64,000 nt of DNA, taken from an uncultured Candidatus Peribacteria bacterium. Lineage in GTDB: Bacteria > Patescibacteriota > Gracilibacteria > Absconditabacterales > Absconditicoccaceae. Within the stretch, counting starts at the first letter, position 1. Each line of letters opens with the position of its first letter. Positions 1-64,000 of this stretch are shown piece after piece. The DNA lies in NCBI GenBank assembly GCA_964560855.1, contig CAZLLU010000001.1, positions 17,051 through 81,050 on the forward strand, in the 5' to 3' direction. Position numbers and translations under genes: made by a program. Below the pieces are notes generated by a model. It was not told where the DNA came from. It was given only the letters and a program-made list of their open reading frames with translations, and searched no databases.

Positions 1-1929
1 GAGAATGCTAAGTTCTGATGATACGGTTTTGTTAAATTCATTACTTGAAACGAGCTCTATGTAGATAGTATCGTTCGAAGAAACTAATCCTGTCGTTCCT
101 ACGCCGGTATTGTTGTTGATGAAGAGCATTCCCTTGGAGATAGTCAAGAGTGTAGGTCAAGTGAGACCAAAGATATAAATAGGATCTGATCTATAGACTG
201 TATCCAGATCCGCATTCGTGATAGAGATAACTGGACTCACAATCATGATACCTGTTCATGCAGCGCAGTAGCTCTGTGATGTGCTGAACGTGATGATGTC
301 TGATATTCCTCTCAATCCTACAGTATCCACAGCCACCATTCTTAGATAATAGGTTCCGAGAGGGAGTGATGAGATAGTAAGCTGTGTTGTTGTAACAGTA
401 TTAGGTAGAGTTCCGCTGAGAATGATATCAGTCATGCCTGTAGTCGTTGAAATCTCATACGCATAATGCGAAAGCTGAGATCCACTATCCGTAGAAGGTG
501 TCCATGTGATGGTCATTGGCGTGGATGGACATGCGTATGTTCCGCTTGTTGGTGTAGTTATTGTAGGTGATGTTGGAGGTAGTGTATCCATAAATATCCT
601 CTTTGCAGCGTTGGTATAGGTACAATCTCCTGATGTGCCGGTAGTGGTATATGAGCTATAAAAATAGTTCCGCTGATTAGTACCGCTAAGTTGTACTGGA
701 TAAGAAACGAAATCTTGGAAGATATCATGTCCTACATATCAACCTATATATCAAGTAGAAGAAGGATCAACCCGAGGTGAGAAATCTCCTGTTATGGTTG
801 TTTGATTAGGTGCTGTTGCAGCCCGTTGTAAGATGATACCTGTTTTGTTGGTATAATATGATCCCAATGAAGTGCTAGTGATAAACTGTCATGTAGACAA
901 TGGTAAGAAATTTATCTCTCCTTGGAAATTAGGATCGCAGCCCGTACCTGAAGGTAAAGTTCATCATGATGCAATAACTTGGAATGGCTGTTCTCAGCCA
1001 CAAGGGATACCGCCTCCTCAACTATAGAGGATGTTACAGATTGCTGTATAGTTTCCGGCAGGAAGTGATGCACCAGTTGTCCGCCGTTGTGTTGATCAAG
1101 TATTTAGTGTGGTATCGCTATAGACGATTTGTGTGCCGCCGGAAATGATATCTAGTCCGTATCCTGCTACGCTGTTTCCTTGACAGATAAATGATCCATT
1201 ATTTGTTCCTTCGTAGAAAGATGTACTCACATCGAAGCTCGCACAATAAGGGAGATTCATGCTGAGCGCTGCGATACCTCCATTATCATCAAAGATGTAT
1301 CCGTTGTGGACGCCGGAGAGGATAGAGAGCGTATGATCAAAGTTTGTTCATGTCTCGATTTCGTTGCCAGTAAAATCATAGCTTACGCCAGCGAACATAT
1401 GGAAATCACCGACTCCACTCAATGTATGGTTGATCTGTCCATAAATCTCATTGGCTGCTGGGATATATCCTCAGCTCTGTGTGCTACAGTTGGTGTAGAA
1501 ACCGTGTTCTATGGTCATACCATCATAGCCGGTAGCGGAATAATCTTGCAATGCGGTTAGATTACCACTATCCAAAGGCCGGATGGTCCGTCATCTCTGG
1601 TTGTTATAATAGATTCCTCTGAGTTTATCTGTACAGGTAATAGCCTGAGCTCAGTTATTGATTTCGATGGTTTCGTTGTATCCTGTCTCTATTCCTTCCC
1701 AGAAAATGATACCTACGAAGTCGTTTCCTCCGTAATTGAAATGGGCGTTGGAATAGTATCCCGTATCTATCCAGGTGAAAATGGAAGAAAGCTGGTCCTC
1801 AAATGGAAGTGTTTGAGCATACATGAATTTGAAGGTCGTAATAAACGCCGCCAAAAAAACTGCTGCTCCGATAAAAAACCTCTTGAGACCTGGAAGTTGG
1901 CGATAGTGATGCTTGATAGTCTTGATCAT
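1..1929 (-). CDS. Large secreted / cell-surface protein, C-terminus runs off the left edge
   Basis: I checked every codon of the frame (codons at 3k+1..3k+3) from 1929 to 1. It has no TAA/TAG and about 17 in-frame TGA, and it joins listed ORFs 1651-1929 and 256-591. ATG at 1927-1929. N-terminal anchor/signal KRFFIGAAVFLAAFITTF. Gly/Thr/Ser-rich beta-type sequence (ITWTPSTDSGS, LGTYYLRMVAVD) has an Ig/Fn3-like feel. Confidence 0.6.
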
Positions 1930-2078
1930 TGCTATGATTTCAAACAGTAAAGATTAATATACGATACTATTATATTCCCGGAGAGCGAATAATCAAAAAA
2001 ACACTGCCTTTGTACCTATATTAGGTTGACAGTATTCTGAAAATAGTTTTAATATGCTTTGTGATATATTTCTCGCTT

Positions 2079-3467
2079 CTAAGGCACAATAGTTTGAAAT
2101 ATTTTCGGGATGTGGGTGTCTTCCGTATACGTGGTGAAGAGTTTTTTTTCGAGATACTGGAGGTTATCCGGCGATAGGGTAGGTACTACCTTATTTTTGA
2201 ATAATTCCATGATCGGAGGAATCTGAATATTATTTTTTATTTTTTCATACTGGAGGTACATTGCGTAAGTGACTTCTTCATTGGTTCCGACACATTCGAA
2301 CGGCTTGATGCCTTCGATACCCAAAAGCTCTTTGTAGAGAGAAGATAATCCTTCGTTGTCGTATAGCTCCTGGCCGAAAATCTTGAGTGCATCTTCATCG
2401 CTGATGAATGGTCTCAATATCACATAGACAAAGGCACATTTCGGACAGTGGCCGCATCGGCGATGCTCCGTAGTTTTGTTGGCTTCTATGATCTTAAAAT
2501 TGTTGTTGCAGCTGCTGAAAGTATCGAAATATTGAGGATAGCTACTGAAAAGCTTCGCTATCTTGAGTTCGTAGAACCCTCTCAGAAGGCTGAAATACGT
2601 GATATCAGGGGAAATATATATTTTGACATACTGATCAAAATCTGATTCAAATTGATAGCTTTTGGATCGTTGATGATTGATCTCTATCCCGTCGAGGACA
2701 GTGTTCCCTTCATTGGCGCTTTTTTCATTGGACATGACGATATATTTGTAATCATAGAGATAAGCAGCAGTCACGAGGACGAATGCTATGATGCCGCTGA
2801 TCGGTACATGACCATTGTAATATCCTTGAGTATTCATCTCAAAAAGTTTGGGATCCATAGTTCTTTTCATGACCAATCTCGGAACGCCCACCTTGTCGTT
2901 CACGGCTTTATGGAGATAATAATCCTTTCCGAAAGTAGAGGTGTAAAACGGTATATTCAGTTTTTTGATCAATTCGATGCTGACGAGACTATCTTTACCG
3001 CCCCCAATTGCGATCATGGTCATGTCAGAATTAGTGAGGAATGGCGTATTTGGACTCTCTTGATCTCCATCAACGAAGTGCACGATGTCCTTTGGCGATA
3101 TATTGTTGGTGAAGAAAAATTCTCCCAGTCATTGGACGTAAAAAGTGGTCCAGAATTTCTTCTGGTCTTCTGAAAGCCTTCCCTTTGTTACGATGAGTTT
3201 CTTGGTAGGAAAAAGCTTGTAATAGCTTATGCCTATAGCAAGGGAGAGGTGAAAGAGGAGGGTATCCATGATCTTGGGGTCTATGGTGTTGATAGGTGAA
3301 AATCCTGGAGAAGTGAAATCAATGACTTCCGTGAATTTGACCTCGTTGTCGAAGGAATAAAAAAAAGACGCTTTGAGGGTCTTCGGGTCAAAAGCGTATC
3401 CATCGAAAGAGAAGGTCTGAAAAGCTTTCATTCCTTTAAAAGGAAAAATAAAAGTCATCTTCACCAT
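2079..3467 (-). CDS. PP-loop ATPase-family protein, 462 aa; candidate UDP-MurNAc-L-Ala-L-Glu epimerase (MurL-like)
   Basis: ORFs 3129-3467 and 2079-3083 share a frame and are joined by a single TGA (3129-3131). TAG stop at 2079-2081. Contains the PP-loop motif IAIGGGKDS and a later CGHCPKC motif. Lies divergent from murD, 230 nt away. Confidence 0.5.
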
Positions 3468-3696
3468 AGCTATCGTAGCTGGAAAATCAAGGATAATATT
3501 TTGTTATGATATATCATTGACGTTTAATGAAAAGTATATATAAGACGAATATAAAAACATAATGAAATTAGGACAAATTTGTCTATTTTTTTATTTATGT
3601 CTGTTTTTGCGATTTTGCCATTTTTTTTCAAATTGCATTTATCAAGAAAAAGACTATGTTCAAAATAAGAAAAATCTTATATCCTTATCGAGATAT

Positions 3697-5094
3697 ATGT
3701 TTCCTTTTGAGGAATTTCACAACAAGAAAATAGCCATCCTCTGATACGGAAGAGAAGGGAAATCCTCGCTTCAGTTTCTCCTAAAAATCGGAGTTCTGCC
3801 AAGGGATATCACTATTCTTGATGCAGTGAAAAAAATAGAAGAACTGACAACAAATTTCGAATATCTCGGTCAGACGTTCGGGATAGATCCGGAATTCAAT
3901 CTCATCTTCTGAGATAATTATCTCGATGATCTTAAATCTTTTGATATCATAATCAAAACGCCGGGAATCTCGATCTATCACAGCAAGATTTTCCCTTACA
4001 GAAAAAAAATAACAACACAGGCACAGATATTTTTTGATCATTATCAGGGAAAAATAATCGCAGTTTCTGGGACTAAAGGCAAATCGACTACCGCAACCTT
4101 GACTTATGAAATGATAAAACGTGCCGGCAAAGACGTCAAACTTATAGGAAATATCGGTAATCCGGTACTGAACTATCTCGATATGGAGCATCCGGACTCA
4201 CAAAAAAGTGAATATGCAGTGTTCGAGATTTCAAGCTATATGCTGGAATGACTCGTCAAAAAAAATTATATCAGCATTTTGCTCAATATCTATTCAGATC
4301 ACATCGATCGGCATAATGGTTTCGAAAACTACAAAAATGCCAAGATGAATCTACTCAACGGCAGTGAGCATAATCTCGTAAGGGATGAAATTCTTGAAAA
4401 AAATGATTTCACTGATGAACAGATAAAAACACTACATATCAATACCTTTGGGCACAAAGGGGAGTTTTCATACCAAGAAGGGGAATTTATGACGAAGAAT
4501 ACGAAGGTGTTTAGCAATGAGGGGATCCTCATCAAAGGAGAACATAATATGATGAATATCTCTGCGGTCCTCGGTGTTTGTGCAATAATGAAGATAGATC
4601 CTACCATCCTCAAAGATACACTCAAGGAATTTAACTGACTTCCACATAGGATGGAAAATGTCGGAAAATTCGGAGGTATTACCTGGATCGACGATGCTAT
4701 CTCTACGACACCAGAAAGCACTATCCAAGCTATCCAGACGTTCGGAAATGATGTCGATACAATATTTTTATGAGGAACGGATAGGGGATATGTTTTCGAT
4801 GATTTGATTGCTTGCATTCGTAAACATGGTATCAGGAATGTAGTAGTATTTCCGGATTCATGAAAGAGGATTGCAGAGACAATCAAAGACGAGGAAATGC
4901 CAACAGGAAAGGAAATCGTCTATACAAAGATATTTCAGACCAATGATATGAAAGAAGCAGTAAAATTCGCTTACGAGTTTACAAAAAACGGAAAGATATG
5001 TCTGCTATCGACAGCGTCTCCAAGCTATAGCATTTGGAAAAATTTTGAGGAAAAGGGTAATTTATTCCAGCAATATATCAAAGAATTTGCATAA
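3697..5094 (+). CDS. murD: UDP-N-acetylmuramoyl-L-alanine--glutamate ligase (MurD family)
   Basis: The frame was read codon by codon. Pieces 3562-3744, 4279-4638 and 4897-5094 join through in-frame TGA only. ATG at 3697. Motifs: KKIAIL-G-YGREGKS, GTKGKSTT, NIYSDHIDRH, N-G-LPHRMENV, WIDDAISTTPES, FL-G-GTDRG. Confidence 0.9.
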
Positions 5095-5118
5095 TTTTAC
5101 CTATATTATCCGCTAATT

Positions 5119-5760
5119 ATGAAAAGATTGATATTGTTGTTATCCGGAATGGTATTATTCGGATTCACGTTTGCTCATCAGCCGAGATTAATCTTTGAAC
5201 AGCCTATCGGACAGATCGTAGCGGTCGAACATCCTGAAATTTCACAAGCATTTTATGGGATACTTTCTGGTCAAACAGATATCTACCAAATTATTTCTGA
5301 TACGGGATTCTTGCTGTATGCAAATATCGTAGTCCCTGATCAGGAAGGGCAGAGGACAGATTTCGTTATAGAAATAGTTGAACCCGAGAATGTATCGACG
5401 AGATTAGAATGAGCTACGCTGACATGGACAGATTTTTTTGAGCCATTCGGTGGCGATGCATATCTTAAGTGACCGAAATTCGAAAAACAAGTTGGTCCTG
5501 GGGTCTATACTATCAAAGTCTCTAATCCTGATAATCAAGGGAAATATTCGCTCGCTATAGGGAAGATCGAGAGTTTCCCATTTAATGAGATGGTAAATAC
5601 CTATAAACTGATGCCAACGCTCAAAACGGTTTTTTTTGAAAAGCCACGATATACTACATTCTGGAATTATGTATGATTGATGATAGTAGTGACAGGTGGG
5701 GTGATGATTATAGTGATCCGATGAATAACAAAGTTGGTGAGATATATCAAACATAAATAG
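5119..5760 (+). CDS. Exported, C-terminally membrane-anchored hypothetical protein (213 aa)
   Basis: Signal peptide MKRLILLLSGMVLFGFTFA and C-terminal TM segment LMIVVTGGVMIIVI. ORF 5119-5412 continues through in-frame TGAs to a TAG at 5758-5760. Confidence 0.6.
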
Positions 5761-6003
5761 AAAGAATTAAGTTTAGAAGCCAAATCAGCGATAATAATAG
5801 GCAATTTTTTGGTAACCAAAAAATAAAAAAATTAAAAAAAGGGATTGCGATATGAACAAAGACATCAAGTTTTCCTAAAAATGGAATCAGTAAATTATCT
5901 AAGAATCTGAATTATCCGTTGCTCTTGTCATTTAGTTTGAAAATGATCCATAAATCACTATACTTTCCGCCACGTGCATTTTTTTTATACTCTTTAAACA
6001 TAT

Positions 6004-6510
6004 ATGACAGAAACAGCTTTAGTACTTATCGATTTCCAAAATGAACGATTAGATCCGGAAAGCGAATATTATGTAGGCGATGTTCAGGAGACTATCGCAA
6101 AGGTAAGATATCTTATCGATCATTGTAGGGCAAGAGGGTACAAGATCATCTGGACTAAACATAGGGAACATGACTCGATAGATGCGTTCGGTCCAGAGAC
6201 ACAATTTATCCCAGAGCTCGGACATCAAGAATCTGATACTGTTATTATCAAGAACAAGATCAGTCCATTTTACAATACCTCATTGGATCAGGAACTGAAC
6301 GGAATCAAGACCGTCATCGTTTGTGGAATCCTTACCAATCTTTGTGTCAGAAGTTTTATTCAGGATGCTTATGATAGGGATTTTAAACTCACTGTCGTTA
6401 AGGATTGCTGTATAGCACATACTCCAGAGATTCAGGAATTCACCTTTTTTGACCTTCATCAGACGAGAGAAGAAATAGATTTCACCAGCTTCAAGGAATT
6501 TGTAGAATAA
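6004..6510 (+). CDS. Isochorismatase-family cysteine hydrolase
   Basis: Uninterrupted 168-aa ORF. Motifs LVLIDFQN and VIVCGILTNLCVRS (catalytic Cys context). TAA stop followed by a hairpin. Confidence 0.8.
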   Translation: MTETALVLIDFQNERLDPESEYYVGDVQETIAKVRYLIDHCRARGYKIIWTKHREHDSIDAFGPETQFIPELGHQESDTVIIKNKISPFYNTSLDQELNGIKTVIVCGILTNLCVRSFIQDAYDRDFKLTVVKDCCIAHTPEIQEFTFFDLHQTREEIDFTSFKEFVE

Positions 6511-6519
6511 AATAAAAAA

Positions 6520-6541
6520 CAAATTCGCGTAAGCGAATTTG
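6520..6541 (+). terminator. Hairpin CAAATTCGC-GTAA-GCGAATTTG after the isochorismatase-family gene
   Basis: Perfect 9-bp stem with a 4-nt loop, 10 nt after the TAA stop. Confidence 0.6.
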
Positions 6542-6665
6542 TGATAAATGCTTCGCGATAAATGCTCCCCCGCAGTCCTGCGAGGTCGCGATAAAAAGAT
6601 AAAAATTTAACGCCCCGGGATCTCTCCGGGGCTTTTATCATTTTATCGACCGAAGGTCGTTTATC
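6542..6665. repeat. REP-like cluster: GC-rich mini-hairpins punctuated by GATAAA / TTTATC words
   Basis: GTGATAAATGCTTCGCGATAAATGC..CGCAGTCCTGCG..GCGATAAAAAGATAAAAA..GCCCCGGGATCTCTCCGGGGC..TTTTATCATTTTATCGACCGAAGGTCGTTTATC. Four direct and three inverted GATAAA words. Confidence 0.6.
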
Positions 6666-6674
6666 TATCATTAT

Positions 6675-7109
6675 TTAGTCGATAAACTTCTTGAAGTCTT
6701 TGAGACTGTCGAATGATTTGTAGACAGAAGCAAATCTAACATACACTACAGGATCTATCTTCTTGAGCACTCTCAGGACGTCGTCACCGATTTCCTTGGA
6801 AGTGATCTCGTTTTTGTCGATGGACCGTTCAGCTTCGAGATTGTTGATAAGGTTTTCTATCTGTTCTCTATCAATCTCTCTTTTTGCAAAAGCCAAAAGC
6901 AAAGCTTTCTTGAGCTTCTGCCTATCGTACATTTCCTTGCTTCCATCTTTTTTGATGACGACCAATTCAGTAAATCATTTTCTTTCGAATGTAGTGAATC
7001 TATGTTGGCAGTATTCGCATTCTCTCCTTCTTCTGATGCTCTGTCCGTCTTCTATGACTCTCGAATCGATGACTTTCGTTTCCATACTTTGGCATTTCGG
7101 GCACTTCAT
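6675..7109 (-). CDS. nrdR: Transcriptional repressor NrdR
   Basis: Zinc ribbon [17 protein letters not shown]...[12 protein letters not shown] followed by an ATP-cone ([17 protein letters not shown]...VYVRFASVY). One in-frame TGA at 6975-6977. Confidence 0.9.
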
Positions 7110-7129
7110 GACTTTATTGCTATAATATA

Positions 7130-7277
7130 AATGAATGATGAATATTTATAATGAATAATGAATAACGAAAAGTGAATAACGTCGGTATTTGTCTTTTTAT
7201 CGACTATCGTATGTATACGATAGTTTATGATAAAATATTACATTCATTATTAATTATTAATTTTTAATTGTTAATTT
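7130..7277. repeat. Intergenic module: AATGAATA-type word arm, central palindrome, inverted CATTCATTATTAATT arm
   Basis: 7130-7181 AATGAATGATGAATATTTATAATGAATAATGAATAACGAAAAGTGAATAACG. 7202-7224 GACTATCGTATGTATACGATAGT. 7241-7277 CATTCATTATTAATTATTAATTTTTAATTGTTAATT. Confidence 0.6.
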
Positions 7278-7298
7278 GCGAAGCCGTAGGCTGAGCAT

Positions 7299-9497
7299 TT
7301 ATTGTGGCATAAGGAATCTCTTGTTGTAGTAGGTGATGTTTTTGAGGAATCCCTTGAATCGGATGATGTCCTCACTGATAATTTTCTTCTTGGTTTCTTC
7401 AAGGGTTTTGCTGCTGTTAGTGAAAGATATCCGGTTTTCGTAGCCAATCTTGAGATAGTCTTTGTTGTCGTCGATCTCTATCCGATGTTTGATGATTTCA
7501 TTGAAATCAGCTTGAAGATTATCGATAATCTCAATAATCTTGGTATGATAGTATTCGTCGACGCTCAGGATATCTTGGACATAGATTTTGAGAAGCAACT
7601 CTGTGCGTAGCTTCTTATCATTGGTTTCGTCTCTCAGATAGGTGAGGTAGATGAGTAAGCCGAACAAAGTCTCTCTGATGGTAGCGAAGATGCCGATGAT
7701 GGCAAGATCGGAATAGTCGTTTTTCAAAAGAATCTTTTGCTGTGACAAGGCTCTGGTGAATGCTTTGCTGACCCGGAAATCCAGATTGTAGATATTCTCT
7801 TTGATATGATAGATATCTTGTTCGTTGAGCTCTTTTTTGAGCGTCTTGATGAAATGCTTTCATTCGAGATGGATAGCGATGTCTTGGTAAACAGATTCGA
7901 TAAACTGATTGTCCGTCAATTTTACCATACCGGAGATTTCGTGTCCGGTGAGTCCCTTGAAGAGCTCTATGAGTTTCTTGTTCTTGATATAGAGCCTAAT
8001 ATCTTTGGGATTGATGTCTTGGAGTATGGTAGCGAGGAATGTTTCGTCGAACGATTTCAATAGGGCTATATTAGAATAGATGTTCTTGATGTCCGTCTTG
8101 TGTGGCAACAGGAATTTCTGTTTTCATGCCCTGACGTTTTCTGCCGTATGCTTGTAAAAAAAGACATTCTTGCCGTATTGGTAGAGGAGCCCTCCGTAAT
8201 ACAGTAGCGTATAATTTTTTTCATCGAGTTGTTCTTCAGCTTCATAGAATCCACGGATGATAGGTTTTTTAAACAGTCTGAGAAAGAAATTATCTCCTCT
8301 GGATACCCAAGACCCTCAGATCAGGGTGATATAGAAATTCAGTATTTTCTCCATCATCTTGGACTCTTTTTTGATTCTTTCGGGTATTTTGAAGCTTTCG
8401 ATATTTTCCACATCCTCTCCGATAGAAGACATCAGATCGTCCAGATCTTCCTTGATTGGCTTCTTGCTATCTTGATCTCTAAAGGTCGTGATGATGTATT
8501 TCTGTACACCGGAGAAAAAGTTTTTCTTGAAATTTCTATAATCGGTGATATAGAGCAGGAAGTTTTCGAGCTGATTTTCGTCGGTGCGGAAACTCTTGAT
8601 AAAGGTGTCGAGAACCTTCCTGTCGAAGATTTTTGCAATCACGGTGTCGGTGATTCAGAACATATCTGAATCGATAAAGAGATATCTGAGCAGAATATCA
8701 GCAGGGAGGACGGATTGCATGATTCTGGTCTCGATAGCGGAAAAATTCTTTTTGCCCGTATATTCCTTATGGTTTGCAATGAATTCTGCGTAGATGCTTT
8801 TGGAGTCTGCTTTGAGCTCATCATAGAAAAGCCATGCATAGATATCCGTGTCTGTTGCTTGAGGTTGGACGAAGATCTCATTTAAATTTTTGTATACAGA
8901 AAAGAGCATCAAAAATATTTCTATCTGATTCAATAATTCCTTTTTCAATGTTTTGATAACGGTAGGATCGGCTTTTTTTCCGGTCTGTTGAAAGACGAAT
9001 TCATAAAACGAGAACATCACTTCCACAAATCGATTGTAATTTTTTTCCTTGTCTTTGTGTGGAAAGATTTTGAGCCTTCCCATAAAAATAAAGCTCAGGA
9101 GAAAAATCGTATAGAGAAAGTTGAGATAATATTCCGGAGGATGGTGTCTGAAGACGTCCTTTACGTAGAGTGCTACGACTAGGGCAAGATTGTTGGATAT
9201 GTTTGCAGGTGAGAAAAATCTGTAGCCATTGAGATTTGCTGTAGCACAGTAACTATAGTAGGTATCTATATCTTTGGGCTTGATATTGGGTTGTTCTCCA
9301 AATCCGATTTTGAACTCGAAAGGGTCAAGCGTTACATCAAAGAGATTCAGTTTATAATTTTCCACAATTTTTCTGTTGATCACAGAAAAGAACTCCTTGG
9401 TGGAGATGAACGAGATAAACATGCTGGCTGGATTGATGGTCTGTGCGACGATTTCGTCGGGAAATAATGAGAGGAGAACTCTTTTGAAGAGTTGCAT
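7299..9497 (-). CDS. Large hypothetical protein, 732 aa, no recognisable motif
   Basis: Listed ORFs 8655-9497, 8316-8642, 7860-8108 and 7299-7748 share one frame. I read every codon in the gaps and only TGA intervenes (8655, 8316, 8124, 7860). TAA stop at 7299-7301. A TAG lies 2 codons upstream of the ATG at 9495-9497. Confidence 0.7.
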
Positions 9498-9521
9498 ATA
9501 TAGCTATATAAGCGCTAAAAT

Positions 9522-10034
9522 CTATTGGTTTGTCTGCTTGGAGAGTACTTTGACTTGGTAGTGTAACGTCTCTCGGGTCTGTCTAGGGTTGATATCGAAG
9601 AGTACGAATTGGTTCCCATCTTTGTCGGTTTCTATGCCTTTGACCAATCATTCGATGTTATCAAGTTTCTGCATTTTCCCTATTTCAGGAGTGATGCCAA
9701 TTGTATCGAAAATGAGTTTACCGACTTTTTGGACGTTCTGTTGCTGGTAGAGTTTTCCGTATCCTTCTTCGGGAGTGATAGTGAGCTTCCTGGTCTTACC
9801 GATCTTCATACCGACGACGCCCTCATCCAATCCCTGGATAGCCTGGTTGGCTCCCACCATGAATATGAGCGGTTGCTCTTCAGTGTTTTGATCGAAGATA
9901 GTCCCGTCAGGATATGTCGCTGTATAGACGATCGTAACTGTGTCGCCTACATGAACTTTGTTTTTGCTATTGCATCAGGTCATGACGAATAATGAAAGTG
10001 ATGCTATGGCGAACAAAGTGAGGATTTTTTTCAT
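9522..10034 (-). CDS. FKBP-type peptidyl-prolyl isomerase, lipoprotein
   Basis: MKKILTLFAIASLSLFVMT-G-CNS lipobox, with the Gly encoded by TGA. FKBP core GLDEGVVGMKIGKTRKLTITPEEGYG. TAG stop at 9522-9524. Confidence 0.8.
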
Positions 10035-10117
10035 CGTTGTGTTTTGTATATGATATAAAAGCAATAGGTGCGATGCGGATAGTGTAAGCATATATGGCTG
10101 CAATGCAACGGGAAATA

Positions 10118-10531
10118 TTACTCTCTGATTCTGTCTCCGATGAATTTTTTCCGTGATTTTTGAGGGGTATCTATGATATTGATCTCTTCGTATCCGAGGG
10201 GAGTCACCGTGGCTCCGGTGTCCACTTGTTGCTTCTGATACATCTCTTCGAATTTGACGATATATTCGTTGCTGAGCAGCATATTGTTTTCATGCTCAAG
10301 AAAATATTTTGCGTATTCCGATTTTTCATAATTCACGAGGAAGTTCTGGGTGAATGCTAATTCATCGGTCTTGATCTGTTTTTGGATGGTTGCATCCTCG
10401 ATGGCGGTCTCGATGGAGACATAGTTTACATAGGTCCTGATAGCGATAATCATCGCAAAAACATCCAGAATTACAATTCCGTATTTGATGCGATTGGGGT
10501 ATCTCCTGAGTAATGCGTATATGGATTCCAT
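10118..10531 (-). CDS. Hypothetical single-pass membrane protein (137 aa)
   Basis: Uninterrupted ORF with an N-terminal TM segment (YGIVILDVFAMIIAI). TAA stop at 10118-10120. Confidence 0.5.
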   Translation of the reverse strand: MESIYALLRRYPNRIKYGIVILDVFAMIIAIRTYVNYVSIETAIEDATIQKQIKTDELAFTQNFLVNYEKSEYAKYFLEHENNMLLSNEYIVKFEEMYQKQQVDTGATVTPLGYEEINIIDTPQKSRKKFIGDRIRE

Positions 10532-10712
10532 AAACTAATGAACAAGTAATAATTAATGATAATGGAAATGTCTTTGTATGAACTATTGTAGATAGCTGGT
10601 AATTTATGAGTAATATGGTTGAAAATTCAAGCGAAAATACTAAAAACCAGTATACAATTCTAATAAAAATGGTTTAAAAATTTAAAATTTAAAATTTAAA
10701 ATTATATTTGAT

Positions 10713-12437
10713 ATGGCTATCCGCAGATTACCTGAATATCTTATCAATAGGCTCAAAGCAGGGGAGATCGTTGAAAGACCTGCTTCTATCCTCAAAGAAT
10801 TAGTGGAAAATAGCTTGGACGCGTGAGCTACGCAGATCAAGATAGATATTCACGATGGCGGAAAATCACTTATCAGCGTAGAAGATAATGGCTCATGAAT
10901 AGAATTATCAGATATGGAACTCTTGTTCGAGAGATATGCGACTTCCAAAATCAATGGCGAACAAGATTTATTCAATCTTGTCAGCTACGGCTTCCGTGGA
11001 GAGGCATTGGCCAGTATTGCCGAAGTTAGCAAGACGACTATCATCTCCAAAACCGAATATAGCGAGATCGGGACCAAGATTACAAAAGTGTGAATGGATC
11101 CTATCGTGAAACATCAGCCGGTAGGGTTCGTCCATGGAACTATAGTTACCGTAGAGGACTTATTCTACAACGTGCCTGCAAGACTCAAATTTCTCAAATC
11201 ATCACAGACAGAATTCTTCTATTGCTACAACTACATCACCGATATCGCGATCATGCATCCCGACAAGGCATTCATTTTCAAAAAGAATGACAAAATCGTT
11301 TTTGATCTCCAGCCAAGAGCATCATTGATGGAAAGGATTCAGGATATCTACAAGAAAGATCGATCTCCACATATCAAGGAATTGCAGCATACGGCTGAGG
11401 AATTGTCGTTGTATGGAATTATCTGAAATTCACAGCTTCTGTTTTGATCAGCAGAGAATATCAAGATTTATGTGAATAAGAGGCCAGTCCAGGATAAGAT
11501 AATCAAGAAGGCATTGATGGATGCCTATTATAGGCAGATAGCACCGAACGAATATCCACTCGCATTGCTTATGATAGACGCGAAGCCGAGCTTTGTAGAC
11601 GTCAATGTGCATCCAAGGAAACTAGAAGTGAAATTTGCAGATTCCAGAAAAGTATATGATCTCATCTATTCCAATGTTATCAAGTCGCTGGGTGAACATA
11701 GGATTTCTACTATCAGTCAACAATTTTCCAGGATGGAAGTTTCGGCATCATCTACGCCGGTGGTCGAGCAAAATAGTATGTTCGGGGTAGAGGATTTTGC
11801 TACAGTAGCGCAACCAGCTGTTACGCAAGCAGTTTCGTTAGCTACAGAAACCCACGAACAGTTGCGAGACAAAGAGATTGGTGATTACAAAGTTATCGGG
11901 CAATTACGGAATTCCTATATATTAGTCGAATCGGCAGATTCGTTATTCTACATCGATCAGCATGCATTAGCAGAAAGGATTCTGTTCGAAAATATCAAGG
12001 CAGGAGTGAAAGATGGACATCAGTCAGAAATATTATTACAACCTATCACTATTGAAATAACAAACTTACCAAACATAGATCAGAAGCTAGATGAAATCAA
12101 TGCACTTGGATTCGATGTCTCTATGATTGGCGAGAATAAAGTCGCTATATATTCTGTTCCGCAGATTTTTTCCGTCTACAAAATCGATATGGAGAGCATA
12201 TTCAATCACATTCTCTATTTGGAAAAAATAACATTCGACCATATCTTGGATAAAATCTTCGCGACACATGCGTGCAAGGTTTCCATCAAGGCAGGGGATA
12301 GACTCTCACTGCCAGAGATGACGAATTTGGTGAAAGAAGGCTTATCTGCTATTTCCTGACTTTTTGTCTGTCAGCACGGCAGGCCGTTTTTCATCAAAAC
12401 ACCAAAGGGTGATATCGATAAATTCTTCGACAGATAA
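10713..12437 (+). CDS. mutL: DNA mismatch repair protein MutL
   Basis: GHKL motifs [18 protein letters not shown] and YGFRGEAL. C-terminal FVCQHGRPF. Six in-frame TGA join 10713.., 11094-11426 and 11472-12359, and the frame extends to a TAA at 12435-12437. Confidence 0.9.
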
Positions 12438-12541
12438 AAGCTCCCGTTGGTCGTGATAAATTGATAAAAGGTCCGCTTGGGCGGACCGATAAATATTTTG
12501 CGATAAAAAAAGTGGATGTAGAGGCGGATAGTATCCGCCTA
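12438..12541. repeat. REP-like cluster with five GATAAA words and two GC-rich palindromes
   Basis: GGTCCGCTTGGGCGGACC (12470-12487) and GGCGGATAGTATCCGCC (12523-12539). The second is near-identical to 46585-46601 (GGCGGATACTATCCGCC). Confidence 0.65.
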
Positions 12542-12820
12542 AATCAATATTGAAAGATTGTCGAAGAATACTTGTTTTCTATATCATCGATATATGAAAA
12601 TGTTTTTCTTGGGGATTTTGTTGTTATGCCGAATCATATCCATGTTATCATAGATATTGATAATGTAGGGGACGCTCACGAGCGTCCCTTACGTCCAAAG
12701 AAAAAATTTTTATCGTCGCTTATATGAGCATTCAAAGCTGTTTCTACAAAAAGAATACATGAAATGTGATTGAAAACGTTTAATATGATAAAAAAACCCG
12801 CATTTGCGGGTTTTTTCTAA
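12542..12820 (+). pseudogene. Relic of an IS200/RAYT-type (HUH, Y1) transposase gene
   Basis: The open frame reads NQYGKIVEEYLFSISSIYENVFLGDFVVMPNHIHVIIDIDNVGDAHERPL...LIGAFKAVSTKRIHEMGLKTF. The HUH motif (NHIHVI) is present. There is no start codon at the N-terminal end and the C-terminal catalytic Tyr region is missing. The frame runs into the nusA terminator. Confidence 0.55.
12791..12816. terminator. Bidirectional rho-independent terminator
   Basis: AAAAAACCCGCATTTGCGGGTTTTTT lies between the convergent transposase relic (+) and nusA (-). Confidence 0.8.
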
Positions 12821-12835
12821 GAAACTATTTTTTAT

Positions 12836-13864
12836 TTATCTAATCTCTATCTGGTATCCAGTAAGCTGCGTAGCCAACTTTACATTAGAAGCTCCTTTAC
12901 CGATAGCCAATGCTTTTTGGCTTTCATCCATTATGACGATGGCTTTGTTCTCATCCAATTCAACGCTGTTAATCTGCGCTGGCTTCAAACAGCTCTTGAT
13001 CAATTGGATTGGATCTTCCGTATCTTCGATGAAGTCTATCTTTTCTCCGTCGAGCAATGAAAGGACGGTATTGATTCTATCTCCCTTGCTTCCAACCATA
13101 ACTCCAACCGGATCGACTTTTTCCTCGTTAGAATAAACAATAATCTTAGTTCTCTTTCCAGGAATTCTTACTATTTTTTCTATACCGACAATACCTTCTT
13201 CAAGTTCTGGTACGATTTTTTTCAAAATTGCTTCGATATATTCTGTCGTAGATTGGGTGATTTCCAAGATAATACCACCTTGTCCTTTGGATATCTGTTT
13301 CAAGAGTACAAAGATCTCTTCTCCTGGTTCGTACATTCTATTTGGTATCTGTCCGTCTGGTTGCAAGACGACTGCTGTTCCTTCAATATCGAGGATGACG
13401 CTATCTGCATGGACTCTGATGACTCTCGCTTTCAAAAGCTCTCCCTGTTTGTTCTGGAATTTATCGTAGAATCTTTCTCTCTCGATTCCCTTTAAACTTT
13501 GCTTGATAGTCTGTGCAGCAGATTGCGCAGCAATCCTTGAAAGCTCCAAACTTTCAGGAGTAACGTCGATAAGAAGTTTTTCTCCCATAGTTACGTCTTT
13601 CCTGATTTTCTTAGCTTCTGGTAACGTAATCTGGATTTCATCGTCTTCTACATCATTCACTACTTCAAGCTCTCTATATATAGAAACGGTTCCATCATTT
13701 TCGATGTTTACAATGATTTCGGACTTCTTGTATTGAGGAAAGTCCTTTTTGAATCCGGATTTGATACCGGCTTTTACGATCTCCAAGACTTGATATGGGT
13801 CGAATTTGTAATCATCTACAAGCGCCATAATCGCTGCTTGGATGCTTTTACCGTCTAATCTCAT
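12836..13864 (-). CDS. nusA: Transcription termination/antitermination factor NusA
   Basis: Uninterrupted 342-aa ORF with S1 and KH regions (GELLKARVIRVHADSVILDIEG, GVMVGSKGDRINTV, AIGKGASNVKLATQLTG). TAA stop. Confidence 0.95.
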   Translation of the reverse strand: MRLDGKSIQAAIMALVDDYKFDPYQVLEIVKAGIKSGFKKDFPQYKKSEIIVNIENDGTVSIYRELEVVNDVEDDEIQITLPEAKKIRKDVTMGEKLLIDVTPESLELSRIAAQSAAQTIKQSLKGIERERFYDKFQNKQGELLKARVIRVHADSVILDIEGTAVVLQPDGQIPNRMYEPGEEIFVLLKQISKGQGGIILEITQSTTEYIEAILKKIVPELEEGIVGIEKIVRIPGKRTKIIVYSNEEKVDPVGVMVGSKGDRINTVLSLLDGEKIDFIEDTEDPIQLIKSCLKPAQINSVELDENKAIVIMDESQKALAIGKGASNVKLATQLTGYQIEIR

Positions 13865-13947
13865 TTTATTTTTTGGATAAAATAAAAATAGGATAATCTT
13901 ATTATCCTATACTGAAGGTAGTCTTTTGGACCCGGTTTGCAAGGGTA

Positions 13948-15258
13948 TTATATTTTCTCCAGCAAATCCGTCACGATGCTATTATACACATTCATCCCTT
14001 CATCCGTAAGTTGCAATTTCTTCCCATCAAAATCAACTAATCCTGCTCATTCGTAATTTGTAATTAGTACTTTGTAATTGGGGACTAAAACTGACGTAAA
14101 TTTCGAAATATCTCAAATACCCTCGCGTGTTCTCAATCTGAGGAAAAAATCTTCTATTAATATATCTGACTCATTCAATACTTGGACTTCTTTTTCATCG
14201 ACCCGATTTCATTGGAGATAGTCTTGCATATTGGCGGTGTTGGTTCGACGAAGACCGAAAGAGGCAAGGGAGGAAATGAGCAAAGGAGGAAAAGAGGAAA
14301 TTAATTTGTCATTGGTCATTAGTCATTGGTCATTGAAGAACGACGCTGCTGATAAGCCTAGTCATAAATAGTTCTCCCTATGCCAGTAGGCCATATTGTG
14401 AACTGAAGCTTTGCTGGCATGAGCAAAATTAGAGATTTCATATCTCTGGTATCCAGCGTCTTCGATATATGCTTTCAATATCTGAAATTCTTCCATGATC
14501 TCATCGTCACTACCATGATATGATGGATTAGACGGGTTGGATGGATTAGACGGGTTGGATGGGTTGGATGGGATAGGTCCTGTTTTATCTATTCCATCGC
14601 TCTTGTCTTTGAGTCATTCGAGCGTATAGAGAGATATGCTGTCGGCGAGTCCGCTATTCAAAAAGTCGTTCAGAAAATTGCGCTTGAATTCATGTCGGAG
14701 TTGTTTGAATCCGTTTTTGCTGACTTGGAATTTACCGAAGGCGATGAAGTCAAAATTGAAGACGGTGTTCTCCTTTTTGTGTTTCATGAGCTGTCTCAAA
14801 AACTCCGCAATCTGCGTAAAATTATACGCCCTTCATGTCCGTTGCAACACTTCATCGTCGAAACTTTGGATACCGAAACTGAATCTCACTCTTGGGAAAT
14901 CCTTATATTTTTTGTTGATAGTATCTACGAAATGCAGGACTTCGTCCATCGGATTTGGATTGAGTTCTATACTCAGTTCTGCAATATTTTCAAAATTGAA
15001 CTTTCCTTTGAGGTAATCTATGATATCGATGATCCTGTCGACGCCGATTCTGCTCGGAGTTCATCATCAGATATAAAGTGTTTTGATTTCTTTATCGGTA
15101 AGTTTTTCTGCATAATAATCTATTTCTTTTTTTAATGCTTCGACATAATTCGTAATTTGTAATTCGTGATTTTCCAATTGGGAAATCGGCATGCTATTGA
15201 ACGAGCAATAGGCACATTTACTGGCGCAGAATGGTATGTGGACATAAAGACTTAACAT
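13948..15258 (-). CDS. hemW: Radical-SAM heme chaperone HemW / HemN-like
   Basis: HIPFCASKCAYCSF radical-SAM motif, then YEISNFAHASKASVHNMAYWHRENYL-G-LGLSAAS. The whole frame was checked from 15258 to the TAA at 13948-13950 and only TGA interrupts it. Confidence 0.85.
14522..14575. repeat. Six tandem 9-nt units inside hemW encoding (PSN)6
   Basis: GATGGATTA GACGGGTTG GATGGATTA GACGGGTTG GATGGGTTG GATGGGATA. This is 54 nt, in frame, and translates on the minus strand as PIPSNPSNPSNPSNPSNPS. Confidence 0.9.
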
Positions 15259-15373
15259 AACTAATAATGAATAGTGAAAAATGAAAAATGTAGGATTCGC
15301 TAAAATTAATAGACTATTGTGATTTTACAATAGGTAATAAATATGCAGTACCAACGTTATTTATTGTTAATTG

Positions 15374-16255
15374 TTAATTGGATCTCGATATATCGAGTCC
15401 TTCGGCGTATTCGAACTTGCCGAGTTTGGATCAGATTTTATCTTTTTTGCAATATTCTTTGTAATCAAGGACTTTTTGTTTTTTCACATCCAATGGCTCT
15501 TTGGACATCATGCCTGGGCCACCGATACATCATCATTCGCAGGCGAGGATGTCGAGGAACTTAATATTTTTATTGTTTTTGAACTCTTGGATGCCCGCAT
15601 CTATTTGTGTAGGACCGTCGATTACGAGTATCTGATCTTTTGTTAAAATGCCCTTGTAATGCATACTATCTGCTACTCATCCAGCAAGTGGATAAACTTT
15701 GGTGTAGTCGTTGTAGAAGTGATCAAAATCAGGAGTACCATCTTCAGTAACCGAGAAAGTAAATTCTTCTGGCTTGATATTATTCTCTTTGTTGTAGTCG
15801 AGAATATCCTGAAGTTCTTTGAAAGTGATAGCATAATCGATGCCATATTGTTTTGCTTCCAGCTTCTTTGCTAAGCATGGCCCGATAAAGAGCGTCTTCC
15901 ATTCGGGACCATATTGTTTTTTGACGAACCTATGCATGACGACCATAGGTGATGAAACATTGATGATATGTTCTTTGAGCTCAGGATATTTCGCATTGAT
16001 CATCATGACGATGGTAGGACAATTAGGACAGATATATTGTTTATCAGGATTCTCTTTCAGAATTTTCTCATATTCCATATTGATCAGTTTCGCAGCATAG
16101 GTGAGTTCAACAACATTTTCGCAGCCGATTTTTTTGAGATCGATGATGATCTCTGGATATGCAAAATCCACTGGGAAACTCGGCGCCAATAGTCAGATGA
16201 CCTTTTCTTTCCTTAGTGCATCCGCAATACTTTGGAGCTCGGGAGTGAAAACCAT
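15374..16255 (-). CDS. [FeFe]-hydrogenase large-subunit C-terminal (H-cluster) domain-like protein, 293 aa
   Basis: IGPCLAKKLE resembles the MPCxxKxxE motif. DILACE-GG-CIGGPG resembles the CxxGCxxGGG motif, with both Gly encoded by TGA at 15530-15535. ICPNCPT occupies the place of TSCCP. TAA stop at 15374-15376. Confidence 0.6.
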
Positions 16256-16390
16256 GGAAAATAATTTACATATATAAAACGGACGAATTTCCCGCTTGAG
16301 CAGGAAGACCAAAAGTAGACTAATGGTAGCTGCATCACAGCAATTTTTAGGCAATCTTTTGTCTATCTTTTGTCTATCTTTCAGCTATCG

Positions 16391-17734
16391 TTATAAAGTA
16401 TATACGATTTTATCGCCAATTTCCAACTCCTTTTTCTCGTCGAACATCGCTACGATATTTTTCACAGGTATTTCATCTACATCATCAATTTCTGGACAAT
16501 TCAGCCATGGCCTGACTATGAGTTCAGAGTTCTGAGTTCAGGGTTTAGAATAGATTTCTGTAATGTAGCCGACGTCTTGCGTTCACTTTCTCGCTGATTC
16601 TCTTTCGAACAATTGTTTATTTACTAGCTGTCTGATCTTGGTGAATCTCGTTCTAATTTCAGCGTCATCGACTTTATTCGATAATTTACTGGAAGCTGCC
16701 AATGGCTCATCGTGGTATTCAAAAAGAGCGATATTGTCGAATTTCGTTTCCTTTACAAATTCCAAAAGTTTCTCGAAATCCTGCTTCGTCTCGCCGGGAA
16801 ATCCGATGATCAAATTCGTTCTTACAAATCTGATCGGAAAGGAATCTTTAATCTGAGAAATAAAATTTTTGATATAATTTTCGTCGTAGAATCTGCCCAT
16901 TCTTTTTAGTATATTCGAACTTATATGTTGTAATGGGATATCGAAATACGGGATAAACTTTTTTAATTTTTTCATCTCTTTGATCTGTTCCAGTGTCACA
17001 ATATCGGGATAGAGGTAGAGGAGTCTATAGGTAAAATCTCATTTTAGCTTATCCAACTTTTTCAATAGTTCCAAAAGTTTTGGCTCACCATACAAATCGG
17101 TACCATATCTTGTGGTGTCTTGCGCTATCAAAATAATTTCCTGAATGCCGTTTGCGTTCATCTGTTTCGCCTCGTTCAAGACTTTTTCCATCGCGAGAGA
17201 TTGCTGTTTTCCTCTAATCGCTGGGATGATACAGAAGGTGCAATGATTATCACAACCTTCGGCAATTTTTAAATATTCATATTTCTGATCAATGTTCGTG
17301 TACACTCTCGGTGTCGTCGGAAATTCAAATTCACCATATACCTTGCTCTCATATCATTTCAATAATTCTTTGATACTGACCTTGTTCATATCTCATCGGG
17401 AAAGGTAATGAATTAACTGATTGACAGCTTTAGACTTTAAACTTTGAGCTTTAAGCTTTTTGTAGTATTGCACGGCGCAACCCATAAGATAGACGGTTTT
17501 TTTTGCTTTCAATAACTGCTTCACTGTTGCATCGGCTTCTTCTCTGCCGGAGGAAATAAATCCACAAGTATTCACAAAAACATAATTCGCATCTTTATCA
17601 AACGGATCAGCGAAATAGTTTATCTGATAGTCGTGCGACTTCATGCTCATATCGAATATCCTACCCAAAAAATGCTGGCTATCGACCAGATTTTTGGTAC
17701 ATCAGAGATTTATAAGGGAAAAATTAAATTCCAT
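16391..17734 (-). CDS. rimO: Ribosomal protein S12 methylthiotransferase RimO (MiaB-family radical SAM)
   Basis: INL-G-CTKNLVDSQ, AEGCDNHCTFCIIPAIRG and a C-terminal TRAM-like segment. ORFs 17393-17668, 17039-17305 and 16583-16999 share one frame. TAA stop at 16391-16393. Confidence 0.85.
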
Positions 17735-17893
17735 ATTTCACAAATAAATAATGGGTAAATATAAATTAACAAACCCCCTAAATACCCCTTGACAGGGGGA
17801 CTTAAAGGAAAAAATATTTATTTTATAAATTTTCCTTTGGCATCCCTGTTAAGGGAGGTCGGGTGGGTTTGTTAAAATTTCAAATTATTTTTT

Positions 17894-19447
17894 TTACTCA
17901 TTACTAAATACTTCTTCAACTCCATCTTTTAGATTATATCACTGCATAAACTCCTTGAGATGAGGCTTTTGTTTGAGTAGCTTTTCAATGCTCATGATCA
18001 GCGAATCATAATCTCCTGATTTCGGATAGACGTAGGTAATTGGGTCTAATAATCATGTTGGTCTAATTATTTGCTCGACAACCTTGTCGGAAAGATTCAT
18101 TTCATATTCCGCTGGCGTAGCCGATAGAAAGATAGATTTAGCATCTTTTTTGTGCTTTTTGACCAGTGTGAGCATCTGATTTTCTCCACGAGCGGCTTTC
18201 ATATTTTTGTACTTATTGTAGATCTCGATATGGGTATTCGAGACGTTTGCATCGAGGTCGAACGCTTGGTCTGGCATAATATTTTCCATATCGACCCGAC
18301 CCAAAATCCCTTCTAACTCCTCAAATCTCAATGGTCTGTGATCGACCGCAGAGGGGAGTCTAAATCAGTATTTTATCAAATTTGTTTTTCTAGCTCTATC
18401 GCCTCCTGGCATAGCTCTTAGTTGTGGTAAGGTCATATGCGATTCATCGACGATGAGGAGAAAATCATCCGGAAAATAATCGAAAATCGTGTTCGGAGGC
18501 TGTCACGGTAATCTGTTGTCAAAATATAAGGAATAATTTTCAATTCCATTCACAAATCCTGTCTCCTTGATCATCCTGATATCGTATTCCACTCTTTTCT
18601 TAATTCTCTCAGCCTCTACCAACATTCCCTGTTTTTCAAATTCTTTGACTCTGAGCTCTTTCTCGGCATTCATCTGTTCGAGAATGGTATCCAGATCGGA
18701 GATATCTTGCAAAAATTGCGTTGCTGGCCGGATGCTGACTTTTGTTTTATTTCCATGCGACTCGAATGTTACGGAATCTTTCATTTCTATAATTTCGAGT
18801 TTTTCTTCGTTGAAATGCATTCTGTAGACAAACTTTTCCGTACTGGAAAAGATATCCAGAACGTCCCCCTTGAATTCAAACATACCATGTTCTATCTTCG
18901 CTACGATTGGTTTGTACTGCATGCGAAGCAATTGCTTTTTCAATTCTTTGAAATCATATTCTTGACCGACTTCCAGCTGCAGACAGTTCTCTTCAAAGAA
19001 TCTCTTCTGTCCTAATCCGTAGAGTGACGATGCAGACGCTACTACGATAACATCTTTTCTAGTGAGTAATGATGCCATGGTTGCAAGCCTGTACATCTCG
19101 ATCTCTTGGTTGATGGTTGCTTCTTTCTCGATATATACTCCTTGGTCTGGTAAATAACTTTCTGGCTGATAATAATCAAAGTAAGAGACAAAGTAATGGA
19201 CGGCGTTATTCGGAAAAAAATACTTGAATTCTGTCGCAAGCTGCGCCGCCAAGGTTTTATTGTGCGATATGATTAATGTCGGTTTCTGTATGCTTTGGAT
19301 GATGTTTGCCATGGTAAAGGTCTTTCCCGTACCAGTCGCTCAGAGGAGAGTGATCTTCTTTTTGCCACTTTCGAAGGTCTTCATAATCTGCTCGATAGCT
19401 TGTGGTTGATCTCATCCTGGCTTATAATTCGATTGCAACTGAAACAT
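17894..19447 (-). CDS. uvrB: Excinuclease ABC subunit B, C-terminally truncated (517 aa)
   Basis: [53 protein letters not shown] and IIRPT-G-LLDP. The frame ends at a TAA (17894-17896) about 50 aa after RPTGLLDP. Confidence 0.85.
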
Positions 19448-19668
19448 ATAAATTAATTAAGAATTAAGAATAATAAAGCAGAGAGTTTAAAGCTTCAAGT
19501 TGTTCTTTAGATTATATTGTAACTTTAAGCTTGAGACTTTGAACTTTACACTAATAGAATATAGGAAATTCAGTCGTGAATTCCACAGGTAAATAGGATA
19601 GTGATAAAATGCTTCTTATTGATATTTGTCTATATGTCAGTATAAGGATATAACTAAAAACAAAAAAT

Positions 19669-19881
19669 ATGAAAAAGACTAATAGGAAAAGGTATGTTCG
19701 TGTATATACGAGCCAAAAAAAGAGGAAAGTAAAAAAAGAAAACGATGAAAACAGAAAAACGGAAAGAAGAATACCTGATCGTATTCACAATGAAATTGTG
19801 GGAGAGTTTTCTATGTACGGTATGACCGTGCGTTATTGATTAAATAATCCGTATTTTATAATAAGTGCGGATTTTTTTTAA
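19669..19881 (+). CDS. Small very basic hypothetical protein (70 aa under table 25)
   Basis: MKKTNRKRYVRVYTSQKKRKVKKENDENRKTERR... There is a TGA at 19837-19839, then a hairpin (AATCCG..CGGATT followed by a T-run), and a TAA at 19879-19881. Confidence 0.3.
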
Positions 19882-19914
19882 TCTAATAATATACTAGGAA
19901 TACTAAGATATGAA

Positions 19915-20045
19915 AAAAACCCGCCTAAGCGAGTTTTTTCACCCCTGCGAAGCAGGGATATGATAAGCATGGTTATGCTTCAACTTTAAGACGTAATATC
20001 CGCCCAGGCGGATGACAAATGCTTCGCGCTTCAATACTGCTTAAT
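19915..20045. repeat. REP-like cluster of GC-rich hairpins
   Basis: CCCTGCGAAGCAGGG, AAGCATGGTTATGCTT, TCCGCCCAGGCGGA. It also carries AAATGCTTCGCG, which is shared with 6546-6557. Confidence 0.6.
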
Positions 20046-20101
20046 AATAGCTGTATCATAGCGGATTTTTGGCAATTTTTAGTCAATTATTCGTCTGTCA
20101 T

Positions 20102-20749
20102 TTAGTCTTTAAATTTTTCTTTCAATCTCTTGATAGTCTCGGCTCTCTTTGCTTGTTTAGCTGCTTCTCTTTCTGCTGCTATCTCTTCTCTGGTTTTTTT
20201 GACCTTTACATCTTCTTCTGCTTCTTCTTTTTTAGCTCACTTCTTGTTCTTAGCTAATTTTTCAGCTTCTTCAGGATCTTGCTCTATTTTTACGATAACT
20301 TCTTTTTTGAGCTCTTTATACATAAATGGAACAGTGAAGCTTCCAAGTGCAGCAATCTTTTTCTTGAATTTGAAATAATGTGGCTCTATCTCAGCTCCAT
20401 AGATTTCATTAATTTTGGCCGCGATATCGTTTTCGTCGACTTTCGCGTAGAGTGTTCCGTCAGCGTTTGCTTTTCTAACGAGGGTTATTCCTTCGTCGTT
20501 GTGGAGCTTGACGAACAAATCTTCTAGTCCGTGTGCTTTTTTCTCTCTATCGACTTCAGCAGCCTTCATCTTCTGAGCAAACTTGTTTTTGTTCATAGAA
20601 TCTGCCAATACGGCGATATTTTTCGGTAAGAGGACGTTCCTTGCATAAATAGGTTTTACTTTGACAATCTCGAACTTTTCTCCGAGGTGTTTGTCGCTCT
20701 GTAAGAGAATGACGTCTATCACCTTGTTCTCTGTTTTTCTCTTTGGCAT
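20102..20749 (-). CDS. rplI: 50S ribosomal protein L9 with Lys/Glu-rich C-terminal extension
   Basis: VILLQSDKHLGEKFEIVKVKPIYARNVLLP. ORF 20237-20749 continues through the TGA at 20237-20239 (AKKEEAEEDVKVKK...KEKFKD) to a TAA at 20102-20104. Confidence 0.85.
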
Positions 20750-20893
20750 TATGATAAACTAATGATTAAAAACTAACAAAAAAATTAAGCGAGAGAATAT
20801 ATACGGATTCTAGTGGCAATTTCAAATGAAAATATATATGAGATTTTTTGCAAAATATAGAAAAATGTATATAATAGAGATAATTTATTCTAT

Positions 20894-22255
20894 ATGTGCG
20901 TTATGGTAGAGTATATCCAAGAACATTCAGATATATGAATCAAACCATTGCTTGAAGAAAGTAAACAGAATTTGTCTGATTTAAAAAAAGATATATATGA
21001 TGAAAATTTAGAAACATCAGAAAAATTTCCCCCAAACCTCAAAAAGCTCTATGAGAGATTCCTGACTATCAAAAGTCCAAAAGATATAGATACATTTGTT
21101 ATGGATAGGAAAGAATTCCGATATTTTTCCACGCTATTCCAAGAATACATCAAGACGAAGACGGGAAGAAAGGTACAAAAGCAATTGGAATTGGTATTTG
21201 GTGCAAAGGGTGCGATGGATATCCATGAAAAAAAAATTGATGGATTGAAACTGGTAGTGCTTTCTCTCTGAGGAAAGGAATTGTTTGCGATAAATAATAC
21301 AATCGAATCGGATATGTATTATACATGGAGATACGAAAAATGATCGATAGTGGTAGATTGTACTTCAGACCATTACTATATAAGAGATGTCAGTGGCAAC
21401 AAACTCCAATGACGATATAGCATAATGCCGGACGGTAATTTGGCACTCATCGATCAGAACGGGAAATATCTTCCTGAGACAAAATATTTTTGGGACCTTT
21501 CATTCTCCAAATTATCAGATACGGATTTTACTATGAATTTTTCTAAAACTCCGAATAAAATGTTAGAAGATATATATAAGCAGAAAAAGGCATATATATC
21601 AAATCTTCCGGAAATCAAAACCATGGTAGATGAAGGATATCTGTTTGAGTGGAATGATTATACCAAGACCGTAGAGATCAGGAGGAGTAGTATGGCATCA
21701 AAAGCTTCCGACGATATCATGAAATATGCTACAGATGAAGATTTTTTGGCATGGATCAGAGAACTGAAATTTAAGGATTTCTACAATATCTATTTCAATG
21801 ATAGTGCTAGCTACAAAAAAAATAATAGATATGAGATCATCAAAGAAGGGGCAACAGGATTCTTTTTGCTTGACAAAGAAAATGGGAAAGAATCTCTTTC
21901 ATCGACGCCATTTTCTATTTTGGATGAGAGCGGTCGTTTGATCGATGACCAAAGAATCGATATATTTATAGAAAAATATGAAGCAGAGCAGGTGTATCTC
22001 AAATTTATTGCAGAGAACAACAAGGAATATATACTAGATGCTCAAGGAAATCATATGGAGCATACATACTATTTATGATATGCCTTTCCGTACAGAGGAC
22101 ATACAATTCAAATAGAACGCAATTTATCCACTAAACGAAAATACGCGCTTGTAGTCCGTGACGGACAATGAACCTACACGGGTACGGTATATCTTGATAA
22201 AAAGATGAAATCTAAGGATATAGAAAGAGAGATAGACGCACTCATTAACAAATAA
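20894..22255 (+). CDS. Hypothetical protein, 453 aa
   Basis: ORFs 20948-21271 and 21425-22078 share frame 2. ATG at 20894. The frame extends through TGAs to a TAA at 22253-22255 and is followed by a terminator. No motif recognised. Confidence 0.6.
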
Positions 22256-22282
22256 AAAAACGGCCATAGTAGCCGTTTTTTG
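22256..22282 (+). terminator. Rho-independent terminator
   Basis: AAAAAACGGCCATAGTAGCCGTTTTTT. Confidence 0.75.
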
Positions 22283-22303
22283 TTATTTTTCATAAATATA
22301 TAT

Positions 22304-22930
22304 CTATTGTATATCTCCGCTTCCTTGAATGTTGACTTCCTTGATTTGGATGTTTGCCTTGAGAAAAAGGTCTTGGAGCACGCTTTGGGCGTTGTTTTTG
22401 GCTTCTTTGAGAATGCCTCCGCTAAGCGCTTCCTGGATCATCATCTCTCCTGCTTTTTTTCTGAGGGTATTTTCCATAGCTATTTCGCTTTGGGTGACAA
22501 TGCCGAGCTTTGTAGTTTGGAGCTCTCCGGTAAGTTCCACTCAGAAGACTTCAGGCGCTCAGAGCGTAATGGTGACGGTTCCATCGCGGGATACTTGAAT
22601 GTCTCCGGTACTGATATTATTGATGAAATATCCTGCGCTCACTATTCATTCTACATCGAGAGAGAGTTTGGTGCTGAAGAGTGCGCTGCTGACGATTCGG
22701 TCTACGCCGATATCAGGGATAAGCGCTGTCAATTCTTGCTGACCTTCAATCGTCTTGGTAAATGTCTTGGAGACGGTTTCTAGTTTACCGATATTTTGGA
22801 GCTCTGTCATGATGGAAGTAGTGGTCTTTTTGATGACAGTAGCTCATTTATATTGCAACCATAGCCAAAAACCATATACACAAACAAGTGCCACAAAAAG
22901 CACGACAAAGTATTTCAAAAAACGTTTCAT
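22304..22930 (-). CDS. Membrane-anchored DUF4230-like protein (208 aa)
   Basis: N-terminal TM segment MKRFLKYFVVLFVALVCVYGFWLWL. Four in-frame TGA. TAG stop at 22304-22306. Confidence 0.5.
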
Positions 22931-23048
22931 GATAAATGATTAAACTATAAAAAACTTGGGAGCAGGTAATAAGGAAGCGGGGAAATCCTGTAATCTATGA
23001 TTTGCGACCTATGACCTGTGACAGTTTACTTTGTATACGTAATCTAGA

Positions 23049-23531
23049 ATGAAAAACAAACGGAATTTTCTCAAAAAGATTCCCCGATCTCGGATGACGA
23101 TTTGATTGCTTCTGATTATGGTCGGAATACGGGTCGTGTTCCAACAGAATAACGACGAGGATTTTATACCGAGAGTATGTGGAGGTGATCAATGCTTTAT
23201 GGTAGAACTCGCACGCACGCCTGCAGAACGTCAAAAATGATTGATGTATCGTGAATCGATGGAAGAAAATAGCGGTATGCTTTTCGTGTTTGAAACATCA
23301 GATATCTATGGGTTTTGGATGAAAAACACGCTGATTCCCTTGGATATGCTCCGGATCGACGAACAACTCAATATTGTAAAAGTATTGACGGCCGAACCAT
23401 GCAAGACAGATCCTTGTTCTACCTATAATCCATGAGCCACAGCCAAATATGTCTTGGAGATCAATGCATGAATGGCAGCAAAATACGGAATTACTGAATG
23501 AATGAAAATGAGACTGGTAAATATACAATAA
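23049..23531 (+). CDS. DUF192 (COG1430) family protein
   Basis: VELARTPAERQK-G-LMYRESMEENSGMLFVF...FWMKNTLIPLDMLRID, with an N-terminal TM segment. TAA stop at 23529-23531. Confidence 0.7.
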
Positions 23532-23575
23532 AAAGTAAACAGGGACAAGAAATAAGGAACAAGGACCATGTCCCT

Positions 23576-24028
23576 ATGTACATATCCCATGTCACTATAA
23601 TTTTATATAGTAATACAGCAATTTTGTTACCAAAGAAACAAAGACTAACAGGTAAAGATGTTATTTTTATGACTAGGAAAAGGCAATATCTCAGCCAGGG
23701 ATTGTTCTGATTTTTTTATATCAAACAGTATCCTGGTATCAAATACAATCAGTTTTCCTGTCATATCACTATTAAATTATCCAAAAGGTCCGTCGTCAGA
23801 CATGTGTTCAAGAGAGCAATTATCCAACGTATTCAACAGCATAACTTGGTGAAATATCCGATAAATGATATGTTCTATAAAATTTTCATAGTTCTCTCCA
23901 AGGATCGCATTCCGGAGATAGAGAAAAAAATTGCAAATTTTGAAAAAAAGGATACAATTATGTATATCCAAGAAGAATTCGAAAAGGCACGAAAGTGATT
24001 GACAAATAGGTTATATGGAAAGAAATAG
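23576..24028 (+). CDS. rnpA: Ribonuclease P protein component
   Basis: LPKKQRLTGKDVIF...RSVVRHVFKRAIIQRI. ORFs 23498-23710 and 23804-23998 share a frame. The start is uncertain (ATG 23576 or TTG 23624). TAG stop at 24026-24028. Confidence 0.75.
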
Positions 24029-24169
24029 TTTGTCGTCTCAAATCGCTTCAGATTGCTTCAGGTTGTTTCAGATTGCCGTGCATTAGCTTTATTGTCGCAA
24101 TCTGTGACGATATGTGGCGTCCGCTTAGGCGGACTTGAAACAGTGTTTTTATATGATTAGGCTATACAT

Positions 24170-25432
24170 ATGAATATATTCAAGCGTTTTGTTGAGAAGA
24201 GCTCATCATTTTTCCAATCGCTCAAATCTGACAATAAGAGAGAACTTTTGGAATTGGAAAAATTAGAGAAAAAACTTGAGGAGCAAAAAGAACATGAAAA
24301 AAAAGCGCTTATTACGCCATTCGTATTCACCAATAGAATGTTCATCAAATTTCGAGCGCTCTGATTGCTAGTCGTATTTCTATGATTATTAGTTTATCAG
24401 TCATTGAATATCATCTATCTGATTTTTATGGCATATATCATTTCTCTTGCTATAGAAGCAGTGATCGATTTTTTCCAAAAAAAGATAAAGCATAGGCCAA
24501 TATCCATTATTATAGCATATATATTGCTGCTGCTTGTCTTCCTATGAGCTATGGTCTTTATTATCCCGTTCATTCTTGGTCAGATATCAGATATCATTAC
24601 GATCTTTATTGGTAATATCTCAAATTTTCAGGAGCTACTGACAACCAAATCTTTGACAGGTATCATCGAGGACATCAATTGGCTACCATGAAGCATCAAA
24701 ACAGGAATATTGAATTCCTTGGGAGATCCTACCGTAGTCGCAGGAGTGCAAAATCAATTGGAACAGAATATCGCTCAAATGGTAAGTGTAGGAACATCAT
24801 ATGCAAAAAACATAGGGAATATGGCAGTGAGCGCGGTATGATCTATCGCTACGTTCTTTACTCAGACATCTATAGTGCTTACGTTGTCTGTGCTCTTTTC
24901 TTTCCAAAAAGATGCAGTCATGAAATTTATTGCTAGGCTTGGTGGTAAGAAAAAATATAAATTAGTCTACACGAAGATAGAGAAGATCTATAAACAGCTT
25001 GGGGTTCGATTGAAATCTCAGATCATGCTCTGCCTATTTATGGGCGTAGCAATGTATGCTATCCTATGGATACTTACATTGTTTGGATTGGATCTTCCCC
25101 AAAAATGAGTGCTTGCGGGTATTATAGCGATTACGGAAATGATACCATATATAGGGCCATTCGTGTGATGAGCGGCTGCAGCATTAGTTGCTTTCATTAA
25201 TTTTTGACGATACGGAGCATTGATTGTGATTGGATGTGTTATGTTGTTGCAACGATTGGAAAACAACGTACTCATACCATTATTGATGAATAAGACCTTG
25301 GGAGTCAATCCTATCGTGATTTTCATAAGTATGATTATCTGAGGGCTGATCTTGGGGTTCTTTGGTATCTTGCTTGCTGTCCCTATCGCCGTCATTGTAA
25401 CGCTCCTGATGGAAAAAACATTTGAAGAATAG
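24170..25432 (+). CDS. AI-2E family transporter (PerM/UPF0118)
   Basis: Polytopic membrane protein. ITEMIPYIGPFV-GG-AAAALVAF and LENNVLIPLLMNKTLGVNPIVIF. Many in-frame TGA. TAG stop at 25430-25432. Confidence 0.8.
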
Positions 25433-25620
25433 AATGTCCGAAGGACGTAATTTGCCTTCGGCGTAATTCGCTGCGCGTATATTTGTTCCCGTTGGTCGGG
25501 AAATGTATTCGCATATATCGACAAGTTTTTTTGTATATGTCTGGAAAATGCGGAAATAATAAATATACATCCGTTAGGATAAATTACCATACATTACGCC
25601 CGCAGGGCTAATTACATTTA
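25433..25620. repeat. REP-like cluster, hairpins punctuated by GTAATT
   Basis: GTCCGAAGGAC GTAATT TGCCTTCGGC GTAATT CGCTGCGC GTATAT ... TCCCGTTGGTCGGGA ... GCCCGCAGGGC. Confidence 0.6.
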
Positions 25621-25636
25621 TTCCATAAATATTTTC

Positions 25637-27016
25637 ATGAAAAAAAAATTTCTACGACGGTATTATAAATTGCTCGGAAAATTGGCCCATGGATATATAG
25701 AGAAACACAATCCTCAGATTATCGGAATCAATGGAAGTGTAGGGAAGACCTCCTGTCGTATGATCATCTATCAGACGTTGCAGAGATTTTTGTCGAACAA
25801 GCGTATCTATACATCGCCCAAAAATTTCAATGGCGAACTCGGGATGTCGCTCTCTATTTTCCAGGTAGAGAAACGGGAACCGAATATCCTATATTTCATC
25901 ACAACTCTTTTCAAACTTATCCGAAAAAGATTTTTCTGACCGAAACCTTATGATATCCTGCTTTTGGAATATGGCATCGATCGTCCCGGGGAGATGGACT
26001 TTCTTGTAAGTATAGCTAAGCCACATATCGGTGTATTTACCGCAATTGACTCCGTACATTCAGAACAGTTCGGCAATCCAGCAGAGATAGCCAAGGAAGA
26101 AGTGAAAATGCTCAAGAACACACTGGAAATCTGATTTTTGAATGCAAATGATCCTTATGCAATACAGCTCAAAGATCACCTTTTCATAGATTATCTGACG
26201 TATCAGACGGAAGGCAACGATATTACAGCCGACATTTATTTTAAGGATGAACTCTTCTATCTCGCTGATTTCAAAGGGGGAATCTGAGTACAATTTTCTA
26301 CCCGAATCAAAGAAAAAAAATACGCTGTGAGTACAAATGTACTGAGTAAGGCAAATTATGGTTATATCAGTGTGGCTTTGGCAATTGCTGGAATATTGGA
26401 TTATAAATATGCTAAGCTCGAAGCGAGAGCAGAGGATCCAATTTTAAGAAATGGATCACGTGAGCTTTTGGAAATGAAGTATCAATTGCAGCCAGGAAGA
26501 CTTTCTATCTTTAAAGGTGTCGAAAATAGCGTCATTATAGATTCTACGTACAACGCTTCTCCATTGAGCGTGAAGAAGATCATAAATACTGCACATAATA
26601 TTAAGGCACAATTATTCCCTCAGAGGAAAATTATCCTTGTACTATGAGACATGAGAGAATTGGGCGATCTTACAGAACGCGAACATAGGATGATTGCAGG
26701 GTATGTGTCTCAGGTGGCTGACAAAGTCATTCTCGTAGGGCAGTATATGACCGACTATTTAGCGGATGAATTAGAGAAGGTAGGATTCAATCCTAAGCTG
26801 ATAGAGAAATTCTATGACGCGAATGTCGCAGGTAAACATATCCAGAAACTCCTGAAAGAACCGGGTGACGAATATCTCGTTGTCTGCAAGTGAAGCCAGA
26901 ATACCATCTTCCTCGAGGAAGCGGTAAAGCAATTTCTTCAGAATCCCGAAGACCAAAAAGACCTGACCAGACAGTCAGATCGATGGTTATCTACGAAGAA
27001 GAAATATTTCAAATAA
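25637..27016 (+). CDS. murF: UDP-N-acetylmuramoyl-tripeptide--D-alanyl-D-alanine ligase
   Basis: GINGSVGKTS P-loop, LLLEYGIDRPGEMDFL, IIDSTYNASPLS, VL-G-DMRELG. Pieces 25637-25939, 26327-26647 and 26651-26893 share a frame. TAA stop at 27014-27016. Confidence 0.9.
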
Positions 27017-27020
27017 TTTG

Positions 27021-27105
27021 GAATTTACAATTTGAAATTTTTAATTTAAAAACTCGATACCTCAAAGAGGTTTTAAAATTGTAAATTTAAAATTCAAAAT
27101 TTAGT
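27021..27105. terminator. Convergent terminator: long AT-rich inverted word arms around hairpin ACCTCAAAGAGGT
   Basis: AATTTACAATTTGAAATTTTTAATTTAAAA .. ACCTC-AAA-GAGGT (27059-27071) .. TTTTAAAATTGTAAATTTAAAATTCAAAATTT. Lies between murF (+) and the 7TM gene (-). Confidence 0.6.
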
Positions 27106-27110
27106 TTGGT

Positions 27111-28406
27111 TTATTCCTCTTCCTCCTCAGCCCCTGAGGAGTTTTTTAATAATGGCATGAAGCGGAAATATTCGAGCAATTGGAGCCCGGTGAATCTTCC
27201 TACGAGGATATTCAGTAAAAAAATCAGAATGATAAATTCAGGGAAAGCCAAGAGCAGATGTTTTAATCCTGTTCGATAGAGAAGTCCGTAGACAGAGAAG
27301 GAGACGAGCAAAAATTCTATAAAAGCAACCCATCGACCTTTACTGAAGAGCTTGAATCCTTCATTGAAGACTTTATCGCTCACGAGGGTGATGAATAGTA
27401 TCGGGAATATGATATAACTGTTGGTGAAGATGCTGATATCTATCCGATTTAGTTTGAGTATGCTGTTGAACCCAAAGACCAGGAGTAAGATGAAAAAATA
27501 GAGGATGATGAGTAGTGCACTTTTTGCGTTGTGTAGGAGATACATTTTTTTGGTAAACAAACGTATCAATAATTTTGTAATGAATCAGACAATCAGAAGT
27601 CATAGGCTCAATGGGACTCCGAGGATTGACATCGAGACAGCAAAAAGCAGGGGACTATAGATACCAAATACGGAGAATCCTACAAGTTGTCTGAACATAC
27701 TTATTATCAGCGCACCTAGTGAAAGGACAAGAAACATCGCAATCAGTTCGACAGGGAATCCATGCGCGATGAGACGATCTACGATATATGATATAGGCAG
27801 ATATTTTGGTGTCTCTTGGAATGAGAGGGAAAATGGGGTGATGTATTCTTCATTATTCGTGATTTTTCCCATCGAAAGTGAAGAAAGGAAGTTCAGAAAC
27901 TTATCTTGGGAAAGCGTATATACCTTACTGATCGCTAATGGTTGTACATATTTTGCTAACGTCCTTTTGAGGAAAAATTTGTTGCTGTTGGTGATAAGAT
28001 AGATGGTTTTGTCTTGGAGATTGAGATTGTTCGTGTCTTGTATCTTATCAAATAATTGTAGAAGGACGTCGAATTTCGATGTATTGATGATCAATGTATT
28101 GGTCTCTTGAATTTCATTAATATTGCTCATGATCTTGTTAGTGATCTCATCTTCGGAAAAGTTTTTTTCAGAAATGAAAATCTCCTGGAGTAGCATTCTC
28201 TTTTTATCCAAGTTCTGCTGGAAACCGAGATCGAATGCGTCTCATTGCTCTCCTATATAGATGATCGTGTTTGTGTATCTAATTCATTTTGTCGGAGCAG
28301 CACAATGCGTTTGTCCCTCGCAATCGACCGGCGTGAATTGAGCAGAAACAATAGCAGTAGCGCCAAGAAGTAGGATGAAAGTTATGATAGAGAGAAATTT
28401 TTTCAT
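27111..28406 (-). CDS. Membrane protein: signal peptide, ~200-aa extracytoplasmic domain, polytopic 7TM_transglut-like C-terminal domain; ends SSGAEEEEE
   Basis: ORFs 27600-28211 and 27111-27569 are joined by the TGA at 27600-27602. ATG at 28404-28406. MKKFLSIITFILLLGATAIVSA signal peptide. VGFSVFGIYSPLLFA and GRFTGLQLLEYFRF. TAA stop at 27111-27113. Confidence 0.7.
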
Positions 28407-28468
28407 GAAAAAAAACAGATGATAAATCGCCTGTAGTTAAGTGATTTGAAGAGGGGAATCAAGAGGAT

Positions 28469-30337
28469 TTATTTTTTCTGTTTATTGAGGATCCTTACTG
28501 CTCATAGATTTTTTATGTCTTTTTTCTTAATAGTGATGATCTCTCATCCAGTATATTTTCCGTTGTGTTGTAGTATTACTTTGAGTGTATCAAGATTTGA
28601 ATCAATCACTTTTGCTTTCTGTATTCCATGAGCTGTAGGTATGGATACGATATTCCCTTTTTTCAATAAGTCTCTTGATTTGAGCTTATTCCATTCTCAT
28701 TCTTGGACATATTTTCCTCTATACTTTTTGTAATGGACTATATCAAAAAGACTCACCAAAGCCGCTTTTTCTTCGTTGATATATTCTTGCGTTCCTCTGA
28801 ATCTAAAATCTCATTTTAACAAGTTTTTTTCCTTGTTTGTTATTCCATCCTCATTGATTTTTTCACTGAATGCTCATGCTCATTCCTTAAGTTTTATATG
28901 AAATACTTTATCTACAAGTTTGTTCTGATTGATTCTGCTGGTATCAGTGCCAAGTTTTTGGAAAAGGCTATCTAAGGTAAAAATATCTTCAAAGGAAACT
29001 TTCGCAGACATAGCTTTTCTATAAAAAGCCGCCCTTTCTTCATCATTCGGTAAGGATTTCAAATATTCTACAAGTTTTTTCTCTCCTCTGAAATAGATGA
29101 CATCTTTTCTATTTGATCATTTTTCATCTCGAGGATAATAACATTTCACTCTTTGGGTGAGATTGAATGCTGTTTTGAAAAGTGAAGCTTCTTTTTCTTT
29201 TGTTATTTCTCATGTGACGTTCAATTTTTTCCATGCTTTGAGAAGATGATAAGTGTCTTCAAAATTATAATTTTCACCCATGAAAACCGCTATGAATGTG
29301 TTGCTAGGAATGAGCGGATATTCATCCAATGAATATTTCAATAATCATTCGTTGAGCTTGGTTATCCCTTCTTCTATATCTTCATATCATGGTCAAGCTA
29401 TGATCATTCCATTTTTTTCTTGGTTGTCTGATCTGACCATATGTCCACCATCTTCATGGCCAATAGTTGTGAATATTTTGTTGAAAAGATCTTCGTCTTT
29501 GTCTGGATATTCACGGATTTTACTAGAAAAAGGAGTAGAATATCATGTCTTTCATTTTTCTTGTTTCTGAGGTCGTTGGCTGATAACTGGATAAAAATGC
29601 TGTTTGATATGTTCAGTCCCTTTCATGATATCTGACATGGGAAGATTTCCTCTTGCAGGAAGTTTTTTCTTATCTTGAGCGACTTTATTAGTGATGCTTT
29701 CTTTGAAGGTGTCGAGGAAAGAGGAAAATAATCTATTCTCTGTTTCGGTCAGTTTGTCTTTGTTTTTTTTGTATGATGCATTGCACATGGATAGGATAAT
29801 TTCTTTCTCATCAGGGCAATCGCTTATTTTCGGACCATACACTGCTGTTTGGAGCGTATCAATCTCTTTGAGATATAATTGTTTATTGTTTTCATATTCG
29901 GTTCATAATCATATTTTATGCAGCTTTTCTGGATTTTTTTTGAGTTCAAACGTGGATCAGGAAAAAATGATGTCATATCCGGACTTTTCTGCTTCAAACC
30001 ATGCAGATCTTTTGGCAATTTCCGCTTTTTTACTACTTTCATCAATCCTTTTGATAAGGAAATGTTTGAGATCACTATCTAAGTCGTTATCATTTTCTAT
30101 ATTGTAGCGTAAATCATGAATATCTTGCAGGACTGATTCGATAAGAGAAATCCTTTCTGCTATATCATATGAAGAGAGAGATTCTTTGTTCGGAAAAAAT
30201 TTACTGGAGAGATAATTCATATATCAATCCAATCATTCAGATTTTTGCTTGATATAGCTCAAACTCCCTCATAACATCCCAGTGAGCTTTTCGCTGGATT
30301 GGTGTACAAGTTCAGCATAATTGCGATACTTTTCCAT
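28469..30337 (-). CDS. DUF1704/MATCAP-like predicted metallopeptidase, 622 aa (HExxxH)
   Basis: ORFs 29957-30220, 29552-29842 and 28880-29062 share a frame, and every gap codon was read. IGHEDGGHMVRS ... GITKLNE-G-LLKYSLDE. An extra C-terminal region of about 100 aa follows. TAA stop at 28469-28471. The start at ATG 30335-30337 is tentative. Confidence 0.6.
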
Positions 30338-30369
30338 ACAGAGAGATATACAGTAAAATCTACTGCATA

Positions 30370-30933
30370 TTATATCTTTTTCTTTGTGATTTGTCAAAAA
30401 TCTTCTTTTAGTAATCAATAGAGAAATGCATCATAATATGCATCTTGTTTCTTTGAAAAATATAAGTGCCTAGCTAGTCATTCACGGACAAATCAGAGCC
30501 TTTCTGCTAATGCAATCGATGATGTGTTGTCTGTCCTTATTCGTGCTTGTATTCTTTGGATACCTGTGTCGTGGAATAGATAAGATAATATAGCATGTAA
30601 CGCTTCAGTCATTAGTCATTTTCATTCATATGTTTTTCCTAATCGATATCATACATTTGCCTTTCAATGCTTTTTGCTGATTTTTTTTAATACGACAGAT
30701 CAGATGACTTCTTCTGTCTCTGATAGGGCAAGCATCCATCTTATCATTTTACCCTTGCGTTCTTTTGATTCGCATGATAAGGTATATGCTTCTATTTCCT
30801 TTGGATCGCTTGGTAAATTGATAAATGTCTTTATCTTTTTTTCTTTTAGAAGGGCACTTAGCGTAGGAATATCATATTGTATCATAGGTCTGATAATCAA
30901 ACGATTAGTCGATAATGTTATCCCCATAAGCAT
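30370..30933 (-). CDS. GNAT-family N-acetyltransferase (RimJ/RimL-like)
   Basis: LSTNRLIIRPM...ANV-G-YRLGKTYE-G-K-G-LMTEA...IQARIRTDNTSSIALAERL-G-FVRE-G. TAA stop at 30370-30372. Confidence 0.75.
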
Positions 30934-30969
30934 AAAAGAAAGAATAAAAATAAATATTAAGCGATGGTA

Positions 30970-32070
30970 TTAAATATAAAGTATGATTTCAGCAAGACGC
31001 TGTATCGGATCTTTGGTCCTAAATGAGTGTATAATTTTCTCATATCCTATTTGGTAAAGCAATTCTTTGGGATAAAGATATCTGTGCTGAGAGAAGGGAA
31101 GGAATTTAAAAAATCTGTAATAAAGATTATTGATCTCCTGATCGTCTGTATATCACAATGTTGCACATATTTTTTTCACGAGAAGATGGTTTTTGTATGG
31201 AATGTTAGTGCCTTTATCGAGGAGCTCTTGATACATATAGCTATATTTTGGAAAATAGATGTGTTGTAATGATATGCTGTCCAAAGAGCATGCTTCTATG
31301 TTTTCAAAAAGATTGTAGGCAAAAAAATTAGCTGCTCATTCATTATACGTATGAAGAGTGAAATGTTCTTTCTGTATTGAAAAAATCTTTCTAACCATGA
31401 CATGCAAGAGGTGCGTGCACTCATGATAAAATGTTGTTTTTTTCTTTGAATTCATATACATAACTATCTTGTTGTTTTTGATTTCTACAAAAGAGCTATT
31501 TTTTTTCTGGTACATGACGGTGAATGTGTAGTTCTGTAATTCTTTTTGGAGCTTGTTTTTTTCTTTTCTATGTCAGGTCTTTACTAGGATATGGAAAATA
31601 AAGGAGAAAAACTTATTGAACATATCTTCAGGCGAAGTGAATGTTTGTGTATTGTATCACATATATGTATCCTTGTTCTTCATATATTTTGAAAGTGATG
31701 TCTTTTTGATGTCGCGATGATACTGTATTTTGTAGAGTGAATTGAAAATCGAGATAATCTTTTTGTTGGTAGCTTCATTGGAGGGGATCTTTTTTTTAAA
31801 GAGTTTCCCTTCAACCTCGTAATCATATGCCAGTATTAATAATTCTTTTATCAATGGTGAGTCGAAGAGATGATCGCTTGATGATGCAATGATACGTTTA
31901 GCCTCTGATTTGGAAAGCTGTTGCATCAACAGAAAAATATCTTTTGCTTTTTTGGGTGTGAGGTCGGTTTCTGTTTTTATCAGATTAAAATAATATCAAA
32001 AGAAAAAAAGATAATTTTTTAAAATCATATTGTCTTGGAGTGGATAATAGGTGTAATTCAATCCAATCAT
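30970..32070 (-). CDS. Predicted zinc metallopeptidase (HExxH; Peptidase_MA-like), 366 aa
   Basis: FYHECTHLLHV followed 26 aa later by YNE-G-AANFFAYNLFE. The start ATG overlaps the upstream stop (TAATG at 32068-32072). TAA stop at 30970-30972. Confidence 0.55.
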
Positions 32071-33377
32071 TACTCTGTCTTGATGATAGTAAAGTATTTA
32101 CCTTCAATAAATTCAAAATCTTTTTTGAATTGATGAATATCATTATTGGCCAATTCTATGGATCACACCTTGCCATATCAATCACGAGTCAATCATATTT
32201 GTGCTCATAGAATTTTAATTCATGGGTTCATCCTGTGAAAAGAGGGGAGCTGTTTGATGCTATCTATTATATCCTGATGGTATCCATTAAAGATTGATTT
32301 TTGCTTTGGGTATAAAGCAAACAGGGCTACATTCTTTTTGAGAGGGAATATGCTTTCTCTAAGGTCTTGAAATGGAAATCTCAAAAGATTGATATCGTAT
32401 CCTATCTGATACATATCTAGTCTGAATCATCATATTCTTCAATTTATCTCTATGGTTTTCATATCTCATTTTGTATTTATTTTGAATTCATGATGGACAA
32501 AGGTGTTCCTGATCTTTCATCCTAGAACAGTTTTTTTTACAAAATCATAAAGTTTGTTATGATCGACTTCTTCTTCTACCTCTTGGGATATTGTCCTTGA
32601 TATGTTGCAAAAATCGTCGATATTGTGATCTATTCATAATTTGACGAAAACGGGTTTTGATAAGGTAATATTTTGATCTTCATCAACATAATAATCCACG
32701 GTATACATTTTTCCATCAATAAACTCTTCGACTAAGATGGATTGGTCAGTTAGTTTTTTGTTTGCTAACATTATAAATGCATTGGTTGTAATGCTAAGCG
32801 CATTTTTATATTCTTCGAAATTGTGTATTTTGCACACTCAACTGCTTTGTACTCCTCCTGTGGGTTTTACGATACATGGAAATGGAGGGAGATCTTTTTC
32901 TGTGATCGTTTTGGCCTCTTCTATATCGAATTTTCTATATTGTACGATAGTCTCTGGATATTGTTTTCATATGATTTCTCTTTGTAGATATTTGTTCAAA
33001 AAGATGCCAGGATTATCAGTGACTTTTTGTCATAATATAGCCCTGATTTTGTTGGTAAAAAGTATTTCTTGTTCTTCAAACGTATTTATGAAAATCTTTC
33101 ATGATAATGATTGAAGATGTGATATAATCTCATTTCCATCGGTGAAGCCGATTATTTTGACGCCTATATCGTTTATCCCATCAATGATGTCTTGCGTAAG
33201 CTCTACTAAGGGGTCTTCTTCATAAAAATAGAGGATGGATACACCATTTGCTTGTAAATCATTGAAGCTCTTTTTGTAATAATCAAACTTATTGAGCTTA
33301 AAAAGACTTTTCTTTGAATAAAATCCTATGAGATGCATTGTTTTTTTGCTAATGAAGTAAAAAAATTCACTAATCAT
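32070..33377 (-). CDS. ATP-grasp ligase (L-amino-acid-ligase / CPSase-like subtype), 435 aa
   Basis: ORFs 33099-33377, 32634-32837 and 32220-32414 share a frame. PCIVKPT-GG-VQSS-G-VCKI, VEEFIDGKMYTVDYY, HHEFKINTK-G-D, IEIN-G-RI-GG-F. An alternative start exists at 33338. TAA stop at 32070-32072. Confidence 0.7.
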
Positions 33378-34282
33378 TTACATATTTCTGATAGTTTTTG
33401 CTTGTCGGTCTGATAATACCGCGTTCCAGGAGATGCATTTATTTCCAATAGATATCGTTTTTTTTCTGGATTACAATAAGAGAAATCCATAGACATGATA
33501 TCGTTTCCGGAAAGATTCATGGAACGATATATTTTTCTCGCTAAAGACAATAGCTCTTTAGGTAATGAATCTCACGGTAAAGGGACTTGTTGTCATCAGG
33601 ATCAGATATTGCTTCTAAAGTCTCATGTTTTAGGCGTCCTTAATGTCGTCTCTATGATTTTTTTTCAAGCAAACATGAGTCTGATGTCATGGATTCATGT
33701 ACAGATTCATGGATATCATTTACTGAAATCTTTGAACTCTTGGACAATAAAAAGCTCTTCCAATCAAATATATTCGTCTTTTTTTCAGATAATATCCTGG
33801 GGAGTAGTGAGCACTATTCACTTTCCTCAATTGGCCCTGATAGGTTTGAGAAGTATCTTGTCTGAAAATTGCTCTTGAAGAGATGCTTTTGCAAAAAAAG
33901 TAGAAAGTAGACAAGATAATGGTTGATGCTTATAGGCAAATTTATAGATTTCAAATTTATCATTGCTCATTGTTGATATTTTTTGGGAGGGGACCGTGGA
34001 AAAATCTTGTAATACATCGTATTTGTAGGTTACAAATGCTCATCTCCTTGACCGAATGATGTCAGGAATAAATTCTTTTTTTATGGTTTTTGCTTTGCCA
34101 TGTGCATCGAAGATAGCATACTCGTCAAATGATTTGCGTTTAGAAGAAAAGTGATTTATACTTACTCTTACTAATTCTATGCCATGTGCAAAAAAAAATT
34201 CTTGCATAAAAAATTTCGCTCAATATTCGTCCTTACCTTTGTATGTTCATGTATAAGAATTTTCTATCGCTATTTTTAGCAT
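33326..34282 (-). CDS. ATP-grasp ligase (RimK / glutathione-synthetase-like subtype), 318 aa
   Basis: This gene is invisible in the standard-code track because it has more than 15 in-frame TGA. LLKPIRAN-GG-K-G-IVL, IVQEFKD, IHDIRLMFA-G-KKI, T-G-DFRSNI-G-S-GG-QQ, LLEINASPG. TAG stop at 33326-33328. Confidence 0.7.
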
Positions 34283-34295
34283 ATATAAGATTGTA

Positions 34296-36755
34296 TTATA
34301 CAATAAAACATACATCATTTATTTTTATTTTGCCTTTATATATTCTGTCTGTAGATTCTCAATCTTTCATTCGTTTTTTTACCATGTCGTATCATTCCAA
34401 GTAGATCTTATCTTTTATAAAAACAGTTCCCTGGTGCTTGATAGATGTGTGCTCTATTCCTTTTTTGATTCTCAAGACTCATTTGAAGAGTCTTTCTATG
34501 TCTTTATCCGGATTAAGAAAGCTGAGTAATTCGAATGTTTTCCTGAAGTCACGATTCTCAGACTCTTTGACGAGATAATATTTCTTATAAATACTATCCT
34601 TCTCATATTCTTCAGGTAATATCTTACTTGCATTGTAGATAGCTAATCCCTCTTCATCCTTGAGATAATTCGCTGTCCCTGATTTTAAAATATTCCATCC
34701 AGATTTTAGTCAGTTCAGATGCCTAATGAGATGAGTATCTATTTCGTGGGCCAAAACAGAAAGTAATTCTTTTTCTCTGAATATTCCGTGTTTTGAAATA
34801 CTGATTTTGATTTGTTTTCCCATAATTACTGATATCCTTGAGAGATTTGTATAACTAAAAACAATATCCACTCCGTAGATTTTTTTCTCTGCAAGATATT
34901 TTTCGATGGTTTTTTCTATTTCTGAAAGCGTTAGTGGCTCTCCCAAAAGCTTTTGATTATCTTGATTGAGACTAAATACTTTTTCTTTGGATATTTTCAA
35001 TAGTTCTTCATCGAAATCACCAAATAGCTTTTTGTTGTATAACGCGATGTTTTTAAAGTCTTGTTTGCTGTAAGCGAGGATGAGACATCTTCTCTGTTCC
35101 AGTTCTTCCAGTTTCTCTACGAAAATTTTAGCAAAAGGGCTTTTGAATTTGGCTAATTGTTTTTGAAGCTTATCTATCGCTATTTTAGTCTCCAATAATT
35201 TTTCTTCCTTTGGTCGTTTGTATTGGAAAACAGGATTATATTTCCCCTGAAGAGTGATAAATTTATCCAGTTCACTGAAATAGTTGGTGGGTCTTAATCT
35301 AGCGGAAAGATTCAATCTTTTACTGATTTTCTCTATCTTTTTGTCGATGGCATGGAGCTCATTGCTTTCAAGCTTATCCAGATATTTTGGCTGTATGATG
35401 TCCACTATTTCATATGTCTTATGGATAGGTTTAACGAGATAATTGCTCGCAGTCTTGTTTCCAAGTATGATCTTGTTTTCAGGAAGATTTTCAAGGATGG
35501 AAAACTTGGATTTTTTGAGCACAATCTCATTTTCATAGAGATCCAGATATCGTTCTCTTTTGTTCTCTTTGATTTTGTCGAATAATTTTTGGGACATATA
35601 ATTCCCCAATCTATTAAGATCGACTTCGACGACAATATCTATTTTTTCTTCTTCTTCCTTTTTTTTGATGATGAAATTCGCGTATTGAGAGAGATAGAGT
35701 ATTTTAGAACCTAAAAGGTCATATTTTTCTGGGCTAAAAAGACTTTTCGCTATTTCTACGCCCTTTTCGGGATCGGAGACTTTGAGATCTTCTATCTTAT
35801 TTAGGATATTTTTTAGTCTTGTGTCAGTGACTTTCTGTACCTCTAAACCGGCTCTTGCATTGATTTCCAATAATTTCGGACCCTCGTTGGTGATGACCCG
35901 GTCGAGCGCGAGATATCCGAGATTGACGAAATATTGTACTTTCGATGAAAGGAAAAGTATGTCGTTCCGATAAGGAATCTTTTTGTTTTGAAAATGTGCG
36001 AATCTTTTTGGAAATCTGGTTTTGTAGATTTTTTTCTTCCGGAGTAGGGAAGTGATCTTGCCGCTTCAAACTTCGATTCCGAATCCGAGTCATCATTGTG
36101 CGAGATTCGCTTTGCCTCACGATTCTTTTGTCGGTACTCTGATCATAGTAGCGACGGGGACGAGATTGAAAACAATAATTCTGATGTCCGCCAGTCAGAA
36201 TTCGCAGAAATCCTTGAAAAGCTCTCCAGCAATGAGTTTCTCTTCGATGATAATCTTATCGCTACCGAGGGTCATGGAGTATTTTCCATCGAGGATATCA
36301 AGGAGGCGCCTTCTGAATTCCTGGTCAGTGAGGATTTTATCTCATATCTGATAGGTTCAAGAATGCTGGTGATCTTCAAACCTTTGAAAAAAAGCCTTTT
36401 TGATTATGTTTCATCGCTGTCTGAGTTTGTTGGATGCTACTGTTTCCCTTTTTGGCATATCTCCTTCTGGCTGTTCTTCGGGAATATATTTGACGATATA
36501 GACTCCTTGTCCTTTGCTTCATTGATTCGGTTTCACGACGAAATTCTTTTTGGGGAGATAGGAAAAATCAAACTCATAGAGTTCTTTACGACTAGAGATG
36601 ATGCCGTAAGTCTTGGCGAACGGGATACCTCTTTCTATAAGAAAATCTTTCGTCTGGAGTTTATCGTTAGCTAGACGAATGCCTTTCTTATGATTGAACT
36701 TCTTGATATAGAGGAGGTTCCTAGCATTGTTGCCGAGGATCCCGGAATCGAACAT
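34296..36755 (-). CDS. Fusion protein: alpha-L-glutamate-ligase-like ATP-grasp (N) + DUF1704/MATCAP-like QEGLA-motif peptidase domain (C), 819 aa
   Basis: ORFs 36519-36755 and 34710-35870 share a frame. I read every codon from 35871 to 36518 and from 34296 to 34709. The N-terminal part carries GILGNNARNLLYI, VVKPNQ-G-SKGQGV, S-GG-KANLAQ-GG-LGFGIEV and LLEINARAGLEVQ. The C-terminal part carries LAHEIDTHLIRH and KDEEGLAIYNA. Confidence 0.75.
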
Positions 36756-36919
36756 AGTTCATGAGGGAGGTAAAGATAACGCATCTCCTATAACTAAAAA
36801 TAGTTGAAAATCAATGTTTGCTTTAAACCACAGTTTGTAATGTTAAGCTTGACTTTTGTAGTTAAATAGATAAACTCCGTAATAAGAAATAAAAAAAATA
36901 ACCATTAAAAAAATGAATT

Positions 36920-37753
36920 ATGAATACACTATTAAAATTGCTCTATGTGAGCATTGTTACATTCGCCCTCATGTTTATGGGGTGTGAGAAAGATCCCGTG
37001 ATTCCATCGTTCTGTGAATTCGGAGATCAGGCTGGCCCAGAATTAGTGGTCGGTGAGCAATATGTGGACGCTCATAGGGGTGGATTATCACACCCCGATG
37101 CTTGCGATGCAATTGCGAACAAAATAACAAAAGGTATACAAAAAAAATTGTATAGCGAAATTATTCCTGAGCTTGACATGTTTGTAGCATCGGCTACAGA
37201 AATGTACAGAAAGAAAGATGAATATAAAGACATGTCGAATTGGTGGAAAGTGTCCAGAACCTATCTTATTAAAAAATTAAAGGGGAAAGATAAAGACATA
37301 GTAGACGACGATGTCGTTCGTGTATTACCTCTTTATGCAGAGATGTTGGACAAACGCATCATCCCGTATGTCATGGATAATATTTGTTATGGTGGAGGTG
37401 TGCGTGATGTATGGACCGATAACATGATAAAAAACACATTTGTTGACACCATTCCCTACGATCTTACTCATCAACCCTGGGTAATCACTCCTTGGTGGGA
37501 GTGCTATTATTATTTCTATTACTATGCTGTTGATCCCGGCAATTATGCCGAGGCCAAGAGTATGGGAATGAATGTTCCTTCTGTCGATTCGCTTATGGTC
37601 ATCTTCCCCATAGAAGAGATAAAAAATCAGACCGACTTAAGAGAATACCGTAAGGAGTCAATTAAAAAATATGACTTCATGCAGGCAGATTGGAAACCGG
37701 TTCCGACATCCAAAGTACAGATGTACAAGGATGAAGAAGAGCTAAAAAATTAA
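36920..37753 (+). CDS. Lipoprotein, hypothetical (277 aa); GC-richer than its neighbours
   Basis: Uninterrupted ORF. Lipobox FALMFMGC. Trp/Tyr-rich (PWWECYYYFYYYAVDPG). TAA stop followed by a hairpin. Confidence 0.7.
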   Translation: MNTLLKLLYVSIVTFALMFMGCEKDPVIPSFCEFGDQAGPELVVGEQYVDAHRGGLSHPDACDAIANKITKGIQKKLYSEIIPELDMFVASATEMYRKKDEYKDMSNWWKVSRTYLIKKLKGKDKDIVDDDVVRVLPLYAEMLDKRIIPYVMDNICYGGGVRDVWTDNMIKNTFVDTIPYDLTHQPWVITPWWECYYYFYYYAVDPGNYAEAKSMGMNVPSVDSLMVIFPIEEIKNQTDLREYRKESIKKYDFMQADWKPVPTSKVQMYKDEEELKN

Positions 37754-37772
37754 CAGTATTAACCTTTTTCAA

Positions 37773-37796
37773 GCGGAGATTATTATCTCCGCTTTT
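37773..37796 (+). terminator. Rho-independent terminator
   Basis: GCGGAGAT-TATT-ATCTCCGC followed by TTTT. Confidence 0.75.
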
Positions 37797-37889
37797 GCTT
37801 AACTGCAAAAAAAACTCTTATATATTTCATTTGAATTCCGTATCGGCTTTGCTACTACTATATACGACTTTATTTTTTTGATTGCTACG

Positions 37890-39449
37890 ATGAAATTATT
37901 CGTATACAACACACTCACACGTCAGAAAGAGGAATTCGTTCCGTTGATGGAAGATCCAAATTATAAAGGTCCAAAAAAGGATTTTGTCGGAATGTATTCG
38001 TGCGGACCTACCGTCTATCGGGATCCAAGTATCGGAAATTATAGAGCAACCTTCACCGCTGATTTGATCAAAAACACACTGAAATTACTCGGATATAACG
38101 TAAAAGCAGTGATGAATATTACCGATGTCGGACATTTGACTTCAGACGCTGATGAAGGAGAAGATAAGCTTGAAAAGTGAGCGAAACGTGAGGGAATCTC
38201 TGCACGGGAAGTTGCTCAGAAATATGAAAAAATTTTTAAAGAAGGAATGAAAGCACTCAATATTGATGAGTTCGATGTGATGCCCAGAGCGACAGAACAT
38301 ATTCAAGAACAAATTGATTTGGTGAAATCATTAGAGGAAAAAGGATACACTTATACTGTCGAAGGAGACGGAATCTATATGGATACGAGCAAAGTAGAAA
38401 AATATGGAGAACTCATGTGACCAAATTACAAAAAGCGTTTAGCTGATTTGAATGCATGAGAAAGGGTAGAGATGGGAGGAAAAAAACATCCGACTGATTT
38501 CGCTTTACGGAAATTTTCTCCGACAGGGGAGCAGAGACAGATGGAGCGAGACTCGCCATGGGGAAAGGGATTTCCTGGTCGGCATATCGAATGTAGTGCG
38601 ATGTCTTCAAAATATCTTGGCAATCAATTTGATATCCATCATGGAGGAGCGGATCATATCACCATCCATCATCCTAACGAAATAGCTCAGTCTGAATGTG
38701 GATTTGATGTTCATCCTCGAGTGAAATATCGAATCCATAACGAATTCCTTCAGGTCGATGGCGGCAAGATGAGTAAATCATTAGGGAATGTTTACAATTT
38801 GAACGATATTCAAACTAAAGGATTTTCACCATTGGATTTGAGATATTTCTACTTCATGGCACAATATGGAAACTTCCAGAATTTTACTTGGGATCAATTG
38901 GATGCTGCAAAAAATGCAAGGAATAATTTAAAGAAAAAAATAAGTTTTCATAAGATTAATCAAGAATGTGTTAATAAAATTAAAACATATTTTGAAAATA
39001 AGGAATACGGAAAATTAAAAGAAAAAAATGATTCAAATAAAAAAGTTTGGTTTGTGATTGATCAAGAAAATGAAAAAATGATTGGAGATTACTTCCAATC
39101 TTACTGAATATTCCAAATATTTTTTCGTAATATTACAGAAGCTTTATTAGATAATATAAATACTCCGAAAATTATTGCTTGGCTTTATGAATCGAATTTT
39201 AATGATGATAGTAAAAAATATGTGCTTGCTTTAATTAATTTCTTAGAAGATAATTTCTTGAAACTTTGATTATTTGAAATGGAGCTAATCCCTGAATGTC
39301 CCGCTGAAGTGACTTTACTCGCAGACCAGAGAATCGAAGCGAAGAAAAATAAGGACTATGCATTAGCGGATGAACTCAGGAACAAAATCACTGCGTTATG
39401 ATTTCAAGTAAAAGACAGTAAAGATGGATACGAAATAGGTAAACTTTAG
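37890..39449 (+). CDS. cysS: Cysteine--tRNA ligase
   Basis: [35 protein letters not shown]-terminal [25 protein letters not shown]. Pieces 37878-38180 and 38472-39107 share a frame. TAG stop at 39447-39449. Confidence 0.9.
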
Positions 39450-39464
39450 TTGTTTATTATATAA

Positions 39465-39809
39465 ATGGATCGAAAAAAATCTTTTAGAGAATGAAAGGAA
39501 ATAATTCTTTCTACAAGTTCTAAATCATGAATGCCTCATGCAAATATTGTGATTTCGTTGTGATTTGTAGATGATAAATTGCTAGTAGCAGACTGTCAGA
39601 TGACAATAACTATTAAAAATCTAAAAGAAAATCCTCGTATATGTGTTGTTAGTAAATATTATAGAATAGATGGAGTAGTGGAAATATCGTGATCTTGAAA
39701 ATATTTTGATATTGCAGTCCAGAAAAGTGAGTGATATACGGTAAAAAATGCTCTATTGGTTTCTATTGAAAAAGTGACCGATATGGATTCCGGGAAAGTT
39801 CTCTTATAG
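39465..39809 (+). CDS. Pyridoxamine 5'-phosphate oxidase-family (FMN-binding split-barrel) protein
   Basis: MPHANIVISL-G-FVDDKLLVADCQMTITIKNLKENPRICVV. 114 aa with 6 in-frame TGA. TAG stop at 39807-39809. Confidence 0.55.
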
Positions 39810-39878
39810 TTCATAATATTATATTGTTTTTTAGAAAAAATATAGAACAAAAGAATATTAAAATATTTCAAAAAGAAA

Positions 39879-41519
39879 TTATGGTGCTGATGATATTTCA
39901 CCAGTCCAAATTTCTATAGCTCATGAGAGGGGAATGTGTGCGAGGACATACATCCCTTTTTTTGTTGCTTCAGAAAAGTATTGATCAAACAAAAAATTTC
40001 ACAGACTATAGATGATAGGTTTTCCCTGATATCGTTGAATGTCTTGAATGACGTGCGGATGATGTCCTATGATAATATCGGCTCAGCAATCAATAAGTTT
40101 TTTTCCGATATTTTCTTGTAGGATATTGTGCGTAGTTTGATATTCGGTTCCTCGATGAATGCTTACGATATTTTTGTATCATAATGTTTGGTATTTTTTG
40201 AGATCATCACAATAATCTTCTATATCACCAGAGAATCTGTTGTATAGGTTATATGCATGAAGCGCGAGAGGTATGCCACGGATAGTTTTTGTGAGGACTG
40301 TATTTTTGTTGATTCATTTGAAGTGTGTCCATCCAGCATAGGAGATATTTTGCTCTTGTAAGGTATGGATGGTTTGCATATATCACTCTTGTCAGTCGTC
40401 TCGAGCATGATTGTTGGCAATGGTTACCGTATCAAATCACAGTGATTGAAGCGTTCAAAGGATCGTTCATGAAGAACAGAAAGAAATACCATTAGTATGA
40501 TGCGTACAATTTTCATCGACTCGTGGTGTTTCTAGATTGAAACCAAGGAGATCCAAACCAAATCATTTCCTGTGAATATTGGTTTTGGGATTCAATACTA
40601 TATTTCATTGCTGATACCGATCTTGGAAATGCTGCTGTATTTTTTCTGGCGTATCCAATATCGATTTGACTCATCTATCAAAGATAAGATCACCAAAAAA
40701 TCAAAGCACTATCCCATTATCTTTATTGCATCCTCCCGTATAGAGAATGAATGCTCTAGAAGTATTTTCTTTCCCTAAGTCTTTCCCTACAATAGTGCTA
40801 CTAGAATCTCTTTTGAGAAGCCATGGATATTGTCTTTTGGTTTGTGCTCGAGTATTTACCAGATATAAACAAGTTGGACAATCGACTTCTATTGTAGTAT
40901 ATTCTTTTTGTGTCCGAGCATTCACCAACGTATAATAACTTTTGAGATCGTGGACGTATGCTCGCTGCTCTGATGTATAATGGGAAAAATCTACAGAAGC
41001 TATCACCAGAAGGTTATTGTTTTTTTCTAATTGATGTATTCTTTTAGCGAGTATATCCAGATTGCTGAAATCTCTTGGTGAGAGTTTGATGAACGATATA
41101 CTTGCTTGAGGGAAATATTTTTTCAGAAAGGGAAAATGAGCTCATCGTCCATGTTCTTTTATTCGTTTGTCAGGATATTTTTCTTGATCTGAAATATAGA
41201 TTGCATGAATGGGTAAACAAACCCCTTGGAAACAAATTGTCGTATCTATGATGTTTTCATAAAGATTATTCGTTCATTTATTAAAATGATCAGGACTGAT
41301 AATTACTATTTGTAATGACTTTCCCGAAAGATTATAGGTATCCAAGATATGTTTGTAGGCACTATCTATGGTAGGAGGTTGTATCGCGAAATGGGGGAGT
41401 ATAGCGAAATAGGTCTGATAATTTTTTTCTGGTATCGTTCTCGTATAGAAAAAACATACACTTATGCATCCACAGATGAATAGTCATGAGAAAAAATATT
41501 TCCGATAATGTTTGTGCAT
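39879..41519 (-). CDS. Fusion: N-terminal TM anchor + Memo-like (AmmeMemoRadiSam system protein B-like) domain + CapA/PgsA-family metallophosphatase-like domain, 546 aa
   Basis: VIISPDHFNK, IKEHGRGAHFPF and IASVDFSHYTSEQ in the Memo-like part. TVTIANNHARDD-G-QE-G, IHRGTEYQ, CGADIIIGHHPHVIQ and IIYSL-G-NFLFDQ in the CapA-like part. The frame was read codon by codon from 41519 to the TAA at 39879-39881. Confidence 0.7.
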
Positions 41520-41531
41520 ACGTGATAGGTG

Positions 41532-44054
41532 TTATTTCTGAAGTATCTTTTGGAGTGGTAAGGTGATAATCTCATCTTGTTTTGCAGCATCAAGTCACGC
41601 TCTTCGCTCTTCATCGGTATACCTTCATTTTTCTCCAGTAATTGCATCATCACTACCATAAAATTCAAATGTACTATATACAGGTCATATTACTGCTCTT
41701 GCACCATTAGCATCTTTGATATTAGCGATCAAAAGATACGGTCTTCCATTGGCAATATAGAGAGGACCATTTTTTTCTGAAGTGAATATATCTGCAATTA
41801 GTGCAGAGATGAAATCGTTATCACCGCCATCTATGACTTTTTGAGGATACAAGATACTCATGAGCTCATCATAATAGAGTCTCAATGTTTCATAGTCATC
41901 ATCACTGATAATTTGGTTGCTGCTTTCTTTGATAGCCATGTTTTTTACAAAAAGAAGGAAATCGTTAAAAGGTTCAAATGAAGCATTATCTCCAAAAAAT
42001 TGCTTAGTTTGTTCAGTAAGCGTGAGTAGCTCATCGACAAGATCAATATTAGGTTCTACATATCCTTTGGGTACAGGAAGTGCAGGAGGATTGATAATTA
42101 CACTACATTCATCTTCTCATCACATTCCCCGCTCGGCATACGCTTGTTTGACATATAGGAGGGTATCGTGTTTTAGTTCAGTATAATTTCACTGGAATGT
42201 ATTTAATTCTTTATATTTCCAAAGAGGGTCTTGCATGAAATAAGGGAGGTTATTACCAGAAAGCGCAAAAAGCCATCATAAGTCATTGAGCCATTGATGA
42301 TAGGTAGAACGAGAGAAATCGTGATTGAATATACCGCTTTGTGCTTCTTGTTTTGCTTTGCTATATCAATCGATTTGCGTTGATGTTACTTTATATTTGT
42401 TTTGTGCTTTTTGCATCCATATATCGACAAGATCTTGTATAAATCCGCTATTCACTAATCCATCCGGTACGATCAATGATGTCTGTACGTTAGGTTTGTA
42501 GGTAAATTCTTTCTCTGCTGTACCAGCTGTCATACGATCAAATATCCAACTATCGATAGTGAATTTTTCTCCGAAAAATACGAATCCCGCTGTTTCATCT
42601 TTTGCTTCTTGTTCAGTCACTGAGAGTATTTCTGGTGTTTGGTAATGGGTCGAAACGATCCTTTGTGGTCTGAGTTTTTTGAGCTCTGATTGGGTATTTT
42701 CTGAAACACTGTCAATGATATTCATATCTGATTTCCATCACGCTGTTTGTATGAAATCTTGGATATCCTTGATATTTACATCATCATCTTCACCTATGAG
42801 TTTTTGTATAGCATCATAGAGTTGAGAAAAACTTGTTAATTCTTCATTTTGAATATTATTGATCATAACGAGTGATGCTTTAGTTTGTTCGCTATCACGG
42901 AAGTAGAGTTTTTCTCTCATAAACCATTTCATCCCCATAAAATAGGTTTTGAGAAGACTACTTTTGGTGTAATGAGATCTTGGAGTAAATTGTGTATAAT
43001 CTTGTTGAATATCTATTGCTTCAGAGTTTGTTCCTGCAAGAGTAATAAGAAGAGGATCTTTTTCTCTTGATTGATCTGCTGCAAATATATTTTGTAAGGT
43101 TGTTTTTACTGCTTCTTGATAAAAGGTTGGAATCTTTGATTCAATGTTAGCAAGTTTTTGTAAACTAAGTGCTTTGATTTCTTCATTAGTTAAATCTGTT
43201 TCATCTGATGTGCTATTTTGCATTTTTTGATCTAGAGCAACCATGACCTCATCTTGAGGAACTAATAAGGTATATGGGATAGCTCGATATGCAGTAGCAT
43301 ATGCATAGTAAGGAGCTAATGCTGTATCTTTGTTTTGTTGATAGAGATTTGAAAACTTGGAAAACATAGATTCACTCAAATCTACCATAATAGTTCTTGC
43401 TGTGCTTTCTTCATAAAATCTTAAGGCGTTAGAGAATATCTTATGATAGAAATGTAATAGCATATCAGTGGTTACAAAAATGGTATTGTAGGAGAATCTT
43501 TGATAGTCTTGAGGCAATCCACCTATTTTTTGATAATAGAGTCCTCGTTCCTCTTGCATGAGCATTGGATTGTCAGCAGTCCGCATATTTCGATTTTCCC
43601 CAGGGTTGAAGATCAATCGTCCATGGTCATTCAGAAATGATTTTTGTGTCTCAGTAAGTGAAAAAGAAAGTCATCATCAGTTATATGCTCCAGTGATTTC
43701 GATATTACCTTTGTTAAGGTCGTTTCGAGATACCTTTTTATTGAATCATTGGCTGGTAGTGAGGGTTATGGTATCACATTGTTTGAGTGTTTCTACGCGT
43801 GATGGATCTATATCTTTTTCTCCTATGATTTTTTTTCGTGGCTGCTGAAAACCATTTTGCATACTTTCTAGATTTGTAATTTCTTTCATATCTGGCTTTT
43901 CCATTTTCCGTGTGAATGGATATTGTGATATTTTCCCTGACAACAATGCTGATCATGTGCTTAGTGATGTATTTGATATCGGTGTGCTCACCTGAGTACA
44001 TCATCCTAAAAAACACAAACATCATACCAATAAGAGCAATCATGTCTTTTTCAT
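41532..44054 (-). CDS. DUF3160-family lipoprotein, 840 aa
   Basis: MKKT-G-LLLLV-G-CLCFL-GG-C lipobox. FTPRSHYTKSSLLKTYFMGMKWFMR. ORFs 43746-43946, 42738-43616, 42366-42725 and 41685-41939 share a frame. TAA stop at 41532-41534, 12 nt before the next gene's start. Confidence 0.75.
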
Positions 44055-44104
44055 AGGAGAAAGAAAAAAAATAAAACAACAATACGGTAGATGAATATAT
44101 CTAT

Positions 44105-44152
44105 AGATAAAAATAGATGATATACAATAGATAAAAATAGATGATATACAAT
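44105..44152. repeat. Perfect 2 x 24-nt tandem repeat in a divergent promoter region
   Basis: AGATAAAAATAGATGATATACAAT occurs twice (44105-44128 and 44129-44152). Confidence 0.9.
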
Positions 44153-44219
44153 AAATTTTATTTGCATTCTTGTGGTGTTTACATACAAAAATATATATTT
44201 ATATCGATAACATGATACT

Positions 44220-44891
44220 ATGATTCTCTATTATATTTTCATGACGATTATAAGTCTTGGTATGGTAGTGATTACGTATTTTGCACCAAATGCACTTTCG
44301 TTTCTCGGTAATGAAGTAAACGAAAAGTTCGCGAATATCGGTATGGCATTGCTTCGGATCACTTTGCTAGTAAAACCGATCTTTAGTATATTGATGAAAT
44401 ATTCAGAGCTTAAAACGCTTACCATAAGATGACTACGAGATTATCTCAAAACCATCAAATGAAGATCAGTAAAATGATTGGGAATGGTGGGTATAAGCTG
44501 TATATATTTTCTCGCTGGTATAGGAATGAAATGAAGAAGATTACTTGGTATCACTACATTCCTTGCAATATTCGCTCATGCAGGAATGCGAATCGCTACA
44601 CGGGTAAATACTAATTTTACACTACTTACTCAACTTCAGAAATTTTGGATTCTAGCTTGATATATCTGATTGCTTATGTTGTTTATTGGTTATATCACAT
44701 CAAATAATTATTCTATCAGACTTTTCAAAAAAAATTGGAAACTGATTCAATACAGTGCTTACCTCGCATTGATCTTTGCTATCCTTCATCTTCTATTCTT
44801 GAATTTTTGAGAATATTTTGGTCAATTGATTTTGCTAGCAATATATGTTGTATTGAAACTCATAGAAAAGAAAAAGATAAACTGGCTTTAA
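44220..44891 (+). CDS. Ferric-reductase-like transmembrane (MsrQ/YedZ-like) protein
   Basis: Polytopic, with conserved His contexts LAIFAHAGMR and FAILHLLF. ORF 44220-44432 continues through TGAs to a TAA at 44889-44891. Confidence 0.55.
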
Positions 44892-44910
44892 CATTGTTTA
44901 CATAAAATAT

Positions 44911-46131
44911 ATGAAAAATGTCAAATATTTTCTCAAATGAATTTCTAGGAATGTCCTTGTACTCTGATTAGTGAGCTTACTTAGTGATTTGAGTTCTCAG
45001 ATGGTATTTCCCTTGATACCATTGTTTCTTGCGAGCTTATGATCAGGTGCTACAATCATAGGAATGGTAGAGTGAGCTGCAGATACGACAGCTGCATTAT
45101 TGAAAGTGTTTTCGTGATATCTGTCAGATAAATTCAAGAAAAGGAAAATATTCGTTCTTATCGGATATGGTTTCTCTACAATCACAAAGCCATTATTTGC
45201 ATTAGCAAAGACGTGGCCTGCAGTACTGACCTTCAGAGTCGTTGAAAGGATCGGAAAATGACTGAGAGATGCACCAAGAGATGCGTTAGTTGCTGATTCC
45301 ACTGCACCAGAATACATGGGAAAGGCGTATGGTATCCAAAGAGCGATGGATGGAACCTGATCAGTGATATGAGCATTGATCACGTTGATATTGTTCCCGT
45401 ATTTATGATATCAGAATCTATTCCTTTTTGCTTTTCTTCCATGAGTAGTCGCTGTTGTTGCTATACTCTTTGTAAAAGAAGCAAAGACGATGAAAAGGCA
45501 TAATCATCGAAAGCATCTCAAGATACCAGAAAAAGTAGAGATACCATCATTACACACATCAATACAACTTTTACCAAAGAATCTTAAGTTGTTCATCCTT
45601 GTCTCAGCGCTTTTTGGACTAGTGAATTTCTGATATGCATTTTTATTGCTTAAAGCAAAGAGTGTCTGAGCTTCCGACGAATGAGCAATTATTTATTATG
45701 TGCTATTTTATGGTATATATACGCTTGTTTCTGCACCATTGGGAATGCTTTCTGATCGTATCGGAAGAAAAAAAATGTTATGGATTGCGTATAGTCTGTT
45801 TTTGGTAGTGACGTTATGATTAGCTTTTGTAACACAACTTTGACGAGTGATTTTTTTCTTTGTTTTGTTCGGATTTTTATTCGCTATCGTGGATGGAACA
45901 GAAAGAGCGCTTGTCGTAGATTTAGCAGGGAAATATAAATGAACAGCATTGGGAGTGTTTCATACTGCTATAGGAATCGTTTCTTTACCAGGATGATATA
46001 TTCTCTGATTACTCTGGGATAATATTTCCCCTCAGGCGACATTTCTCTTTGTGTTTGCTATCGGTGTGATTATTATGATCATGTTCAGATTTGTAAACAC
46101 AAAAAAACAAGAGATTACTAGTAATTCGTAA
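44911..46131 (+). CDS. MFS transporter
   Basis: MKNVKYFLK-G-ISRNVLVL-G-LVSLLSDLSS...SGYLSDKFKKRK...GMLSDRIGRKKM. About 12 TM segments. The antisense listed ORF 44997-45383 is a shadow of this gene. Confidence 0.8.
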
Positions 46132-46155
46132 TTTTTAATCCGTAATTGTCTATAA

Positions 46156-46476
46156 TGCTTATCAAAGTTATCGGCACATGATGCCCCAAATGTAAACTTC
46201 TCTCCAAGACAGTAGAAGATGCTGCAAAAAAATTGAATATTGATTATGAAATCGTCAAAATAGATGATGCAGCGGAAATAGCGGAATATGATATCATGGA
46301 ATTACCAGCGTTGATTATTGATGATGTGTTGGTAGAGTGATTTTCAGAGCCAGACGAAATGCTGGATATTTTACAAGAGATACAGAACCATCCTGGTGGA
46401 TGTTGCTGTGGCGATCATTGTGAACACGATCATGGTGATGACGATGAATGCAGCTGCGGATGATGTAATCATTAGA
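46156..46476 (+). CDS. Thioredoxin-fold protein (TM0996/MTH895-like) with Cys/His-rich C-terminal tail
   Basis: MLIKVIGT-G-CPKCKLL (CxxC), ELPALIIDD. Tail HPGGCCCGDHCEHDHGDDDECSCG-G-CNH. TAG stop at 46474-46476. Confidence 0.7.
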
Positions 46477-46612
46477 CGTCATTCCAGCGTCAAGAAGTTG
46501 CGGCCGGAATCTATATTTCTTTAATGTAGTATTGTAAAACGTAGGGGCGATTACTCGTCGCCTCATTTTTAAATTTTGAAAAAAGGCGGATACTATCCGC
46601 CCTTATAGTATA
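46477..46612. repeat. REP-like region with a second fragment resembling the RAYT relic
   Basis: ACGTAGGGGCGATTACTCGTCGCC resembles ATGTAGGGGACGCTCACGAGCGTCCC at 12675-12700. The palindrome GGCGGATACTATCCGCC lies at 46585-46601. Confidence 0.5.
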
Positions 46613-46625
46613 TTTTCCATAATTG

Positions 46626-48206
46626 TTAGTTGTTCGCTGGTAGTTCTTTTTTCTGGTAGATGATCGCAGGATTGAGATTTACTTCGAAATCTTCCAAATC
46701 AAAGACTAACTTGAACTGATGCCCGTCGGAAATTTTCGTGGAATCTATCTGGCTAAATTCTTCATTACCGAAGATCGCTTGAATTTTTTTGAATCCATTG
46801 ACCAAGATTGGTGCAGAGAACAATGCGATATTTTTGACTATGTACAGCAAGAATTGCAAGTCGGAAATTGCTTCATTCTTTGTCTCTTCGTTCTTGTATT
46901 TTGCTCGAGGCTCAGCTTTGGTGATATATTCATTCGCTTTCTGTACTAGTTGGTATCGGTCATCGAGATAAGATTTGATTTCTGCTTTTTTCAAATATTG
47001 CTCTTCTATTTTATTTCCATCCCGACCGTCCTCGAAGTAAGAAATGAGTTTGCTTTCGTTGTTCTCTTTGAATATCTCCCGTTTCTGCTTATTGAATTTA
47101 CCTGCTGTTATACCGTATTTCTTGCAAAGGCTTGTGACTCTGTTTACGAGATTCCCTCGTCCTCAGATCAGCATGCTTTCGTAGAGATGGCCCAATCTTT
47201 CCACAGAGAAATCGCCGTCAGCGCCGATAGGTACATCATACAATAAGTTGAATATTACTGCATCTCTATCGTAGTCATTCACGACTTGCACAGGATCGAT
47301 GACATTGCCGAGGGATTTACTCATCTTCTGTCCATCGACCGTAAAATATCAGGTGATGAATTCAGTGTTTGGTAATCTATACTCAACACTCATCAGCATT
47401 GCTGGCCGGAATATAGAATGGAATCTTGCAATGTCCTTTCCAAGGATATGGACGATCTGTGTATCATCAGATCGGAATCCTGCGTCTCTGCTTATCGTGA
47501 CATAATTGAATAATGCGTCGTATCGGACATAACTCACTTGCTTAGGGTCAAACGGCAACGGGATTCAGAATTTATTTGTTTCCCTAGAGACGGAAAAATC
47601 TTCCAGACCACTATTTACGAACGATTTCATTTCATTGAACCTATACTCAGGGATGAGAAAATTAGGATCATCGAGGTAGAATTTTTTGATTTTGTCTTCG
47701 TAGCTCTTGAGCCTAAAAAATCGATTTTTTTCTGTTATCAAATCTGGTTTTTTCAAATGATCAGGACAGACCATCTCACCGTCTTTTTCGATAAGATCTT
47801 TTTCGGTCTTGAATCATTCACAGCCAACACAATAGTATCCTTTATATTCTCCTTCGTAGATATCTCCATGATCATAAGATTTTTGGAGCATCTCCTGGAC
47901 GAGTTTCTTGTGATTTTCTTGGGTGGTTCTGATAAAATCCGTATAGGAAATCTGAAGATGCTGTCGGACTTCTTCCCGTTTTTTTCCCATTGCATTGAGA
48001 TATTCCATTATATCTCTGCCTTCCGCTTCGGCTTGCTGAACGATCTTTTGGCTATTTTCATCGTTCCCAGTAGAGAATTTAACATCATAGCCAAGCAATC
48101 TTTTGTACCTTGCATAGAAGTCAGCGATGAACGAGCTGTACGCATGTCCGATATGCGGATATCCGTTAGGGTAGTAGATCGGGGTAGTAATCAGAAATTT
48201 TTTCAT
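46626..48206 (-). CDS. metG: Methionine--tRNA ligase
   Basis: TTPIYYPNGYPHIGHAYS, zinc knuckle YYCVGCE-G-F...[16 protein letters not shown]. ORFs 47814-48206, 47565-47774, 47349-47558 and 46626-46994 share a frame. TAA stop. Confidence 0.95.
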
Positions 48207-48322
48207 TGCTTTTTATAAACATAAAAATTGATCCATGATCCATGATACAAGAACAGCTAAATAGTTCATGAATCTTGAATCTAGTATCTAGTATCTAACG
48301 AAAGTGGTAATGTTTTCAAGCC

Positions 48323-48952
48323 CTATGATTTTTTACACACCATAATATGTCCTATGATATTTCCTTGCTCGATGACTGGTACGAGATGAATATCAAAAAA
48401 GCAGTTGTTCGCAATCTTTTCCAAGTCTTGGATCCTATGATTGAAAAAATCTATTTTGAACTGATCTTTATTCTTTTTCCGGATGAATTCACGTCTCTGG
48501 ATGAAATGTCCGATGATCCGTACTCATCACGTTTTCAATATTCTGTAGACTTCATTGAATAATCATTCTACATCTTCGATGTGTTCCAGTACGAAAAAGC
48601 TGGTGGCGAGATCAAATGATTCGTCATCGAAGGGGAGTGGCTGTTCCAAATCACAAACGACTTTCTCTACTTTGCCAGCATTGTTGGGATGTCTGCTCAA
48701 AAGTTTTTCAGCGATATCACAGGCGACATATCTTTCAGGATTCAGGGGAGAGAGGTATTTGAACATTCTTCCGTCGCCAGCGCCAAGATCGATTAGTGAG
48801 ATCTTTTCCTGTCTGGGGAGGTATTTTACAAAAACACCTTTGTCAAAACTATCAAGGTGTTTGTGGTGTTGCCCGTATTGATCGGCTATGGTGTTGTAGC
48901 CAGTCTTCGGATCGTGGATGAGAATGTGTTTTTGGTTATAAGACAAACTCAA
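48323..48952 (-). CDS. Class I SAM-dependent methyltransferase
   Basis: LIDLGAGDGRM motif I, and FFVLEHIEDVE-G-LFNEVYRILKT-GG-V. TTG start at 48950-48952. TAG stop at 48323-48325. Confidence 0.75.
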
Positions 48953-48994
48953 TTGCTAATTGATTAAAGATGAATAATGAATGATGAATGATTT

Positions 48995-49045
48995 TGGTAT
49001 AGACCTGCTATGAACTATTTTGGTATAGACCTGCTATGAACTATT
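48995..49045. repeat. Tandem duplication (2 x 25 nt, period 26) carrying the GAACTATT half-site
   Basis: TGGTATAGACCTGCTATGAACTATT at 48995-49019 and again at 49021-49045. Confidence 0.9.
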
Positions 49046-49114
49046 GTAATACAACGATAGTTTATTTTAGCAATACCAGCATTATTCATTTTTCATTATT
49101 AATTATTCATTTGT

Positions 49115-49513
49115 TTAAAAGAATTTCTTCTCTTCATCGACTTTTTCTCTTGCTTTATTCAAGAACGGCTGCATTTTTTCTTCTATATTTGGACTAGGTT
49201 CTTGCAAAAATTTATTTAATTCTGAACTTTTTTCTGCGGCTCTCTTGATATGCACGTAATATTTACTCAATTCCGCTACGACATCATTGAGATCGTCATT
49301 TTTTTCCAAGAGTTCGGTCGTCTTTTGCTTCAATAACGCATTCTGCTGGACGTACTCATCAAGTTCACTACTGAGATATTCTACTTCTTTTCCAGCTTCT
49401 TTGAGATTGGATCTTAGTTGATTGACGGTGTCTTTGTGCTGATATCTGAGATAGAAAACGAAGTATCACAAGAGTCCTCCTGCTATGGCTGCTAAAATGA
49501 TATATCACGTCAT
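49115..49513 (-). CDS. Membrane-anchored coiled-coil protein (132 aa)
   Basis: MT-G-YIILAAIAGGLL-G-YFVFYL TM segment followed by a heptad-like helical region. TAA stop at 49115-49117. Confidence 0.55.
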
Positions 49514-49593
49514 GATTTTTAATGTAGAATGTAAAATTCAGAATTCAGAAACATAACACACAATATATAGCAGTTTAGAAGAAGAAATCAAAT

Positions 49594-49620
49594 GAAAAAA
49601 CCCGCCGAAGCGGGCTTTTT
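49594..49620 (-). terminator. Rho-independent terminator downstream of the HU gene
   Basis: AAAAAACCCGCCGAAGCGGGCTTTTT. Confidence 0.75.
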
Positions 49621-49644
49621 ACAGCGCTGTAATATGGTATGAAA

Positions 49645-49920
49645 TTACTTAACAGCAGCCTTGAATTCAGATCCAGCCTTGAAAGTAACTACCTTCATTG
49701 CAGGGATGTTGATTGTTTGAGAAGGATTTTGTGGGTTAACACCTTTTCTAGCTTTTCTTTTTGAAGCCTTGAAAGTTCCGAATCCTTGAACTCTAACTTC
49801 TCCTGATTTCTTAACACCACCGATAACAGTTTCGATGAAAGCGTTAACTAATTCAGAAGCTAACTTCTTAGAAACACCTAATTGTTCTGCTAGGCTAGCA
49901 ATAAGAGCTGTCTTTGTCAT
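49645..49920 (-). CDS. HU-family DNA-binding protein
   Basis: Uninterrupted 91 aa. MTKTALIASLAEQLGVSKK...GFGTFKASKRKARKGVNPQNPSQTINIPAMKVVTFKAG. Confidence 0.95.
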   Translation of the reverse strand: MTKTALIASLAEQLGVSKKLASELVNAFIETVIGGVKKSGEVRVQGFGTFKASKRKARKGVNPQNPSQTINIPAMKVVTFKAGSEFKAAVK

Positions 49921-50200
49921 TTGTACAAATAATTACTAAATAAAAAGTACTGTGTACAGCAATGATATTAGCATAGAGGAACTGTATTTCAAGAGATTTT
50001 GGCAGGAAAACCGGTTATATCGGCGAATACATACTTATTAGTTCTCACCTAGGATTTCTCGTAATTTACGGTTGTATTCGGGGATTTGGGATTGACATTT
50101 TGGTAAATATATACGTTAAAAAATAGAAGAGAGATGGGAAAAGCCACACGAGATGCGGGGCTATAAACTGGGGTCAAAAAATTTACTACTATATATAGTA

Positions 50201-50767
50201 CTAAGAGAAGCTTTCCAATAATTTTTTCAATTGCTTGATAGCTCTCGATAATCTTTGTCTAACTACCTCATTGGAAAGTCAGGTGAGAAGTGTGATTTCT
50301 TCGTTTGTTTTTTCTTCTATAAATCTGAAATAGATCATATCCTTGCTGATATCGTCAAGTCTCTTCATCGCATTCTGTATCTGATTGAACTTGAAATCGT
50401 GCTCGAGAAGCTGTGTTAAGTCGGTTCCGTCTGCAAGTGTATCTTCGAATTGTTCTCATTCTTCATTGATCTGGAGATCCGTGAATGGTGTGTCAGAATT
50501 TTTTTTGAAGAAATCTTTGATCGTATTTTTGAAGATCGTCCGGAAGTAGACAGTAAACGATTGATCTTCCTTGAAGGATTTTACACCTTCCCGAAATTTT
50601 ACATAGAAATCGGAGATGATATCTTCAGCATCCGCTTTGGGTATGAAATAGTTAGCGTTGATGTAACGGAAAAACATATCGACCGTTTGTACATAGAATT
50701 GATTGAATGCATTCTGGTCTTGATTTTTGAGTTTCTTGATGTTTTCTGGATCGAATGTAATAGCCAT
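50201..50767 (-). CDS. Sigma-70 family (ECF-type) RNA polymerase sigma factor
   Basis: The region-2-like N-terminus (FNQFYVQTVDMFFRYI) and the region-4 HTH (EEITLLT-G-LSNEVVRQRLSRAIKQL) are joined by the TGA at 50456-50458. TAG stop at 50201-50203. Confidence 0.7.
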
Positions 50768-50797
50768 ATTCCCTATAAAATAAACATAATTATATTT

Positions 50798-52078
50798 CTA
50801 TTTTTTCATTATTCCTATCAGTGTTTCTTTCGCTTTTTCCAATTGATTGTCTGTGGTATTTTCGAGATAAGCGTCTGCATCAAATTCTACGACGACATCA
50901 GGAGTGATTCATGTGGTATCGATATTCGTTCCGTTAGGCGCATATCGTTTGCCTACCGTGAATTTGAGTGAAGCACCGTTGTCAAAATCTTTCATAGTCT
51001 GTATAGATCATTTTCCGAAGCTTTGGGTACCTACTAGCGTAGCTCAGATCTGCTGCTGCAATGCTAGTGCGATGATCTCTCCTGCTGATGCGGTTAATCA
51101 ATCAATAAGTACTACAACAGGCATATCAGAGAAATCGTTATATCCCAATGAAGTCATTTTTTCGTCTTCGAACGTGGTGTATTTCGCACTTACGACCATT
51201 TCACCTTTTGGTATGAAATGCGAAGCTACTTCGACCGCTATCGGCAGAAGCCCTCAACCATTACCTCTAAGATCGAGGATGACACCTTTAATATCTTGTT
51301 GTTTGAGCTCGCTGATGGAATTTTTGAGGAGATTCTCGGTCTCTTCACCGATGATGGAAATGTTGATATATCCAATCTTTTTGCCGTTTGAACCAGTGAT
51401 GATCTTGCTGCTGACAGAAGGTATAATAAGCGTATCTCTCATTATCTCTTTTTCGATGATCTCTTTCTCTCCGCTTTTGTGAACTCTTTCGATAGTGATC
51501 TTTACAGTAGTTCACTTAGGTCATCTGATTTGCGCTACAGCTTGATTCACATCCAAACTCTTTGTGGATCCTGTATTGATCATGACAATTCTATCGAGAA
51601 TCAGGAGTCCGGCCTTGAAAGCAGGGGAGCCTTTGATGATTTCATCTATCTGTATATAGTAGTCCTTTTTGCTGATGACAGCGCCGATGCCCTCAAATTC
51701 TGATTCTCCTTTGAGCTCCTCTTGAAATCATGAATTCTGCTCGCTATCTAGATATACCGTATAAGGATCTTCGATAGCATCTACATATGCCTTGATAGCA
51801 TTGTCGAGCATTTTCCCAGTATTGAGCTTATCAGTATCGTAATAGGCAGTCTGGAGAATGTCGTAGACGGTATCAAAACGTTCATACGTCTTGTTAGTCA
51901 ATCCGAGCTCGTCGGCGTTTACGACGTTCTTTATCGATGCGATCAATCCGTTGAGATTAAGCTTCCCTTCTTGGATGATAGGCTGGCGGAGCGATTGCCG
52001 TTCGTGGCCAATCTGCCGTGCAAAACCTCAGAGTAGTATTCAGAGTATAAATAGTATAAGCACTTTAGTTTTTTTCAT
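50798..52078 (-). CDS. Carboxyl-terminal processing protease (S41)
   Basis: Signal-like N-terminus, PDZ region, GVILDLRGNG-G-GLL, and LID-G-LTASAGEI (Ser nucleophile context). The frame was checked from 52078 to the TAG at 50798-50800. Confidence 0.85.
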
Positions 52079-52100
52079 ATTTTTGATGTACAAATAAATT

Positions 52101-52442
52101 TTACGTATTGGTTACGTTCTCATAGATTTCTACTATAGAATTATGTTTAACAAATACAACATCAAGTACATAGGGCTTATCTGTAGAGTGTTTGAAGAGA
52201 TATTGCTCTATGGTTTTTTTGACGGTTCCGAGTTTCTTGGGGGTAATGTAGTCGAAGAAATCATCCATATGATCTACAACCTTCACTTCCACGAAGGTCA
52301 GAAATTCATCATTTTCGAAAATTAAATCCAATTCTCATCAGTGGATTGTATATTTATGATGGAGCAAGGTATGTCATTTATTTTTATAGTGTTCGGCTAC
52401 CAAAAGTTCTCCTTCATCGCCTTTGTCTTTATTATCCCTCAT
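52101..52442 (-). CDS. YraN-family (UPF0102) endonuclease-like protein
   Basis: GDEGELLVAEHYKNK-G-HTLL...ELDLIFENDEFLTFVEVKV. TAA stop at 52101-52103. Confidence 0.75.
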
Positions 52443-52447
52443 GGTTG

Positions 52448-53029
52448 TTATTTACTATATAATTCTATCGCTTTGTCTCGGTTGATGCATTTTCGGATAT
52501 TTTGTACATATTCAGGTCTGCGGTTTTGATAGTTCAAATAGTACGCATGTTCCCGGACGTCTATAGTGATCAATGGTTGTTTTCCCATAGTGAGCGGACA
52601 TCCAGCATTACTGGTATTTATGATTTCTATGCTTCCATCAGGATTTTTTACTAATCGAGTCCATCCAGAACCGAAATTGCCCACAGCACTTGCCGTCATT
52701 GTCTCTTGAAATGCAAGGAATGTTCATCGTTTGGCTACGATAGCATCATACAATGCTCATCTCGGCTCGCGATTTTCTTGCGGGATAGTCAATCCATTTC
52801 GGTAAAAGGTATGATTCCGAAGCTGAGCAGCATTGTTGAAAATAGGCCCTTCAGCAGTTGTTATGATTTCTTCCAATGGTTTACCGTCAAACGGTGTTCC
52901 ACTAATTAGTTCATTCAGCTTGTTTACATATCCCTGATGATGCTTTCCGTAATGAATTTCTACGGTGTTTTTACCGATTACAGGCTCTAGAGCATGCATT
53001 TCATAGGGGAGAGGCGATAATTGAAACAT
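52448..53029 (-). CDS. Fe/Mn superoxide dismutase
   Basis: LPYEMHALEPVIGKNTVEIHYGKHHQGYV, and LITIDVREHAYYLNYQNRRPEYV (the DxWEHAYY region). ORFs 52757-53029 and 52448-52699 share a frame. Confidence 0.9.
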
Positions 53030-53030
53030 A

Positions 53031-53095
53031 ATTACGAATTACGAATTAAAAATTACGAATTACGAATTAAAAATTACGAATTACGAATTACGAAT
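53031..53095. repeat. Tandem ATTACGAA-word repeat (about three 21-nt units)
   Basis: ATTACGAATTACGAATTAAAA ATTACGAATTACGAATTAAAA ATTACGAATTACGAATTACGAAT. Confidence 0.9.
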
Positions 53096-53169
53096 ACAAC
53101 AACTTTAATGTTTTCACTAACATGAATTGTAGTAGTTAGACTATTGTTTTCAAGTAAAAAACAGAAAGA

Positions 53170-54381
53170 TTATTCATATCTTAATGCTTCTATCGGTTTT
53201 AACTTAGAGGCATTGTTTGCAGGAAGTATTCAAAAAACTATACCGATAGTTACGGCTGAAAAGAAAGCTAAAACAACAGCATTCAATGAAATAATGGCGG
53301 TGGTAAGGAATTTATTTATAAAGAAAACTACCAAAAAACTAAGGAGAATTCAAATAATACCTCACATAACACTCATTAATACAGATTCTGTAAGAAATTG
53401 GAGCCTAATATCTTTGTTTTTAGCTCAGATTGCTTTACGTATACCTATTTCTTTGATTCTTTCTGTTACAGATACCAACATAATGTTCATGACCCCTATG
53501 CCTCATACAAGAAGAGATATAGCTGCTATACCAGCGAGAAATGTGGTCATGATGCCAGTTATATCACTCATAGCTTCTATCATTTCGCTTTGGCTTTGTA
53601 CCGTGAAAGTTGCATTATCTGTAGGACTGAGTCATAGATATGATTTAATCCCTTCTTCTAATTCTATTTTTGTATCTTCTATGGTATCAGGATTTTGAGC
53701 AGATATCAATATAGTAGAATAATTATGCGTTCAGAAAAGTCTAGTAGCGGCTGTAGTGATAGGAACGAAAATAGCGTCATTGGAATTTGTATTGTCGTCA
53801 AGAACTCAGATTACAGTCATGATCAGATTTCCTATCTGTAGATCTTCTCATATAGGATTTGTTGCAAATACTCACGATCAAAAGATATCTTCAGCGATAT
53901 TATGTCATAATACAGCAACTTTAGCATAATTATCTATATCTTCATTAATGAAAAATGATCCATCAACGATTTCAAGATTTCTTACTGTTAGATAATCTAG
54001 AGTTACTCAGTTTACTGTGGTATTGGTAGTATAATCATTGCGATTAACCACACTTCTGTTACTGATAGTTGGTGCTATGGATTTGATATTAGATATATTT
54101 GCTTCTATATAGGCTATACTATCTTCATCAAGGGTAGCGGACTCAGAAGATGATGGATTTGAACGTATATTTCTATTGTTTCATCCAGGGGATACGCTGA
54201 GAAGATTTGTACCCAAAGATTGAATCTGGTTTATTATGCTTTGTTTTGCTCCATTTCCAATAGCAAGCATTACTACGACAGAAAACACTCAGATAATGAT
54301 TCATAACATACTGAGTCAGGTTCTGAGCTTGTTTCTTCATAGGTCAGTCTTTGCATTGAAAAAGTGTTCTTTGATATTCAT
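53170..54381 (-). CDS. ABC transporter permease (FtsX/MacB family)
   Basis: The whole frame was checked and contains only [25 protein letters not shown], and [30 protein letters not shown]. The antisense listed ORF 53144-53698 is a shadow. Confidence 0.85.
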
Positions 54382-54396
54382 AAGAGAGGTAATGAA

Positions 54397-55083
54397 TTAA
54401 ACGAGATGTATATTGTCTATAAATAGTCAGTCCTTGAGATAGAGGTGTTTTTTTGCATACAGGGCGATTCCCTTTTCGTGAGTAATAAGAACAATTGTTT
54501 TTCCTTCATTATGAAGAGATGTAATTATCTCCATGATTTCATTCCCTGTTTTTGAATCTAATGCTCAAGTAGGTTCATCAGCCATGATAATAGAAGGATT
54601 TATGACAAGCGCTCTTGCAATAGCTACTCTTTGTTGTTCTCATCCAGACATTTCATTGGGTTTATTGTTGATCCTATGGCCTAATCCAACTTTTTCCAGT
54701 GCCTTGATCGCTCTTTCTTTTCTTTCTTGATTAGGTATTCATTGATAGGATAGTGGTAACATGACTTGTTCCAATGCTGATTTTCTTGGTATAAGGTTGT
54801 AAGTTTGGAAAATGAATCCTATTTTTTGTCAACGGATTTCAGCGTGCTCGTCACTACTGAGGTGAGAGACATCTGTATCTTCGAATAGGTATGTTCATGT
54901 AGTCGTTGTATCCAATAATCAAATAATGTTCATCAGGGTGGATTTTCCGCTTCAAGAATGCCCCATAATACTAACAAATTCTCATTTTTCGATTTCGAGA
55001 TCGATTCATTTGAGCACATTAACAGTAGTAGTTTCTCCCAGATGATAGTCTTTTATTATACGATGTAATTTGATAAGCGTCAT
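54397..55083 (-). CDS. ABC transporter ATP-binding protein (MacB/LolD-like)
   Basis: GHS-G-SGKSTL Walker A, LS-GG-EQQRVAIARAL signature, IIMADEPT-G-ALD Walker B. The whole frame was checked. Confidence 0.9.
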
Positions 55084-55113
55084 AATAATAATAAAGATAA
55101 AACATGTAGAAGA

Positions 55114-57027
55114 TTATCTTGGCATCATTCATCATCACATTCAACCTCACATTCAACCTCACATTCATCACATTGATCATCACATAAAATTAGAGTTAAC
55201 AGGAGTATTTGTTGATGTATTTGTAGTGACTTTCTTGATGATCTGTCATATGGACAATCAAGCTATAATTTCTGTCATAGTTCCATCAGTAGACCCAATA
55301 GTGATTTCTATTTGATGATCCTTTTCATCTAAAACAATTTTTCTATCTCATATCGTTTGGATAAATGTAGTTGGTATAGAAACTACATTTTCTTTGTTGC
55401 TTACGATGATTTTTACTGTAGCAGTCATTCATGAATAGATGATTTTATCTTCCTTATCTATGGCTACTTTTACTGTATAGGAAGTAACTCAATTGGATAC
55501 TACAGGAGTGGAATCTACCTCTCACAGCACTCAATTGAAGGTGATTCACGGATAAGCATCCATAGTGACTTCAACATCCATTCATGCAGTAACATTTACG
55601 ACATCAATCTGATCAAGAGTTATACTGATTTCTATAAGATTAGGATTCTCTAAATAAACATATTTATCTTCTGATGATGTAAGTTTGTCTCCTACTTTAA
55701 AATCTATTTTTCTTATTATTCCATCAAAAGGAGCTTCTATCCTAAGATTATCCAAATCTTTTTTTGTCTGTTCAAGAGAAAGTTCTTTTTGTCTAATATT
55801 ATTCTGAGCAATAAGAAGTTGTTGTTCTGTTGTTCAATTCTTTGTAGTTTCTAATGTGTTTTCTTGAATAGCTATAGTGCTTTCTAAATTCATAACTTCA
55901 GCGGCTTTGGATGCAAGTGTGGTAGCATTGTTAGCAGTGTTTGAAAGACTGTTAATCTGATTTCTCGTGGTCAAAATATTTGCAGAAGTATTTTTTGTTC
56001 CCTCTACATAATTAGAGAGAGTTGTTTTGTAGGTAGAAAGAGAATTTAATGTATTGGGTGAGTCATTATAAATATCGTTTACCGTAGAGTATGCGTTTAT
56101 CGTAGCAGCATAGAGGGCGTTGTAAAAATTCCTTGCATAATCTAGTCCTTCTAGAACCTCTTTCCTTGTAGCTCAAGAAAACGAGATTCAATCGTTACAG
56201 AAACTATCAAAATTATCTAATCTCGCATATGTGGTGATAATTGATTCATCAGTAGTATTTTTTCCTTGAGGATTATAATCTTCTATGATTTGTCTAAACC
56301 ATGCGGTATCATTAGTGTAGGAAAGATATTTATCGCTGCTTCAGAAAAGTTTATCCAATGCATCAAGAAGTTGTCATCATTCTATAAGGTAGTTTTGTAT
56401 ATCCAATTTAGTTTTTTCAAGTGTAGTTACGGTGTCATTAATAGTATTTGATGAATATTTTTGATCTTCCAACATTGCTTCGTATTCTTGTTTGGCGATC
56501 GCTAGTTTTACTTTTGATTGCTCGAGATTGTTTTCTGCTTGGAGTATTTGTGCTTCTCTGTTGTCGCCATTGAGTGTTTCATCAAGTTGTAATTTTGCAT
56601 TTTGAAGATTTATTTCGGATTGGATAATATTGTTTTCTACAGAAGTTTTGTCCAATTCTGCGATAATATCTCATTTTTTTACTGCATCTCAATTTTTGAA
56701 ATATACAGCTGTTACTTCACCCTGTTGGTTGAAACGTAGCTGTTGCTCATCTACTAATTCTGCACTTCAATAAGATTTTATACTATTAATAATTGTTCAA
56801 CTACTTACTACATAGGTAGTAACATTTTCTCTTATCTCTTCTTTTCATCAAATATTGAAGATAAATCCACTTCATACACCTAGGATTGCTCCTATTATGA
56901 AATATTTCTTGATGAAATGAAAAATCATAAATGTCTTGACCTTATTGTAGTGAGGATGTGACTCTATATATTTCTTTGCTTTAGCGTAGTTTTTTACACT
57001 TGCTTCTTTTATATTATTGAGCTTCAT
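55114..57027 (-). CDS. Efflux periplasmic adaptor (MacA/HlyD family) with C-terminal (M-G-G)n tail, 637 aa
   Basis: The whole frame was checked from 57027 to the TAA at 55114-55116. N-terminal TM segment, long coiled-coil, and beta-barrel region (IEAPFDGIIRKIDFKVGD). The tail reads NFMGGSMGGMGGGMGGGMGGGMMPR, with 13 Gly encoded by TGA. Confidence 0.8.
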
Positions 57028-57058
57028 TTGATTCTATGTCGGATAAGAAAATAAAAGA

Positions 57059-57481
57059 TTAGTTATTGCTATTGAATATTTCTGCAGCTGATGGTATTGT
57101 TCATGATGATACTGTTCATGATGATGTATTAGGGAAATTACGAGAACCTGTCATGGAGATTCAATATCCCTGCATAATCTCTTGTATATTTTTCCCTCCA
57201 TCGATAGCTGCTTGTAGTTCGCCAGTGGATATACCTATTCTATTAGCTATCCTTGAAATTCACTCTTCATCGAGAACCATACCACTACCATTTGGCATCA
57301 TACTTCATGATCACATAGGTCTATCCATAGCTCAAGAAAATCTACCACGAGAGGATGAAAATAGAGATACTACTTGAGAATTTGTATTGTTAGTAAAGAT
57401 GTTTTTTATAGAAGAAAAAATAATAAAGAGAAAAATTCATACCAAAATTCCTATTCAAAGCGAGAAGATTTTCTTATTCAT
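57059..57481 (-). CDS. Small membrane-anchored Met/Gly/Ser-rich protein (140 aa)
   Basis: MNKKIFSL-G-IGILV-G-IFLFIIF TM segment, then MDRPM-G-S-G-SMMPNGSGM. Ends 31 nt upstream of the adaptor gene. Confidence 0.5.
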
Positions 57482-57559
57482 AAGGAAAAAAGATTAGGAA
57501 GATAAAATAAAAGAGAAGCAGAAAATAGAACTACCTTCTAGATAATTTTCTATATTTTT

Positions 57560-57826
57560 TTATTGGCTTGTTTGTATGTTTGTTGGCTCTGCCTCTAGTC
57601 CAGTAAGCTCTGTAGGCGTTTGCGGCACTGTATTTGTAGGGAAATTTGGACGCATACGCATACCTTGTTCATTCATCATCATTCAAGACATTATTCTTCT
57701 TTGTCAATTCATCATAGGAGGAAAATTACGATAATGATTTAAACAAAGAGTATATCAAATTACTCATCAAACAACTAATGATATGAGAATGGAAATTACA
57801 AAGATAATGGTTGTTTTCTTGTTCAT
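57560..57826 (-). CDS. Small membrane-anchored Met-rich protein (88 aa)
   Basis: MNKKTTIIFVISILISLVV-GG-VI-G-Y TM segment, then PPMMN-G-QRRIMS-G-MMMNEQGMRMRP. TAA stop at 57560-57562. Confidence 0.45.
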
Positions 57827-57946
57827 AATTAATCATGGATAATATAAAAAAACGTTTTTGAAGATATATATTTACCTTAAATCAACCTTAAATGCATATA
57901 CGATATTTCTGATAGAAAAAACATTTCGATTCCCTATAGTGGCGAT

Positions 57947-59821
57947 ATGAAATCTATAATTCTCCAATTATTCAAGGCTAACCCTAAAGATCGTACCTCT
58001 GAATTCGTCAAAACGCTCAAGAGGGATTTTTCTCGTGCTCATGGTTCGAAGGATCTGCCATCAAATATCCAGCTTTTGCAGGCGTATTTTGAGCTTTTAA
58101 AATCCAAGGAGATTACCAAAGATTCACAGATAGAGCAGTTGCTCAAGAAAAGAGCGATCAGGTCGGAATCAGGGATTGTTTCCGTGCAAGTTCTAACCAA
58201 GCCGTTTCCGTGTCCGGGAAAATGTATTTTTTGTCCCAATGAAAAATGTATGCCCAAGAGTTATATCAAATCTGAACCGGGCGCCATGAGGGCATTTCTC
58301 AATCATTTTGACCCAATCAAACAAGTCTACAATAGATTACTTTCCCTTACCCTTACCGGTCATGAAACCGACAAAATAGAAATGATTGTGCTTGGCTGAA
58401 CTTTCGACGTCTATACGAAGGAATACAAGACGAAATTCGTGAAACAGCTCTACGACGCATGCAATACTTTCGAGGAATATTTCAAAAATATCAAGGTTTC
58501 TACCGAGAAAAAATATTCTCATGCTATCGTCGATAAAAGCAAGAAAATCATCTATTCCACTACGATCGAAGAGGCGCTGAAGAAAAATGAAACAGCAAAA
58601 AACAGGATTATCTGACTGACTATCGAGACGAGACCAGAATATGTGACCGATAAGAACTGCCAATTCCGGCGTGAACTCGGAGTCACGAGAATAGAAATGT
58701 GAGTCCAATCGTTAGACGAAGAAATTTTGAAACTCAACAAAAGAGGGCATACGGTCCAGCAAGCACGTGAAGCTTGTCACAAGATGAGGCAATACGGATT
58801 CAAGATTTCTCTGCATATCATGCCAGGACTCTACGGATCAAATTACGCAAAAGATCTGCAGACATTCAAGGATTTATATAATGATCCATTCTTCAAACCC
58901 GACGAGATTAAATTCTATCCAACCTCCGTTATTCCGAATACTGAACTCTTCAAACTCTATAAACAAGGAAAATATACACCACTCCAAACTGATGATATCA
59001 AAAAATTAATTCAACAGACCTTCATGGACGTTATCCCTCCATATACGAGGATCAAACGTCTTATCCGCGATATTCCTGCTAACGAGATTGTTGCATGAAG
59101 CAAGGTAACGAATCTCTCACAACTTGTACACGCCGAAATGAAATGCAGAATACAGAATTCAGAATTCAGAATGAAAAAGTTTTATGGAAGATTATATGGA
59201 AAATATAAACTCTATTCATCTCTACAAAAAGTGATTAAAGACGAATTGGAGAAAACAGTTGAACTTCAAGGCGTAGGGGATATTCGCGAACATCTCTTAC
59301 AACAAAACATACAGACCTACATTGTCTGAAAGCAACCTGATCTCAAAAGTTTCAGAAATTTCGTTTCACTTGATACGAGAAGTAGAGAGATAAGAAATAA
59401 GCTTAAAGTTCAAAGCCCAAAGCTTAAAGCTGTAGCTAATGTGATAATCAGAAAATATCAGAGTAGCGGAGGAGTAGAGTACTTTATTTCGTTCGAAGAC
59501 CAATTGTGATATTTGTATTGATTTACAAGATTGCTCTTGCCTACAGATTCAGTGGAGGTGAAGTGAATTGGAAACGATACAGCTATTATTAGAGAACTGC
59601 ACGTCTACGGACAAGTAGAATGACTGCGTTTAAACGTTTCATCAAGCGATAAGGTTCAGCATAAAGGATTTTGAAGACAACTTATGGAAATAGCAGAACA
59701 GATTTCGAAATCGCACAATTACAAAAAGCTTTCCGTAATTTCTGGTATCTGAGTAAGGCCGTATTATAGGAAACTGTGATACAAACTAGATGGAACGTAT
59801 ATGGTCAAAAAGCTAAAATAA
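57947..59821 (+). CDS. elp3: Elp3-type radical SAM + GNAT enzyme
   Basis: PCPGKCIFCPN radical-SAM cluster, IEM-G-VQSLDEEIL, C-terminal GNAT HKGF-G-RQLME. Pieces 57947-58399, 58727-59098 and 59138-59329 share a frame. TAA stop at 59819-59821. Confidence 0.85.
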
Positions 59822-59847
59822 AAAACTCCGCAATTGCGGAGTTTTTT
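59822..59847 (+). terminator. Rho-independent terminator
   Basis: AAAAACTCCGCAATTGCGGAGTTTTTT. Confidence 0.8.
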
Positions 59848-60390
59848 AGTAAGAAATATTTCTTTTTATGGAAGGCATTGTTGGTAGATAGTATTGATTT
59901 TTCCGTCTGCAATATCGAAAGCGTAGATGACTTTTATAGTAGCACCAGAAAGTGATTGCTGTATAAATAGTAATAGTATCTTTGAGGACTGCATAAATAG
60001 TAGGTATGTTATTGGTATCGCAAGTGAATGTTTTAGCGTCTGCTGCGATAGAAAACTCTCTGAGTTTAGGATTCTGGTTGATAAAATAATCGGTAACGCC
60101 AGGTTGAAAATCCTCGTTCATCGTGAGCATATCCAAGGTAAGATATGTACTACCATTTTTTTCTGCTATCGCAGTAATCTCTGCAGGAGCTGAAGATCGT
60201 TTTTTATCAGCAGGTTCTTTATCAGATCAGACAATTCTCAGTGAGATTTCTCATTCTGCTGTTGTAGGAGCATCTCCTGTTATAGCTACAAAATCGGCTA
60301 CTGGTGTTTTTTTTTGGAGATATTACATGCAATAACAAAAATTACAATAATCACCACGATGATTTATCATATGATGAACCATTTTTTCAT
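59846..60390 (-). pseudogene. Disrupted or phase-variable lipoprotein gene
   Basis: ATG at 60388-60390 gives MKKWFII-G- and then a TAA (60364-60366). The lipoprotein signal continues as IIVVIIVIFVIAC NISKKK. An A9 tract (60307-60315) puts the body (TPVADFVAITGDAP...NEDFQPGVTDYFINQNPKL) in another frame. A further shift near 59949-59951 is possible. Confidence 0.5.
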
Positions 60391-60435
60391 TGTTGTTTTT
60401 GTTTGTTTTATGAAAAGAAAGATAAAGAATACAAA

Positions 60436-62337
60436 TTATATATCCAACTCTTTGACGGTCTTAGCATGGGTTAGGATGAAATGTTTCCTTGATTGAACAT
60501 CTTCTCCCATGAGAATCCTGAATAATCTATCTGCTTCTTCAGCATCTTCTACGGTAATTTGATTTAATCTTCTATTTTCTGGATTCATCGTGGTTTCTCG
60601 AAGCTGTTCTGGATTCATTTCTCCAAGACCTTTATATCTCTGAACTTCAGTCTTGTTTGGCTCGAATCCGTACATATCTGGAGTATGATCCTCGTTATAG
60701 ATATATTCTTCTTTTTTACCTTGAGTGAATTTGTAGATAGGAGGACAAGCTGCGTACACATGACCATGTTCTACGAGCGGTCTCATAAATCTAAAGAAGA
60801 AAGTCAGCAATAATGTTCTGATATGTGCACCATCCACATCGGCATCCGTCATGATGATGATTTTGTCATATCTCAATCCTTCAAAATCAAAACTATCTTT
60901 GACTCCTGCTCCTATAGCCGTAATCAATGCTTTAACTTCGTTATTCGCCATGATTTTTTGCATGACTGCCTGTTCAGTATTTAATATTTTACCTCTCAAT
61001 GGGAGGATGGCTTGGAAATTACTATTTCTTCCTTGCTTTGCACTTCCTCACGCTGAATCTCCCTCGACAATATACAATTCAGTGCCTTCTTTGTTTTTTC
61101 TTGCACAATCGGCTAATTTTCCTGGGAGGACTCCGCCGGCCAAAATATTTTTTCTCAATACCGTCTCTTTCGCAAATTTTGCAGCCAATCTTGCTCTTGC
61201 TGCTAATTCTATTTTCTCGAAGATCTTATTGAATTCGTCTTCATTCTTGGTTAGGTAATCTTTGAGATAATTATAAACCATAGTCTCAACTTCACCTCTG
61301 ACATAACTATTCCCTAATTTACCTTTGGTCTGTCCTTCGAATTGCGGTTCTGGGATTTTGACCGTGACGATAGCGTACAATCCGTCCGTTACGTCAGAAT
61401 ATTGGAATTCTCCTATTTTCTTGTTGATCTTGTCTTTTTCTTTTCCGAGTTCGTTGATGACATTCAATAATGCAGATTTGAATCACAATACATGGCTTCC
61501 TCCATCGACAGTAGGGATGTTGTTAACGAATGAAAGAATATGGTCATTGGATGTATTTACGAATTGGAATGAAACCTCTCATAGACAGTCTTTACCTTCC
61601 GCTTTGAAATAATGAGCAGAGGAAAGCGCTTGTTGAGTTCCTACGAGATTTTTTAACCATGTCTTGATACCGTCTTCATAGTAAAATCTTTGCTTGAATC
61701 CTGTTTTCTTGTTGACGAAATTGAACGTAACTCCAGGAGTCAGATAAGCAGATTGTTTCATTCTCGCGATTTCGATGGATTGAGAGAATTCTATCGTTTC
61801 GAATATTTTGGCGTCAGGCATGAATTTGACGGTTGTACCTATTTTATCACTTTCACCTATTTCTTGGATCTCTCCGTCAGCTATTCCTCTCTGATATCTT
61901 TGGAAATATTTTTTCCCATTTTTGTAGACCGTGACTTCGAGCCGTTCGCTCAATGCATTGACGACAGAAGCGCCAACTCCATGCAGACCTCAAGAGATTT
62001 TATACGAGCTTTTATCGAATTTACCTCCTGCGTGGAGGACAGTGAAGACTGTTTCGAGAGCGGATTTTCCTGTTTTTTCGTGTTTATCTACAGGGATTCC
62101 TCTTCCATTGTCATGAATAGTGACGGATCCGTCTTCGTTCAATGCGGTCGTGATAGTGGTACAAAATCCTGCCAACGCTTCATCGACGGCATTATCTACG
62201 ATTTCCTGGACGAGATGGTGTAAACCTTTGGCGTCAGTGGATCAGATATACATTCATGGTCTCTGTCTGACCGGCTCCAATCACTCCAATACTTTGATAT
62301 GCGATGCATCATATTCCTTTGAGCTCAAATTTGTCAT
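60436..62337 (-). CDS. gyrB: DNA gyrase subunit B
   Basis: [36 protein letters not shown] (TGA at 61048-61050), [21 protein letters not shown]. Five listed pieces share a frame. TAA stop at 60436-60438. Confidence 0.97.
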
Positions 62338-62366
62338 AACTCTCTATAATAATATAACTAAAAATC

Positions 62367-62488
62367 AATGTTGAATATTGAATTTTGAATGTTGAATGTA
62401 GGAATTGCCGGGATGGACTATCGTAATTTTATGATAGTCAATAAATACAAGTCATTCACTCAACATTTAGCATTTAGAATCCAAAATT
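62367..62488. repeat. Intergenic module: TTGAAT-word arm, central palindrome GACTATCGTAATTTTATGATAGTC, inverted arm
   Basis: 62367-62398 AATGTTGAATATTGAATTTTGAATGTTGAATG. Palindrome at 62416-62439. 62453-62488 CATTCACTCAACATTTAGCATTTAGAATCCAAAATT. Confidence 0.6.
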
Positions 62489-62500
62489 AATTTTGTTGGT

Positions 62501-63772
62501 TTAGTCTTCAAGGTAGTCATCATCATCGAATCTACTCATGTAATCATCTTCTTCGTTTTCATAATCATCCATTTCATCTTTTGATTTTCTTCATTTCTTT
62601 CTCTTTTTTCCGTCTCAGGCTTCAAGTTTAGCGATATCATCTTCGATTCCAAGTATTTTTTGTAATCCAGCGTGCTCTTTGAGCTTTTGGATGACTTTCT
62701 GTTCGATCTGTCTAACTCTTTCTCTCGTGACATTAAATTCCTCTCAGACTTGTTCCAATGTATATCTCGGTCCATCGATTCCATATCTCATTTTTACGAT
62801 CTTTGCTTCTCTGTCGTCGAGCATACCCAAGATCATATCAAGGTTCTTTCTTAGGGCATTTTTTTCGGCGAATTGATCAGGTCTCAAAGTATTTCCATCT
62901 TCGATGAGATCGGCGAGTGTATCCCTTCCTTCATCTCCGACTTCTCTATCCAATGAGACGTTTCCGAAGATGACTTCTTCCAACTTCTTAATCTTCTTGA
63001 TAGGAAATCATAGCTTTTGTCCTATCTCCTTGGAGGTCGGCTCTCTTCCTAATTTCTGGAAGAGTAACTGATAGGTCTTGTTATATGAATTGATTTCGTC
63101 AATCAAATGCACAGGTATCCTTACGTGTTTCGTCATGTCGGCGATTGCTTTTGTAATCGATTGTTTGATCCACCGTGTCGCATATGTAGAGAATTTAAAC
63201 TCTTTATCTGGATCGAATTTCTCTATTGCTTTGATAAGTCCGATATTTCCTTCCTGGATTAGATCGGAAAAACTCAGTCTTGATCAGAAGAATCTCTTTG
63301 CGATACTGATGACCAATCTTAGGTTTGATTCGATCAACCTTTTTTTGGCTTCTTCATCTCATTTTTTTATCCTTTTGGCGATATCTCTTTCCTCTTCGGA
63401 ATTCAATAATGGGATTTTGGATATTTCATTGAAATAGAGCTTGATGAAATCTTTATGCTGAGATTCGGAAACGTTTTTCTGGGTATCATAGAGTTCTATT
63501 TTCCCGAGTTTGCTCTCTTTTTTTGCTTCTTCGGCTTCTTTTTCCAAGACTTCCTCGATGGTAATGATCTTGATACCGAGCTTGTCCGCGAGTTCGTAGA
63601 ATTTCTCTATCATCTTGACGCTGAGATCCATATCGTCTACGTCTGCGATTACGTCTTCTTCATTGATAATGCCTGTTTCGAATCCATTATGCAGGAGTTC
63701 CTGTAGTGGTTTGCTGAGCTCACCGATATCGTCCTGGAAACTATCCCGTAATTGCTTCTGAAGTTTCTGCAT
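62501..63772 (-). CDS. rpoD: RNA polymerase sigma factor RpoD (sigma-70)
   Basis: [68 protein letters not shown]. Acidic C-terminal tail. TAA stop at 62501-62503. Confidence 0.95.
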
Positions 63773-63836
63773 AGAGGGGGTGAAAGTGATAAAAGCGTTA
63801 GGTAGTACCTAGCTTATAGAAAGTTATCTATAATAT

Positions 63837-63864
63837 TTGACATTTATAATAAAATATGTATAAT
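63837..63864 (+). promoter_or_regulatory. Consensus-like sigma-70 promoter facing right
   Basis: TTGACA (63837-63842), a 16-nt spacer, then TATAAT (63859-63864). Confidence 0.45.
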
Positions 63865-64000
63865 ATAATTGTGTAGTGAAGCCATACGCTTACGATAGCG
63901 TAATGAAGAGCACTGTCTTACCCAAGATGGTGCTTTTCTCTTTTTGCTTACACAAGACAAAAAAATAGTCACCGTTTGGTCCAATGACAGGGAGAGAATA

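Follow-up and report, generated by a model that had tools for sequence, protein, structure and literature searches.

Tandem heptamer arrays in rimO, elp3 and gene leaders of an SR1/Absconditabacteria genome

The two similar 35-nt stretches found in rimO and elp3 are probably period-7 simple-sequence repeats that grew in place and not copies of an inserted element, a reading to which we assign a probability of roughly 0.7. They lie in a window (the whole stretch of DNA that was analysed, 64,000 nucleotides) from an SR1/Absconditabacteria genome which reads TGA as Gly and has a GC content of 36.5%. An earlier note on this DNA had described a 35-nt repeat element inserted in frame in both genes and also present between genes. 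The occurrence of one word family in frame in essential genes unrelated to each other, as well as between genes, was recovered, whereas the discrete inserted 35-nt element was not: both stretches are tandem (AAGCTNA)5 arrays on a conserved Lys codon. The ORFs with arrays are intact only under genetic code 25, under which all ORFs are intact. Calling of ORFs with table 11 was rejected for this genome with TGA = Gly, since every gene was fragmented.

The rimO copy (reverse complement of 17424-17458) reads AAGCTTAAAGCTCAAAGTTTAAAGTCTAAAGCTGT and the elp3 copy (59399-59433) reads AAGCTTAAAGTTCAAAGCCCAAAGCTTAAAGCTGT. Recomputation with TGA as a sense codon confirmed the coordinates, the identity of 29 of 35 nucleotides and the common phase claimed for them: the first base of both 35-mers occupies codon position 1, with (17734-17458) mod 3 = 0 for rimO and (59399-57947) mod 3 = 0 for elp3, and the encoded peptides are KLKAQSLKSKAV and KLKVQSPKLKAV, respectively. 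An explanation by codon bias or low complexity, for which a permutation test had been suggested, was rejected, as none of 200,000 codon-order shuffles attained 29/35 (mean 12.5, maximum 28); the similarity is thus not an effect of codon composition. The runner-up matches in the window were the elp3 site offset by exactly 7 nt (25/35) and two sites in the uvrB upstream spacer (25/35 and 24/35), where related copies had indeed been placed. Both 35-mers consist of five head-to-tail heptamers anchored on the conserved Lys codon AAG, and in TRF both sites gave 4.6-4.7 copies of a period-7 unit. Compared with a perfect (AAGCTTA)5, each is identical at 29 of 35 positions. The deviations common to both copies are at positions 13, 34 and 35, all others being private to one copy, and these shared deviations coincide exactly with the two in-frame TAA positions of (AAGCTTA)5. 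Since they are those that remove in-frame TAA, they argue for growth in place combined with selection and against insertion of the Rickettsia type.

Rickettsia palindromic elements (RPEs) are dispersed palindromic elements of 100-150 bp with conserved sequence which are thought to be mobile. The stretch shared by rimO and elp3 is not such a dispersed conserved segment with fixed ends; it comprises 35 nt of pure heptamers flanked by conserved host codons. Neither copy has unique internal sequence, defined termini or a target-site duplication, the last of which the earlier note had proposed to look for, and the features of a MITE (terminal inverted repeats, target-site duplication, uniform copy size) were all lacking in the 35-mers. 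Folding against shuffles did not reveal the stable hairpin typical of RPEs in either: the rimO 35-mer folded with -4.0 kcal/mol (shuffle mean -2.4, sd 1.8), and the elp3 35-mer reached -7.0 only because AAGCTT is self-complementary. The analogy with RPEs drawn in the earlier note was given up for want of defined ends, target-site duplications and a typical hairpin. The arrays and modules of the window are collected in Table 1.

Table 1. Heptamer arrays and array-containing modules in the window.
Feature	Coordinates	Strand	Description
Composite module upstream of nrdR	7130..7276	-	long hairpin, z = -3.4
mutL leader array (AAAATTT)x3.9	10677..10703	+	perfect; 9 nt before ATG
hemW C-terminal array (TACAAAT/TACTAAT)n	14049..14079	-	peptide LITNYEG; related arrays in L014, L020
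hemW array (CAATGAC)x4	14308..14335	-	peptide NDQGLMTND, TGA = Gly; same site in L005, L014
hemW N-terminal array (AATTACN)n	15146..15172	-	peptide ELQITNY; orthologous array in L002
hemW leader module	15259..15385	-	palindromic core and (CAUNNUU)n array adjoining ATG
RimO hotspot-3 array (GAACTCN)n	16520..16549	-	peptide GTQNSEL; beta-hairpin loop of C-terminal domain
RimO hotspot-1 heptamer array	17424..17458	-	AAGCTTA AAGCTCA AAGTTTA AAGTCTA AAGCTGT; codes K93-V104
uvrB leader array (AUUCUUA)n	19455..19471	-	last base 7 nt before ATG
Two facing AAAGYTT-type arrays, uvrB upstream spacer	19483..19551	.	fold z = -0.3, not significant
Facing heptamer arrays around small GC hairpin	27013..27103	.	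between convergent gene ends; fold not significant
Composite module, nrdR-type architecture	48961..49111	-	with 26-nt duplication; z = -4.25
Leader array (UUCUGAA)n of gene 49115..49513	49523..49552	-	Elp3 hotspot-1 unit, opposite orientation
sod 5' leader array (AAUUCGU)x9.4	53030..53095	-	perfect 21-nt super-period; runs into ATG
Elp3 hotspot-1 array (NCAGAAT)x4	59145..59173	+	peptide CRIQNSEFRM
Elp3 hotspot-2 heptamer array	59399..59433	+	AAGCTTA AAGTTCA AAGCCCA AAGCTTA AAGCTGT
Composite module, gyrB leader	62338..62488	-	z = -4.3

The window contains about 25-30 period-7 arrays built from many different units, and no other period is enriched. At a score of at least 8, 25 arrays were found for period 7 compared with 1-4 for each of the periods 5, 6 and 8-11; at a score of at least 12, ten period-7 arrays were present in the window and none in 20 dinucleotide shuffles. 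In the TRF output, ~30 rows had period 7, and their units differed. Across 250 kb taken from 12 related genomes, 96 perfect two-copy 7-mers were observed against 20 expected and 16 period-7 arrays of at least three copies against 0 expected, other periods being near expectation. This excess was absent from the other SR1 genomes, the Gracilibacteria and the Planctomycetota that were compared. The same heptamer units recur at unrelated loci in both orientations, and some of them do so in several genomes (AATTACG in 9 arrays of 6 genomes, AATTCAG, AATAATG). Inside genes, the arrays are translated through all three unit frames, which gives peptides with a 7-residue periodicity; TGA occurs in ~30% of these arrays, making them readable only under code 25. 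A second family of words, reported at the Elp3 hotspot-1 site, in the leader 49523-49552 and in hemW (14308-14335), was present as described, and the TAATTTG/TAATTCG words were confirmed within hemW. All words of the earlier note are tandem arrays of 7-nt units, which it had not seen. Its view of the inserts as Lys-rich did not hold specifically, and other units yield non-Lys-rich peptides such as NDQGLMT, SQVPSPK and EPATGNL.

At orthologous sites, units and copy numbers vary. The first unit of the RimO hotspot-1 array is formed by the conserved K-L codons, and the segment measures 39 nt compared with 24 nt in minimal orthologs (+15 nt); in the structure model it forms a helix end and a loop, of which residues 98-103 have a pLDDT <50. 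Eight genomes carry a 24-nt non-repeat at this site, and other orthologs carry (CAAGGAG)n plus (AACCTGN)n, (CAGGTTN)4, (CAGGRAN)4 or (AAAATGG)5. The array is common by descent to three RimO lineages. A sporadic insert of ~50 aa was noticed in some RimO orthologs. In Elp3, the hotspot-2 array immediately follows the invariant DTRSREIR-N-K in the linker preceding the acetyltransferase domain, and the segment measures 42 nt compared with 30 nt in minimal orthologs (+12 nt). Orthologs have a perfect (AAGTCCC)x8.5, a perfect (AAGTTGA)x4, (AAGCTNA)5 or no array there, and the arrays of all orthologs begin on the conserved AAG. The Elp3 hotspot-1 region has a constant length of 57 nt in every ortholog, so that the array encoding CRIQNSEFRM is not an insertion. 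The suggestion that the repeats lengthen surface-exposed variable segments was thus borne out, relative to minimal orthologs, for RimO hotspot 1 and Elp3 hotspot 2 but not for Elp3 hotspot 1. In the ortholog comparison that had been called for, some orthologs lack the array (RimO, Elp3 hotspot 2) and others have different units or copy numbers. The idea that the two elp3 arrays bracket an inserted segment of ~100 aa was rejected, since this segment is present in all SR1 Elp3 proteins (610-625 aa). Among strains at 96-98% identity, no indel was found in coding arrays over 8.7 kb, and the gyrB leader module was wholly different. L081 and L090-L094 are one strain (0-2 mismatches, no indels) and hence carry no information on strain-level variation in copy number.

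The majority of the arrays (61 of 101) lie in non-coding DNA, which makes up 12% of the sequence; in the window alone, about 15 of 25 are intergenic. Thirty-two of the 101 lie at most 40 nt from an ATG, although the zone within 40 nt upstream amounts to only ~4% of the sequence. The intergenic arrays are mostly immediately upstream of start codons and many extend in register into the ATG, whereas the in-gene arrays occupy hypervariable loops and linkers at alignment hotspots. The sense strand of leader arrays contains 4% G compared with 11% in leaders generally, and a Shine-Dalgarno-like motif was found in only ~5% of leaders. The sod leader array lies downstream of a promoter-like TTGAAA-16-TACAAT; only the sod promoter looks canonical. 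The array in the uvrB spacer is similar on both strands because AAGCTT is self-complementary.

Several leaders carry composite modules, in which inverted arms surround a shared core present in four copies in the window. The order in the nrdR module is a heptamer array, the palindrome GACTATCGTA-N4-TACGATAGT and an inverted heptamer array. A profile search located the palindromic core only upstream of gene starts, an exact-sequence search for it in 80 loci gave no match, and -35/-10 boxes could not be matched to it. No duplication or empty site was identified for the composite leader modules. The hemW leader module is kept at the orthologous site in seven genomes, among them L002, L005, L009, L013, L024 and L072, with differing units and copy numbers. 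A version of the gyrB leader module with only 58% identity and other heptamer units occurs in strains whose flanks are 97.8% identical; both arms have switched unit in the diverged strain and the pairing is retained. Folding was significant in three modules (z = -3.4 to -4.3), while three of six inverted arrangements (the uvrB spacer, the convergent-gene arrays at 27005-27120 and the hemW module) folded no better than shuffles. Neither Rfam (gathering threshold; E <= 0.01) nor a tRNA scan found a known RNA in the window, and its spacers were accordingly not assigned to any.

The position of so many arrays raises the possibility that they, or at any rate those between genes, function as cis-elements under selection, the coding arrays being spill-over of the same mutational process. 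They might serve as unstructured, G-poor and U-rich ribosome landing sites where Shine-Dalgarno sequences are missing or, when combined with inverted partners and the palindromic core, as hairpins in RNA or DNA that act in termination, processing or regulation. The concentration of about one third of the arrays just upstream of ATG, many in register, fits this reading, as do the low G content of their sense strand, the rarity of Shine-Dalgarno-like motifs, the persistence of the hemW leader module despite drifting units and copy numbers, the significant folding of three modules and the pairing kept in the diverged gyrB leader. However, the high diversity of units does not imply any specific pairing partner or binding site, array-free SR1 relatives have leaders of the same composition and the same shortage of Shine-Dalgarno motifs, so that arrays are not required, half of the inverted arrangements fold no better than shuffles and concerted evolution alone can conserve an array. 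We therefore regard selection for a cis-acting role as an unlikely explanation of the arrays; for the leader arrays themselves, orthologous conservation, the G-poor sense strand and frequent hairpin pairing hint at a function beyond neutral slippage. A bolder and rather improbable conjecture is that arrays and palindromic core together constitute a lineage-specific, exchangeable "leader cassette" system of hairpin modules, each lying downstream of a promoter or of the preceding gene and ahead of the start codon. Such modules would control either the processing of RNA or translation initiation without Shine-Dalgarno sequences, and their exchange or reconstruction between strains would far outpace change in the remaining genome. 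They would be driven by a dedicated, putative activity generating 7-nt units, and the in-frame arrays in enzymes would be a by-product made more tolerable by TGA being a sense codon.

Insertion of a small mobile repeat similar to an RPE or MITE, with the rimO, elp3 and uvrB-spacer copies derived from one source, would account for the 29/35 identity of the 35-mers, their common phase and their common ends (AAGCTT... and ...AAAGCTGT), and is also in line with the recurrence of units at unrelated loci in both orientations, with the sporadic RimO insert and with the four composite modules, which have inverted arms and a shared core. In addition, another repeat of ~50 nt with ~85% identity, composed of a palindromic head and a 9-nt tail, behaves like a dispersed element in hemW of the window and rimO of L002. 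Against a common source stand the purely tandem structure of the 35-mers, whose first unit is made of conserved host codons, the lack of unique internal sequence, defined termini and target-site duplications, and the shared deviations, for which stop avoidance accounts. Moreover, orthologous sites hold different units, including perfect arrays of varying copy number, the RimO array was inherited by descent in three lineages, and the restriction of the palindromic core to positions upstream of gene starts resembles a regulatory module and not random insertion. A mobile origin is thus considered quite improbable. The arrays could also be contingency (phase-variation) loci which switch by frameshift upon a change in copy number or tune the spacing from promoter to start; a change by one unit shifts the reading frame because 7 is not a multiple of 3, the sod and mutL leaders carry perfect arrays and heptamer-based phase variation is known in other organisms, e.g., in Haemophilus hmw and E. 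coli neuO. Yet the hosts here are the housekeeping genes rimO, elp3, hemW, gyrB, uvrB, mutL and sod, and the coding arrays are short (3-5 units), imperfect and, over 8.7 kb compared between strains, free of indels, in intact ORFs, which renders this role very improbable. Finally, chance arising from Lys-rich and AT-rich codon usage is suggested by the K/L/A/S-rich composition of both peptides and by the low GC content of the genome, but its probability is practically negligible given the codon-order shuffles and a period-7 excess that is missing from shuffles and from composition-matched relatives.

Growth in place remains the preferred reading. The analysis established the period-7 specificity and the distribution of arrays, their anchoring on conserved codons, how they vary at orthologous sites, and the pattern of stop avoidance. 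In the SR1/Absconditabacteria lineage, a replication or repair process may promote the duplication of 7-nt units and their turnover; slipped-strand mispairing, as has been proposed for other bacteria, is the most likely candidate. Arrays would be seeded by the local sequence, which at rimO and elp3 would be the conserved Lys(-Leu) codons AAG CTT, and would subsequently expand, shrink and become homogenised in place. Harmful arrays would be purged by selection, so that the survivors would be found mainly in 5' leaders and spacers and, within genes, only in length-tolerant loops and linkers, where the total length would have to be a multiple of 3 and in-frame TAA or TAG would be mutated away. 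The rimO and elp3 arrays would have originated independently, their likeness reflecting that each consists of five copies of one heptamer, placed in identical register on a Lys codon and subject to a common constraint of stop avoidance. Several observations speak against this explanation. Slippage by +/-7 nt alone cannot yield net length changes of +15, +12, +24 and +36 nt, nor does slippage alone agree with the presence of perfect arrays where the length is fixed, as at Elp3 hotspot 1; paired gain and loss or conversion-like events must therefore be assumed. The recurrence of AATTACG, AATTCAG and AATAATG at unrelated loci is not predicted by pure local seeding, and the coding arrays show no length polymorphism among strains at 96-98% identity.

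For annotation, these results mean that such segments in SR1/Absconditabacteria and similar genomes should not be labelled as mobile elements or inteins. The small, streamlined genome is a clean natural model in which to study the bacterial preference for 7-nt repeats; since lineages that show the excess coexist with close relatives that do not, a comparison of gene content could indicate the replication or repair factor responsible. The arrays adjoining start codons, together with the scarce use of Shine-Dalgarno sequences, provide a testable lead on translation start.

Among known systems, the closest in kind are the short tandemly repeated repetitive (STRR) sequences of heterocystous cyanobacteria, of which STRR1-3, attributed to Mazel et al. 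1990, reportedly have the units CCCCAGT, TTGGTCA and CAACAGT. The SR1 units differ from these and are AT-rich, and thus represent the same kind of repeat but another family; they share with STRR the head-to-tail 7-nt units, the period-7 excess, the intergenic preference and the variation of units and copy number at orthologous sites. As in Calothrix and Nostoc/Anabaena, the unit length is 7, several units occur per genome, typically in 3-10 copies, intergenic DNA is enriched, inverted pairs capable of forming hairpins occur occasionally, length and sequence vary between close relatives and, for STRR as well, neither function nor mechanism is established (PMC4692102). Unlike the G-rich units of cyanobacteria and Xanthomonas, the SR1 units are AT-rich and unrelated and so have no G-quadruplex potential. 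Also unlike STRR, their host is a tiny-genome bacterium of the candidate phyla radiation using code 25, and the arrays often adjoin start codons and also occur in frame within essential enzymes. Many bacteria contain heptamer repeats in excess, chiefly between genes and in some cases as inverted pairs, with slippage as the proposed origin (PMC4692102); that paper cites Mrazek et al. 2007 for the general excess of heptameric simple-sequence repeats in bacteria. In Geobacter metallireducens, four GGACCGG repeats occur at 49 sites and five MTYCTGA repeats at 15 sites (PMC2700814). The SR1 arrays resemble these elements in having four to five heptamers of one unit both between genes and within them, sometimes several per gene. 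However, one or two GC-rich units dominate in Geobacter and were read as regulatory RNA or binding sites (PMC2700814), whereas in SR1 there are dozens of units, relatives differ at individual sites and the arrays are anchored on host codons. At the protein level there is a likeness to RPEs, as essential proteins gain extra peptide at tolerant places on their surface while the frame is kept, but the 35-mers are tandem repeats of a 7-nt unit, seeded by host codons, and lack element-like ends. The tandem repeats of Borg extrachromosomal elements create disordered protein regions (PMC9879509); like the SR1 arrays they evolve fast, arise locally, whether or not the DNA is coding, and provide proteins with low-complexity segments. 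Borg coding repeats reportedly have unit lengths divisible by 3 and widely varying periods, whereas in SR1 a single period of 7, coprime to 3, dominates coding and non-coding DNA alike. The literature searched contained nothing relevant on heptamer repeats in SR1, Gracilibacteria or Absconditabacteria. The earlier note had supposed an apparently undescribed repeat system, but excess heptamer repeats of this kind have already been reported in other phyla, in Nostoc/Calothrix, Xanthomonas and Geobacter (PMC4692102, PMC2700814), and the SR1 heptamer arrays are a new instance of an already described repeat type.

The rimO and elp3 35-mers and the other repeat words quoted in the earlier note were all found in the window, and all are tandem arrays of 7-nt units. 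As claimed there, the two 35-mers are identical at 29 of 35 positions and each starts at codon position 1. They encode KLKAQSLKSKAV, which spans RimO residues 93-104 in the N-terminal UPF0004 domain, and KLKVQSPKLKAV, which spans Elp3 residues 485-496 and lies between the radical-SAM part and the acetyltransferase part. When the rimO word was compared with the whole window, the top secondary match was the elp3 site offset by exactly 7 nt. The first unit corresponds to the conserved K-L codons in RimO (aaa AAG CTT) and to a conserved K codon followed by L in Elp3. Translated in this frame, a perfect (AAGCTTA)5 gives KLKA-stop-SLKLKA-stop; it is identical to each observed 35-mer at 29 of 35 positions. 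The deviations common to rimO and elp3 (positions 13, 34 and 35) fall in the two in-frame TAA codons; the remaining three per 35-mer are private to one gene. The same phase, the CAA of the third unit and the ...GCTGT end are therefore explained by the same unit, anchoring codon and constraint.

Read with the standard bacterial code, the window broke up into many short ORFs. ORFs of at least 100 aa totaled 48 kb with table 11 and more than doubled to 118 kb with TGA as sense, a reading that yielded 47 tightly packed genes. hemW uses TGA-TGA-TGA for its invariant GGGTP motif, and the Walker A motif of uvrB includes TGA as Gly; judged from the sequence, TGA is a glycine sense codon across the whole window (genetic code 25). 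Since the close homologues are labelled candidate division SR1 or Absconditabacterales, the window (36.5% GC) was assigned to an Absconditabacteria (SR1) genome using this code. Database homologues had mostly been translated with W at such TGA positions.

Coordinates of the repeats and neighboring features (window positions, or positions in loci from related genomes, designated L)
Feature	Position (strand)	Sequence or context
rimO array	17424-17458 (-)	AAGCTTA AAGCTCA AAGTTTA AAGTCTA AAGCTGT
elp3 array	59399-59433 (+)	AAGCTTA AAGTTCA AAGCCCA AAGCTTA AAGCTGT
hemW TGA-TGA-TGA (example)	15061-15069 (-)	
Palindromic core	7196-7233	Upstream of nrdR
Palindromic core	15305-15345	Upstream of hemW
Palindromic core	49029-49069	Upstream of gene at 48323..48766
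Palindromic core	62405-62449	Upstream of gyrB
gyrB leader module	62338-62486	Compared with L088:8690-8846 and L089:4992-5148
Second in-frame repeat	14522-14590 (-)	hemW
Second in-frame repeat	L002:10313-10384	rimO hotspot
Related tandem copies of second repeat	near L002 3340-3376	
Long spacer	19448-20101	654 nt
Long spacer	49514-50200	687 nt
GC-rich hairpins of long spacers (example)	19920-20030	
Terminator-like stem	near 49600	
24-nt unit x2.7, tandem	44088-44153	Spacer between divergent genes
26-nt unit x2.4, tandem	48984-49045	Within composite module
12-nt tandem repeat	55126-55185 (-)	Gly/Met-rich C-terminal tail (..GGGMGGGMGGGMMPR) of 637-aa protein at 55114..57027
Elp3 extra segment, residues 176-204	58470-58560	
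Elp3 extra segment, residues 401-500	59150-59445	
23S_rRNA_IVP / bAvd-fold genes	L082:1-128; L089:7532-7885	Near sod-elp3 and sigma-factor regions of related strains

Tandem Repeats Finder reported about 30 period-7 rows in the 64 kb, with many different units (including CAGAATT, CGAATTA, ATGAATA, CAATGAC, AAAATTT and TTGAATG). Our own detector found 25 period-7 arrays in the window versus 1-4 for each of periods 5, 6 and 8-11, and with a stricter cut-off 10 versus none in 20 dinucleotide shuffles. In 250 kb from 12 related heptamer-rich genomes, 96 two-copy perfect 7-mers were observed (20 expected) and 16 arrays of at least three copies (0 expected), whereas 344 kb of heptamer-poor sequence (other SR1 genomes and Gracilibacteria) gave 49 (41 expected) and 0 (0 expected), respectively. 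This behavior was seen at no other period in the comparison of rich and poor genomes, and the excess was patchy even between close relatives.

Among 45 SR1 orthologs, RimO showed three hotspots of free length and sequence variation. Hotspot 1, which immediately follows the conserved CAVQYYKKL, is a non-repetitive 24-nt segment in eight genomes, a 39-nt AAAGCTN array in the window and L004, (CAAGGAG)n plus (AACCTGN)n in L009, L012 and L071, (CAGGTTN)4 in L014, (CAGGRAN)4 in L024 and (AAAATGG)5 in L020. Structural alignment with T. maritima placed YYKKLKAQ opposite the native YYEELKKE and opened a 6-residue gap after it. In the AlphaFold model (pTM 0.76) the array forms the end of helix 86-97 and loop 98-103 with pLDDT below 50, and hotspot 3 is a beta-hairpin loop. 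The RimO array, in decayed form, is common to three lineages whose proteins are about 76-79% identical, and is old. Outside the window, four SR1 RimO proteins (P0027, P0029, P0037 and P0059) carry a sporadic insert of about 50 residues after the conserved MGRF (FPQPQKxQVKRSxFWWLRNAG..NFKWNEEIIDFEN), whose patchiness suggests another in-frame inserted sequence.

The Elp3 hotspots were compared on the DNA of six orthologs. Hotspot 2 follows the invariant DTRSREIR-N-K, and every array in it starts with the conserved Lys codon AAG: perfect (AAGTCCC)x8.5 in L082, perfect (AAGTTGA)x4 in L085, (AAGTTGA)n in L083 and (AAGCTNA)5 in L084, L086 and the window; L087 has a 30-nt non-repeat. Hotspot 1 is 57 nt long in all orthologs; L084 has a perfect (ATGAAGA)x4.7 there, the window and L086 have (NCAGAAT)4, and the others have non-repetitive sequence. 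The segment between the two arrays was ruled out as an insertion, because all SR1 Elp3 orthologs are 610-625 aa long and the segment is thus lineage-wide. Relative to all solved Elp3 structures, SR1 Elp3 has two lineage-wide extra segments, the larger (about 70 residues) between the radical-SAM and acetyltransferase domains. Proteins of the 23S_rRNA_IVP / bAvd fold, encoded in related strains, are accessory proteins of diversity-generating retroelements.

Within the 250 kb, coding DNA (88%) holds 40 arrays, of which 12 contain TGA; 32 end no more than 40 nt before an ATG (a zone making up about 4% of the sequence), often directly abutting the start codon, and 29 occupy other intergenic positions. 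Leader arrays precede sod, (AAUUCGU)x9.4, and mutL, (AAAAUUU)x3.9, as well as hemW, uvrB, gyrB, nrdR and metG. Their sense strand is 46% T and 4% G; leaders generally are T/A-rich with 11% G. A Shine-Dalgarno-like motif was found in only about 5% of leaders (upstream 40 nt; all window genes and related loci), which suggests Shine-Dalgarno-independent initiation in this lineage. A canonical-looking TTGAAA-16-TACAAT site upstream of the sod array is conserved in L083, where the array is absent, and the sod array was therefore placed in the 5' untranslated region.

One architecture, a heptamer array followed by a palindrome and an inverted heptamer array, recurs in four intergenic regions. The palindromic core, GACTATCGTA-N4-TACGATAGTC (two facing TAC[GA]ATAGT motifs), may serve as operator, promoter or RNA-processing site. 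Its profile matched four times in the window, in the orthologous hemW leader of six further genomes and twice more, in L005 and L018; the window and hemW copies each precede a leader array and gene start. Long-hairpin folds were obtained for three modules (z = -3.4 to -4.3) and for none of three further inverted arrangements. A second in-frame repeat, more element-like, covers about 50 nt, with identity of roughly 85% between the window hemW and L002; it has a palindromic head GATGGAATAG..CTATCCCATC, a 9-nt tandem tail ATCCAACCC/GTCTAATCC and the peptide GID..GPIPSNPSNPS, is distinct from the heptamers and looks dispersed. Neither an Rfam match (E <= 0.01) nor a tRNA was found in the two unusually long spacers, which may hold unannotated small RNAs.

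Period-7-specific simple-sequence repeat (SSR) formation is the best supported explanation of the 35-mers and the other arrays. Such a process would seed arrays on local sequence, and selection would act as a filter through which they persist in leaders, spacers and protein loops; within genes, total length would remain divisible by 3 and in-frame TAA codons would be lost by mutation. Codon bias as the source of the likeness was excluded, since in the permutation test proposed in the earlier note none of 200,000 codon-order shuffles reached 29/35 (mean 12.5, maximum 28). The earlier note had read the 35-mers as in-frame elements analogous to Rickettsia palindromic elements, but the defining features of those elements were absent when tested, and a mobile origin is a weak, improbable reading. 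Inverted copies in the uvrB spacer are indeed present; they are accounted for by AAGCTT being its own reverse complement, so that an AAGCTTA array resembles itself on the opposite strand, and they folded no better than shuffles. Phase variation is very unlikely. Same-strain contigs were identical, and two strains at 96-98% identity had no indels over 8.7 kb, both elp3 arrays included, indicating that imperfect coding arrays are stable on that time scale.

A function of the leader arrays, though doubtful, is kept in consideration because the SSR process leaves four points unexplained: perfect arrays occur where the length of the region is fixed, the net length changes are in no case a multiple of 7, some units recur at loci unrelated to each other, and leader arrays are strand-biased and conserved. 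The alignment is interrupted precisely at the leader module of gyrB (58% identity, 32 gap columns), whereas the flanking 8.7 kb are 97.8% identical without a single indel; leader modules are therefore replaced or turned over quickly. The other strain carries different heptamer units in both hairpin arms with pairing retained. These fast-changing hairpin modules, the tolerance of arrays under code 25, and the crowding of arrays at start codons where Shine-Dalgarno sequences are hardly used are the features of local interest.

The SSR reading leaves slippage as the mechanism that we infer, taken from the literature. Heptamer excess occurs in many bacteria, especially between genes in Nostoc and Xanthomonas and with inverted pairs, and the polymerase footprint has been suggested as its tie (PMC4692102). 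The description of the repeats as new holds for Absconditabacteria, where the literature search found no account of heptamer arrays, but not for heptamer repeats as such, which are known in cyanobacteria, Geobacter and others. Rickettsia palindromic elements resemble the SR1 arrays in outcome only. Among the closest known cases are the cyanobacterial STRR heptamers and the general heptamer-SSR excess (PMC4692102), and another close one is the four- and five-unit heptamer elements of Geobacter, located within and between genes (PMC2700814).

Follow-up and report, generated by a model that had tools for sequence, protein, structure and literature searches.

A ligase–carboxypeptidase fusion linked to a glutamate-tailed 7TM protein in Absconditabacteria: a candidate system for C-terminal tail modification

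The nearest known systems to the operon described here are RloABC and RimK–RimB. RloABC of Pseudomonas aeruginosa is a genetically known association of ATP-grasp, 7TM_transglut and peptidase proteins, in which RloA is a periplasmic protease that cleaves runs of at least eight glutamates and the rloA1-3 defect is suppressed upon loss of rloB or rloC (PMC11957051). [quoted passage not shown] MATCAP/TMCP enzymes are carboxypeptidases with HExxxH and EEG motifs as their hallmark, and they shorten acidic tubulin tails, deglutamylation included (PMC10499314). Proteobacterial relatives of the 7TM protein have envelope phenotypes (PMC12096838).

Using TAA and TAG as the sole stops (code 25), we found positions 27111-36755 of the window (the whole 64,000-nt stretch of DNA that was analysed) to be tiled by seven minus-strand ORFs, numbered g1 to g7 from 5' to 3'. 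The rest of the window is likewise tiled by long ORFs under this code, and under table 11 the operon region is broken up into at least 30 short ORFs. The features are as follows.

34296-36755, minus strand: g1, 819 aa, fusion of a RloC/TIGR02291-like ATP-grasp and a MATCAP/DUF1704 carboxypeptidase (Pfam, NCBIfam)
35790-36722, minus strand: g1 ATP-grasp ligase domain, aa 12-322 (Pfam ATPgrasp_ST, 6e-41)
34308-35264, minus strand: g1 MATCAP/DUF1704 gluzincin domain, aa 498-816 (Pfam MATCAP, 9e-16)
33326-34282, minus strand: g2, 318 aa, RimK-like ATP-grasp ligase (Pfam RimK, 2.5e-11; GSH-S_ATP, 7.6e-7)
32070-33338 (ORF to 33377), minus strand: g3, about 422 aa from Met14, ATP-grasp_4 ligase (Pfam, 2e-21; NCBIfam PRK07206, 1e-14)
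30970-32070, minus strand: g4, 366 aa, orphan family, candidate zincin peptidase (invariant HExxH...NEGxANF motif)
30370-30933, minus strand: g5, 187 aa, RimJ/RimL-type GNAT (Pfam Acetyltransf_3, 4e-29)
30369-30397, minus strand: perfect sigma-70 consensus (TTGACA-17-TATAAT), lying 32 nt before g6 starts
28469-30337, minus strand: g6, 622 aa, divergent DUF1704/MATCAP-like gluzincin (hhalign against the g1 family)
27111-28406, minus strand: g7, 431 aa, 7TM_transglut protein (Pfam 7TM_transglut, 2e-11)
28341-28406, minus strand: g7 signal peptide
about 27201-27758, minus strand: g7 7TM_transglut domain (Pfam)
27114-27128, minus strand: g7 C-terminal EEEEE, proposed ligase acceptor or primer and carboxypeptidase substrate (sequence)

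The coordinates reproduce the first-pass annotation, which had described seven co-directional genes that overlap or lie at most 62 nt apart. Spacers measure 13 nt (g1-g2), 36 nt (g4-g5), 32 nt (g5-g6) and 62 nt (g6-g7); g3 and g4 overlap by 1 nt in the TAATG reported at 32068-32072 (read 32072 to 32068), and the 52-nt overlap of g2 and g3 drops to 13 nt if g3 starts at Met14 (33338), with alignments of g3 homologues beginning at aa 14. Each gene carries 4-19 in-frame TGA codons, and glycine stands opposite three of eight aligned TGA positions when the g1 N-domain is compared to a standard-code homologue (36% overall identity). The earlier view that the locus is native also held: more than 120 full-length g1 homologues were found, those with a named source organism all coming from Absconditabacteria/SR1, and homologues from Gracilibacteria are ~40% identical. 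Family matches likewise bore out the assignments of g1 (RimK-related ATP-grasp fused to a DUF1704-type domain), g2 (RimK/GshB-like), g3 (a third ATP-grasp ligase), g5 (GNAT) and g7 (7TM_transglut-like with a signal peptide and extracytoplasmic domain, in agreement with hydropathy).

The g1 protein combines a ligase and a carboxypeptidase in a single chain. Its NCBIfam matches are TIGR02291 (1e-51) and TIGR02421 (5e-21), both under the curated cut-offs, and translation places the HEIDTH motif at 34731-34748 and EEG at 34647-34655. Among 22 homologues, ATP-grasp residues (for example, K75, D285, E297, N299 and R301) are invariant, as are H670, E671, H675, D700, E701 and E702 of the carboxypeptidase domain.

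Comparison of gene neighbourhoods revealed that g1 and g7 make up the conserved core shared by Absconditabacteria and Gracilibacteria. In Gracilibacteria, a g7-like gene (28-31% identity) directly follows the g1-like fusion, and in SR1 both genes lie within one operon; overall, of the 27 loci in which 6 kb or more is available downstream of g1, 16 contain a g7-like gene. The first-pass annotation had treated the seven genes as an uncharacterised combination. They do form a tightly packed unit in the window, but the full set is not conserved and is limited to a subclade: one relative (L066) has all seven genes in identical order, another (L067) has them rearranged, and others have exchanged the middle genes. 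The association of ATP-grasp, 7TM_transglut and peptidase is already known genetically as RloABC (PMC11957051).

Conservation also extends to the C-terminus of the 7TM protein, where we found a new feature, a conserved glutamate tail. The order in g7 is signal peptide, outside domain, seven TM segments with K/R-rich loops inside, and tail; from the hydropathy profile and the positive-inside rule, we predict a cytoplasmic location for the tail. No significant family match was found for the 194-aa ectodomain. All 16 distinct g7-like proteins near g1-like genes end in EEE, compared to 0 of 483 other proteins (each at least 150 aa) from 66 loci. In an exhaustive search, the top 40 cluster representatives all end in EE (35 in EEE), as do 30 of the 37 ranked next, and the linker ahead of the glutamate run varies. 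Proteobacterial relatives of g7 affect osmotic as well as envelope phenotypes.

The remaining genes are more variable. Orthologues of g2 are 54-56% identical in three relatives (L003, L010 and L066), and g3 lies beside g4 in the window as well as in L066 and L067. The extra ligases of other relatives resemble the G domain (5e-94, 7e-62) or M domain (3e-44) of cyanophycin synthetase, and TIGR03103 matches the G-like ligases at 9e-62. CphA1-type enzymes lengthen or decorate acidic chains from a C-terminal primer. Matches of g5 to RimJ (2.8e-14) and RimL (7e-13) in NCBIfam are under cut-off; the gene has a counterpart in L066 and, in L067, a weakly similar one encoding 159 aa (33% identical across 51 residues), no GNAT was seen in the other compared loci, and g5 is a lineage-specific accessory gene.

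Of the three zinc peptidases initially proposed, two stand (the g1 domain and g6) and g4 is a candidate. For g6, a direct family search gave MATCAP at E = 0.069 only, and it is through profile–profile comparison alone that the protein is placed as a divergent DUF1704 relative: hhalign matched the families of g6 and g1 with a probability of 86% and an E of 5e-6, bringing their HExxxH and EEG motifs into register. The metal-ligand motif is HEDGGH (29441-29458) followed by IEEGIT (EEG at 29366-29374) instead of the 'NEGL' first read; H294, E295, H299 and E323 are invariant and E322 nearly so. An AF2 model of g6 (pLDDT 78) has an M32 carboxypeptidase as its top PDB match (E 0.04) and a small C-terminal beta-barrel with Sm/SH3-like structural matches. 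For g4, the case for a zincin peptidase is unproven and draws on the invariant motif (HECTH at 31411-31425, NEG at 31336-31344) within a family of eight database homologues and two from the loci, with no more found. Family searches with g4 were empty even at E = 10, the suggested PF13485 match was not recovered, and hhalign gave nothing significant; the top fold matches of its confident AF2 model (pLDDT 84) are weak zincin similarities, led by an M32 carboxypeptidase at a non-significant E of 0.05.

We tentatively explain these observations, at somewhat below even odds, by a reversible cycle in which the operon's own 7TM protein is glutamylated at its C-terminus and trimmed back. The protein would sit in the membrane with its N-terminal domain exposed outside and its C-terminus facing the cytoplasm, displaying a genetically encoded ...EEEEE-COOH. 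The RloC/RimK-related ATP-grasp domain of g1 would add glutamate, or a similar residue, to this end at the expense of ATP, much as RimK acts on S6, and the MATCAP-type domain would strip residues from the same end. The same chain would then both write and erase, and tail length would therefore reflect the balance of the two activities and might in turn affect the 7TM protein. Further residue types may be added by g2 and g3 and removed by g6 and g4, extra genes that differ between lineages, and g5 would stand outside these steps as a lineage-specific accessory. Taken together, amino-acid ligases, tubulin-detyrosinase-like carboxypeptidases and a membrane protein ending in glutamates suggest a bacterial 'write and erase' system for an acidic C-terminal tail. 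The model is supported by the g1–g7 linkage, the conserved ending of g7-like proteins, the predicted cytoplasmic side of the tail, the precedents of RimK–RimB and the MATCAP/TMCP enzymes together with the invariant HExxxH and EEG residues of g1, and the cyanophycin-synthetase-like ligases of relatives. The minimal two-gene systems of Gracilibacteria also fit it, in that each part receives a role (substrate, writer and eraser). A fusion points the same way: a standard-code bacterium encodes an 809-aa protein composed of Transglut_core, 7TM_transglut (aa 322-523) and ATPgrasp_ST (aa 537-805), in which the ligase starts ~13 residues past the point matching the 11-residue glutamate tail of g7. The first-pass annotation had left two options, export of a free peptide or reversible C-terminal tailing of a protein; because the glutamate tail of g7 provides a candidate protein substrate, the evidence favours tailing.

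Several observations count against the tail model. No g7 gene is adjacent to g1 in 11 of the 27 loci, Vampirococcus included, and only 20 of 66 more distant 7TM_transglut proteins end in EE; one ending in ...AEKK still adjoins an ATPgrasp_ST gene and three further ligases. In 7TM–ligase fusions (L061 and L062), no free C-terminus is left on the 7TM part, and tail acceptance therefore cannot account for how the wider family works in general. The acidic tail could alternatively be a plain dock for the ligase or serve some other purpose.

A less likely, though still appreciable, explanation is that the ligases make a free acidic oligopeptide or poly-amino-acid, such as poly-alpha-glutamate, which DUF1704-type carboxypeptidases limit in length or recycle and which the 7TM protein exports or couples to the envelope; the g7 tail would then merely dock the ligase or prime the first round. 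RimK's free product in vitro and the envelope phenotypes of 7TM relatives agree with this, as do the fusions, which couple 7TM protein and ligase without a free end, and the variable operons of two to four ligases with CphA-like G and M modules, which resemble biosynthetic clusters. RloA's cleavage of glutamate runs and the rloB/rloC suppression fit a toxic exported product, and its periplasmic location argues for export in P. aeruginosa. N-acetylglutaminylglutamine synthetase likewise consists of a GNAT and an ATP-grasp, in line with the TIGR03103 matches above, and the GNAT-bearing subclade could make an N-acetylated peptide along the lines of NAAG or NAGGN; most relatives, however, are without a GNAT. 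We know of no demonstrated transport activity for 7TM_transglut. Unlike RloA, which carries a signal peptide, g1, g4 and g6 showed none when their N-termini were read by eye, and a ligase-fused carboxypeptidase would break down any free product inside the cytoplasm. The exact EE/EEE ending in 40 of 40 close clusters, despite a drifting linker, would also be left unexplained.

Modification of a different acidic-tailed protein, such as S6, with the 7TM protein as regulator or anchor, is improbable. Among bacteria, RimK–RimB is the sole ligase/peptidase pair of this type that has been proven (PMC11957051), g2 and the g1 N-domain are RimK relatives, g5 is similar to RimJ and RimL, which acetylate ribosomal proteins, and the loci with g1 but no adjacent g7 could be read in the same way. 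Nonetheless, g2 scores 29 bits against a cut-off of 331 for S6--Glu ligase, with all RimK-type equivalog cut-offs widely missed, the EEE ending was found on no further protein across the 66 loci, and the gene conserved alongside g1 encodes the 7TM protein and not a ribosomal protein; rpsF is not among the annotated genes of the window. We give equally little weight to ligation onto a peptidoglycan-related or polysaccharide-linked acceptor with the 7TM protein in translocation: the Pfam name of ATPgrasp_ST ('sugar-transfer associated') and scattered neighbours (a YdjC-type enzyme within the Absconditicoccus operon, a PG_binding_3 protein after g1 in Vampirococcus, a MurF-like gene convergent to g7, a PBP1 gene adjoining the L070 operon and a PGA_cap protein at 39879-41519) point that way, but these neighbours differ from locus to locus, the MurF-like gene lies on the opposite strand and housekeeping in appearance, the operon has no glycosyltransferase or flippase, and MATCAP-type enzymes are known solely as protein or peptide C-terminal carboxypeptidases (PMC10499314).

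Finally, the sigma-70 match upstream of g6, whose -10 box runs into the stop codon of g5, is one of two perfect consensus matches in the window compared to 0.05 expected. This suggests a candidate internal promoter from which g6 and g7 might also be transcribed on their own.

The window has a G+C content of 36.5% and uses genetic code 25, in which UGA is read as Gly. With TGA taken as a stop, the interval 27111-36755 shattered into dozens of short ORFs; with TAA and TAG as the sole stops, long ORFs covered the whole window, including seven on the minus strand of this interval. Code 25 ORF calling thus bore out the seven-gene array described in the first-pass annotation, numbered g1 to g7 from 5' to 3':

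34296-36755, minus strand: g1, ATP-grasp ligase fused to a MATCAP-type domain; 13 nt gap to g2
33326-34282, minus strand: g2, RimK-like ATP-grasp protein; 52 nt overlap with g3 (13 nt with the g3 start at Met14, the start of its homologues)
32070-33377, minus strand: g3, ATP-grasp protein; 1 nt overlap with g4 (TAATG)
30970-32070, minus strand: g4, orphan protein with HExxH; 36 nt gap to g5
30370-30933, minus strand: g5, GNAT; 32 nt gap to g6
28469-30337, minus strand: g6, DUF1704-like protein; 62 nt gap to g7
27111-28406, minus strand: g7, 7TM_transglut membrane protein

Each gene contains 4-19 in-frame TGA codons, and three of the eight aligned TGA positions in the g1 ligase domain are Gly in a standard-code homologue (36% identical overall). 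Many database homologues carry W at the UGA-Gly positions of the window genome, which points to code 4 translation in some public pipelines. No Rfam family was found at gathering score within the 64-kb window (1-64000), and perfect sigma-70 consensus matches numbered two, against 0.05 expected by chance:

30369-30397, minus strand: TTGACA-17 nt-TATAAT, 32 nt upstream of the g6 start
63837-63864, plus strand: TTGACA-N16-TATAAT, near the window end and downstream of the minus-strand ORF 62501-63772

The -10 box of the first site contains the g5 stop codon, and this site, judged from its sequence, may drive g6-g7 as a predicted internal promoter; the target gene of the second lies beyond the window.

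The N-terminal part of g1 (819 aa) matched ATPgrasp_ST (PF14397; 6e-41, aa 12-322, 140.9 bits vs a Pfam cut-off of 31.4) and, at 1e-51, the alpha-L-glutamate ligase-like family TIGR02291 (RloC type), where its 175.8 bits fell below the curated cut-off of 314.2. On these scores, g1 is a member of the ATPgrasp_ST domain family without certified RloC orthology. The C-terminal domain matched MATCAP/DUF1704 (PF08014; 9e-16, aa 498-816, 58.2 bits, above the cut-off of 27), contains HEIDTH and DEEGLA motifs and scored 75 bits (5e-21) against TIGR02421 'QEGLA', below its cut-off of 339. H670, E671, H675, E701 and E702 were invariant among 22 diverse homologues, as were the ATP-grasp residues. Full-length homologues of g1 numbered over 120, with identities of 46-98%, and every source with an organism name belonged to the Absconditabacteria (also called SR1), including RAAC1_SR1_1, Vampirococcus and Absconditicoccus; homologues from Gracilibacteria were ~40% identical. 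The hosts are uncultivated, recoded episymbionts whose small genomes retain few accessory systems, and the fact that g1 is kept across the order suggests that its role is important.

The last gene, g7, matched 7TM_transglut in Pfam (aa 223-419, 2e-11, 44.2 bits vs a cut-off of 25). Its signal peptide is followed by a 194-aa ectodomain, for which we found no family match and no transglutaminase match at E up to 0.1, and then by the 7TM domain. Based on hydropathy and the positive-inside rule, the ectodomain lies outside and is followed by seven TM segments, a predicted topology that would leave the C-terminal tail in the cytoplasm. This tail ends in EEEEE (27114-27128, minus strand), and all g7-like proteins in the related loci from other genomes have a Glu run at the exact C-terminus, mostly EEE. 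The Glu end persists in proteins of as little as 28% identity, whereas the short linker ahead of it is variable. Among the 499 unique proteins of at least 150 aa in all loci, an EEE end occurs in 16, each of them g7-like. The tail was also searched exhaustively against 1.84 billion cluster representatives, using the TGA-free C-terminal 152 residues of g7 as the query, with the following numbers of complete C-termini ending in EE:

ranks 1-40: 40 of 40 (35 in EEE)
ranks 41-80: 30 of 37
ranks 81-150: 20 of 66

Basic C-termini also appear in the most distant ranks. The DNA encoding the end of g7 carries a second feature:

27123-27151, plus strand: 8-bp-stem hairpin CTCCTCAG-CCC-CTGAGGAG followed by TTTTTT, in the last g7 codons (SSGAEE, LKN)

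From its sequence this hairpin looks like an intrinsic terminator of the convergent MurF-like gene 25637-27016, placed inside the g7 coding end. The EEE run is not a by-product of the hairpin (27123-27141), an explanation ruled out because taxa whose linkers differ still keep the tail in their protein sequences. The MurF-like gene was itself rejected as part of the system, being convergent and scoring as MurF (5e-52).

To compare gene content, code-25 ORFs were called on 65 related loci. The complete seven-gene order was found in one relative (L066), with 54-77% identity across g1-g7. In Gracilibacteria a g7-like gene lies directly after g1. Among the loci offering 6 kb or more of sequence downstream of g1, 16 of 27 had such a gene; seven of the remaining 11 came from one closely related group, and g1-only loci were examined as 22-kb excerpts, outside which a distant g7 gene would fall. 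The conserved core is g1 plus g7. Genes resembling g6 and g2 are frequent across loci, and g3, g4 and g5 are subclade accessories, of which g3 and g4 occur as a pair, with translational coupling in the window.

The genes accompanying the core vary among relatives. A rearranged locus (L067) has g1, a 159-aa weakly GNAT-like protein (33% identity to g5 over 51 aa), g6, g3, g4 and g7; L008 has three other ATP-grasp ligases and a g6-like gene; and L003, L010 and L054 share g2, a cyanophycin-synthetase G-domain-like ligase and a g6-like gene, with YdjC also present in L003. The SR1 relative RAAC1 has a RimK-like ligase and a Mur ligase resembling the cyanophycin-synthetase M domain (3e-44), unlike the MurF-like gene of the window. 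Stand-alone cyanophycin-synthetase-like pieces in SR1 operons lie at L003 13385-14347, L008 12480-14420, L010 10989-11987 and L001 13346-14596. The G-domain-like ATP-grasp pieces matched TIGR02068 at 5e-94 and 7e-62, the L010 piece having been assigned by Pfam and similarity to L003, and G-domain-like and M-domain-like pieces never occurred together in the loci examined. Cyanophycin synthetase CphA1, which consists of an ATP-grasp G domain and a Mur-ligase-like M domain, lengthens an acidic chain that it builds onto a primer's C-terminus. The likeness is that stand-alone G-like or M-like ligases occupy, in relatives, the slot held here by g3 to g5; the differences are that no CphA-like gene occurs in the window, the modules stand apart from each other and cyanophycinase is absent. 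In a group of loci at 52% identity (L011 12524-14182, plus strand, with L017, L024 and L053), a 552-aa protein that adjoins g1 and was missed by BLAST contains HEIATH...LEEGIAKLNE, which marks it as another g6/DUF1704-like protein. In this group the gene before g1 encodes a protein with a motif resembling uracil-DNA-glycosylase (by eye), and no 7TM gene was found near g1.

The earlier description of a ligase/peptidase/GNAT/7TM operon was largely right in its components and found partial support in its interpretation. Pfam assigned a RimK domain to g2 (2.5e-11, 44 bits vs a cut-off of 21), which fell below the RimK subfamily cut-offs (TIGR00768, 32.8 vs 143.4 bits; PRK10446, the S6--Glu ligase, 29.4 vs 331), so that by score g2 is a RimK-like ATP-grasp protein rather than RimK. 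ATP-grasp_4 was found in g3 (2e-21, Pfam), and g5 is an Acetyltransf_3 (PF13302) GNAT (4e-29, 102.5 bits, above the cut-off of 25.4), closest to RimJ/RimL and below both equivalog cut-offs (RimJ, 53 vs 190 bits; RimL, 48.5 vs 184 bits).

Three zinc peptidases had been proposed; two are of the DUF1704 type, g1 certainly and g6 likely, and g4 is a candidate only. Scored directly against Pfam MATCAP, g6 reached 12.5 bits (cut-off 27, E 0.069), and none of its 24 database homologues has a Pfam domain. An hhalign comparison of the g6 family with the C-terminal domain of the g1 family gave a probability of 86% (E 5e-6, 201 columns) with HExxxH, EEG and a distal R-x-K...KD-IY in register; the third-ligand motif of g6 is IEEGIT, replacing the 'NEGL' originally assigned. 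The g6 profile had no match among PDB sequences at E up to 1. For g4 we found no family match in Pfam (E up to 10) or NCBIfam, and the suggested PF13485 was not recovered in that Pfam search. This orphan family comprises eight database homologues and two proteins adjoining g1-like genes, with invariant HExxH, NEGxANF and RFFKF...YPKE motifs (H216, E217, H220, N243 and E244 in 10 of 10 sequences), and its hhalign comparison with the g1 and g6 families was non-significant (probability <1%). AF2 models were those of database homologues rather than the window's own code-25 translations. The model of a close g6 homologue (P0123) was confident, with no significant Foldseek match in the PDB; that of a close g4 homologue (P0146) was also confident (pLDDT 84), with weak PDB matches, many of them zincins. 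The best Foldseek PDB matches of both models were M32 carboxypeptidases (E 0.04-0.05; g4 0.05), and MATCAP structures were not among the matches. This model-based fold evidence is suggestive for g4 and g6, and the assignment of g4 as a zincin is weak. In the window subclade, g6 is also longer (~620 aa vs 520-560 aa elsewhere) through an additional C-terminal module:

28469-28730, minus strand: g6 all-beta module, aa about 536-604, with a weak Foldseek match to Sm/Hfq, SH3-like and KapB small barrels

The RloABC system of Pseudomonas aeruginosa (PMC11957051, PMC12239564) resembles the window operon in combining, within a single operon, a cytoplasmic ATPgrasp_ST/TIGR02291-type ligase (RloC, like the N-terminal domain of g1), a 7TM_transglut membrane protein (RloB, like g7) and a peptidase, there one that cleaves polyglutamate. 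The secreted paralogue RloA cleaves runs of at least eight glutamates, and a protease triple mutant is suppressed by loss of rloB (7TM) or rloC (ATP-grasp); the authors did not find the substrate and suggested a post-translationally polyglutamylated target (PMC11957051). In contrast to RloABC, the putative eraser is joined to the ligase and is a zinc carboxypeptidase of the MATCAP/DUF1704 type, cytoplasmic instead of a secreted retropepsin; g7 lacks a transglutaminase-like ectodomain and has a conserved oligo-Glu C-terminus; and the operon contains a GNAT, a further two ligases and a further two peptidase-like proteins. No retropepsin (RloA, PF05618) or Zn_protease family was matched by any of the seven genes in Pfam or NCBIfam, and the system missed the equivalog cut-offs of TIGR02291, TIGR02421 and RimK. 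Judged by sequence, it falls outside RloABC on two defining features, the retropepsin and the transglutaminase ectodomain.

The full RloB architecture was seen in L062. In two loci of standard-code bacteria, one protein joins transglutaminase-like, 7TM_transglut and ATPgrasp_ST regions (L061 1851-4460 and L062 3521-5950, both plus strand; based on Pfam for L062 and on reading of the sequence for L061) and by its domains is RloB fused to RloC. The 7TM part of L062 aligns to g7 residues 216-420 and its ligase domain starts 13 residues later, at the position corresponding to the 11-residue Glu tail of g7, which would place ligase activity at the C-terminal end of the 7TM protein, on its cytoplasmic side. 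The next gene in L062 encodes 620 aa, apparently rich in TPR-like repeats (by eye), and glnE lies upstream.

S6 has an acidic C-terminus that is lengthened by RimK and trimmed by RimB (PMC11957051). As in RimK-RimB (with RimA), where an ATP-grasp alpha-L-glutamate ligase lengthens an acidic protein C-terminus and a physically associated peptidase shortens it, so that the tail is reversible, the window pairs a ligase with a candidate trimming enzyme; here, however, the proposed substrate is an operon-encoded membrane protein, the eraser would be a metallo-carboxypeptidase in one chain with the writer, where RimK-RimB has a separate retropepsin, and g1 and g2 score below the RimK cut-offs. Glutamate-rich tubulin tails are shortened by the MATCAP/TMCP enzymes, carboxypeptidases with HExxxH and EEG motifs (PMC10499314). 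The tubulin cycle (TTL/TTLL vs MATCAP/TMCP and CCP) likewise involves ATP-grasp ligases of the same broad clade, PF08014 carboxypeptidases (HExxxH, EEG), Glu-rich C-terminal tails and several writers and erasers of differing residue specificity, whereas the window system is bacterial and operon-encoded, has writer and eraser in one polypeptide and lacks tubulin; the proposed analogy is a mechanistic one. By analogy, the system would work like RloABC and RimK-RimB, its likeness to the tubulin tail cycle being one of enzyme class.

Every assignment of function here was made from sequence, and what bears on C-terminal polyglutamylation is the conserved EEE end, its predicted topology and the linkage of the genes. 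We tentatively favour reversible C-terminal tailing of g7 by the g1 writer-eraser fusion, because g7 is the sole protein in g1 neighbourhoods with the right kind of end and is the conserved partner. The ligase domain of g1 would act as writer and its MATCAP-type domain as eraser, the other ligases and peptidases of the operon would supply further residue types, and a synthetic peptide, FRFMPLLKNSSGAEEEEE, is a suggested test substrate for ligation and trimming. A wider 'tubulin-code-like' cycle in Absconditabacteria/Gracilibacteria is possible and still short of probable: a RimK/RloC-type and MATCAP-type fusion would lengthen and shorten the primed oligo-Glu C-terminus of its 7TM partner, with lineage-specific ligase/peptidase pairs adding marks.

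The main rival, which we consider rather unlikely, is that the ligase product is a free acidic peptide or polymer, which the 7TM protein then receives. RloA is periplasmic, the L061/L062 fusions leave the 7TM domain without a free C-terminus, and one non-CPR operon (L070 226-7164, plus strand, non-recoded) encodes a PKD-domain 7TM_transglut protein that ends in ...AEKK yet has four ligases alongside, all of which fit a free product; strict conservation of the terminal Glu would be left unexplained. After the L070 7TM gene come ATPgrasp_ST, a further three ATP-grasp genes of RimK/GshB/Ddl-like type and a gene for a class A penicillin-binding protein, so multi-ligase versions exist outside the candidate phyla. 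Free-product chemistry of the NAAG/NAGGN type (RIMKLA/B, NAT8L, GCPII) similarly brings together an N-acetyltransferase, RimK-family ligases and metallo-carboxypeptidases, and relatives have TIGR03103 matches; it differs in that the GNAT here is RimJ/RimL-like and subclade-limited, no amidotransferase is present and the conserved partner is a Glu-tailed 7TM protein. Another protein, such as S6, is improbable as the target of tailing, and we give cell-wall or surface-polymer chemistry an equally small chance. A precursor-peptide (RiPP/graspetide) reading was ruled out, with spacers of at most 62 nt lacking a conserved short-ORF partner.

The Iyer et al. 2009 comparative-genomics paper reportedly gave the first account of ATP-grasp/7TM gene contexts; in the literature apart from that paper, we found no account of this system in Absconditabacteria and no proposal of a Glu tail on 7TM_transglut proteins. 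ATP-grasp/7TM/peptidase systems are widespread and affect osmotic tolerance, antibiotic resistance and biofilm, proteobacterial relatives of the 7TM protein give envelope phenotypes, and the only known polyglutamylated bacterial proteins are S6 and the Legionella effector target SdeA (PMC11957051). The oligo-Glu C-terminus of g7, strictly conserved and predicted to lie on the ligase side of the membrane, turns the Rlo substrate question into a direct experiment, and the added value lies in this concrete, testable substrate hypothesis. If true, this would make g7 the first bacterial membrane protein with polyglutamylation and a concrete candidate for the class of substrates on which Rlo-type systems act, and bacterial relatives of the tubulin detyrosinase MATCAP would gain a functional context. 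The locus places bacterial MATCAP/DUF1704 proteins, previously annotated by tubulin analogy only, beside RimK-type ligases as a putative writer-eraser fusion.

Two further minus-strand genes were noted elsewhere in the window:

39879-41519, minus strand: 546-aa protein with a Memo-like region and a PGA_cap (CapA-type poly-gamma-glutamate capsule) domain
41532-44054, minus strand: 840-aa DUF3160 lipoprotein-like protein, preceding the 546-aa protein

Based on length and position only, an 840-aa protein is similarly placed upstream of g1 in RAAC1 and L010.

What the first reader, a model, noticed from the sequence alone, without database searches (positions are those of the whole stretch)
34296..36755. 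Single polypeptide fusing an amino-acid ligase (ATP-grasp) to a DUF1704/MATCAP-like carboxypeptidase-type domain
Seen in sequence: there is one continuous table-25 frame of 819 codons, and I read every codon between the two listed ORFs.
- Residues ~1-300 carry ATP-grasp signatures: VVKPNQ-G-SKGQGV, RIIVFNLVPVATMIRVPT, S-GG-KANLAQ-GG-LGFG, LLEINARAGLE.
- Residues ~690-740 carry LAHEIDTHLIRH (HExxxH spacing) and KDEEGLAIYNA, a near match to the QEGLA motif that names the TIGR family for DUF1704.

Inference: this is a 'writer' and an 'eraser' of C-terminal or alpha-linked residues on one chain. That arrangement suggests length control or proofreading of a tail or polymer, or processive add-and-trim chemistry. 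In the systems I know (TTL/MATCAP, RimK), these activities sit on separate proteins.
Basis: partly seen in the sequence, partly recalled or inferred. Interest (0 to 1): 0.75.

Follow-up and report, generated by a model that had tools for sequence, protein, structure and literature searches.

The report
Fused ligase-peptidase beside Glu-tailed membrane protein
A candidate-phyla bacterium encodes one 819-residue enzyme that joins a glutamate-ligase-like domain to a tail-trimming peptidase domain related to human MATCAP, and its constant gene neighbour is a seven-helix membrane protein that always ends in a run of glutamates, which suggests a bacterial add-and-trim system for a protein tail.

Summary
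On the minus strand, 36755..34296 is one 819-codon frame with 13 in-frame UGA codons that read as Gly (code 25). Residues 12-322 are an RloC/RimK-type ATP-grasp. Residues 471-816 are a MATCAP/DUF1704 metallopeptidase. All catalytic residues of both domains are invariant in 56 homologues.

The fusion is not an artefact. It occurs in more than 1000 database proteins across Absconditabacteria, Gracilibacteria and Peregrinibacteria, including lineages that use the standard code. It is therefore already catalogued, but only under automatic names, and I found no paper on it.

The new finding is the partner. A 7TM_transglut (RloB-like) membrane protein lies in the same operon in 46 loci, and every one ends in 2-6 glutamates. 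None of 1002 other proteins in these loci ends in three or more. The tail is predicted to be cytoplasmic. Proteobacterial RloB proteins, which pair with an unfused ligase, lack the tail, and K-tailed paralogues lack the fusion.

Best reading, inferred and not assayed: the enzyme extends and trims that tail, as RimK/RimB do on ribosomal protein S6 and TTL(L)/MATCAP do on tubulin. This is a new variant of a known kind. Interest is about 0.62.

The parts
34296..36755 (-). Gene for the 819-aa bifunctional protein (ATP-grasp, beta-rich middle domain, MATCAP/DUF1704), with 13 in-frame UGA=Gly codons
35790..36722 (-). ATP-grasp ligase domain, residues 12-322 (RloC/TIGR02291-like). Includes K75 (36531-36533), the Gly-rich loop NQGSKGQG (36504-36527), E171/E172, D285, E297-I-N299 (35859-35867) and R301. 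There is a disordered, variable insert at residues 94-128.
   Evidence: Pfam and NCBIfam. Invariant residues. Foldseek match to RimK 5zct, E 3e-7. 31.5% identity to Legionella RloC-like protein.
35421..35702 (-). Unassigned beta-rich middle domain, residues about 352-445. It is conserved (for example L355, Q357, K442) but matches no profile.
   Evidence: AF2 secondary structure; invariant columns; no Pfam hit
34308..35345 (-). MATCAP/DUF1704-type metallopeptidase domain, residues 471-816. HEIDTH is at 34731-34748 and EEGLA at 34641-34655.
   Evidence: HExxxH and EEG align with human MATCAP HEIGTH and EEGLA.
33326..34318 (-). Accessory RimK-like ATP-grasp ligase. The ORF is 330 aa, but the real start is probably the Met at 34282, 13 nt after the fusion's stop. 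Present in 15 related loci.
   Evidence: Pfam PF08443, E 3e-11; phmmer
32070..33377 (-). Accessory ATP-grasp_4 ligase, 435 aa (found in 5 loci)
   Evidence: Pfam PF13535, E 2e-21
30970..32070 (-). 366-aa protein of unknown family with an HECTH (HExxH) motif. It travels with the ATP-grasp_4 gene in L012 and L035.
   Evidence: No Pfam hit; no credible relation to the fusion; phmmer
30370..30933 (-). GNAT acetyltransferase (Acetyltransf_3, RimJ/RimL-like), 187 aa
   Evidence: Pfam, E 4e-29
28469..30337 (-). Second, stand-alone and divergent MATCAP-like peptidase, 622 aa (HEDGGH, EEG). Found in 15 loci.
   Evidence: Weak Pfam MATCAP hit, E 0.07. hhalign aligns the motifs. phmmer 1e-30 to the L004 564-aa protein, which Pfam does call MATCAP.
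27111..28406 (-). RloB-like 7TM_transglut membrane protein, 431 aa: signal peptide, about 190-aa alpha/beta ectodomain, 7 TM helices and a cytoplasmic tail
   Evidence: Pfam PF14402, E 2e-11; topology; AF2 model
27114..27128 (-). Five Glu codons (GAG GAG GAA GAG GAA) immediately before the TAA stop. This is the conserved oligo-Glu C-terminus and the proposed substrate tail.

Best explanation
The 819-aa protein is a cytoplasmic bifunctional tail editor. Its N-terminal RloC/RimK-type ATP-grasp domain uses ATP to add amino acids, most likely alpha-linked glutamate, to a carboxy-terminus. Its C-terminal MATCAP/DUF1704 zinc-peptidase domain removes C-terminal residues one at a time. The substrate I propose is the genetically encoded oligo-Glu C-terminus of the 7TM_transglut (RloB-like) membrane protein in the same operon. 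That tail sits in the cytoplasm and would serve as the primer.

With writer and eraser on one chain, the length or end-state of the tail would depend on the balance of the two activities (for example ATP or glutamate supply, or a signal from the variable ectodomain) rather than on enzyme amounts. In this window, the extra ligases (two ATP-grasps), the second MATCAP-like peptidase and the GNAT would add or remove further marks.

Shown: single chain; domain identities; intact catalytic residues; clade-wide conservation; operon linkage; tail conservation and specificity; cytoplasmic topology.

Inferred: the tail is the substrate; the residue added is Glu; the peptidase acts as a carboxypeptidase on that tail; the physiological output.
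For: (1) Single chain with both sites intact. K75, E171/E172, D285, E297, N299, R301, H670, E671, H675, E701 and E702 are invariant in 56 homologues at 46-98% identity. HExxxH and E-x-N were found in all but one of the 40 loci checked with a simple pattern, and the strict [DE]EG[LIVM]A pattern in 35 of 40.

(2) The nearest structural relatives all act on C-terminal Glu of proteins. Human MATCAP: E 2e-11, TM 0.67. RimK: E 3e-7, including the RimK-RpsF complex 5zk6. Then LysX/ArgX. MATCAP-family enzymes TMCP1 and TMCP2 remove C-terminal Glu and shorten polyE chains (PMC10499314). RimK adds Glu to the C-terminus of S6, and RimB removes it (PMC12239564 introduction).

(3) Partner linkage. A 7TM_transglut gene is on the same strand in 46 loci. 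In many Gracilibacteria it starts 4-20 nt after the fusion's stop. It is present in 29 of 40 loci with at least 6 kb on both sides.

(4) The tail. All 46 partners end in E2-E6. In the greedy gene set used as a control, which included 43 of these partners, 41 of the 43 end in EEE or longer and 2 in EE, against 0 of 1002 other proteins ending in EEE or longer. Among 139 complete 50%-identity cluster representatives, 100 end in EE or longer.

(5) The tail tracks the fusion. Two distant E-tailed members, in standard-code genomes, sit directly beside 787-aa and 814-aa ATPgrasp_ST+MATCAP fusions. Two K-tailed members have no fusion nearby. Legionella and Aeromonas RloB, paired with an unfused RloC and a retropepsin, end in ...AKARS and ...PGKDK.

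(6) Same compartment. The partner has a signal peptide, an ectodomain and 7 TM helices, with K/R counts of 13 inside and 4 outside, so the tail is cytoplasmic. The fusion has no signal peptide. The E-run is predicted to be disordered.

(7) The Pseudomonas rloABC operon links the homologous ligase and 7TM protein genetically to a polyE-cleaving protease (PMC12239564).
Against: No biochemical data exist for any member.

Eleven of 40 well-flanked loci, including oral SR1 lineages, and Vampirococcus L002, have the fusion with intact motifs but no 7TM gene within the DNA held (6-10 kb). Either the partner is encoded elsewhere in those genomes or the enzyme has another substrate.

Pseudomonas RloA is periplasmic and cuts runs of at least 8 Glu. 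This suggests that in Proteobacteria the polyE product reaches the periplasm, which a cytoplasmic tail would not.

Pfam's name for the ligase domain ('sugar-transfer associated') and the neighbouring Mur-ligase, PGA_cap and YdjC genes hint at a surface polymer.

The amino acid added is unknown.

Confidence: 0.55

Rival explanations
1. Free poly-alpha-glutamate (or another small peptide) is made and turned over. The ATP-grasp polymerises glutamate as RimK does in vitro, the peptidase domain recycles or limits the polymer, and the 7TM protein exports or anchors it. The Glu tail would be only a primer, a docking site or a pseudo-substrate.
For: RimK also makes free poly-alpha-L-glutamate, and RloA, a periplasmic enzyme, cleaves runs of at least 8 Glu. 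Loss of rloB or rloC suppresses the rloA-null defects, which fits a toxic product that needs RloB (PMC12239564). Some lineages have the fusion without an adjacent 7TM gene.
Against: The E-run at the exact C-terminus is strictly conserved only where the peptidase-fused ligase is present. That is expected for an acceptor end, not for a transporter. MATCAP-family enzymes are exopeptidases on protein tails. The 7TM fold matches no known transporter.
Confidence: 0.2
2. The enzyme works in cell-envelope or surface-polymer chemistry. The ligase would add amino acids to a sugar-linked or peptidoglycan-type precursor, the peptidase would trim stem peptides, and the 7TM protein would be the membrane scaffold or flippase.
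For: Pfam names PF14397 'sugar-transfer associated ATP-grasp'. Mur_ligase genes sit in or near the cluster in L001, L003 and L089, and YdjC in L005. PGA_cap and DUF3160 genes lie a few kb upstream in the window.
Against: These neighbours vary from locus to locus. The minimal conserved unit in Gracilibacteria and Peregrinibacteria is only the fusion plus the 7TM gene. The best sequence and fold matches are protein-tail ligases (TIGR02291, RimK, LysX), not Mur, Ddl or sugar-linked systems.
Confidence: 0.12
3. The Glu tail works as a LysW-like carrier. The ligase would attach a metabolite to the terminal Glu, accessory enzymes would modify it while it stays tethered, and the peptidase would release the product, as LysX and LysK do.
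For: LysX and ArgX are among the top fold matches. The accessory genes (GNAT, extra ligases, nearby aminotransferases in L001 and L089) could in principle form a pathway.
Against: The core operon has no kinase, reductase or aminotransferase set. The accessory genes are not conserved. A membrane-embedded 7TM carrier has no precedent. A LysW-type C-terminal motif and zinc finger are absent (established knowledge of the LysW pathway; no test made here).
Confidence: 0.06
4. The long frame is an artefact: two adjacent genes merged by a sequencing error, by misreading of UGA, or as a decaying pseudogene.
For: Under the standard code the frame has 13 stops (one search shows the wrong strand; the right one).
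Against: Code 25 is supported across the window and by codon substitution. Full-length fusions occur in 215 GTDB loci and in standard-code genomes, where the ORF is uninterrupted (787 and 814 aa). Catalytic residues are invariant.
Confidence: 0.01

Closest known systems
Pseudomonas RloABC operon (RloA retropepsin, RloB inactive-transglutaminase 7TM protein, RloC ATP-grasp; mBio 2025, PMC12239564)
   Same: The ligase half is an RloC/TIGR02291 homologue: E 1e-51, and 31.5% identity to a Legionella operon member. The partner carries the same 7TM_transglut module. Ligase, peptidase and 7TM protein are encoded together, and polyE is the chemistry implicated.
   Different: Here the peptidase is a cytoplasmic MATCAP/DUF1704 metalloenzyme fused to the ligase, not a secreted aspartic retropepsin. 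The 7TM protein has no transglutaminase-like ectodomain and carries an oligo-Glu C-terminus, which the proteobacterial RloB proteins examined lack. The ligase scores below the TIGR02291 cut-off.
RimK / RimB acting on ribosomal protein S6 (RpsF)
   Same: An ATP-grasp adds alpha-linked Glu to a protein that already ends in Glu, and an operon-encoded peptidase removes them. RimK is the best structural match for the N-terminal half.
   Different: RimK and RimB are separate proteins. RimB is a retropepsin. The substrate is a ribosomal protein, not a membrane protein. The RimK family model is not met (42 bits against a cut-off of 143).
Eukaryotic tubulin tail cycle: TTL/TTLL ligases with MATCAP (TMCP1/TMCP2), VASH and CCP peptidases
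   Same: The C-terminal half is a true MATCAP-family member by Pfam, PDB sequence search (E 5e-11) and fold (TM 0.67), with HExxxH and EEG conserved. The logic is the same: an acidic ...EE(E) tail is edited by an ATP-grasp writer and a metallocarboxypeptidase eraser. TMCPs deglutamylate.
   Different: The ligase is not of the TTL family: no PF03133 hit appeared at E<=1. Writer and eraser are on one chain. The substrate candidate is a 7TM membrane protein. The organism is a bacterium.
Proteobacterial operon of N-formylglutamate amidohydrolase, QEGLA (TIGR02421/DUF1704) protein and 'glutathione synthetase'-type ATP-grasp
   Same: A DUF1704 peptidase is encoded next to an ATP-grasp ligase. This shows that the ligase-peptidase partnership is old and recurrent.
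   Different: The genes are separate. The ligase belongs to a different ATP-grasp family (GSH-synthetase-like). There is no 7TM partner. Identity to the peptidase half is only about 23%.
Bifunctional synthetase/hydrolase enzymes, such as glutathionylspermidine synthetase/amidase and cyanophycin synthetase with its primer-generating hydrolytic site (my own knowledge; not tested here)
   Same: Opposing amide-forming and amide-cleaving activities sit on one polypeptide.
   Different: The hydrolase folds are unrelated (CHAP amidase, cyanophycinase-like). The substrates are small molecules or polymers, not a protein tail.

Membership tests
ATP-grasp superfamily, PF14397 ATPgrasp_ST | Profile score above Pfam's gathering threshold | tested here: met
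   140.9 bits against 31.4, residues 12-322
ATP-grasp superfamily | Catalytic set present: ATP-binding Lys, Gly-rich loop, acidic Mg ligands and the E-x-N motif | tested here: met
   K75, GSKGQG, E171/E172, D285, E297-I-N299 and R301 are invariant in 56 sequences
TIGR02291 alpha-L-glutamate ligase-like protein (RloC type) | Score above NCBIfam's curated equivalog cut-off | tested here: not met
   175.8 bits against 314.2. It is the best-scoring family, but the match is split by the 94-128 insert.
TIGR02291 / Rlo system | Encoded with a 7TM_transglut (RloB-type) membrane protein | tested here: met
   46 loci, same strand, often 4-20 nt apart; also L089 and L093
TIGR02291 / Rlo system | Encoded with a retropepsin-like (PF05618) RloA protease | tested here: not met
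   No such family appears in the Pfam lists for the window cluster or for 8 related loci. A MATCAP-like domain takes its place.
RimK family (TIGR00768) | Score above the curated cut-off | tested here: not met
   42.2 bits against 143.4. The fold match to RimK has TM 0.53.
RimK family | Adds alpha-linked L-Glu to a protein C-terminus | not testable with these tools
   Needs an enzyme assay
MATCAP / DUF1704 (PF08014) | Profile score above Pfam's gathering threshold | tested here: met
   58.2 bits against 27, residues 498-816
MATCAP / DUF1704 | HExxxH metal site plus a downstream EEG(LA) glutamate | tested here: met
   H670, E671, H675, E701 and E702 are invariant. They align to human MATCAP HEIGTH and EEGLA.
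MATCAP / DUF1704 | Fold like the solved MATCAP structure | tested here: met
   7z5g: E 1.8e-11, TM (target) 0.67, 348 columns. The pLDDT of this half is mostly above 85.
TIGR02421 QEGLA protein | Score above the curated equivalog cut-off; QEGLA motif | tested here: not met
   75.4 bits against 338.65. The motif here is EEGLA, not QEGLA.
MATCAP / DUF1704 | Carboxypeptidase activity on acidic tails | not testable with these tools
   Shown for the human and Tetrahymena enzymes only (PMC10499314)
TTL/TTLL tubulin ligases (PF03133) | Profile match | tested here: not met
   No TTL hit among Pfam matches at E<=1
7TM_transglut (PF14402), partner protein | Profile score above threshold; seven TM helices | tested here: met
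   44.2 bits against 25. Seven hydrophobic segments follow the signal peptide.
RloB-type 'inactive transglutaminase fused to 7TM' | Transglutaminase-like ectodomain | tested here: not met
   No transglutaminase profile hit. The modelled ectodomain is a small alpha/beta fold with only weak receiver/PBP-like matches.

The most novel reading that the evidence does not exclude
Bacteria of the Gracilibacteria/Absconditabacteria/Peregrinibacteria radiation run a true 'tail code'. A receptor-like 7TM protein carries a genetically encoded oligo-Glu C-terminus. One bifunctional enzyme reversibly lengthens and shortens it, and in some genomes extra ligases, peptidases and an acetyltransferase decorate it further. 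This would make the bacterial DUF1704 peptidases functional forerunners of eukaryotic MATCAP: tail-editing enzymes that were coupled to ATP-grasp ligases and ...EEE substrates before tubulin existed. It would also suggest what the Pseudomonas RloC ligase acts on.
Probability: 0.35. Interest if true: 0.85.

Novelty: new variant of a known kind. Interest (0 to 1): 0.62.

Why it matters
Reversible polyglutamylation of protein tails is central to the eukaryotic tubulin code. In bacteria it is known essentially only for ribosomal protein S6.

This locus puts a MATCAP-family eraser and a RimK/RloC-family writer on one chain. Comparative data also point to a specific, testable substrate: a membrane protein whose C-terminus is always a short Glu run.

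If confirmed, it would be the first membrane-protein tail-editing system in bacteria. It would give an evolutionary context for MATCAP. It would also offer a simple two-gene model for the clinically relevant but mechanistically opaque Pseudomonas rlo operon.

Because the unit is conserved in reduced CPR genomes, it is likely to matter for their physiology.

Tried and rejected
(1) The + strand reading of the given coordinates is meaningless. The gene is on the minus strand.

(2) UGA=Trp (code 4) is rejected. UGA columns pair with Gly, not Trp. Many database entries nonetheless show W at those positions (consensus).

I used P0001, which is 98% identical, as a proxy for the model.

(4) The idea that the 366-aa ORF (30970-32070) is a third MATCAP-like peptidase is rejected. 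hhalign gave only a spurious 55-column match.

(5) The idea that the Glu tail is a general property of the RloB/7TM_transglut family is rejected. Legionella and Aeromonas RloB lack it, and a K/R-tailed subgroup exists.

(6) A word-indexed search with the 7TM profile stayed inside the clade. The exhaustive HMM search was needed.

(7) A more sensitive HMM found no extra 7TM genes in the loci that lack one.

(8) The fold search of the 7TM model gave no significant PDB match.

(9) Literature. No held paper combines DUF1704 with ATP-grasp, or Absconditabacteria with ATP-grasp. The key comparative paper (Iyer et al. 2009, PMC3268129) is not held, so I cannot exclude that it mentions this architecture.

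(10) Model coordinates are not exposed, so I could not measure the distance or orientation between the two active sites.
Full report
OBSERVATION. The coordinates are right, but the gene is on the minus strand: ATG at 36755, TAA at 34296-34298, 819 sense codons. Under the standard code the frame contains 13 TGA codons and no TAA or TAG.

UGA is a sense codon throughout the window. Counting only TAA and TAG as stops raises the residues in ORFs of at least 150 aa from 7,601 to 27,196. In an alignment of 70 homologous genes, the 13 UGA columns hold Gly codons (378 cases) or UGA (245), with practically no Trp. The window comes from an Absconditabacteria (SR1)-type genome; the named close homologues all carry that label.

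DOMAINS. Pfam places PF14397 (ATPgrasp_ST) on residues 12-322 (E 6e-41) and PF08014 (MATCAP, formerly DUF1704) on 498-816 (E 9e-16, above threshold). NCBIfam's best models are TIGR02291 'alpha-L-glutamate ligase-like protein' (E 1e-51) and TIGR02421 'QEGLA motif protein' (E 5e-21). Both score below their equivalog cut-offs, so this is a relative of those families, not a member.

The only PDB sequence match is human MATCAP/KIAA0895L (E 5e-11). HEIDTH aligns to HEIGTH and EEGLA to EEGLA.

I built an AlphaFold2 model of P0001 (98% identical, also 819 aa) with a 56-sequence alignment. Mean pLDDT is 78.5. The model shows three parts:
- an ATP-grasp with a disordered insert at residues 94-128;
- a beta-rich middle domain at about 352-445 that no profile recognises;
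- a helical C-terminal domain.

Foldseek against the PDB returns human MATCAP first (E 1.8e-11, TM 0.67), then RimK (E 3e-7, TM 0.53, including the RimK-RpsF complex), then ArgX/LysX. All of these enzymes work on the C-terminal glutamate of a protein.

IS IT ONE PROTEIN, AND IS IT ACTIVE? Of the 120 best database hits, 116 are 800-830 aa and carry both Pfam domains, with identity down to 46%. A scan of one genome per GTDB species found 215 loci. The 80 retained cover Absconditabacteria and Gracilibacteria, with full-length matches down to 34% identity. Members from standard-code Peregrinibacteria-type genomes are uninterrupted ORFs of 787 and 814 aa. A search seeded with one of them found 1053 relatives.

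In 56 aligned sequences these residues are invariant: K75, E171/E172, D285, E297, N299 and R301 in the ligase, and H670, E671, H675, E701 and E702 in the peptidase. Both halves therefore look catalytically competent, and a sequencing or annotation artefact is excluded.

The architecture is already in the databases, but only under automatic names: 'tyrosine/phenylalanine carboxypeptidase domain-containing protein', 'DUF1704 domain-containing protein', and JGI's 'alpha-L-glutamate ligase-like protein/uncharacterized protein (TIGR02421 family)'. I found no paper about it.

NEIGHBOURHOOD. In the window the gene heads a tightly packed minus-strand cluster:
- a RimK-like ATP-grasp (34318..33326);
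- an ATP-grasp_4 ligase (33377..32070);
- a 366-aa unknown protein with an HExxH motif (32070..30970);
- a GNAT (30933..30370);
- a 622-aa divergent MATCAP-like protein (30337..28469);
- a 431-aa 7TM_transglut protein (28406..27111).

Across related genomes the middle genes come and go: RimK-like in 15 loci, the second MATCAP-like gene in 15, and Mur ligase, YdjC or GNAT occasionally. The fusion and the 7TM protein are the constant pair. I found 46 loci with a 7TM gene, always on the same strand (45 are distinct, because the RAAC1 genome was fetched twice). In most Gracilibacteria the 7TM gene starts only 4-20 nt after the fusion's stop. Among 40 loci with at least 6 kb on each side, 29 contain the partner.

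THE TAIL. The window's 7TM protein ends ...RFMPLLKNSSGAEEEEE. All 46 partners end in two to six glutamates. In a control set of 1002 other predicted proteins from the same loci, none ends in three or more Glu and 19 end in EE. Of the 43 partners included in that set, 41 end in EEE or longer.

I then ran an exhaustive profile search of 1.84 billion cluster representatives, which found 1487 family members. Among the top 150, 139 have complete C-termini. Of these, 100 end in EE or longer, 8 end in a single E, and about 30 have basic or other ends.

The tail tracks the enzyme:
- Two distant E-tailed members lie directly beside fusion genes.
- Two K-tailed members have a different conserved neighbourhood and no fusion.
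- Proteobacterial RloB proteins pair with an unfused RloC-type ligase and a retropepsin. They end in ...AKARS (Legionella) and ...PGKDK (Aeromonas).

Hydropathy and the positive-inside rule give a signal peptide, an ectodomain of about 190 aa and seven helices, with 13 K/R in inside loops against 4 outside. This puts the tail in the cytoplasm, where the signal-less enzyme is. In the AF2 model the last five residues are the least confident.

MECHANISM. What is shown:
- one chain carrying two intact active sites of the RloC/RimK and MATCAP types;
- clade-wide conservation;
- an operon with a 7TM protein whose cytoplasmic C-terminus is a conserved Glu run specific to this pairing.

Established knowledge adds that RimK extends the Glu-ending tail of S6 and RimB trims it (PMC12239564). 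MATCAP-family enzymes remove C-terminal Glu and shorten polyE (PMC10499314).

My inference, with confidence about 0.55, is that the ligase domain extends the partner's tail, probably with alpha-linked Glu, and the peptidase domain trims it. Putting opposing activities on one polypeptide is a familiar way to make an output depend on signals rather than on enzyme levels (my own knowledge of bifunctional enzymes). The 7TM protein has a lineage-variable ectodomain: a small alpha/beta fold here, PKD in Peregrinibacteria, and an inactive transglutaminase in Proteobacteria. That variability looks receptor-like, so tail state may be part of signalling or gating. In the window, three ligases, up to three HExx(x)H proteins and a GNAT suggest more than one mark.

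RIVALS. Free polyE synthesis with export through the 7TM protein (0.2) draws support from the Pseudomonas data: RloA is periplasmic and needs at least 8 Glu, and rloB or rloC deletions suppress rloA-null defects. It does not explain why the exact C-terminus is conserved only beside the fused enzyme. Envelope-polymer chemistry (0.12) and a LysW-like carrier role (0.06) rest on variable neighbours and on fold resemblance. An artefact (0.01) is excluded.

The main weakness of the preferred model is the set of lineages that have the fusion but no nearby 7TM gene (11 of 40 loci).

COMPARISON AND NOVELTY. The system works like RimK/RimB and like the tubulin TTL(L)/MATCAP cycle. It is homologous in part to Pseudomonas RloB/RloC. 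It is not a member of TIGR02291, TIGR02421, RimK or TTL by their own criteria (no TTL hit). It replaces the Rlo retropepsin with a fused MATCAP-type domain.

In Proteobacteria, DUF1704 peptidases sit next to a different ATP-grasp, in an operon of N-formylglutamate amidohydrolase, QEGLA protein and 'glutathione synthetase'. The ligase-peptidase partnership is therefore old, and the fusion is one clade's version of it.

I rate this a new variant of a known kind. As far as I could check, the fusion is catalogued but unstudied, and the Glu-tailed membrane partner has not been described. Iyer et al. 2009 could not be read.

VERDICT. Interest is 0.62.

Noticed in passing
L091 8001-10244; L092 1164-3403: A paralogous subgroup of 7TM_transglut proteins (RFWPLI motif) ends in Lys/Arg-rich tails (for example ...RHLRKK, ...KQKKRK) instead of Glu. 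It has no fusion gene nearby. It does have a conserved neighbourhood: TGT upstream, and a 145-aa and a roughly 70-aa unknown ORF downstream.
   Followed up: partly
window 24170-25432 (+): An AI-2E_transport-type permease about 1.7 kb beyond the 7TM end of the cluster ends in ...EKTFEE. The same ending is conserved in L003, L011, L014, L020 and L055. It may be a coincidence or a second Glu-ended membrane protein.
   Followed up: no
L095 3451-7195; L096 3448-7210: In Alpha- and Betaproteobacterial replicons the stand-alone QEGLA/DUF1704 protein (about 620 aa) sits in a conserved three-gene unit: N-formylglutamate amidohydrolase, QEGLA protein, and a 'glutathione synthetase'-type ATP-grasp.
   Followed up: partly
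window 37890-39449 (+); L001, L003, L004, L005, L089: A cysteinyl-tRNA synthetase gene is the conserved divergent neighbour of the fusion gene from SR1 to Peregrinibacteria. L001 and L003 carry two tRNA-synt_1e genes within 10 kb.
   Followed up: no
window 39879-41519 (-) and 41532-44054 (-): There is a 546-aa protein combining a Memo-like region with a PGA_cap (CapA, poly-gamma-glutamate capsule) domain. Next to it is an 840-aa DUF3160 lipoprotein. This is another possible link to glutamate-polymer biology near the locus.
   Followed up: no
window 35421-35702 (-): The fusion protein has a conserved beta-rich middle domain (residues about 352-445) between the ligase and the peptidase. It matches no Pfam or NCBIfam model.
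   Followed up: partly
window 27111-28406 (-); L089 8001-9563; L093 5062-6672; L086 4448-5974: The ectodomain of the 7TM partner differs by lineage: a small alpha/beta fold in SR1, PKD repeats in Peregrinibacteria-type genomes, Y_Y_Y in RAAC1, and an inactive transglutaminase in Proteobacteria. The 7TM core is conserved and has no PDB match.
   Followed up: partly
window 36920-37753 (+): A 277-aa predicted lipoprotein (signal peptide with Cys, aromatic-rich C-terminal half) has no family match. It is transcribed divergently from the fusion gene.
   Followed up: no
database proteins P0001-P0120 (consensus): Many public translations of these genes show Trp where the codon is UGA (for example KPNxWSKG, AQWGIG). 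They were translated with code 4 rather than code 25, which puts Trp in place of Gly, including in the ligase's Gly-rich loop.
   Followed up: partly
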